A stretch of DNA of 44,131 nt, filler included, from Jimgerdemannia flammicorona (taxonomy: Eukaryota), in assembly GCA_003990765.1 (NCBI GenBank). It is 2 parts of 2 records of this genome, joined end to end, with 100 filler letters (N's around TTAATTAATTAA, not from the genome) between each part and the next. Parts side by side here need not be neighbours in the genome. Positions count along the whole stretch, not along the records: positions 1 to 22,024 come from RBNJ01001350.1; 1 more part is not named here. One strand, written 5' to 3'. Position numbers and translations under genes: made by a program. Below, one piece after another: positions 1-44,131 of this stretch (within the stretch, counting starts at the first letter, position 1; every line of letters begins with the position of its first letter). The notes under the pieces are model-generated. The model was not told the origin of the DNA and did no database searches. It saw only the letters and a program-made list of their open reading frames with translations.

Positions 1-500
1 ACCATTGTTTTGATTTCCAAATTGGACAATTAAATGTTTACATCAATAACTCGATGAATAATCATCCAAATTTGATGATCTTGGTGTCATTTGAAAGCCC
101 TTAATAAGGCCTTTCTAATGATATCAAGAACATTAAAATCGGATTACGCGTTTCCAAGATATTAAGGAAAATGTTCTATTTGACAAAATTTCCAAAATCA
201 GCAAATCGAAGAATTTCCAAAATCGGCGATTCAGACGGTTTCCTTCATAACTCAGCAATGCATGATCGTATTTCAATGTTCTTGGTATCATTAGATAGAC
301 CTTATTAAGGGCTTTCAAATGACACCAAGATCATCAAATGTGGATGATTATTCATTGAGTTATTGATGTAAAAATTTAATTATCTAATTTGGAAATCAAA
401 ACAATGGTTGATTTGAATCCCATCTGAGTTGATTCAGATGGGATTCAATCCGAATCAATCCGAATCCAATCCGGATTAAATTGACTCATTAGGAGCACTA
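1..500. mobile_element. Non-autonomous hAT-type MITE (left end outside window) with large internal inverted repeat
   Basis: Ends ...TTGACTCATTAGGAGCACTA (500), reverse complement TAGTGCTCCTAA, matching the TIR of the 8958-9312 MITE; AATC(C/G)-type subterminal repeats 410-485; 1-~170 is an inverted repeat of ~240-408; CpGs retained. Confidence 0.85.
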
Positions 501-779
501 TACAAGAATAAGAGCAAGACACCTAAGCTTACAGATGAGCAGTAGTACAACAAGATCATCAATGACTATACTCCTCAAGAAAGATACCCCCATGGTACTA
601 GGATGTACTGCTATAAATACCTGAATGACTGCTGGTCCTGTATCAGTGAAATCAGAAAAATCTGTCAACAAAAGCATAAGTAAGAAGCTGCTGAAGCAAA
701 AAGGAAAGCTGAAGAAGATGATCAGCCCCCAGAGCTTCAAGCTGGCAGTAATGATGAGGAGAAACAAGAACCAGACATC

Positions 780-1200
780 ACCCTTAAGGTTAAGAAGTTT
801 TACTCTGAAGTCAAGATCCCAGAATATAAGATGAAAGAGCCATAGGAATAGACCTCACCAGTATTCAAGATACTACTCTTGAACTATAGATCACTACTCT
901 ACTTAGCACCAAAATTGGAGTCAAGTTGCCAGAGAACTATATCAGAATTATCAAGACCAGAAACAGTCTGGCCAAAAGTGAAATCTCAATTGAAGGAGGA
1001 GTAATAGACCCTAATTACACTGACAAAATCTTCCTCATAGTCAGGAATCACAACCCCACCACCTCATTCAAAGTTAAGAAGTATAATAGAATTGGCCAGA
1101 TGCTGATCTATGAAGTCAAGAAGCCTAAGATCACTAAAGTCATTGAACTCATCAAGACCAAGAGAGGAGAACAAGGCTTTGAATCTACTAGAAGAGGAGC
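780..1200 (+). pseudogene. Retroelement dUTPase domain
   Basis: LKVKKFYSEVKIPEY, AIGIDL, IKTRNSLA (RSSLA motif), GGVIDPNYTDKI (GxIDxDYxGE motif), RIGQMLI, RGEQGFEST (RGxxGFGST motif); frameshift near 830. Confidence 0.92.
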
Positions 1201-1379
1201 CTATAATGTCACTAAGATTACTAAACTTGAGCACAAGAAAGATAAGGACCAGAATAAGTACATATATATCATTAGAGAAAACTTTCCCCTAGAAGAACAA
1301 CTTCTTAAGATCTTGTACCAGAATGAAGAAGTACTTGCCACAGACTTCAGAGATATCTACAATCAAGAATCCAAGTACT

Positions 1380-2704
1380 ACCATGAAGTTGACACTAGTG
1401 ATACTAAGCCCATCTATCAGAAAGTCAGACCTATACTACCTGCCTATAGAGAATGGCTACAAGCAGAACTCAAGAAAATAAAAGAAGTTAGAATCATCAA
1501 ACAAGCTATCAGCCTCTGAGCTTCACCCATTTTCCTTACTCCAAAGAAAGAAAGTAAACCTGGAGAGTTTGCTCCAAGACTCTGTATTGATTATAGGAAG
1601 CTCAATGCAATTACCAAGAAAGCTAGGCAGCTCTTGCCAAATATTCAAGAAATTCTTACCACTCTTAGAAGTGAAGCCAAATACTACACTACCTTGGATC
1701 TGTTCTCAGGCTTCCATCAGATTGATCTCACTCAAGATGTTAGTGAGAAATCAGCCTTCATTATACCTGATACTACCTATATCTACCTGTGAATACTATT
1801 TGGAATATGTAATACTCCAGCAAGTTTTTAGCAAATAATGAACAGAGTCTTCAGTAATGAGATTGGAAAATAGCTCTTTATCTATGTTAATGACATGATC
1901 ATCTTCAGCAATACTATACAGGAATATGTCAACTATATATAGCTAGTTCTCAAGAAGCTCAAGAAATATAGCCTCTACATCAAGCCTAAGAAATGCAAGT
2001 TTGTAGCTCAGGAAATTACCTACCTAGAACATCTCATCAACCAGACTGGAATTTACATAGACTCCATGAAGATTGAGGCTGTTGCAGCCTACCCAAGACC
2101 CAGAACAACTACAGAAGTCTGTGTCTTCCTTAGACTGGCCTCTTACTATAGAAGATTTATCAAAGAATACTCTAATATTGCAGTACCTATCTATGAGCTA
2201 CTGAAGAAGGAGACCAAATTTGAATAGATCAAGGAATGTCAAGAAATCTTCAATGAACTCAAGACAAGATTGACCCAAGCACCCATCCTCAGAAGACCAG
2301 ATTGGAACCTAGAGTTCATCCTGCAGATAGATGTAAGTACTATAGGACTTAGAGCAGTTCTAGCTCAAAAGAAAAATGGACATGAATATGTCATCTCCTA
2401 TATAAGCTAAGATACCCATAGAGTAGAACAGAACTATAAGTCATATAAGCTCAAATGCTTAGCAGTAGTCTGAGCAGTAGATAAGTTCCACTACTACCTG
2501 GCTGGGAAATACTTCACTATTCAAATAGACCACTCCACTCTTGCTTAGCTATTTCACACTCAGAACCCTAAAGGAATATATATCAGATAGATCTACAGAC
2601 TGCAAGAGTATAACTATACTATCAAGTACTACTTAAGAAGAACCAATACTAATGCTGATATACTCTCAAGAATACCCCAAAATACCCTCATCAAAACTAT
2701 TTAA
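1380..2704 (+). pseudogene. Ty3/Gypsy reverse transcriptase and RNase H
   Basis: ASPIFLTPKK, RLCIDYRKLN, LDLFSGFHQI, IYVNDMIIF (YxDD decayed), FLRLASYYRRFIK, LQIDVSTIGLRAVL, IDHSTL, NADILSR then TAA at 2702-2704. Confidence 0.93.
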
Positions 2705-2705
2705 T

Positions 2706-4230
2706 ATGAATAAGGAGCTATATTATGAATTAATCAACTATCTTAGGTAGCAGAAGATGCTCAACCATCTTGAACTCTGGACTATCACCATTATCAACTG
2801 AACTTGGAAATAATTTGAAATAGACAACACTATACTCAGAAAAGGAGAAAAGCTTATAATACCCAAATACAAGAAGTATCAAGTAATGAAGGAAGTATAC
2901 AAATAAGGATACCTAGAAGAAATCAACACATATGATAAAGTAAGAAGAACTATGTGGTGGCCCAAGATAGAAGAAGACTTATACCAATTTGTCAAAGGGT
3001 GTAATAAGTATCAAAAACAGAAACAAGATCAGCAAGATCAGGCACTCAGGTTATCAATAATTGAGTCTATCTCCTTCTACCACATCACAATGGATATTAT
3101 TAGACTGCTACCAGTAATACTATCAGGAAACTGCTATATTATAGTTATCATATATCTCTTTACTAAATAGATAGAAGCAGGAGTATTATAAGAAGCCAAT
3201 ACTCTCTCTATAGCCAACTTTCTGTACTGAGAAATCATCTGCCACTACAAGACACCAAGGCAAATTACTACAGACTATGATACAGAATTTGTCAATAGAT
3301 TCTATAAGATAATATATCAGAAATATAAGATCCAGCACATCAAAGACCACTGCATACCATCCTCAAGAAAATGGACAAATAGAGAGAACCAATAAGACCC
3401 TCAAGAACATCCTGGCGAAGATCTCAGACACATATGATAATTGGAATAACTACCTCTCAACTGCTCTCTCTATCCTATAAGATATATAGTCACAAAGTAC
3501 ACACTTTATCCTAAGAGAACTGCTCTTCAGAGAAGAAGATTCTGATGGAATCTCAGTTATAAATCTAGATCTAACTTGGAGACAAATAGACTCAGAAATC
3601 CAAAGACTATACTAAATCAGGAAGAAGGCTGAAGATTATATCATTAAGTTACAAGTACTGATAAGAAAAAATACAGAGAAGGATCATAAGATCCTAGAAC
3701 TCATCCAAATCAGAGAAAAGGTCCTACTATATTAAAATATAGTAGAAGCCTCATGGTCACAAAAACTGGAGCCCAAATGAGAAGGACTCTTCTATATATA
3801 AGATATTAAAAGAATTATCTTCTGATTTAGAAAACTCTTAGGGACCATACTGCCTACCATAGTACACAGGAACAGACTTAAGAATTATCATGAACCTATA
3901 CAAAAGAAGCAAAACATGATGACTGCCTATGAGGTTCTAGTCTGTGAATCATAACAGCATGTTCTGTGATCAGCAGGCAATCTGTCTGGACTATTCTTTA
4001 AAGGATATGATACCAGCAACTACTCATCCATGAGACTTTCAAAGCCAGAGGAGTTTGAACTATCACTGATTAGTCAAGATCAGAATCAGGCCCTTGCTCT
4101 ATATGAAGAGAGCAACTCTTCACCATCATACCAAAATATATAGAAGATATTAGCCCATAAATACTACTTTTCAACCCTCTGCTAGAGATTATGGGATCAG
4201 CAAATTTTTCAGAACTAGACCAATGAATAA
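2706..4230 (+). pseudogene. Integrase in a separate reading frame with own ATG, with non-chromodomain C-terminal extension
   Basis: ATG 2706 MNKELYYELINYL; WWPKIEEDLYQFVKGCNKYQK (decayed HHCC), MDIIRLLP, ITTDYDTEFVN, AYHPQENGQIERTNKTLK, VHRNRLKNY; frame continues with transition-type stops to ~4230. Confidence 0.85.
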
Positions 4231-4254
4231 GGACATTCAAGAAGATTCTTATTT

Positions 4255-4264
4255 AGGAGAAAGA
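4255..4264 (+). promoter_or_regulatory. Polypurine tract of element A
   Basis: TTCTTATTT-AGGAGAAAGA immediately before TGT and downstream of integrase; probably G>A-decayed. Confidence 0.7.
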
Positions 4265-5849
4265 TGTAATAGTTATCTCAGAATAATGGCATCAGTACAG
4301 AAGACAGCCTTTTCTTATAAGCCACCAGATTGGAGTATAGAAAGATCATATGGTATGACTTATCTCAGCTATAAGATGAGTAATGATGACTAACCATGAG
4401 TTATTGTGACCACAAGACAGACATATTAAGAAAGATCAAGAAACTGCAGTAGCAATAATCTAAACAAAGCATACAAGAATAGTTCTAAAGACTTACCATA
4501 AACAAAATGCCTACTGCTCACCAAACCTCAAGGTCCAGAAACTACCAAGGTCCCTCAGTCTAGAATAGGATATTCTAAGACATCAGAAGAGCCATGGAGA
4601 CCTATACAAGAAGGACTCCTAGTCTCAACCTAGGTACTGGTGACTCTTATCATTATATCCTCTACTGTCATAAAATGGAAATAAGGATTACTATTACTAC
4701 TGAATATCTCTGGATATGGCAAGAGTATGAAATAAGAAATCTTCTCTGCCAGGAGTTCTCTCAGGCCAGTCCCCAGGAGATTCAAGATACTATCCCCATA
4801 GATATATATAAAATAAGAATAGCAAAGAAGATTCATTGGGTCTTCTGGCATATACTATAGTCAATCTCCAATTTAGAGTATACTAGGATCTCAGACTTCA
4901 AGAAACTATCAACTTGCTACACCAATGCACTAGAGGCCATAGTGGCCACAGAGACTCAGTCCACTATCACCCTTAATAGTGATAAAGTAGAAGACTTCTG
5001 GTATCCCATCCTCTAGAACAACCCAGATAAATTCTTGCAATAATTGATCTCAGCATTCCAAGATCCTAGCATCTAGGTTAGACCTCCCCAAGACCCCACA
5101 TTTGTTTATTATTTTGTAGAAGAGAATGTCATAGACTGGAGAGCCCCCACTGAATGTGATGATGTCATCAGCAATGATGTCATCCCATATGATATATATA
5201 AAATATATAAAGTATGTAAAATAGACATAATGTTCATAGACCTCATCTTTTTTGAAGATAGTCTATCTCTAATCTCTGGCCTTGATAGTGACAAAGATGA
5301 AGCCCCCATGGTCCTGAACATTCTGCTTTAAGTTCTTGGTAACACCAGATTCTATCAGCATCCTTTTTTTGTATAACTGTAATTCTTCTAGCATTCTGAT
5401 CTTGCATAACTCAGAATTCTTCTAGTATCTTTTTTCTATATTACTGAAATTCTACTGGCATCTTAAAACTGTGTAACTATTTATACAGACACTTGAACTT
5501 GTACTTACAACTATAGTTTTCTATGTTCTAGTATTTTATTTAGTTATTGGAATTTATATTTAGTCTTATAACTTAGTAATTATTGAATTATATTTTGTAT
5601 AAATACCCCTCTTATTTCCTCTGAAATAAAGTTAGTCAAGTTCACTTATCCTCAATTCTATGTAAGCAATCTAAGAGATAATAAGACAGTTTAAAGATAA
5701 GAAGTTTGAGGACTATAAGACCTTGGGAAGGTACTCTAATAAGAACTTACTTATAACAAACTTGAGCTTAGTACCTTGGAGAGAATCTGACATATTTGAA
5801 GGACTCAGTGACTACTATATGATACTGTCTAAGATATATTGCTAATACA
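4265..5849 (+). repeat. Long (~1.6 kb) 3' LTR of element A
   Basis: Starts TGTAATAG after PPT; TATAAATACCCC at 5598, AATAAA 5625-5630; candidate end CTAATACA at 5849 (7/8 inverse of start). Alternative CA ends at 5758 and 5792; partner LTR not in window. Confidence 0.68.
4507..5331 (+). pseudogene. LTR-encoded ORF of unknown function (~274 codons)
   Basis: AAAATG start; single frame MPTAHQTS...PMVLNILL* with only TAG/TAA stops explicable by TGG/CAG/CAA/CGA transitions, no frameshift; includes ORF-track 4594..4860. Confidence 0.65.
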
Positions 5850-5859
5850 CATGTATCTC

Positions 5860-8800
5860 TCACCCAATCTCTCTTAGAAAGTCTCTCTCTCTCTCACTAT
5901 TACCCCAAAACACTACTCACCCCTCTACCATCCTAATCCTCTCCCTACTCTTCATATAGATTATCTCTACCAGCCACTGCTGATACTCTCTACCCATATC
6001 CCCACCCCTCAACCACTCATTCAACATATCCAACATCAGCCATTCTCATCTAGCCACCCTCCCCCCCAATAGCAGCCTTCAAACCTCCTCAAATACTAAA
6101 AGCCAATGTCTAGTCATACTAACCCAAATTGCCAGCACCCATTCTAATATTGGCCACTCATCTCCCACCCCCCCCACCAGTCTCCTCCAGAGATTGCCCT
6201 ACCTCCCTCCAGCTGCCAGCCCTAGTGGGTGTACTCTTAGCCATATCTCAATCTCTCTCTAAAAGTCCTTCATTACCTCACACTCCTCTAGTCAGTATTC
6301 AGGGATCTGCATTACTTCTCTCTTCTGCTCAACATCAAGACACTCCTCACACTCCTGAGTGTCCTCCTCCATCAAGTGGCCTATCTGATAGTTCAACATA
6401 ATATTATACTATAGAACTCTCCACTATACTACTCAGAAATTGAGAGAGATCCATTTTGCTATCCAACTGTCCCACTGCCAAATACTATTCTAGTTCCACT
6501 TCTCACTAATCCTCACCCTCTACCATGCCTCTGTCCACAAGTCTTACCCTTGTTCCTACAGGTACTCTATGCCATCTTCTAAGCAGAAATTATCTACCAG
6601 TGCCCCATCCAACAGAAGATGGTCCCACCTCCACATCCAGAGTCCCCAATCCTCTTTCCTCTTATTTCCCCTCTATTGGAGACCAATATGATGTGCTCCA
6701 TCAATCACTCCTCACCAGAATTCCCTATACCACATTCTCTAACTATCCTCCAAAGTCACCAGAGACAAAAATCTCCAGTTATACTATGGGGGGAGAAGCA
6801 GGCTTTCTATATCTCTTGCATGAGAGAAACCCACTCTCTATCTCTCAACTTACTCCCTTACTTCAGCTACCATACCCTCAAGCAGTGAAGATGCTTGAGA
6901 AAATCTACTAGCTCCAGATCTCTTCTATTCACTAACTAAGTCAATACCTCTCAACTAATCTGACTCCATTACTCTGCCCATATTCAGGTCCTGGTTATCT
7001 TTAGAAGTCACTTGACTATCTATGCTGGAAAGTCTAAGTGATACTCTAGATACTACAGTTTAGGTAGCCAGTATAAATTCATCCCTATTACTCTTCTTAC
7101 CAGAGAAATATATTAACCACCCCACTCCAGAAAGGTGCTGCCCCACTCTGTCAACCTCTGCTCTCACCACTTATATGGTAACAAGGAGCCATACACTGAG
7201 AAATAGATCTCTAAATATCAAACAGTCTCTTCTATGAAGACAATTATTCCAATTATATCTCCACCTACTATCTCTCTACCCAGTACCAAGGTCTCACACT
7301 TATACCAGTTGAGCTTAGTGTCAGAGCATCTCTCATATCACTCTACCACACTCTTCAGTACTGCAATGTCTGCAACTAATCTAAGTCCAACTACTATATC
7401 ATTAGCAAATACCCCCACCTTCTAGTTAACCTTTAAAATATTCAACTCTTCTACCTTGTACTATATTCTATCCAGAAGAGGCTCTAGTGACAGCACATAC
7501 AGCATCAGTGATAGAGGGTTCCCATGTATTACTCCTCTACCCAGAGAGAATGAACATCCTCTGTACCCATTCACTATGATCACTGCCCAACTTCCTTCCA
7601 ACAGACTGATCAGGGCTCACCAGACCCCATGAGGGACCCCAATGCACTTCAACACCCTTTCTAACCATATTTACTAGACTCTGTCATAGGCCTTCTCCTG
7701 GTCTAGGAAAACCAGTCATCCATCTACCCCAGTAGTATATATACTCTCAATAATGCTATGTACTCAGGCTATCTTATCTCTAATCAGATGACCCCCTATA
7801 AATCCTCTTTGCTCTACTTCTAAAACCTGTTGAGCCACTTCCTGCAACCTAACCACTAATATCTTTGTGGTCAGCTTGTGGTTCATATTCAGAAGCATAA
7901 TTGGTCTTTAGTTCTTCTACTCCTCTCTCCTCTCCTTGTTCTTAAACAGCAAAGCCATAAGACCTAAGCTCTGCCCTCCAATCTATGCTCCAGAGCCTAT
8001 CACTTTATTGTATATTGCCATCATTTCCTCTGGGGCCAGCTCAACTTCAGCTATCTTCTTTCAGAAATCTCACTATAAACTATCCTCCCCAGGTATAGTC
8101 TTAGAGCTTATTGTCTGCAGCACTTGCTGAATCTCCTCCCTCTGAACAGTAACACCAAGATCACCTAGGCCTGCTATCAGATCTAGGTACTATTCTTCCA
8201 AGTGTCTGTCAATATCTAATACCCCCTCCCCACTATCCTTCTCACTCCACAGATATCTCCACTACTTGCTCAACTGATCCAGGATCTCCAGTATCCCCAC
8301 AACCAACTCCCCAGCCTCATCTAGAACTCCCTCCCACTACTGCTAGACTCTCCTTGCCTACTACAGATGTGACAAAAACTTAGTAGGCTATTCCTCCTCC
8401 TCCAGTCCCTGCCACCATAGCTTGGCTGCCATGTCTTTAATCTGTAGGTTCTCCTCCTACCTCAGAATGCCCTTCAGCTCCTCTGCCTCCAGCCTGACCC
8501 ACCATAGCTGCCAATCTCCCTCTATACCTTCATTCACCAGATCTGTCCAATTCTCCAATACCCTCATCAGTCTCTGAGAGGTCTATCTCAATTTCTGCTT
8601 CCTTTGGGCCCCCTGTATCCTTCTTGCCTCTCTCCAGTACTGTTGTGCCACAGACTTCAATTGCCTCTACTGATCTCTAATCCCTAATCCCACTTCTCTC
8701 CAATCATATATTCTAGCACTAATGTCTATCTCCCAAGCCTCCCATAGTGATTTCTTACCTAATAAGGAAGTATTTAGTCACCAGTGTCTAGACCCCTCCC

Positions 8801-9881
8801 CACTTTCTCCAAAATACCCCCCACCCAATAGATCTCAGTGATCTGACCATAGACATCAAACAGTCTCCAAAGTTCTCTAGATATCTACTCTCCAATAGTC
8901 TGCAGTCAATATCCAGTCAATTCTTGAGTCTAACTCTGCCATCCAGTGGGTAAAGACTAGTGCTCCCAAATGAGTCGAATCAATTCAAATCAAATCAAAT
9001 TGAGAGTTAAATGAGTCAAATCGAATTGGGGATTTTTCAATTTGAATCAATTTGAATCAAATCAAAAGCCAAATCGAATTGAGGGTCTGATTCAAACCCT
9101 AATTTTCAAAATGCAATAACTCAGCGTAAAATCATCCAAATCTAACGTACTTTAGCTTGTTAGAATCACATTAATACGGTGAATCTAACAAGCTAAAATA
9201 TGTTAAATTTTGATGAGTATTCGTCAAGTTATTACATTTTGAAAATTAAGGTTTAAATCAAACTTTGAATTGAATTTGACCTTTGATTCGAATTGATTTG
9301 TTGGGAGCACTAGTAAAGACTCTACAATCCCCCCATCCAAGTTTCCTAGTATCCACTAAAGTACACAGATGTTCAACTTCTTCCTAGGCCTCCATACCCC
9401 TACTCCTATCCATCATCTCTCTATTCCCATCAGTTCTATCTATCTTCTCATCATGTATTATATTAAAGTTCCCCCCAAGACAATCAATTTCTACCTCCAC
9501 TAGTACTCCAGACTCTCACAATCCTCAGATCTATTCTACTCTCTCTCTTCTTTCTGCCAGACAATAACATGACCCAACTACCAAAGACCTCTAGCCTGAC
9601 TTCTTCCAGACTCTCCACACTAATCTACTCCCCCATTGTCCAATGTCCTCAATGTCTCTCTTGCTCTTTCTAATCAGAATACCCACACATTTACTCCAGA
9701 CTACCACTCCTCTCAATTTCTTCATCCAATTCTGACTATCCAATTCTCTATTATACTCAACATCCTACAGTAGAAACAAGTCAGCCTCTGTCCCCTTTAG
9801 CCATTCAAAAATATTATGCCATCTCACTGCCCCTTATAACCCATTGATATTTAGAGATAAGATTTTAGTTGTACTATTCAT
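5860..9881 (-). pseudogene. LINE ORF2 (APE endonuclease + reverse transcriptase), interrupted by MITE
   Basis: MNSTTKILSLNINGL, LGGNFN, SRIDWIL, WSDH, FLDQEKAYDRV, GVIHGNPLSLMLY, GVFANDI. Confidence 0.9.
8958..9312. mobile_element. Complete 355-bp hAT MITE
   Basis: TIRs TAGTGCTCCCAA / TTGGGAGCACTA; perfect 8-bp TSD GTAAAGAC at 8950-8957 and 9313-9320; internal palindrome centred ~9174. Confidence 0.96.
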
Positions 9882-12800
9882 ATTGAATAATTTTTGTTAA
9901 AGGTCATCCATTTACTCTAATACTACCAAAAATTTCTGACAATTTATACTATCTACAGCCTCCATCTTTATATGGTACTCTTCACACACCACCTGCCACT
10001 TTGCCAGTCCTTTTCTTGGGCCCACATATATGTAGCTCTGTCACTTGCAACCATCCATAGTATCTCCTTCCTGACATCATCTATCTGATATACCTCTGCC
10101 TCCAACAGAGTCACTATTATCTCATCTCTGAGTTTCTGTAGCGCCTCCTCTCCATATAAGATCTCTCTCCAGTATCTCTCACTTAGTACCTAGAAATCTT
10201 CTCCTCCCAGCTCCTCTGCTGCTACATTCTCCAGTATCTTCCACAGCCATTTCTCCTTAAGTTCAGCCTCTGCCACTCCCTGAGCCACTCTCTGAACCAC
10301 CCCCATCCTCTCTTCCACCTGCCTCCTCTCTACATTTCTCCTTGCCAACTTATTCCAGTCCTCCTCTAGAATATCCTGCAATTCATCATCACTCCTGACC
10401 CTATCTGGTACTCCATACTGAGAGCCCTCCCTCTCTGTCATCTCTATATCCTCCACAATAATACTCAATCATACACTCTCCCCCCCTCTTAGACTTCCCT
10501 CTTGTACTGCTTCCTTCTCTCCTGCCCAGACACTTGCCTCAATCTAGCCTCATCAGTGACTTTCCTCCTAGCTGCCCCCCCTCCCAACTTTGCCAGCAGG
10601 TCCTTCTGAACATACCTCCCTTATGTCCTCTCCCAGGCTGCCTGATCTAATTATACCTTCTTGCTATTGATAATCTCTACCACCATCTTGGCCTCATACT
10701 CCTTCTAGACCAATCTCTTTCTCTCTACAGCTTTAGCCAGATCTGTCAGTATCTCCAGCAAGTCCTCTTCCTCTTTCAATGTCCTCTTCACTCTTGAGAT
10801 CTTGCATTCCACAGAGCCCCACTTTAGTACCACTAACCAGTCTCTTGTCTTCTCCATATTCTTCTTGCCTGCTAGCTATACCCTGACATCCACATCTCCA
10901 GTTCTGAACTCAGTACCCTCTCAGACTCTAAACTCAATATCTACAATCTCTCCATACTCCTTAACTATCTCCACAATCAGTCTCCTGGCCATTTCCTTCA
11001 ATATGATTAGTATATCCAGCACCATCAACTATACTACTTAAGGATTCCAGTATAAGTACTATACTATAGAGATTGCCACTCTCTCCATTATCACTCTCTT
11101 CTCCATTGCCTCCAATAGCACCTCTTTCTGCTTGAAGCCAACCTCCACCCCTTTCTTTCCCTTCAAAAACTTCACTGATGTAGCCCCCTTCACCTCCTGA
11201 GCCAGTAGTTCTAGAATTATTCTTACTGTAACTGTCAAGTCTTAGAAGCACAGCATAATAGTGAATTCTGACCTCAATTTCTGAAGTAATAGTACCACTA
11301 CCAGTTCTATCACACTATCCACCATGTCTCCAGACCTCATGTCCACTCTCTGTTCAGATCTACTATCAGTTGTCATAACTGGATTTTTTTTTCAGATTAG
11401 TAGTCTCTCTGCTATCAGCAGTCTCACTCCCTCTAGCCACTACTCCCCCAGCCATACTGCTCTTATCTCTATGAGCTACTCTCTCAGAGCCTACAGCCTT
11501 TACCATCTCCTTACCCTTCCTCAGCCAGCCTTCCAACCTAGTCATTATTGTCAGTTGACCTCTCTTTATCTTGTCTGTAAAGCTTATTCTCTCTGTTCTC
11601 TGTCCACCTATACTGCTCCCTTCCCTTCCATATCCTCTTGTAAGCAAGCTCCTCATGCTTTCTCCCAAGCCATAGCTCCTCCCTACATGCTGCCAGTCAA
11701 ATGCACTAGAGCTATCCTGCCCAGCATACACTTTGGAATACTCAACAGATGACATATTACTAGTACTTTTTCTTCAAAAATAACAACTTGAGAGTTGCTT
11801 AAAGTTTATATAACCTGAATATTACTGGAGAAAGGTTTTTTGGATGAGGTATAGTATATCATCTGTAGTAACTATATTATTATTCTTAGATATAGACTTG
11901 GTGAGGATCTTGAGGCTTTTAATGAGGTTCTGATTAATGAAGTTCCCTATAGCTCTACTGTTTATACATAAGTACTTGAACCTCTTTTCCTTTGACTAGG
12001 TCTTTGAAAATGAACATAGCATGAGCTCAATTTTCAGTAAGACTTACTATTTGATTAGTTCTACCAAAATATTTTAGTCTCATTTGGTTTTGGAGAGTTC
12101 TTGGACTTCTGTAATCTTGGATTGACTGGCTTTTTCTAGGATCATTTATGTGACTTAGTCTCCTTCCTTAACTATATAATCTTGATCCTTCTGGTTGATA
12201 AGTAAGATTTAAACTTATCCTCAAAAGTCTGAATCAATGATACCAGTACCTATATCAAAATAATGTTTGATACTAAGTCCTAATTATGATACAATTCTAG
12301 TATAATATCCTTCAGGACATTAGACTACAATTTCAGTAGGTATCAGAGTTTGGTCCTTGGCTGGAATGGTGACTTATTTGACAGAATGTAGATCAATACT
12401 GATGACTTCTTCTGTTTAATATTGAGGGGTCTGGACTTTTGGATGAAGCTTCTTGATCTTGAGCTTGGGTTGACAGATAGTAGGATTGATAGGTATATCT
12501 TTGGACAATACAGTGACTGATCTAAAAGGTTTGCTAGTCTTCTTAGGATATTTGGTTATAATATATCCTGTTTGGCAATAGAAGAAATAGACTCCAGATT
12601 TCTTCAGGTGGTCCTTTTCTTCAGAAGTAAGCTTAGTACTCTTTAGTATCCAAATCCATTGATGCTAGGCCAACTGTCCTTGGTTGGTTTCTGTGGCAGT
12701 TCTCAAAATGGTTCTTTTTATAGTATTCTGGTTTAAAGTAGTTACTAAAGATAATGACATTAAACCTATTTGCAATTCTCATAGCTTCATTAAGGCTTTG

Positions 12801-13508
12801 TGACTCTTCTAACTTAATCTTGACTCATGTATTTCCCTTCAGACCTCAGACATAGTAGTTTAGCTTTTCATCCTCAGCTATTGCTAGTAGTTTGAGTAAG
12901 ATTAACAAGAATTGTATATTGTAGCTTTGCATAGACTTGAGTTGTTTGATATTCACTAACTTGTCCCTGACTAGCTTAGTAGTATTAGCAGACTTGAACT
13001 GCTTGTGAAGGGCTCTCTTAAAAACTTTCCAATCTTTGATTCATATATTTGAGTATATAGATATAGTCATAATATAATTATACTACCAAATAGCTATATT
13101 TCCTCAGAGAAGTATGACAGCAAATTAGACTTGCATATCTTTTTTCATTCTTGTGAGCTTAAAGTATTGGTCCAATTGAAAGGTCCATACATCTGTAGAT
13201 AGTCCTTCTTAATGACTATTGAAGATATCTAGCTTAAGTGGCTTAAAACTGACTGGTGCTGTAATGAAATATGATATACTTACAGTTCTTATTTTCTGCT
13301 GGTCTAGTTGTACTTGAAGTACTTAGATTTGATAAACTATAGAGGTGATCATATCCTCTATATTTATTTGTAGTTCTTCTGCTTCTCTTATAGCAGAGAG
13401 GTCTAGCTGATAGGCTGACTCTTTGTAGCTCATTTCAGATTTATATGACTAGTTGTAACTAGTTTCCAAATTTGTATAGGGTTTCTTAATAAGGCAAGGT
13501 GTAATAAC

Positions 13509-13521
13509 ACCACTGCTACCA
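13509..13521 (-). promoter_or_regulatory. Primer-binding site, initiator tRNA-Met type
   Basis: TGGTAGCAGTGGT 2 nt inside the LTR end; TGGTAGC is complementary to the GCUACCA 3' end typical of eukaryotic tRNA-iMet. Confidence 0.75.
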
Positions 13522-13523
13522 AG

Positions 13524-13995
13524 TATAATAGTTCTAGTTTCTTTAAGAGGAAGTAGCTAAGTCCAGAAGTTCTAGTAAGTCTAAAGTAGCTTAAAGAGAT
13601 ACTTAAAGGTTCAAGTATTCTCAAAGGATTTCTAGAAGAAAATATTCTGAGCTTTATTCAGATAGAGAATAAGGATATTTACATATAATCTAAAAGAAAG
13701 ATCCAGAAAGATCTTAGAAAGAAAGAAGAAAGAGAAATATCAAAAAAATAGATTTTTGATAAAGCTGACTAATATGATTCTATAATGTTCTAAAAGGTTC
13801 TATAACTATCTAAAATAAGATACTTAGTATTATGAAAATATAAGAATATTCTAATAGTGTCTAGACAGCAAGAGAAGATTTTTAAGCAAGTAAAAGATAT
13901 CAGAATATAGTATAATATTTAAGAAATAACAAGAAAAGACTAGCTAAAAGATACAAAAATATACTAAGACGAAATATAACTGCAAAACTATTATA
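13524..13995 (-). repeat. 5' LTR of element B (472 bp)
   Basis: Inverted termini TATAATAG...CTATTATA (decayed TGTAATAG...CTATTACA); TATA-like and AATAAA on minus strand; PBS adjacent. Confidence 0.78.
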
Positions 13996-15365
13996 TATCA
14001 CCTGTTTATCCTATATCTCAGCCAGAGCTAGAAGCCTTAAGAGAGACCCTAAAGATACTTCTTGATAAAGAATATATTGAACTCTTATAAAGCACCTATT
14101 CTGGTTATAAAAAAGAAAGATAGAATATTAAAGATATGTATAGACTACTGTATACTTAATAAGATCACTATATAAGACTAATATTCTCTATTTAGTATAA
14201 AGAACTACTCACTCAGTTTTACAAAGCTAAGGTTATGACCTTTGGTAATCTTAAAGAAGAATTTTTGCAGATAAGAATGGATCAAAGAGATATAGAGAAA
14301 ACAGTCTTTAAAATAAGATATAGATATTATTAATTTAAAGTTATACTCTTTGGATTAACTAATACTCTAGTAATATTTCAGACCTTTATAAATAACATCT
14401 TTAAGCCACTGTTAGACAAGTGTATACTAGTCTATATAGATGATATTCTTATCTATAGTACATATAACTTAAAAGAGAGTACCTTCAATATCTGTAAGAA
14501 GTCTTCACTATACTGAGAAAAAATCAATTATATCTAAAGCTTGAAAAATCTCACTTCTTATAAGAAGAAAGGACATATTATTGGAAAAAGAATAGTTAAA
14601 ACCTCACTCAGACTGATTAAAGCTATAGAAGATTAGCTCTAACCAGAAAATCTTAAAGAATTATAAGAATTTCTAGAATTATCTAACTTCTTTAGATAAT
14701 TTATAAAAAGATTCTCTAAAGTAGCAGTCTCTTTAACAGTACTTACTCAAAAATCTATAAATATTAAAAAACATTAGACTTCTATCCAAATACAAGCCTT
14801 TGATTATCTAAAAAGACTTTTTACTAATATACTAATACTGATAATTTCTGATCTAAAAGACTTTTTTAAAGTCACTACTGATGTATCAAATATATATAGC
14901 AATTTACTTAAAAAAAATATTCAGTAGCTTACTTTTCTCAAAAGTTAAAAAATTAGAAACAAGATATACTACTTATGAAAAGGAATTATTTACTATAGTC
15001 AGAAGCCTTAAAGAATAGAGATACTTCCTAATAGGAAAATATTTTTCTATCATTATAGATTATTAATCTCTTATCTATATTTACTACTAATCTACTTTGA
15101 CTAAAGATAAGTAAGATAGATAGAAGCTTTAGTAGATTATGACTTTATAGTAGAATACTACTTTGAAAAAACAAATATAATAGCTAATGCTCTTTTAAGA
15201 ATAAAACTTATAGATTCTTACAAAATCCAATCAATAATTTAAGACTCAAAGAACTGATCAAGAAGATAACTCTCAAAAGAAGAGTTAATATACTATAATG
15301 AAACAAGAGTCTTAATTTCTAAAAATCAAAAACTAAGACTTCAAATTATATAAGAATACTATAAT
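13996..15365 (+). mobile_element. Heavily degraded Ty3/Gypsy pol fragment (RT, RNase H, start of integrase)
   Basis: SPVYPISQPELEAL, KKKDRILKICIDY, LFGLTNT, VYIDDILIYS, VTTDVS, YEKELFTIV, NIIANALLR. Confidence 0.85.
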
Positions 15366-15622
15366 TAGTAGATTTGATTCAAACTCTATTTTTTAAAATA
15401 TAATAACTTGGTGAAAACATGTTCAAATTTAACAATCTTTTGCTTATTAAATTCCTCTATATAAGAGAAATCTAACAAGTTAAAGATTACTAAATTTGGA
15501 ATTTCTAAAAATAGGGTTTAAATTTAGACTTTTAATATAATAATTCAATTTCTATTTGATTCAAACTTAATTTGAACCAATTTGATTCGATTTGAATTAA
15601 TTCAATTCATTTGAGAGTACTA
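15366..15622. mobile_element. Degenerate, left-truncated hAT MITE of the 8958-9312 family
   Basis: Right end TTCATTTGAGAGTACTA; internal palindrome similar to 9090-9260; no left TIR or TSD recognisable. Confidence 0.75.
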
Positions 15623-17931
15623 AGTATAACTTAAAATTCTCATAAACTATAACATATCTTAAAGATAGACTTATAAATATCTTCTTCTTTAATACAGACT
15701 TAATAATAATTAGTATAAAGGTTTAATTTGGAAAAGACCTTAGTATATAGGAGTCTGTCTAACATTTTATCTATTCTTGATAGTGGGTACTAGTTCTTAA
15801 CTATGTATAATAGTTAATATATATATATTTACAAAGTGTAATTTTTTTTCTTAATAAAAAGAATAGATATAATAAGGTAATTTACTTGATTAAATATATT
15901 CTTTGGCAGCTAGGTCTTCTAGTTCCTTTTGAAGGAGCTCTAGTTCAGATTGTAATATAGAATATTATAGCTTATATAGATGTTCAGAGTCTGAGAGAAG
16001 TTCAATTTTATAATCTATACTTTTTTGGATAGCAGTTTTATAGACAGATTATTTAGAAAAATGTTCTTGAATTCTTGAACTAGGGGTTAAACTATCTTTG
16101 AGAGATTCTTTTCTATTTCTGACTTTGAGAGTTATATAATTATTAAGAATACTTACTTATACTTTTTGAAAAGCTTTTTGAATTAGATTATAGATATAAT
16201 TTCTACTAATACTTTTGTGAGCTTCTTTACTTTACTGCAATCTTCTTTCTATTTTTATTTAGTATGAGTTTGTTTTCTCTTCAATCAATATCAGGATTAT
16301 ATAGTACTAATCAGAGTTTTTTTAGAATAATATAGTATTCTTGCAAAGGTATAATAAAGAGATTCAATTTTTCAAAATACTCTTATATTATATAGGGTAA
16401 CTTGGCTACCATTTTGTTAACTTAATATTTTTTTTATCAGCTATGGAAATCTTGAACTTCACTTGTCATGGTAGACTGACAGAGATGATCTTCAGTTTCT
16501 TTACTAGCTCTTTACTAATAAAGTTGTCAGATATACTATTATTGATAAAAATATCTATTTCTCATCTTTTGACTTTTTTTTTAAATAGTAGTAGACTGGT
16601 ATTAATGAAATTTATATTCTTCTTATGACTTATACTTCTAGTATTTCTAAATCCTTCAGTATCCTAAGTAGTTTCTTCTAAATTTATACTTTTTTGATTA
16701 TTAGTATCTTGGCTTATTCTAAAATTAGTTGTATAATCTAGTCTTACTTCTTAAACTTCAAAGAGTTTGTACTATTATTAATTAAAAGTGCTGATATCTT
16801 TATAATAATTTGGATCAATTATCTCTATACTCAGATCAATATAGTATTTGATACTAAGATCTGATTATGGTATAATTCTTCTATAATAATTTTCAGATGT
16901 CTGTATGACTAGCTTAATAGCTATAAGTTATTACTGTCCTGCAGAGATTATTATATCTTAAATGGCTACTAGATCTAATCAAATTATTTCTGAGATTTTT
17001 ACTTCTAATATAATAATATCAAAATGAGTTTTTGGACTATAGATATACTTCTTCAGTTTGGGTAATAGGTATTACTATTTTCTTCTTAGTAATAGCTAGG
17101 GCCTTCTTTATTTCTATCTTATTCTTGATCTTCTTTAAGTATTTGACAGTGATGTATTCTTCTTCTTGATAGTAGAAATAGGTTTTGCTCTTATATAATT
17201 TTTCATTTTTCTTTAATATAAGTCTTGATTTAGTAATAATGTCCAAATCTATTAAGGCAGATCCTACAACCTTTCTAGATTATTTATATTCTTATTGGGA
17301 CTTTTTAGTTTATTTAAAGAAATTAGTTTTTCTAAAAGATTATATTAAAGTAGTTAGTAATTAATATTGCTTCTTTAATAGTATTTGGATCTCATAGTTC
17401 TACTTTCTACTTGATATAATTCTTAAGTCCTTACATATATCTATCAAGTTTTTCAGCTTTACTAATATTATTGAGCTTTAAGATTATACTCATAAAGATA
17501 GCAATATAGGCCTTAACTGATCCTATTTATCATAGAGATACTAATTTCTCTCTGATCATCTTTTTTGAGTTAATGGGCTTGAACAATTATATAAGTTGAT
17601 CTTAAAACTTATTTCAGTCTAGGAGATCTATATTTTTGTCCTTAAATACTTAGAATTTTATTTTCTATCAAATAGCTATATCTTCTCATAGTAGCACTCT
17701 TATATAAATAACTAATTTATTATTTGATTTATTTATTATTACTAAGTACTAGTTATATTAAAGAGCTAGGTTTCTATATTATTACTTTCTTCATTGTAGA
17801 ATTTAGATAGTGGTAACTTGAGATAAGTCTTTTAGACTATAGTAGAGAGGCCTGCTATTGGTCTTTTATCTTTTGAGCCTAATACTTCCTTTATTACTTA
17901 TATCTTTACTTATATTTCTTAAGAGACAACT
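15623..17931 (-). mobile_element. Degraded Ty3/Gypsy fragment (gag, dUTPase, protease, RT N-terminus)
   Basis: Decayed knuckle YFYYQEEEYITVKY ~17190-17140; dUTPase ~17000-16730; protease IDIFINNSISDNFIS ~16560; RT YPLSRIDKMLDRL...FSKLNL ~15800-15720. Confidence 0.82.
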
Positions 17932-20277
17932 CTCTCTAGTAACATTCAGATTATACAACTTTTGGACAATACTTGTAATATTGTTTTTGAAGAAAAGAGA
18001 CTAACAACATAGTGACCAACAGGCGTTCTGAGATATATACTGAGTAGAGTGGCTCTAGCATATTTGACTAATAGTATATAGAGAGGAGCCCTGGCTTAGG
18101 GGAAAGTATGAGAGGTCTGCTGGCAGGAGGAAGTAGAAGAGGAGAAAGCAGAGATGGTAGACAGGAGATAGAGAGGGCAAGCTTTGTGGATATAGTGAAG
18201 GGGGGACAGCTAGCATCTAGGCTGAAGAGCTGGCTGAGGAAGGGCAAAGAGGTAGCAAAGACTGCAGAATATAGGAGAGCAGTCCTTGGCAGTGGGGGCA
18301 GTAGAGCTGGAAGTATAGGGGCTGGGGTGAGTATAATGGCTGATAGCAATGAGACTACTGATCTGGAAAAAAATCCAGATATTACTGCTAATGGTAGAGT
18401 TAAAAGAATTGGACTTAGATGGATGAGAGATCTGGTGGATAGTGTAACAGACCTAGCAGTGACCCCATTACTCAAGAAGTTGATCTCAGAGTTTATGGTT
18501 ACTTTGTGCTTTCAGGGCTTGGCAGTAATGGCAAAAATAATACTGAGGCTAATTACTAAGCAGGTGACTAGAGTAGTATCCATGAAGTTCCTGAAGGGTT
18601 TAGAAAGAGTGGAGGTAGGTTTTGAGGAGGCTGAGCCACTGGAGGATGTGCTGAGGGCTGGGCTGACTATTGGGGAGATGTGTATACTGATGATATGCTG
18701 CTTGAGATGAGATCCCAGAGTGATACAATTGCTGGTAAAAGAGGTGCTTATAGTGACTACTATAGAGATGAGGAGAAGAGTCAAGGAAATCATAGCTGAG
18801 TATAGTGAGGTAGTGGATATTGAGTTCTAAGTCTAGGAAGGGACCTCATTCTAAACTAGAGATGTTGATGTCAGGATCTGATTGGCAGAGAAGGAGGCTA
18901 CTGGGAAGACTAGAGACTGACCTTTAGTAATGGTCTGGGGGGCATTCTTGTGCAAAGTGACAAGGGTGAAGGGGAGTGAGGAGGAGGAGGAAGAGGATTT
19001 GTTAGAGGTACTAGAGGAGCTGAGTGGTACAGTAGAGTGGAGGGTGAAGGCTTGGAAGATATATATAGAGTTGACATATTTGGAAAAGTGGATTCAAGTA
19101 GATAAGGAGCTGTAGGAGAGGTCTCAAGAATGCAAGAGACAGAGAGAGCTACTGACAAGTCTGGAGAGTAGGACAAAGAAGAATGCTAGTAGAATTGAGA
19201 ATGTAAGAGGTACCAAAGCAAGCATCTAGACTAGAGAGGGTAGAGAGAATGTAGGGAAGGGGCAAGGAGCAGACAAGGAGACAACTAGCAATAATCCATA
19301 TGCAGATAGTACATTTGAGATCTGGGAGGACTCTCCTACTCCTACTCCTCTTATCAGATAAGGTCCAGCTTCAAGGGGTAGGGTGGTAGAGGCTTTGTCT
19401 ATACAGGGGGCTCAGTGAGTATACTTTGGAGTTCCTGAGGTAGCAAAAGAAGGACAAGTGGTGGTGGCTAGTGAGGATAAACTGGTGGATATCTCGGAAG
19501 AGAAGTGAGATAAGACAGTGAGTATAGGGGCAGATACAGTAATGCTGGGTAGAGGGTGGCCAGTGACTCCTGGGGGAAAGAAGGTGAGAAACCTACTGTG
19601 GATATGCCAGATGATGAATAACTTTACAGCTGAAGAGCTGGAAGAAGTAGACCTGAGGGTGTTGAGTAATGAGCAGTGGGCAAGGATCTTATATAGCAAT
19701 GGAGTGGTGGAGGCATTGAAGGCAGAGGTACTTACAGTTTTCCTAGAGAAAGAAGGGTATGAGATTAATAAAGAGAGGGAGGCTGAGCTGGTAGTTGCTG
19801 CTGGTGAGCAGACTACCTTCTGTTGGATGGAGTATCATAGATTACAGCTCTGATAGGAGGCCTGCCTGAAGTATTATGAGGAGTTTGAGGAAAAGGAGAA
19901 TGGAGTGATAACTGCACTACTAAATAGATTGGAGGCTATAAGGGCTGAAGAGGAGGTGGTTTCTGCTGAATATGATCTGGACTTGGTATAGAAGGAGATG
20001 AATATGGAGCAGTAGAGGATGTACTTAATATTATATATTATTTCTTATGAATAGTATAATTAACATTTTTTCTTTAAATATAAATAGGTTATGGAGTTTG
20101 TTTTGATGTCAGAATATTTTTGCTTAGCTGAAGAAATTGGAAGCCAATCTCTTTCTTTTGTAAGATATCAGATATGAGGATGATTTGGATAGACTGGAAT
20201 GGACAAAGGAATAGAGAGATGAGGCAGTTTGGAAGAACAAGATTGGGATTCTGGTCTGGAGAGGTAGAGAGAAGGTA
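17932..20277 (+). mobile_element. L1/Tx1-like LINE 5' part (5' UTR, ORF1, first ~77 codons of ORF2)
   Basis: ORF1 18108-18710 homologous to 11366-11755 (SF.D..K.GQL....L..WLRKGKE); ORF2 ATG 20047 MNSIINIFSLNINRL; cut at 20277 by a TGT-starting insertion. Confidence 0.88.
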
Positions 20278-20565
20278 TGTAAGCATACAACCTCCAAGCT
20301 ATCGAAATTACATGTCACCCTCTGAACAAGCCACTGAAATAACATGTGACCTCCGAACAAACCTGGAAATCACCTGCTTGATCACGAAGCTGAGTCAAAC
20401 CGAAGTCACAATGCACAAAGCTGAGTCAATATGAAGTCACAGAATACAAGATCTACACAAATGGAATCTTACCAATCAGGACCAAATGCATATATACTGA
20501 GCACCGAGACACGTCAAAACAGAGAACCAAGACAAACAACAACCACAACTTCCAAACATACAAAC

Positions 20566-21126
20566 ATGACCACTGAGATCTACAACTGTATCTGTGCTGA
20601 CATTTGGAATGTCATTGTCAACCGAGCCACACCCCCTCTACCCTTCATGAACATCCATAGCCTGACACCCCTCTACTTCGTGGAAGCCTGATGAAATGCC
20701 CTGAACATGCTTAGCGAGGCCCACCGAATCGGACAAATCTCAAGCTACTACAAGATCAGCCGCCTCCTGGAAGACATGGTCAAACACCGCCATGATACAG
20801 ACATTACCCAGATGTCTCAACACCAGAAGCTCATCACCTGCAAACATCGAGAACTCTTCTATGAGTACAACACCTTTATTCCCCACCTCCGAGTCACTAC
20901 CAGCGAAATGGTTACTACCCTATCCTATGGCCAAATTAATGACATGATACAAGAACTCAATCACAAGTACCTCAAATACATCCAGACTACAGACAGAACC
21001 TTCCTACACCCTGATGACCATATCCTGCAAATGCCTCAAGTCAGATACGCTATGAAGGATGTCTACAATATAATCCACTTCGATGAAGATGAAGCAAAGA
21101 CAATGATCTCTCTGATACTGACATGA
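20566..21126 (+). pseudogene. LTR-encoded ORF A, unknown function (186 aa)
   Basis: CAAACATG start; joins ORF-track 20431..20691 and 20707..21126 across TGATGA (likely CGACGA). Confidence 0.68.
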
Positions 21127-21662
21127 CCTCTAGCCAAGGATCTCTGTCAACCCTGATCACTCCGCCAACCTTGCCAATAAACCTACAACAGTTCATAACC
21201 ACATACGAAACTTATTGGGACAATGACCACTGGCACGAATACTAACCCGCATTCACCCCCAATTACTTCAATTACAATGAAGAGACCAGAGAATACAACC
21301 TGTACCTCCAGACAACCCTCGAGATCGAACCAACAACCCCACTACCTGAGTACAAGTGATATGAACCACAGCCGCCAGCTTACTACAATCCTGCAACTCA
21401 TAGTGCTGTAACCTATAGAAGATATGCAGATAGTGAATCCGATGAAAGCAAAAACAATACACCCCTCCTTCACTCACCAATACCTTATCCAGTGTACGAG
21501 ACAGACGATGCTATCCTGTGAGACAGAGATGAAGTTCTAATGTATTATTATCTCAGCAAACAAGGAGAAGTAATCCGCGAACCATTATTCCTAGATGACT
21601 ACTTCATCAGAGATAATGCAATCGATGGTGATGTCATCGAAGACTACCCAGATAGTGCCTAA
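21123..21662 (+). pseudogene. LTR-encoded ORF B, acidic Tyr/Pro-rich, unknown function (179 aa)
   Basis: ATG overlaps ORF A stop (ATGA 21123-21126); MTSSQGS...DVIEDYPDSA*; three internal stops (TAA, TGA, TGA) all revertible to CAA/CGA; not in the ORF track. Confidence 0.62.
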
Positions 21663-22024
21663 ACCCATAAATAGCCTAGCAGTCATAATATAGTTAGATT
21701 AGCCTTGTATGACGTGACTGTGAACTGACTCAGCAGTCAGACAATCTCTTGACATGTCAGATCACACTTGTACTATGTGACTGCATTCCAACTCAGCAAG
21801 GCACTTAGTGCTACATCCATATTTAGCATAGTCTAGATAGCCCCTCACTAATATAAATACCCCCTCCCCCAGACCTCAGAATCTCAGACTTGAACAGACT
21901 CGAACACACAAGAACATTCCTAAATACTTCCCCACAATATCCCTTCACACAAATACTCCTAGTATAGCAATATCATGAATAGCAAATAAATCTATTCCAT
22001 AACCCACAAACCACTCTTTTTTTT

Positions 22025-22124
22025 NNNNNNNNNNNNNNNNNNNNNNNNNNNNNNNNNNNNNNNNNNNNTTAATTAATTAANNNNNNNNNNNNNNNNNNNN
22101 NNNNNNNNNNNNNNNNNNNNNNNN
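22025..22124. other. Assembly gap with artificial six-frame-stop linker
   Basis: 44 N + TTAATTAATTAA (22069-22080) + 44 N = 100 nt. Confidence 0.97.
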
Positions 22125-23427
22125 GGTAGGACTGATCCATATACAGAGAGGAAGATGCCGAGGTACCTTACCACCTCTCCTGTGGGGACAATTGTTCCAA
22201 TGACATCCCCTCCCACTAGCCCATTCCCCAGCACCATTGTCTCACACTTATATCAGTTGAGCTTTGCTCCAGAGTTTGCCTCATACCACTCCACTGTTTC
22301 CTGAAGAGCCTCTACATCTGCTACCGATCCAAGTCTAACTACCATGTCATCTGCAAAGGCCCCCACCTTCCACTCCATGTCATATACCAAGAGCCCAGTC
22401 ACCCTCCTACAGATCCTGTCCATCAAGGGTTTCAAGGAGAGTGCATAAAGGATAGGGGACAGTGGGTCCCCCTGAGGGACTCCTCTCCCCAAGGGGAACG
22501 CCAAGCCCCTGTGACCATTACACAACAACGCCACTCGACTCCCTTCCAACAAACTCAACATAGAGGCCCGAAACTGCGACGAAACACCAATTCTGTCCAG
22601 TACCTTGCCCAACCAAACCCGCCGAACACAGTCGTAGGCCTTCTCTTAATCCAAAAAAACCAGTCTTCCATCCAGTCCACAGGCCCGGGCTCCTTCAATA
22701 ATGCCATGCACCCAGGCAGTCCCATCTCTGATAAGCCTACCACCTACAAAGCCCCGCTGCTCCTCCCCCAGCACCTGTTGAGCAACCTTCTGTAGCCTTG
22801 CAACAATCACCTTAGTCACCAACTTCCGATCCATATCCAGCAGCATAATTGGCCTCCAGTTCTTCCAATCCTCATGCCGGCCCTTATCTTTATACAATAG
22901 GGCAACCAGCCCTAAGTCCTGCTCACCAACCCACATGCCATTCAGAAGAACATGGTCACAGAGGGCTGCCATCTCACCCAGCATCCCTGGGACTTCCACC
23001 ATCTTCTTCCAGAAGTCCCATGATAACCCATCCTCTCCTGGCACCATCCCAAGCTTAGTCGCTGCCAGGACACTTTGAATATCCTCCTCCTGGACAGGTA
23101 GGGTCAAGTCACTCAGCCCCTCTACCTGTGGCGGCTCCCACTCTTCCAGCGTGTCACCAATCGCCACTGCATCAGCACCCCCTTCTTCCTCACTCCACAG
23201 ACCCCACCAATTCTCCTTCAATACTCCCAGGATCTGCTGTGTGCCATGCACCAACTCTCCTTCAGCATCCAAGATCCCATCCCACCTATGCCTCACCTGT
23301 CTGGCTTTGAGGAGCCTAGACAAGTACCTAGTAGGCCGCTCCCCCTCCTCCAGCCCCTGCCATCTAAGCCTGGCCGCCATACCATGCAAATGAGTCTCCT
23401 CCTCCTCTCGCAACACCTGTTGCAGTT
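22125..23427 (-). mobile_element. Young 5'-truncated LINE, reverse transcriptase region
   Basis: ORFs 22646..23416 and 22253..22612 in one frame split by one TAA (FLD*EKAYD); NWRPIMLL, QRGFVGGR, GVPQGDPLSPILY, AFADD; many CpGs. Confidence 0.95.
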
Positions 23428-24099
23428 CTTATCTATAATGGCCATCTCTCCTCCTATCCTGACAACACCTGAAAAGCAGTCACCTATACCAGAACCATGC
23501 TCACCAGGAAGTTTGCCAAAGCCAGAGGGCCCTACCACAGGCACCAAGGACCTACAGATAACCTATACTGAGCACTTGATACCCAAGGTCAGCCAACTCC
23601 CTATGTAGCCCAAGATATACTGAAACAGCACCTTGTTGGTAATAGTAAAAGAAAGAAGGCACCACACCAAAATGGATATATTCCAGATATAGCCAAAGGC
23701 ACTAGAAACCATAAAAAAGTAAAGAAGACACCAATCTGATACTGATAAAAGGGCAACTCATCACTATTGCCTCTCTCCCACTGCTCTGCAATATATACAG
23801 CAAACCAACCCAAGATAGAGGGGGTAATAATTATGGAAAGTGGACTTGGAAGGTTGCCTACCAAACCATTGTGACTGGTAAGATAGCAGAGAAAGAACAT
23901 TGCTGACATATATATCTCAATCTCTCTTATTATATATACTATACTAACTAAATAGCTAATCACTGTCTAATGTTTGGCTAGTACTATCTTACCTTTATTA
24001 GTATGATGGCTAAAGATAATAATAGTTATCAAGCCCTTTAGATCTTTACTATTATCTAGATAGAATTTCGGCTGCCTCTGTTCAGACTTGCAAGATATC
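23428..24099. other. Unassigned decayed segment, possibly coding (His-Me/HNH-like pattern on + strand)
   Basis: No similarity to other repeats in window; + frame reads LCNIYSKPTQDRGGNNYGKWTWKVAYQTIVTGKIAEKEHC*HIYLNLSYY. Confidence 0.3.
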
Positions 24100-24869
24100 T
24101 ATAATAACTCTTAATTCTATCTCTCTCTTATCCTTTAGATATTTAGAGAAATAAGGTATTACTTAGAGACTTAGTATATAATATATACCAAGAAGCCTTC
24201 AGTACTTACTTGAAAGTAGTTGTAACAGCAGTACTCTTCTTATCAATCTTGGTTATAAGAGACTTGTTCTTTGCTATGTATAGACTGAATTTACCTTAAA
24301 ATTTAGGTTCAATGAGTTTACTTAAGTCTTTGTAATTTATATACTAGTCTTAGTTCTGGCAGAAGTTAGCTAGACTTTGGAAGTTTAGTCAGAAATACTA
24401 GAGTTACTTAGATGTCATTACTAAGACTCAGGAGAATGTATGTGTAGAGGAGGGAACTTGATTATTATATTAAGAACTAAATTAAAACTGCTTTATTTCA
24501 GATAGAAACTGGGGGGTATTTATATAAGTTGGTCTGCAATTTTCTGACTAAGTATGAGTGATTAATTTGGTAACTATAGTGAGGTTTGTGATCACAACCT
24601 TTATTAGGTAGTTTTTGGTAAAAACATCTTTGTGATCAGAATCTCAATTACTAGGTAATGATTAGTTACTGTGGTAATAGTTGCTGTAGTACCAATTGTC
24701 AGAGATAAACTGGATATCATTTTTTATATTGTTTTCTGTATTGTTTGTTCATTTATTTATAATATCATATGTTATGCTCGATTGTATAATAATATCATTG
24801 CTCACTGGGTCATGTGATCACTTGTCTTGTCATGTCTCATCTGTTCACTTGTTCATTTATTCTATTACA
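24100..24869 (-). repeat. Downstream LTR of element C (770 bp)
   Basis: Termini TATAATA...TATTACA; aligns with 32361-33009; TATAAATACCCC and AATAAA on minus strand. Confidence 0.92.
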
Positions 24870-25227
24870 TTAACCTCATTAGTCCTCCAGTTGATGTCTG
24901 GGTTATACTGGGTCAACTAGACTTTTTCTAGAATAATGTCTTATTCTGAGAGGTCTACAATACTGAAGTTTAACTTCTCTTGATATTTGCTAATCCTGAG
25001 CAATAGGTCTTCACAGACCTTGGTCAATGGTACAGTCTTACTATTACTAAAGGTAACTCTCCTTTTCTTAGTAGCTGATCTGCTTTGGCCTCTAATCTTC
25101 TTGACAGTCTTGGTGTTGATATAGTTTCTAATAGCTCTACTATTAAGTAAAACATTGACATTCTGTCTGTGAACTAAGTCTGTAAACTTGATATAACTAG
25201 TACTTATGTACAAATGAATTGAATGAA

Positions 25228-25601
25228 GGGGTGGGTGATAGCTGGCTCACTGTTGGGTGGGTGTTAGTAGTTTGGGTGAGTCTGGCGGGTCATTGGCTAT
25301 TTGTGTTTGAGGAGGAGCAGTAGATGAGCCTGCAAGAGAAGGTTGTAAGGTGGGAGGAGTTGTTGGGGGATCTGTTGACTGGATGGTGGATAGGTTGGGG
25401 TCCCTCAGGGCAGCGGCAGTACAGTTTGGTGACAAGGATATGCGAACAGAGTGGTGAGAGGGTGGGAATTATATTCGATAGAGTGGTGTTTCATCGAGAC
25501 AGAGTAGGGGGGAGGGGCCCCCCTAGGGGGATTGGATAGGGGGTGGGTTTATTGTATTTATATCAGATAGATGGGTGTAATAAAGGATGAGTCCAAGTGA
25601 C

Positions 25602-25631
<30 letters not shown>
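25228..25631 (+). mobile_element. 5'-truncated LINE with poly(A) and TSD, inserted in hAT end
   Basis: 16-bp TSD AAATGAATTGAATGAA at 25212-25227 and 25632-25647; AATAAA 25579; poly(A) from 25605; homologous to 33010-33305 and 39908-40280. Confidence 0.95.
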
Positions 25632-25636
<5 letters not shown>

Positions 25637-26004
25637 AATTGAATGAAATTGAGTTGAATCAAATGGGAGGTCTGAAAAGTCAAATTGAATTGGGATTTTT
25701 TCAAGTTGAATAGAAGTCAAATTGAATGGAGTCTCAATTTGATTAGGGTCAAATTGAATAGAGCCTTGATTTAATTAGAGTTGAATTGAATGGAGGCTTT
25801 ATTCAAATAATGATGTTATAAAAATTTTATTAATTACAATACAGACTAAGCTATCAATAATATAAGCTATCAATAATTCCTCTTATATCTAGCTACTGCT
25901 GCCTGATGAGTGTTATTGTATGCTCTTTTTTGGAGAGATAGATTCAGAGTCAAGGGGTTGATCTTCTGATAGATTCAAGGTATTATACCATATTTCTTTC
26001 TATA

Positions 26005-26502
26005 TCACCTACAATTATAGCAACTGGTATATAGATGACCTCTTTTTAGAACTGGAACCTCCTCATCACTCAAAATTATAATGTCTGGAGTATTATTATT
26101 AGAAATTTCAAACATATCAATGACCTCTACTTTAATATCTGAATCTGAAATCTCAATAGCAGTAGCATTGGTGAGCATATCATCCTCCACTTCAATGTCT
26201 GAGTCCAAAATATCAATGACAGCAGTATTGGGGATAGCAGTATTGGGGGCTATAGCAGTGGCAGTATTGGGGGCTATGGCAGTATTGGGGGCTATAGTAG
26301 TATTGGGGGCTATAGCAGTGTTAGCAGCTATGGTAGTGACAGTGATGGCAGCAGTAGCATTTGGAGTCATAGTATCAGTAGTAGTAGATTTGGCTTTGAA
26401 TACTTCATCTATATCTCGATTGATAGCAGTAGCAGTGGGTTTAGCCTCAAATACTTCATCTATATCTAGATTAAATTCTTGAATTATCTTGATAATCTTC
26501 AT
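26005..26502 (-). CDS. Low-complexity ORF carried inside the hAT, downstream of transposase
   Basis: 165-codon open frame with TAIAPN repeats, duplicated DIDEVFxAK and acidic I.ISDSD repeats; open frame may be a by-product of tandem repeats. Confidence 0.35.
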   Translation of the reverse strand: MKIIKIIQEFNLDIDEVFEAKPTATAINRDIDEVFKAKSTTTDTMTPNATAAITVTTIAANTAIAPNTTIAPNTAIAPNTATAIAPNTAIPNTAVIDILDSDIEVEDDMLTNATAIEISDSDIKVEVIDMFEISNNNTPDIIILSDEEVPVLKRGHLYTSCYNCR

Positions 26503-26719
26503 TCTTATTTTCTTATATTCAACTCTAGACTTATTTTCTTTATTGAGCTGGCTAGAGACTTTATGGATTCTCTAATTCATTTTCTGCAATACTCTGGTAA
26601 GATCTTTAATAAATATATGAAGATTGATGTAGAGAGAGGAAGAGGACATTTTTTTTCTCTTTTTTTTTTATAAAAATTTTTACATCAGAAGTATTTATTT
26701 ATATATTTTAGATTGGAGT

Positions 26720-27000
26720 ATCTGCCATATCTTAAGCTTTTGAAGTGCCTGCTTTCACAAAGCATCTGTACTTTCAAAGTGCCCATATCTACTATATCTT
26801 AAGCTTTTGAATTACCAACTTTCAAATCACTTGCTATATCTTAAGCTTTCTGTTTCCAACACAACTCTCATTATGATTCCCATGACCCATGACCACTATG
26901 GTACCCTGATGACATCTGCTCTACTTTCAAAGTGTCCACCCTAATGACATCTACCCTACTTTCAAAGTGTCTGCTATATCTTAAGCTTTTAAAGTACTAT
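26720..27000. repeat. Short dispersed tandem repeats in hAT 3' region
   Basis: Four copies of C(C/T)ATATCTTAAGCTTT and several CTTTCAAAGTG. Confidence 0.7.
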
Positions 27001-27079
27001 ATCAGAGGGATTTTATGATAAATATTTCAATTTAATTATATAAAAATAGTTATATTTCGAGATTTTGAGGTTGGCTAGT

Positions 27080-29560
27080 ACTAGGCTGATTGTCATGTCT
27101 TTAAACATATATATTTCTGAATTGTTTCTAGTTTTAAAGCACCTCTTTTAAGTGATACAAGATCTCTATCATTAGAAAAGATTCTCTCAATTAGAGTACT
27201 TGTTATTGAGATGGCTAAATAGTCTTGTACCATTTTCACTAGATTTGAGAAATCTTCAATATGGCTCTAATGTTTTAAATATATTTTGATTTGAATTAAA
27301 TATGATTTAAATTAAAGTCTCAACTTACTTGTCACTAAGATAATATATCAATTCTTATCAGATATTTAACAATTTCACTTTTTTAATAAATATCTACCTT
27401 ATACTCAGGGTTTGCCATCAGTTTTTGTCTTTTGTTGAATATATATTATTGTAATGCAGTATTAATATTATCAATTTCAGTATCTATAATATTAGACCAT
27501 TCTTGATAAACTGATCCAGGGAGAGGGGTTAGGTTTTATCATAAGTTGTATAAACAGCTCTCTTGGCAGCCTCAACCCATTCAGACTCCCATTCATGAGA
27601 TATATAATATGATAGTTTAAGTCTGGAGTCAAGTACTAGTATATTCAAAGAAAAATAAATTAAAAATGTAAAAATTTGAAATATAAAATTCATATAGTTC
27701 TTGATTTTCAAAAATTTACTTACTAGTACAAATATAATAAGTTGGAATATCTATTACTGAATAATATATTTTCAACTGATCAATAGTCACTGTTAGTACT
27801 AGATGAATAGTATTCAATTGCTCTCTGGTAATATTCAATTGCTCTTCTGTAATATTCCATTACTTATCTATAGTTTTTTGAATCTTCTCATCATGCTCTT
27901 CCAACATATTTAGTAAGAAATTATAAATCAGAACAGTAGAATAGATTGTTGGATATTTTTCTCAAGCAGTAAGATCTATTGTCATTTTGAAGCTCTTTAG
28001 AATTTTCACCATGTCTTTCAATATTTCCCAAGTATGGCTCCTAATAGCATATTTTCTTAAGTCTTTGTCTGTGATAATAGTTGTAGTTAAAGGCTATATA
28101 TTATAGAAAATAAATTTATTAGATTATTTGAATTGAATTTTGAATTGAATTTTGAATTGAATTTAAAAATAAATAAAAGACTTATATCTGAAAATTCTAA
28201 GGCCCACTCAATTATAGAATATATTAAATTCTATTGAGTTTTGACATCTAAAATAAGTTCTTTCAGTTTGAGTTCAAATATTTTACACTTCTTAACAAAT
28301 TCCTCTTGATATAGTAAAGATAATCAAATCTTCATAATGATTATTTGAAGTTTTGAAATTTCTCTGCTCTCAGTTATATCAACAGTATCTTGATCAGCCT
28401 TCAGATAGGTTTAAAAATCCTAAACAGTCAGATTAATGATATGAGCCATACATTATACATATGTATTATATTGATAGATAATTTAGACCAATATAATTGA
28501 ACTTCTCATGAATTATTCAAAATAAAACATTATTATTGATTGTATTGTCTGTTGTTATAGCTAATACCTAGAGTAAATAATTCGAAATGTAAGATAATTT
28601 TTAAATATCAAACAATAATCCAAAAGTACAAAAATACTCTTTTTGAAAAATATATATCTTTGTCTGTATGATAAAGTCTTTAATACACTTCAAGAAGACA
28701 TCAGCAAGATTTTTTCCTGAGTGAGATCCTGACAGCTCAATAAAATCAATCAATATAGAATTGAGTTACCAATTCTGACAGATCCAATGTACATTAATTC
28801 CAAAAAATATATACATATTTAGTGATATCTATATATCAAGAGTGAAGAATATTTGACCTAGTATATTCTAGTTTCTAATGAATTAAATAAGATTCAGATT
28901 ATTTGAATTAAGATTTGAACTATTAAGATTTATCTATAGTTTAATTTGATAACATTCTAACTTTGTTTGAAAGTTGATCTGATTTCATTTCAAATTATTC
29001 CAGCAGAAGGAATAGTAATATCTAATTTCAAAAGGTAAAAAATATCTCTCAGTTCTGAATTTTCAACAACTGTGAAAGGCTGATTATCCTGAATAATTCA
29101 CTAAATAAGCTTCTCTTGAAATAATTGTGTGTTGAATTTTGGCTATTATTATAATAAGTAATAATGAATAAAATAGAAAAAATAAAAAATAAAAAAAATA
29201 AAATAAAGTAAATTAATAATACTTGTGAAAGAAATAAATCCATTGCTCCTGCTTGTTAACTTTATGGCTCTGAGTAAAATGATCCCATATATTTGTTGTT
29301 GAACTATCTACAAATTTATATATTACTGAACAGTGATTGCATTTCACTCTAGTTTCACTATTTTTATCTATCTTTGTAAATTCTTTTCAGATCTCAAAGC
29401 ATTCATGTGGTTTTTCTTTTTCTTTTTCTTTTCTTCTCTCTGTACTAGATTGTTATAATAAGGTTATACTTGTACTTATTGAAGTTATACATACTGATAC
29501 CAAGGCTGCTCTAGTATCTTCCATAGGTAATAGTAGTGGTGAAAACAATTTCTCTGACAT
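27080..29560 (-). pseudogene. hAT transposase, multi-exon
   Basis: BED finger (VKCNHC...STTNIWDH), DNQPFTVVE, FTLDI*IS, SHSGKNL, ITTDN, CMAHIINL, LILDVKTQ*N, dimerisation motif DYLAISITSTLIERIFS; AT-rich intron-like gaps near 29150-29220, 28870-28940, 28570-28660, 28100-28185, 27630-27720, 27270-27330. Confidence 0.92.
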
Positions 29561-29619
29561 AGTTAATATATTGGAAGAGAGTGTTTATTATGAGTAGCAT
29601 AGTGTATGAGTAGTGTGTG

Positions 29620-30060
29620 AACTGAATTAAATCAATTCAATTTAGGTTTGGAACTAAATTGAATTAATTTGACTCAGGTTTAGAACTGAATTAAATAAAT
29701 TTGACACAGGTTTGGAATCAAATTAAATCAATTTGAATCAATTTGATTCAGGTATCTTTAAAGCATGTGATTCTGAAAGTCATATAACTTACATCAAACT
29801 GAATGAAAGTCGAATCAAATGAAGGTTGATCAAATGAATGTTGAATTGAATGAAAGTTAAATTAAATGAAGGAAATCAAATAAAAGCCAAATCAAATCAA
29901 ACAAAAGCCAAACTGAATAAAAGTCAAATCAAATGAAAGTCAAATTGAATGAAAGTTGAATCAAATGAAGGTGAAATTGAATGAAAGTCAAATCAAATTG
30001 AGTCTTGATTTGATTTGTATCAAATCAAATTGAGAGTCAATTTGACTTAATTTAGTTTTT
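29620..30060. repeat. hAT subterminal repeat array
   Basis: Repeated ~15-bp AAT(T/C)(G/A)AATGAAAGT(C/T) and 5-bp units; counterpart at 25635-25810. Confidence 0.8.
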
Positions 30061-32340
30061 GTGAGCACTAGATGCAACTCTCCTCCTTCTTGATAATATT
30101 GAGTTCCTTATTCTCATTGTTGTCCTAATTGCTATCAGTCTCCTCAAAGTCAGTTTCTCTCTATCCTTTACAAGGAGTGTAGTCTTGTTTGGATTCCTCA
30201 GTCTGTTGGGCTTGTTTTTTTTCAGAATTGATTTTGAAAACTTTGAAGAGGCATATATGGCATTTACTAATATATTCAATATAGTACATTTAAATAAAAT
30301 GAGGGTATCATCCACATAGTGTATAACTATCTGCAATTCTCTTATACCAGTTTTCATCATCTTTCTTCATGGTAGTAATCTTTTGACTAGAAGATTTATT
30401 GGTTGATCTAAACTCTTTCTTGCTATGGTCTGTCTGGAAGAACTCAGGGACTTCTTCAATAGTGAGATCATGACAGATTTCTTCAATGATTGCTTGGACA
30501 ATTCTTTGGCCTGCTTTGACTTCAAATGATGTGTCTCTAAAATTCCACAAGATGACATGGATTTTGTCAGTAAATCCTTGATTAACTACTTCTTCTCCTA
30601 GCCCAATATTGAATTCTTTAGCCAGGCTGCTTTGCTCAGTAAGGTAGATATATATTCCTTTGAAGCTTATATTACAATCTCAATTTACACTATGGCATTA
30701 GTATGTGGTAGAATAGTGAGGTCTTGACTACTGTAGAGATTATATCCTGTATTAGTGAGATGAGTCTTGGTGGAGATAGTAGTCTTGTACTATATCTTCT
30801 GTACTTTGATGACATTCTTGAAGTTCTTCTTTCCTAATAATAGTGATGTTCTGATTACTAAGTTTGCCTGATCTGTTACTCTTCTCAGAACATCTGACTG
30901 AGATATGTCCTGCCTTCCTGTAGATGAAGCACAATCCTTTTTCATGGAGCTGCTTCTTTTCACCCTCAGTGGGAGGTCTTAGTTCTCTGGGGTTTTGCTG
31001 GTTCCTTGGTAATTTCTTTGATCATTTCTTTGATCATTTCTTTGGTCATTTCTTCTGGTGGGATTTTATTTATCTTGGCTATCCTTCTTGTGTTCTGGAT
31101 TTCATGAGACCTATATAGTAAGGATTTCATGAGCTCTTCTTTGTACTTGAGCAAAGCACTATGAGTAGTGAAGGTATCCTTAGAGAAGGCCTTGTTCCTT
31201 AATCTTCTGGGTGAATCAGTCTGGTAGAGCTGTAAGGCTCTGGTATCATTGATGGCCAAATTGTTTTTCTAGTAGGTAATTTCAATGGTTTTGAGGTAGG
31301 CATCCATTCTGGTAATAAAGATTTCTAGTTCCTTCTCACCATTCTTGTGGAACTTCATCTGGGCCAGTTTGTTCCAAGTTTCTTATATATAGATTACATT
31401 TCAGAATTTGGTCAGTAGCAGGGCCTTGAGTTCTGAGCCTACTTCATAGTCATTTCTATCTGGTCTATTATAAGCAGATACCTGTCTATTGACTGGAGGG
31501 TAATCTTCTCAGGTTACTGAGTATTGTTCTAAGATATATCAGAACTTAGCTGCTATTCCAGTGAAGAATGTGGCTACTGTTTTCACTTATACTGCTGATG
31601 TGGCAAACAACTATTAAAGGATATTGTTCTGGTTATTAGTGAGTATTTCTATAGGTACTTAGTTATAATTCTATTGATTTGCTCAATAATCTATATCAAC
31701 TATATTGATAAAGATTTCCTGTTTTTTCTACTAAATATTGGAATTTGCACAGTCTTGATTAGTTTGTTCTGTTCAGTAATTCTTCCTACTACCTCTGCTA
31801 GTGTGGCTAGCTGGGTAGTCAGTGCTGCAATATTGGCATCTATCATTATATTGACTATTAGTAGTGGTTCTGTGGAGGTAGATTCTCCTGAAGGTTGTTC
31901 TGCCTGGTGAGGTTGTAATGCTATATGATTTGGAGTTACTTGATTTCCAGAGATCAGATTCAATAGTTCTGTAAGAGAGAGTAAGCCAAACCTCTATATA
32001 AGTGACTGAATTAGTTCTTGGGTCTGATCCTCTTGATCTGTAGGTCCTTGGTAAATTTCTAGGCCTGCTGTTCCTTATTGGCTATTGTCAGACTAGTAAT
32101 CTATAGAGTCTTCATCTGACTCCCTTTTCTAATGAGATAGTGTGTCTTCATACTGACTAGGTCCTTTAAAAAGGATATTAGATTCTGGCTGAATAGATAG
32201 GCCTGCTTTTTGATCAGCAGTAAGAGATGGGTGATCTGCTTACTCATTCTTATATCTTATTATGGCAGAGGCATAGTATATAACTAGTCTATAGTAGAGT
32301 GAGATCTTAGTGAGAGTATGATGGTATCTATCAGAAGTAA

Positions 32341-32357
32341 ACCACCTGCTGCTACCA
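32341..32357 (-). promoter_or_regulatory. Primer-binding site, initiator tRNA-Met type
   Basis: TGGTAGCAGCAGGTGGT 3 nt inside LTR end; matches PBS of element B. Confidence 0.78.
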
Positions 32358-32360
32358 AGT

Positions 32361-33009
32361 TGTAATAACTCTTAATTCTATCCTTCTCTTATCCTTTGGA
32401 TATTTAGAGAAATAAGATATTACTTAGAGACTTAGTATACAATATATACTAAGAAGTCTTCAGTTTGAGGAAATACTTGCTTGAAAGTAGTTATAGTGAC
32501 AGTACCCTTCTTATCAACTTTAGTTGTAAGAGACTTATTCTTTACTATATATAAATTAAATTCACCTTGGAATTCAGGTTCAATGAGTTTACTTAAGTCT
32601 TTGTGATTTATATACTAGTCTCAGTTCTGGTAGAAGTTAGCTAAACTTCTGGAGTTTAGACAGAAATACTAGAGTCACTTAGATGTTATTACTAAGACTT
32701 AGAGAAATGTGTGTGTGGAGGGGGAGACTTAATTTTTATATCAAGGACTGAACTAAAACTACTTTATTTCAGATGGAAACTGTACAAGTTGGTCTGCAAT
32801 TTCTGACTAAATATAAGTGACTAATTTGGTAACAATAGTGAGATTTGTGATCATGACCTTTGTCAGATAGTTTGTAACAAAAAACACTTTGTATTCAGGA
32901 CCTCAATTACTAGACAATGATCAGCTGCTGTGGTAATAGTTGCTGTAGCACTGATTGTTGGAGATAAGCTGGATATCATTTTTCATGTTGTTTTGCATCA
33001 TTCATTATG
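32361..33009 (-). repeat. 5' LTR of element C, truncated by LINE insertion
   Basis: Aligns with 24100-~24750; ends TTACA next to PBS; cut by poly(T) at 33010. Confidence 0.92.
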
Positions 33010-33305
33010 TTTTTTTTTTTTTTTTTTTTTTTTTTTATAGTTACTTGGACTTTTTCCTTTATTAATATACCTGTCTATCTTCTAAATAATATACAGTGCC
33101 TAACTCTATCTGATCCCCCTAGAGGGGCCCCTTCCTCCCACCTTCACTTGATGAAAGACTACTTTGTCTAACACTATCTCCATCTGCCCATCACTCTGTT
33201 TACAGATCCCTTCTATCAGATGGTGATGTTGCCCACTCTGGGGACCCCAACCCACCCACCACTCAGTCAGCAGATCCCTCATTAACTCCTCTCACCTAGC
33301 TCCTT
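33010..33305 (-). mobile_element. LINE 3' end fragment with poly(A) tail
   Basis: 27 T at 33010-33036, TTTATT signal, CCCCCTAGAGG motif; homologous to 25330-25631. Confidence 0.9.
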
Positions 33306-33309
33306 AGTA

Positions 33310-36300
33310 GATGCTAGAAGGGTAATGTAGAGAGATAGGAGGGTCTATACCCATTGGGTAAGGGGTCTGAGAACTAGAATTGACTGGGTACTGGCAGCCA
33401 ATTGCTGGGGCCTGGATATCTGGAAGTCTCTGGAGGTTGAGTGGTATCTATGGTCTGACTATTAGGGTCTGCTAGGATATGGGCAGTTTGGGGGAAGTGA
33501 AGATGGGTTTAGACATTGGTATCTCAATTCCTCTTTGTTGGATGAGAAGGAGTTGTGGGATAATTGGGCTAAGAACATTCAGCAGAAAGTGGAGAAATGG
33601 GTCAGTGAGAGTGCCCTAGTAGGTATTCAATAGGTGAGGCTGATGGAGGCTACTAGGGTCTACTGGAGTGAGGTTGGTAGGGTGGTAGGAAGATAGAGAA
33701 GAAAGCAGGTAACCTGGGCCTCTGCTAGATTGGCCTGGCTTCAGGAAGATTGGGTAGATCTTTTAGCCCTGGAGAGGGTGGAGGACTGGAGGTTGATACA
33801 AGCTAAGCTGGAGGTTGCTGAATTATAACAGGTGTTGAGGGAGGAGAAGGAGATAAGAGTGTAGAGTTTGACTATACAGCTATGCTGGCAGGGGCTGAAG
33901 GAGGGGGAGAGGCCCACTAAGTACCTCTCAAGGATCCTTCAGATAAGGAGAGTGAGACAGAGGTGGGGGGGAGTACTAGATTCTGATAGACTGCTGGTAC
34001 ATGATTCTCACAACATTTTAGGCTCACTGAAGGAGAGGTGGAGTGGTTTGTAGAGTGAGGAGGAAGGTGGGGTTGATGTGGCTACTATTTAATATGCTTT
34101 AGAGGATTGGTACCCACTACAGATAAATGGGCTTGGCAGCTTGGTTATGCCAGTACAGGAGGAGGAGATTTGTCAGATTCTTACTGTGACTATGCTGGAC
34201 ATGATACCAGGAGAGGATGGTCTGCTCTGAGACTTCTGGAAGAAGATGGTGGGAGTTCCTGAAGTGCTTGGAGAGATTATGGCACTTTGCTACTTAGTAT
34301 TATATATATTCAGAGAGATAGGTGAGAGAACAGGATATGGGGCTGGTATCATTACTATATAAGGACAAGGGCAGAAGAGAGAACTGGAAGAACTGGCAAC
34401 CTATTATGCTTCTGGATATAGACAGAAAGTTAGTCACTAAGGTGGTGGTTGCAAAACTACAGAAGGTGGCCTAATAAGTCTTAGGTAAAGAGCAACAAGG
34501 TTTTGTAAGAGGCTGGCTCATTAGAGATAGTACAGCTTGGGTGTATGGTATTATTGAAGAGGCTTGAGCCTGCAACCTAAATAGGAGATTAGTCTTCTTG
34601 GATCAGAAGAAGGCATATGACTATGTCAGGCAGGTCTGGTTGGTGAAGATACTAGATATAATTAGTGTCCCTCAGCAGTTCTGAGTGGTAATAATCAGTC
34701 TACTGAAAGGGAGTAGAGCAGCACTTATATAATAGTCATCAGGGGTTACATTTTCTCTGGACAGGGGTGTTTCTCAGGGGGACCCACTGTCTCCTATTTT
34801 GTATACACTATTCTTGGAGCCATTGATGGACAGAATTTGGCAGAAGGTAGAGGGGCTCTCAGTATTTGGAATTGTGTGGAAAGTTGGAGCCTTTGCAGAT
34901 GATATGGTGATTGGCCTGGGATTGATTGCTGATGTCAAGAAACCCCAGAAAATGGTAAAGTAGTATGAGATACTTTCTGGGACTAAACTCAACTAGCATA
35001 AGTGTGAAATAATGGTGTTGGGCAAAGGTCTGGTGGAAGGGGATGTCATTGAAACAATTGTCTCTACTAGAGATGCTGTGTGATACTTGGATATCTATCT
35101 TTCTATCTATAGGTCAGTCCTGCCAAAACTTTGGTGGGAACAGCAGGTAGCTATCTGGGGAAAGGCCCTGAGAAGCTGGGGGGGCCACCACATCTCATTG
35201 GTGGGTTATGTTTCAATTTTGAATATATACTGGCTGCCAAAGCTGTAGTATTTAGCTTATTATCTAGACTTTCTGGTCTGAGTTTTGAAGAGGCTATTGA
35301 AGCTAGCCAAGGGTTGGAACTGGGCTGAGAAATGGAGTCAGATTAGCTGGGAAATCTTATCATTGCCAGTAGCTAGAGGAGGCCTTGGGCTGATTGACTT
35401 CCTGGTAAGGCTGCATTGTCTGAGAGCTTGGTGGCTAAAGAGAGCAGTAGAACTGAGAGATGGTAGCTGGGTTCCTCTGATGAAAAAGGTCTGGGAGATG
35501 AGGTTCTCACCTAAGAGCTCTACAGGTGATCTCTTGTCCTTGGTTGGGCTTCAGAACAGTGGGCACATGTGGTATAAGGACTTCTGGTAAGAAGTGGTTA
35601 ATGGGGCACACTACATTGGTCTTCACTGATATGTAAGAGGTAGAAGGAGAGATGCCTTGGGGCCCAGTGATGTAGAGGTGGGATCAGGTATTATTGGGAG
35701 ATACTCTTCTAATTGACTTCAACATTGATGATAGAGTTGAGTACCAGAGAGGGTTAGAGCAGGATGTATAACCTAGTGGCTGGCAGATGGCAGATATTGG
35801 TAAGAGGTAAGACTGAAATGAAGTCTGGGTCTGGAGTGTAGAGATATGACAATAGCTGCCACCTAAGTTCTGGGTGGTTTGGTGATGCATACTAAGGAGG
35901 AATATCATGCTCAACTTTCATATAGGCTACCTTATAGAGGGAGGAAACTTTGACTGTAAGGAGTATTATAATATAGTATAGGAAGGAGGGGATATAGAGA
36001 TGCCAGAACATTGGCTAGGAGAGTGTGAGGTCCTGGGAGACTTTTGGTTAGCAGTTGGAGATAGATTAGGGGTTGTGAGAAGAGGAGATAGTAAGAGAGA
36101 TTGATGGGAGAATCTGAGAGATAGATTGGTGGAGAGTGTTGGAAATGAGTGGCTGACCCTAGGTTGGGTTTTAGCTATATAGATGGGGTTAGCTGGACAC
36201 TGGTTATTTATTTTTGAGGAAGAGAGGTATTTGGGTTTGAGAGTATAACTGGTGAGGTGGGAAGAGTTAATGGTAGATGTCTTGACAGGATGGTGGCTGG

Positions 36301-36416
36301 AATGGGATCTGCAGGGAGGTCATCAGTACTATTTGGTGGAGAAAATCTGTGAGCAGAGTGAGTGGAGAGTCATCATTGTAGATAATTTAGTAGTATTCAA
36401 GTTTGAGAGTATGGGG
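33310..36416 (+). mobile_element. LINE ORF2 fragment (endonuclease C-terminus, RT, C-terminal region)
   Basis: TRIDWVL, WSDY, GERPTKYLSR, NWQPIMLL, FLDQKKAYD, SQGDPLSPILY, AFADDMV, ARGGLGL. Confidence 0.92.
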
Positions 36417-39400
36417 GCTCATCTATTTGACCAGATATTCAGGATGATAGTAGCAGATTTACTTATCAAGAATTTTCTCAACTTTATACTCAATATAGTC
36501 TTTAATAATTACAGAGATAAATGACTTAGAAATTTAACCAGAGTAGAGTAATGATTGATTCTAAGTCTTAAGATATACCAAATAAAATACTAGATATAAT
36601 CTCATGGTTTCAGATAGCTTGAGATAGTAGGAGGATACAGAGACTTATTCAGTATTCTCAAAGGATCTAATATATTTGAGTTGAAACTTGTTTAATGGAC
36701 AGTTGACTTGAGATTATATCTTGAGATTCTCAGTAAATAGTAGGACTTGATCACTAATAGTATAGGTGATATTATGTCATTTCTTATTAGTATACTTAGT
36801 TTGATACTGTGGGCCTTCTGGAGATTCATAGTAGCAATCTTAAGTAGTTTATTCACTTTGTCTGTGAGATTCTTGGTGATAGAGACTTATATTTGGCTGC
36901 TCTTCTTAAAAGGGACTAGACTTGTAAGAATCTTGAGATCTTGACTATAGAGTAGTCAAAAAGGAGAAAAAATAATAGATAATTAGATGGCATTATTATA
37001 TTCAAATTCTATATATATTAAGTAATGATCACAATTATCTTACTTGTAAGAAATATAATTTCTGAGCATTTGTTCTAGAGTTCTGTTTATGCACTTAGTT
37101 TGTCTATCAGTTTGTGGGTGAAAGGTGATAAATATAGCCAATTGGGTTCTCAGAGTCTTAAAAAGAGTTTGTCAAAAGTAACTAGTAAACTTGGAGTCAT
37201 AATTACTGACAATTACTCATAGTAGACCATAGTAATAGAAGATGGACTTAAAGTCTTGCAATCTCAGATACAGTAGTATTGATAGTAGTTGGTTTGGCAA
37301 CTATAGTCTTGATCAGGTGATCAATAAATATGATGATAATGTCAGTATCAAGTTGAGTTCACAATAGTTGAGTTATAAAGTCTATTGTAACTTATTTGAA
37401 TTTCTTAGTTAGAATTGGCAGTAGTTATAGTAAACTAGCTAGTACTTTATTAGTAGACTTATTGTACTAATAGAGGTTATAGCTGGTAATATCATTCTTG
37501 ATTTTCTTAACTATACTTGACACATTGAATATTTTTGAAAGTTTTCTCAATTCTAAGATAATCAGTAGGTAGAGAGTCATAGTATTCTTACAGTATCTTA
37601 TAGTATAGGTTTATATTATTAGGTAGATAGACTTAGTATTGATGGTAGATCAGATTGTTCTTAATGGTATATATATCCTTGAGCTCATTTGAGAAAACTT
37701 TAATAGTAATAGTATCTTCTTTGTAAGCTTGTCTGATTTGGTCTAGAAATTTCAGTGCCAAGGTGACTTACATAATAGTAGTAAGGTCTGGGCATCTGGA
37801 TAAGATATCTGATACTACAAGTATCTTACCAGGCTTATAAATAATTATTAGATTGAAGCTTTGAAGCTTGAGGCTCTATTTGGCTTATAAATATAACAGG
37901 ATAGGTTGGGTATTGATATACTTGAAAGATTGATAGTTAGTAATGATATTAAACAATATCTTCTAGATAACATTACTAGTGATCTAGTGCATATATTATT
38001 GCCAGTAGCTCCTTCTCATAAGTAGTAAGCTTTTGTTTTCCTAGGGTCAACTTATAGGACTTAAAGACAATAGAGTAATAATCTTTACCATCATCTTGTG
38101 ATAGAACTGCTTTAATGGCAAAATTCCATACATCAGTAGTGATAGTAAATTTTAGACTTAGATCTGCATTATACAGGACTGGAGTATGGATCAGATAGTT
38201 TTTGAATTCTTAGAAGACTTGTTGACAGAAGAGGTCCCAGATATATGATATATAGAGATCAGAGTGAGGGGCCTTCCTTATGAGGTAATTTAGTAGCTTA
38301 GTAATACTGGAGAAGTTTCTAATAAAGTAATAGTAGTAACCAGCTAGACCAAGAAAGGATCAGAGTTCTGTGAGATTTAATAGAATAGGCTATTCTGGAA
38401 TTATCTCTATCTTATATAGATCTACTTAAATTCCTTTTATAGAAATAATGTGGTCAAGATATTTAACTTGCTTTTTGAAGAATTCACACTTCTTGAGCTT
38501 TGTATAAAGCTTGTATTTTTGCAGAATCTCCAGAACTACTTAGATATGCTTGGGGTATTCTTCTTTAGTTATACTAAAGATCAGGATATCATTAAGATAT
38601 GTATATCAATAAGAAAACAAATAGTTAATCCTTGAATATCTTATTCATGAGAGTTAGAAATAAAGCAGATACATTGATAAGATCAAATGCTAGAACTAGA
38701 ATTTCATAAAGTCCAAAGGGGGTCATGAATATAGTTTTGGACTTGATTCAGATTTAGTAGTAATCCGATATAAGGTCCAACTTGGTAAAGTACTTGGCAT
38801 TCTTAAGAGTATCAAAAATTTGATCAATTAAGAGCAGCAGATATCAGTTCTTAACTGTAAGCTTATTAAGTATATAGTAGTCTATATATATTTATAAAGT
38901 ACTATCCTTCTTCTTAATAAATAAGACTGGTGAGCCAAAGGGAGATTTGCTTGGTTGAATGGCTCTTTGTATAAGTAGTTCTTCTAGTTCTTTCTTAACT
39001 ACTTCAATTTTGAGAGGTGATATATAGTATATATTTCTTGAGTAGTATAGCTCCTGGGATTAGTTCAATTTTGTGATAAACTTCTTATATAGGTAGTAGA
39101 TGAGGTAGCTTATCTGAGAAGACATCCTTGAATTCTTCAAGCAATAACTTGATACTTTCATTAATTGACAGCTTCTTGTCTTATTTCTTATGATAGACTA
39201 TTATAATAAAAGTATATACTATCTTCTTGAGTACTTTCTTATACTATATTGCTGATAGTATTGTAACTGAGATCTTGTTCACAGGCTTGTCTGTCTTGAT
39301 GGTGATGTTGACTCTATCTTGAGGTAAAGTAACTTCATTCTTATATTAATCAATGTTTGGATTATATTTTATAAGCTAGAGTTTTCCTAAAATCAGATTA

Positions 39401-39904
39401 TGATCTCCTAGGAGTACAATCTTAAAGTCTACTCATTCTCAATATTTCTAAATCTTGATGGGTAGTTTGGCAGCAATTGACTTAATAGGATGTAGTATAC
39501 CATCTATAATAACTATATCATCATTCTTGAGTGCAGGCTTAGTGAGAATCTTGAGAATTTCAATGAGATTCTGGTTGATAAAATTCTCTATAGCTTAACT
39601 GTCTATAAGTACTTAAACTTTTTTTCTCTTAACTAGATCTTTGAAAATGAGCATAGCTTGAGCTTGATTCTCAGTGAGACTTGCTGCTTGATCAGAACTA
39701 CCAAAACCTTTCTAGTCTTGTTTGGTTTCAGATAGTTCTTAGACTTCTGTAATATTGGATTGACTGGCTTTTTTTGAATTATTTATGTAACTCAGTCTCC
39801 TTTCTTGACTATATAGTCTTGATCCTTCTGATTAACAAGTAAGACTTGAACTTGTTCTTGATAGTCTAGGTCAATAATACCAGTGTCTATATCTAATAAT
39901 GTTT

Positions 39905-39907
<3 letters not shown>
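36417..39907 (-). mobile_element. Chromovirus-type Ty3/Gypsy pol (dUTPase end, protease, RT, RNase H, integrase, chromodomain)
   Basis: Protease VLIDS*AIENFIN ~39610; RT 39050-38430; RNase H; integrase IDFITQL, NYDSKFTSYF; chromodomain EYKVEKILDK*I...EYLVK* at 36500-36420. Confidence 0.92.
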
Positions 39908-39942
<35 letters not shown>

Positions 39943-42900
39943 GTCTCTTAGACTCCTTCCTTTATTAATATATTTCAAATAATATACTGAGCCCACCCCT
40001 ATCTGATCCCCCTAGGGGGCCTCCCCCTTTATATACTCTCTTTATTAAAGATCACTAGATTATTAATTACCTCCACCTACCCACTACTCTGCTTATAAAT
40101 TTCTTCCACCAGACAGTGATGATGTCTACCCTGGGGACTCCATCCAACCCACCACTCTGTCAGCAAATCTCCCACCAACCCCTCCCATCTCAACAATCTC
40201 TTCTGCAAACCCAGCTATTATCTCTCCTTAAAAACAAAGAGCCAATATCCTGCCAGCTCTATCTATATAGCTAAAACCCACCCTATAGTGAGCTATTTAC
40301 TGTCTACACCTCTCACCAACCTAGTTCTCAAATCTTCCCAGTGACCTCTCTTCCTATCTAGTCTCTTCTTCATACCCAGCTGGTCTCCTACCACTATCCA
40401 AAAATTCCCCAGAACCTTGCACTCTCCCAGCCAATATTCTGAAATCTGTACAAATCCCCCAACTTATTCTATATTGAAGTACTCCTCACATTCCAGTAGT
40501 CCACCATCCACCAGATGTCTAGCATGGAAATTCAACATAACATTCCTCTATAGCATCTGCTACTATACTACTCAGAACTTGGGAGGAAGTCAACTTCACA
40601 CCTCAGCACTCTATGCCCAGACTCCTGCTCAATCCCACTCCTCACCAATCTGCACTGTTTGCCAACTTCCAGGCCAAAGATCCTGACTGAGTCTCTACTG
40701 ACACCACAATATCAAACTCAATAAGTGAAGTGCTCCCTAAAAGCAATCTATCCCATTTCTATATAGCTGGTCCCTACAGTATCTCTCTTTTATTGCTATA
40801 CTAGCACAAGTCTATATAGTATACTCCATCTGCTATCCCCTACCAGAAGCCTTTATACCTTAGCCAATGACTTCTACCCAGATCCACCAGAGATAACAAA
40901 TTTCCTGAGGACCCTCTTAGAGAGAATCTCATCTCCTACATCTTCTGCATCAGCAGTACCCATCTCCCTTCTCTCAATTCTATAGCCCACTTCAACCACT
41001 AAGCTCAGTGCAGCCTCTTAGGAAAATCCACCAGTTCTAGCCCCTCTCAGACCACTAGCAATGAAAGGGTATCCCAACTGATCTGGGACTGCCTCTCAGC
41101 CCAAATCTAATCCTTAGTCAGTTTCATCAGTCTCTTCACCACCCAAGCAGGGAAGTCTAAGTGGTAGGCTATATATCATAGCTTAGGGAACCCATAGATA
41201 TTCAAAATTGATACCTGATCTATCAGAGAGATGTGGCAATCTCCCCAGCCTCTAAGAGCCTCCCCCCAGATGGCCACTCTCCTCTCTCACCACACCCATA
41301 GCAAGACAGATCCATATACTGAAAGAAAGATGCCCAGATATCTCACTATCTCTCCTGCAGGGACAATTGTTCCAATGATATCCCCTCCCACTAACCCATT
41401 ACTCAATACTATTATCTCACACTTATGCCAGTTGAGTTTTGCTCCAGAGTGTACCTCATACCATTCTACTGTCTCCTTAAGGGCCTCAACATCTGCTACT
41501 GATCCAAGTCCAACCACCAAATTATCTGCAAGGCCCCCACCTTTCACACCACACTATAAATAGAGAGCTCTATCACCTTCTACTGAATTCTATCTATCAA
41601 AGGTTCTAGTAAAAGGGTATATAGAATAGGAGATAGTGGATCCCCCTGAGGAACTCTTCTTCCTAAGGGAAACACTAGACCTCAGTGACCATTATACATC
41701 AGTACCACCCTACTGCCCTCCAATAGATTCAACATAGAAGCTTGAAATAGCAGGGGAACTTCTATTCTATCCAGCACCTTGCCTAACCACACTTGCTGGA
41801 CCCAGTTGTAGATCTTCTCCTGATCCAAAAAGACCAGTCTCCCATCCAATCCACTAGTCTGTGCTGCTTCAATAATGCTATAGATCTAGGCTGTCTCATC
41901 CCTGATAAGTCTATCTCTAACAAAACCCTACTACTCCTCACCTAACACCTGTTGGGCAACCTTCTGTAATCTTGCTACAATCACCTTAGTAACCATCTTT
42001 CTGTCCATATCCAGAAGTATGATTGGTCTCCAGTTCTTCCTATTCTCCCTCCTCCCCTTATCCTTGTACTACAGGACCACCAGCCCTAAGTCCTGCCCTC
42101 TCACCTACTGGCCATTCAGAAGAACAATATCACAGAGGGTAGCTATCTCTCCTAATACTCCTGGGACTCTTGCCATCTTCTTCCAAAAGTCTCAAGGAAG
42201 TCCATCCTCTCCTGGTGCTATTCTAAGCTTAGTTGCCACAAGAACTCTCTAGATCTCCTCCTCTTGGACTAGTAGGATCAAATCCCCCAGGCCCTCTACC
42301 TGTGGCAGCTCTCAAGTCTCCAGAGTATCTCCAATTGCCTCTGCATCAGCACCTCACTCTACAGACCCCTCCACTGCTCCTTCAGCAACTCCAAGATCTG
42401 TTGTATACCATGAACTATTTCCCTCTCTGCATCAAAAACTCCATCTCATTGATGTTGCACCCTTCTAGCCTAGAGAAGCCTTGACAAATACCTAGTGGGC
42501 CTCTCTCCCTCCTCAAGCCCCTGCCACCTCAATCTAGCTGCCATTCCTTTCATCTGCATCTTCTCCTCCTCTCTCAACACCTATTATAACTTCATCACTT
42601 CCAGTTTAGTCTTCACTAACCTCCAATTATCCACCTCTCCAGAATTTATCAAATCAGCCCATTCCATCTGCAATCTGACCAACCTATTGGAAGTACATCT
42701 CACTCTCTTTCTTCTCCATCTCTACCAGCTCCTCTCCAGTAAACCCTTGCAACATCTTTCAACTTAATCTACTGGACATCCACTGGCAAACTCTCATGTA
42801 TCCAGCTAGCAAACCTCCCCAGAATGCTCTCTGCCCAATAGTCCCACAATACCTTCTCAGCCAGCAGAGAGGAGTTAAGGTACCAATGTCTGGGTCCATC

Positions 42901-44115
42901 TTCACTTCTTCCAAACTACCCCTGCCCTAACAATCTCCAGTAATCCAACCAAGGACACTACTCCACCTCTAGAGTCCTCCAAACATCTATACCTCAGCAT
43001 TCAGCTGTCAGTATCCAGTCAATCCTTGTACCTAGTCTATTCACCCAGTGCATGTAAATTCTCTTTTCTCCCCACTGCTTTCTGCCCATATCTCTCAAGG
43101 AGCTAAGGTTCTCTATCTCCTCCCAAGCATCCAGGCCACTACTCCTTCTGCCAGCACTCCTCTCTCCATCAGTTCTATCTAACTGAAGATCCCATACCAT
43201 ATTGAAGTCACTCCTCAGAACATCCACCCCATCTTCCAAGAATGTGCCCTCCTCTAAGAGACCCTTAATCCATACTATCTGCTCACCCCTAGCCACAGGG
43301 TAGTAACAAGAGCCAACTCTCACTTGTTCTCACCCAGGTTGATGCCATTTCCCCCATACCAAACAGTCTCTCCAGCTCCTGATTCTACTTAGATCCCCTT
43401 TGCCACTCTGCACCAAAACTACCACTTTGTCCATCCAAGCTATAGCTCCTCCCCATTCTCTAGTCTACTTCACTTGATCTATATCATCCTTGCAATACAC
43501 ATCCTGCAGCAGAAAGAAATCAGCCTCCAATCCCTTAAGCTAAGTGAAAATGTTCTTATACCACCCAGAGCTCTGTAACCTATTCACATTTAGAGAAAAA
43601 TATTAGTTATACTGTTCATTGGGAATAATATTTAGAAGTACTGCTCATTCTCTACAAATCCACATTCATCCCCTCTCTTATTACATCCAAGTTATGTTTG
43701 GTGGCCACTTTCTTCTCTGTAGCCATCTTCACCTCTAATCTAATCAGAAGTTCAGTCATCTCCCCATTCTCCTTCTCCTTGAACTCCTCCTAATACTCCA
43801 GGCAGACCTTCTGCCAGAGCTGTAATCTATGACACTCTGCCCAACAGTGTATAGCCCACTCACTAGCAGCAATTGTCAGCTTGGCCTCTCTCTTCTTATC
43901 AACCTCATACTTCTCCTTCTCCAGGAAAATTGCAAGTACCTCTGCCTTCAGTGCCTCCATCACTCCATTGCCATACCCAATACTCCTCACTCATCACCCT
44001 CAGGTCCACTTCTCCCAACTCTTTAGCTGTAAAGTTGTTCATCATTTAGCTCATCCACAGTAGGTTTCCCACCTCCTTCCTTCTGGAAGATGCTGGCCTT
44101 TCTGTACTCAGTATC
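39908..44115 (-). mobile_element. L1/Tx1-like LINE (ORF1 C-terminus, complete decayed ORF2, poly(A))
   Basis: 32 T at 39908-39939; ORF2 ATG 43619 MNSITNIFSLNVNRL, SDFN, TRIDWIL, PQGDPLSPILY; ORF1 43640-44110 homologous to 19560-20010. Confidence 0.94.
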
Positions 44116-44131
44116 TTTTTTTTTTTTTTTT
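44116..44131 (-). repeat. Poly(T), probable tail of another LINE inserted in ORF1
   Basis: Pure T run to window end interrupting ORF1. Confidence 0.55.

Follow-up and report, generated by a model that had tools for sequence, protein, structure and literature searches.

The window analysed here, a stretch of 44,131 nucleotides (filler included) from Jimgerdemannia flammicorona (GCA_003990765.1), begins within the decayed pol of a Ty3 retrotransposon (element 1; Table 1), in which the protease region, dUTPase, reverse transcriptase (RT), RNase H and integrase follow one another. Pfam searches of translations with stops written as X recovered dUTPase (4e-18), RVT_1 (2.2e-23), RT_RNaseH_2 (6.8e-27), Integrase_H2C2 (1.5e-8) and rve (7.3e-5), and within positions 1-3340 RVT_1, RT_RNaseH_2 and RT_RNaseH precede Integrase_H2C2 and rve, which is the order of Ty3/gypsy (Metaviridae) pol. 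A stretch resembling the chromodomain that chromoviruses carry at the C-terminus of integrase can be discerned by eye at ~3900-4060; Pfam yields no Chromo match in the decayed element 1 even at E<=10. The pol remnant is followed by a polypurine tract, which occupies the only place in the window, on both strands, where ten purines precede TGTAA (0.35 expected), and by a long unit that is probably the 3' LTR of the element (LTR1). As in Ty3 elements, the tract stands next to an LTR bounded by TG...CA, with short inverted repeats: in reverse complement the 5849 end, TGTATTAG, agrees with the 4265 start at 7/8 positions, and the first eight nucleotides are also the first eight of a related LTR further along the window (LTR3), in which TGTAATAG is a demonstrated LTR terminus. 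Past 5849 the base composition switches to that of a C-rich element, comparison of which with its other copies gave no confirmation of the junction.

Table 1. Features of the two long LTR-like units, their accessory frames and the related LTR3 copies, in positions of the whole window.
Feature	Position	Strand	Remarks
Decayed pol, Ty3 element 1	1..4140	+	window begins within pol; many stops and frame changes
Polypurine tract AGGAGAAAGA	4255..4264	+	directly 5' of TGT
Putative 3' LTR of element 1 (LTR1), 1585 bp	4265..5849	+	TGTAATAG...CTAATACA
Degenerate TATA-like box catattaagaaag	4422..4434	+	~80 nt 5' of frame 1 ATG
Accessory frame 1, dead copy	4507..5331	+	274 codons and stop, 6 internal stops
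TATAAATACCCC box (5598-5609) and AATAAA (5625-5630)	5598..5630	+	predicted LTR core promoter and poly(A) signal
Polypurine tract AGAGAGAAGG with TA	20266..20277	+	5' of TGT of second LTR
Second long LTR-like unit (LTR2)	20278..22024	+	3' end cut by contig gap (N from 22025)
Accessory frame 2, ~365 codons	20566..21662	+	5 internal stops, one-base frameshift near 21090
TATAAATACCCC of LTR2	21852..21863	+	~190 nt past frame 2 stop
LTR3, related LTR without frame, ~770 bp	24100..24869	-	TGTAATAG...GTTATTATA, TATAAATACCCC at 24524-24513
Second LTR3 copy, 83% identical, 5'-truncated	32345..32994	-	then TGGTAGCAGCAGG, gag, dUTPase

The putative LTR1 harbours the 274-codon frame that the earlier note had described, and this frame withstands closer inspection, containing seven stops (internally four TAG and two TAA) where the remaining plus frames of the stretch contain 18 and 29 and the minus frames 13-22. 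Intact relatives were confirmed for four of 156 metagenome candidates (174-271 aa, 59-64% identical, E 1.7e-102 to 4.4e-51), and the internal stops of the window copy align in these with Q, Q, W, Q, G and Q. A dN/dS ratio of about 1 had been named as evidence against such a gene; within the frame 1 family, pN amounts to 0.33-0.45 against a pS of 0.75-0.81, third-position differences are the commonest, and synonymous sites are saturated. Because intact relatives exist, the stops in the window align with residues, and pN is well below pS, frame 1 is, judged by a substitution pattern that is that of coding sequence, the remains of a genuine protein-coding gene. The notion of open stretches that arose by chance in decayed repeats, for which one could invoke the stops in both window copies and the non-significant pairwise BLASTP, is already refuted by the coding-type substitutions and by the intact relatives of both frames, which together span 128-342 aa with E down to 1e-102, and it retains practically no probability. 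Pfam gave no match for the three window frames at E<=1.

The same layout, likewise claimed previously, recurs in a second unit: AGAGAGAAGGTA is followed by TGTAAGC, then by the frame at 20566-21662 and a TATAAATACCCC box at 21852. Ten purines, two arbitrary positions and TGTAA are found only here in the whole window (the 20266 site; 0.42 expected), and no Pfam domain was detected in any plus frame of 20022-20277, immediately 5' of the unit. Its supposed end at 22016 had to be abandoned as an LTR end, the sequence running on to the gap at 22025, owing to which the target-site duplication (TSD) and the 3' terminus are unreadable. Frame 2 also has intact relatives: P0011 is 84% identical to its N-terminal part, and P0012, 65% identical, spans both halves and bridges the frameshift near 21090, which the earlier note had not mentioned. 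A reading of the end of P0004, DEDEAKTMISLILT, as matching the family-1 C-terminus was dropped, P0012 showing that this stretch is out of frame. Neither LTR1 nor LTR2 has a second copy in the window, where tblastn, blastn, tblastx and HMM searches revealed no other copy of either frame or LTR; the window and the collections searched likewise contained no 5' LTR, full-length copy or TSD-flanked solo LTR of these two families.

The proteins of the two window lineages are only ~20% identical, and plain BLASTP finds no significant match between frame 1 and either half of frame 2 (best E 0.70 and 2.4). Comparison of family profiles with hhalign, a check that the earlier note had called for, is significant for an N-terminal helical domain shared by families 1 and 2 (E 1.1e-5, 125 columns, score 45.5); the reversed profile scored 13.2 and 40 column shuffles at most 16.4, so that none of the 41 controls came near 45.5. 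The E value is 1.8e-3 when the bridging protein P0018 is left out, and only 0.058 when the shallow profile of the close family (A2) is compared with A3. In addition, the family-1 HMM matches frame 2 in a six-frame translation of the window at E 5.4e-4. The likeness of N-terminal motifs that had been seen by eye (..DI..A.., with Y.I..LL 49 and 50 residues from the D) is therefore upheld, but not that proposed for the C-termini (FVYYFVEENVI..DDVISNDVI versus LMYYYLSKQGEVI..DNAIDGDVI), where hhalign scored 11.1 and the 40 shuffles reach 15.7. The assignment of both frames to a single accessory protein family through this shared N-terminal domain is thus supported at the level of sequence profiles.

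A profile search of a library of 1.8 billion proteins produced seven matches at E<=1e-3, of which one, the ankyrin protein P0017, was judged spurious and dropped. The A2 alignment led to 238 candidate stretches in metagenomes, none of them confirmed, and scans of viral contigs confirmed none of 258 candidates with A2, 44 with A6, 86 with A5 and one with P0012. The one hit among 57 candidates in prokaryote genome contigs (L003, alignment A6), a 15-residue match in a bacterial MAG, is regarded as spurious.

The earlier note had postulated a conserved Ty3 accessory family encoded inside the LTR; the family stands, having intact relatives and a shared domain, and the support for its location in the LTR is indirect. 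Only two polypurine-TGTAA sites exist in the 44 kb, both strands considered, and they lie 242 and 288 nt 5' of the frame ATGs, while the TATAAATACCCC boxes begin ~190-270 nt 3' of frames 1 and 2. Frame 1 does lie 3' of AGGAGAAAGA/TGTAATAG (4255-4272) and 5' of TATAAATACCCC (5598-5609), as had been claimed, and, assuming that 4265 and 20278 are true LTR starts, the order is that of a U3 gene in both cases (4265 < 4507-5331 < 5598; 20278 < 20566-21662 < 21852). A purine run cannot be erased by transitions, and the 272, 194 and 181 nt from frame stop to TATA in LTR1, LTR2 and the intact relative L002, respectively, contain no run of at least seven purines; in L002, TGTATAAATACCCCTC follows the frame as it does in LTR1. 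Because tract and terminus precede the frame, the LTR1 start forms an inverted repeat with 5849, no such purine run separates frame and TATA, and LTR3 shares TGTAATAG, the best reading for both window copies is that the accessory gene probably lies within the U3 of the LTR.

The metagenome relative L001 presents a different order, namely the frame, then AAGGAGGGAGGA, then TGTAATAAG; its gene ends exactly at the polypurine tract and is thus in env position, outside the LTR, so that the LTR placement claimed for the family fails in this lineage. The start of the L001 LTR is homologous to that of LTR3 (score 34, reached by none of 2000 shuffles). A 28-nt repeat in L001 (170-197 and 1481-1508, 86% identical) does not extend, and the contig ends are therefore not two LTR copies. 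LTR3 itself (24100-24869) has a U3 of 345 nt without an accessory gene and adjoins the truncated protease of another Ty3 element, the intact relative of which runs on into RT. The second LTR3 copy is followed by the primer-binding-site-like TGGTAGCAGCAGG (32357-32345). Segments 24102-24735 and 32363-32994 were considered as the LTR pair of one element and rejected, the lower copy reaching TGTAATAG at 24869 and abutting the foreign protease; LTR3 at 24100-24869 is not flanked by a clean target-site duplication (GTTAA versus GATAT). Observations that count against U3 placement include the position of the L001 gene 5' of the polypurine tract and the 345-nt length of the LTR3 U3, which is close to the 180-270 nt between frame and TATA, as if the LTR began after the frame.

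These comparisons bring into play an alternative that we regard as unlikely, though by no means negligible: that the gene is internal in all lineages, between pol and the polypurine tract, and that the true LTR starts fall between frame stop and TATA, the upstream polypurine-TGTAATAG representing either an additional, upstream tract or what remains of an LTR fragment. The arrangement in L001 and the short U3 of LTR3 agree with such a position, as does the openly readable text of PMC7264820, which puts the additional ORFs of LTR retrotransposons downstream of pol and ahead of the 3' LTR. However, in the two window copies the frame does not lie between pol and the tract; LTR1, LTR2 and L002 offer neither the purine run nor a purine-preceded TG terminus between stop and TATA, and the upstream site, ~120 nt past the last pol residues that can still be recognised, is where a polypurine tract would be expected. 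The mutual inverted repeats at 4265 and 5849 also speak against an internal gene, as does the preservation of the same order in two lineages with such divergent proteins.

Since all database relatives come from short contigs (720-4848 nt) that show no context, there is some room for the idea of a host gene that was captured, or of a small separate mobile unit that came to be nested in these LTRs by chance, and L001 could be a short non-autonomous element with this gene alone. We consider this very improbable: the landmark order is common to the two divergent window lineages and L002, the gene is tied to a polypurine tract and an LTR in L001, and the 1.8-billion-protein library yields the listed relatives only, all of them unnamed. 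The motif TATAAAAG is located 65 nt (L002) and 80 nt (L001) 5' of the ATG, TATA-like boxes are found at a similar distance in both window copies, L001 shares the stretch AAAGACTTACCA.AAACAAA that precedes the frame 1 ATG (92% over 26 nt), and TATAAATACCCC occurs three times in the window (0.23 expected). The position of a TATA 65-85 nt 5' of the ATG suggests that the gene may have a transcript of its own, with polyadenylation at the AATAAA of the LTR.

In the AF2 model of family 1, residues ~60-150 are entirely helical (pLDDT 80-92) and residues 187-271 are disordered, with a tail of pLDDT <50; the model of the frame-2 N-terminal domain has the same helix order, with a pLDDT of 52.7, too poor for searching. 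The conserved helical domain comprises ~125-130 residues, and the C-terminal tails are acidic (D+E 18-27%, net charge -16 to -26) and studded with hydrophobic residues, as in acidic transactivators. No membrane segment was found in any of nine proteins (maximum 19-residue hydropathy <=1.05). Foldseek against PDB and BFVD gave nothing at E<=0.001, the profile had no match among PDB sequences at E<=10, and the ESM Atlas, with a best feature score of 0.83 and structure TM <=0.33, contained nothing usable. The best VIA-align Z was 4.4, with none of 5 or above, a range that is uninformative for helical models; the best match was of ParB/SopB/VirB type, and the top rows, which at Z 3.1-4.4 do not reach the informative level, were helix-turn-helix DNA-binding domains. 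With no named relative and no recognisable fold, the accessory protein is, as far as sequence and models allow it to be placed, a new family tied to a mobile element.

Foamy-virus Tas (Bel1) is an accessory transactivator whose gene, at the 3' end, reaches U3 and has its own internal promoter upstream. The combination in the window family of a helical N-terminal domain, which may bind nucleic acid, with an acidic, disordered tail that could serve in activation, and without a membrane segment, resembles Tas as a functional analogy; no sequence or fold match to it was obtained. By this analogy our tentative preference is for a nuclear regulator that would activate the element's own promoter. The case for a regulator is one of composition and of weak similarity in fold. 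An adaptor for RNA export or RNA handling, similar to Rev/Rex/Rem or to CERV of the nematode element Cer1, which the accessible portion of PMC10309623 describes as required for nuclear export of genomic RNA, seems distinctly less plausible than transcriptional activation: the closest subfamily does have arginine-rich N-termini (RSRNHQG..RRAMRTRTRR) and, at the C-terminus, a conserved hydrophobic motif,.ILNFLL, that might be an export signal, but in P0016, P0018 and the frame-2 family the LNFLL end is not conserved, nor is the arginine-rich stretch, and Foldseek (PDB, BFVD) and VIA-align found no RNA-binding fold.

Taken as a whole, the explanation that accounts best for the locus, and that we hold with somewhat better than even confidence, is one of dead accessory-gene copies in the U3 of long Ty3 LTRs, with a nuclear regulator as the preferred function. 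Frames 1 and 2 would descend from a clade of dUTPase-bearing Ty3 retrotransposons in which the gene is situated 3' of the polypurine tract and TGTAA terminus and 5' of the LTR TATA and poly(A) signal, and would therefore belong to the U3 of an unusually long LTR of at least 1.6 kb. Reverse transcription would copy such a gene into both LTRs, and solo LTRs would retain it. Its position would not be fixed across the family: since the L001 gene is outside the LTR and the window genes come after the tract, the order of gene and tract would have changed during evolution. A more speculative extension, possible although we would not count on it, is that each LTR, including the solo LTRs that recombination leaves, amounts to a self-contained gene for a trans-acting nuclear regulator (TATA, 270-365-codon frame, poly(A)), and that L001 and the window copies represent the two sides of a capture step into the LTR. 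The U3 genes of retroviruses, sag and nef among them, are presumed to have arisen through capture of a 3' accessory gene into the LTR; if the extension is true, the contrast between L001 and the window copies catches this event in a retroelement, and the two arrangements, before and after the polypurine tract, could provide a testable model for the origin of retroviral U3 genes. A U3 gene would be doubled with every insertion and survive in solo LTRs, and the genome could then hold many more expressed regulator copies than active elements.

A protein gene inside the LTR is an arrangement known from a few retroviruses. In MMTV, as proposed here, a complete frame (sag) lies between the LTR's 5' end and its TATA and is hence present in both LTRs; Sag, however, is a type II membrane glycoprotein and comes from a vertebrate retrovirus, whereas the window family belongs to Ty3 retrotransposons, is devoid of a membrane anchor, and resembles none of the viral proteins searched in sequence or fold. 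Having no membrane segment, the family is also unrelated to env-like proteins. In the openly readable text of the literature searched (PMC2864245, PMC3485330, PMC7264820, PMC12037069, PMC10787394), no protein gene in U3 is described for any LTR retrotransposon. Accessory genes of such elements are poorly understood, and those described there are located in the internal region. Among the papers listed for LTR-borne ORFs, the phrase 'LTR ORF' mostly denotes MMTV sag, and in a few others ordinary retrotransposon ORFs. According to the available text of PMC7264820, the aORFs of plant Ty3/Ty1 elements and of Boty of Botrytis are conserved extra genes of unknown function, oriented in the sense direction and placed between pol and the 3' LTR, in most copies of a family; to this class L001 conforms exactly, whereas the window copies, being 3' of the polypurine tract, differ from the internal location described. 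The rice elements Retrosat2, RIRE3 and RIRE8, as covered in the accessible text of PMC3485330, also combine unusually long LTRs (>3.2 kb) with an extra, fast-evolving ORF0 of unknown function, but belong to a plant lineage, and their ORF0 is internal, 5' of gag-pol, and not in the LTR. Among fungal elements, a figure legend in PMC2864245 mentions an 'additional ORF with unknown function' in some, its position and product not being given in the text that could be consulted, and the dUTPase-bearing chromoviruses of basidiomycetes (PosPlaTy3-5 type) described in the same readable text carry their dUTPase between protease and RT, as does element 1.

The frame at 4507-5331 (frame 1), which an earlier note had proposed as an accessory protein gene inside the LTR of a Ty3 retrotransposon, is a real gene, present here as a decayed copy. 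It comprises 274 codons with six internal stops, whereas the two remaining plus-strand frames of the same stretch contain 18 and 29, and when used as a query with X at the stops it retrieved four intact proteins out of 156 candidates, among 5.8 billion sequences. These relatives (174-271 aa) match frame 1 with E values from 1.7e-102 to 4.4e-51 and 59-64% identity, with coverage up to full length. In the intact proteins, the positions of the six stops are occupied by Q, Q, W, Q, G and Q, and many of the remaining differences are transitions. The observed/expected CpG ratio of the whole window is 0.06, so that the frame-1 copy looks like the product of cytosine deamination; the ratio is 0.0 in frame 1 and 0.52 in frame 2, the counterpart in a second LTR-like unit (LTR2), values that fit methylation-driven CpG decay with LTR2 as the younger unit.

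Searching 1.84 billion representatives with a profile brought in the distant members P0014, P0015 and P0016, as well as P0018 (E 9.3e-4); an ankyrin protein among the matches was judged spurious and dropped. Members are also encoded on two metagenome contigs, L001 (intact 291-codon frame) and L002 (intact 323-codon frame). Among the three DNA sequences compared, pN (0.33-0.45) was lower than pS (0.75-0.81, synonymous sites being saturated), and differences by codon position ran third > first > second. The relatives all lie on short contigs, and none is named or contains a Pfam domain. It is firmly established that Ty3 elements carry a new accessory protein family, as yet unnamed.

The window begins within a decayed, plus-strand pol of Ty3 type (element 1), in which Pfam searches of translations with X at stops recognized, from 1 to ~3340 and in this order, dUTPase, RT, RNase H, integrase zinc domain and integrase core. 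The final integrase-like residues reach ~4140 in a different frame; a chromodomain spotted by eye was not confirmed by Pfam. The dUTPase domain (820-1190, plus strand, E 4e-18) is located between the protease region and RT, and 5' of it lies a 170-nt inverted repeat (1-170 versus 239-408, 89% complementary, 68-nt spacer), which may reflect a rearrangement or a duplication able to form a hairpin. The first putative LTR unit, LTR1, follows pol, and the reverse complement of its end, TGTATTAG, matches its start at 7 of 8 bases, which speaks for a position of frame 1 inside the LTR.

Landmarks of the LTR units and copies of the strand-asymmetric repeat
Feature	Sequence	Position	Strand	Remark
Polypurine tract of LTR1	AGGAGAAAGA	4255-4264	+	
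Start of LTR1	TGTAATAG	4265	+	directly after AGGAGAAAGA
TATA-box motif of LTR1	TATAAATACCCC	5598	+	3' of frame 1
AATAAA of LTR1	AATAAA	5625	+	
End of LTR1 unit	CTAATACA	5849	+	base composition changes here to C-rich repeat
Polypurine tract of LTR2	AGAGAGAAGG-TA	just 5' of 20278	+	
Start of LTR2	TGTAAGC...	20278	+	
TATA-box motif of LTR2	TATAAATACCCC	190 nt after frame-2 stop	+	
LTR3	starts TGTAATAG, contains TATAAATACCCC	24869 to 24100	-	same start as LTR1
Strand-asymmetric repeat copies		6000-12000, 40000-44131, 22125-24000	+	
Strand-asymmetric repeat copies		18000-20021, 33000-36000, 25230-25640	-	

The second insertion, which the earlier note had described as sharing this layout, does so: a TGT start, a frame and the same TATA-box motif succeed one another. 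Frame 2 begins at 20566, is open to 21126 save for two adjacent stops, and then carries on in the +2 frame, with three further stops, up to 21662. Since P0011 is an intact relative of its first half (84% identity) and P0012 an intact relative spanning both halves (65%), frame 2 represents one gene of ~365 codons with a one-base shift near 21090 in the window copy. LTR2 reaches the N gap (22025-22124), which consists of two 44-N runs around TTAATTAATTAA; the latter resembles an artificial linker with stops in all frames, placed between joined contigs, and the window therefore seems to be made of joined contigs, the 3' end of LTR2 being missing. Sequences on either side of the gap need not adjoin in the genome. 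Within the window, no further copies of either frame, or of LTR1 or LTR2, were found.

Pairwise BLASTP gave no relationship between frames 1 and 2, and a shallow profile comparison of their families yielded only E 0.058. With the distant members included, hhalign aligned family-1 positions 23-150 with family-2 positions 7-131 (125 columns in register, 81.7% probability, E 1.1e-5), at a score of 45.5, as compared to 13.2 for reversed family 2 and at most 16.4 for 40 column shuffles. Without the bridging protein P0018 the E value was 1.8e-3; taken by itself, P0018 has E values of 3e-8 with family 1 and 1.2e-3 with family 2. In addition, the family-1 HMM detected frame 2 in the six-frame translated window (E 5.4e-4). 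These comparisons support homology of the two proteins in their N-terminal domain, where the N-terminal motif likeness noticed earlier by eye is located; the C-terminal likeness proposed alongside it scored no higher than shuffles.

In the window copies, both frames probably lie within the LTR, in U3. The patterns of ten purines followed by TGTAA, either directly or after two further bases, occur once each in the 44 kb, both strands counted together, and these sole sites (4255 and 20266) are 242 and 288 nt 5' of the frame-1 and frame-2 ATGs. LTR3, which belongs to a third, related LTR family, borders at its start on the truncated protease of a different Ty3 element; the intact relative of that protease (39645-39325) runs on into RT. 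For this clade, TGTAATAG is therefore a genuine element end. Next to the partner copy of LTR3 (32994 to 32361) comes TGGTAGCAGCAGG, a sequence resembling the initiator-tRNA primer site, and then gag and dUTPase. An internal, env-type position of the gene in the window copies as well appears rather unlikely: between stop and TATA box, no run of seven or more purines exists in LTR1 (272 nt), LTR2 (194 nt) or the intact L002 (181 nt), and decay could not have erased such a tract, because transitions leave purines as purines. What speaks for it is L001, where the stop codon of the frame overlaps AAGGAGGGAGGA, TGTAATAAG follows, and the next 45 nt are homologous to the LTR3 start (score 34, reached by 0 of 2000 shuffles), which puts the gene of the L001 lineage in the internal region, with its end at the polypurine tract; moreover, the U3 of the LTR3 family is only 345 nt long and holds no trace of the gene. 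If both arrangements are true, gene and polypurine tract exchanged order in the history of the clade. L001 also carries a 28-nt motif, GTCAGGCGGAAC..TCAGAACA, at 170-197, 5' of the gene's TATA box, and at 1481-1508, inside the downstream LTR (86% identical), and the promoter region of the gene in L001 may derive from U3 sequence.

Among published elements, dUTPase-bearing fungal chromoviruses have been described, a figure legend in PMC2864245 naming a further ORF whose function is unknown, and passages of a review of additional ORFs of LTR retrotransposons (PMC7264820) assign these to the internal part of the element, in most cases to the stretch from pol to the 3' LTR. Rice Retrosat2 combines very long LTRs with an ORF0 upstream of gag-pol (PMC3485330). 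In a phrase search for LTR-borne ORFs, 'LTR ORF' meant MMTV in most of the papers listed; in freely readable text, no LTR retrotransposon whose U3 encodes a protein was found.

A TATAAAAG box precedes the ATG by 65 nt in L002 and 80 nt in L001; TATA-like boxes in the window copies stand about equally far from it, and the 20-odd bases preceding the ATG are conserved. These features suggest a gene-specific promoter, from which the gene would be driven, with termination at the AATAAA of the LTR. AlphaFold predicts a helical domain at residues ~47-150 (pLDDT mostly 80-92 from ~60) and disorder at 187-271. The protein tails are rich in Asp+Glu (18-27%), with F, L, I and W residues scattered through them, and their net charges range from -16 to -26. 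No membrane segment was detected in the proteins, so that they cannot be of the env-like or Sag-like kind. Searches of Pfam, PDB sequences, Foldseek (PDB, BFVD) and Atlas gave no match, while an exhaustive structural scan ranked helix-turn-helix DNA-binding domains first, at Z scores of only 3.1-4.4, which makes them a lead rather than evidence. The foamy-virus transactivator Tas combines a helical domain with an acidic, hydrophobic-studded tail and is encoded by a 3'-end gene with its own promoter; the layout here is alike in the domain, the tail, the 3'-end position and the putative own promoter. By this analogy, a Tas-like transactivator is tentatively the most likely way of working, with a Rev-like RNA adaptor as the main alternative.

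In element 3, the minus-strand Ty3 element of LTR3, a dUTPase copy follows gag (30400-30690, minus strand, E 1.8e-9), and the element is interrupted, in a block of 24-27% G+C, by a hAT-type transposon remnant (27000-30300, minus strand) that has a hAT dimerisation domain (E 1.4e-5) as well as a CNHCS..H..H stretch reminiscent of a zinc finger. A tandem array of at least five copies of a 16-nt AAATCAAATnAAAGnC-like unit occupies 29873-29998, inside the AT-rich block. Decayed Ty3 copies also lie in AT-rich blocks on the minus strand, at 12300-16700 (gag/capsid domains at 12300-13100) and 36200-39700 (protease, RT and RNase H). Finally, several copies of an extremely strand-asymmetric repeat family (GC skew -0.3 to -0.57), each of which has a long run of T and ATAGTCACTTGGACT at its start, occur in both orientations and form large inverted repeats around the studied elements.
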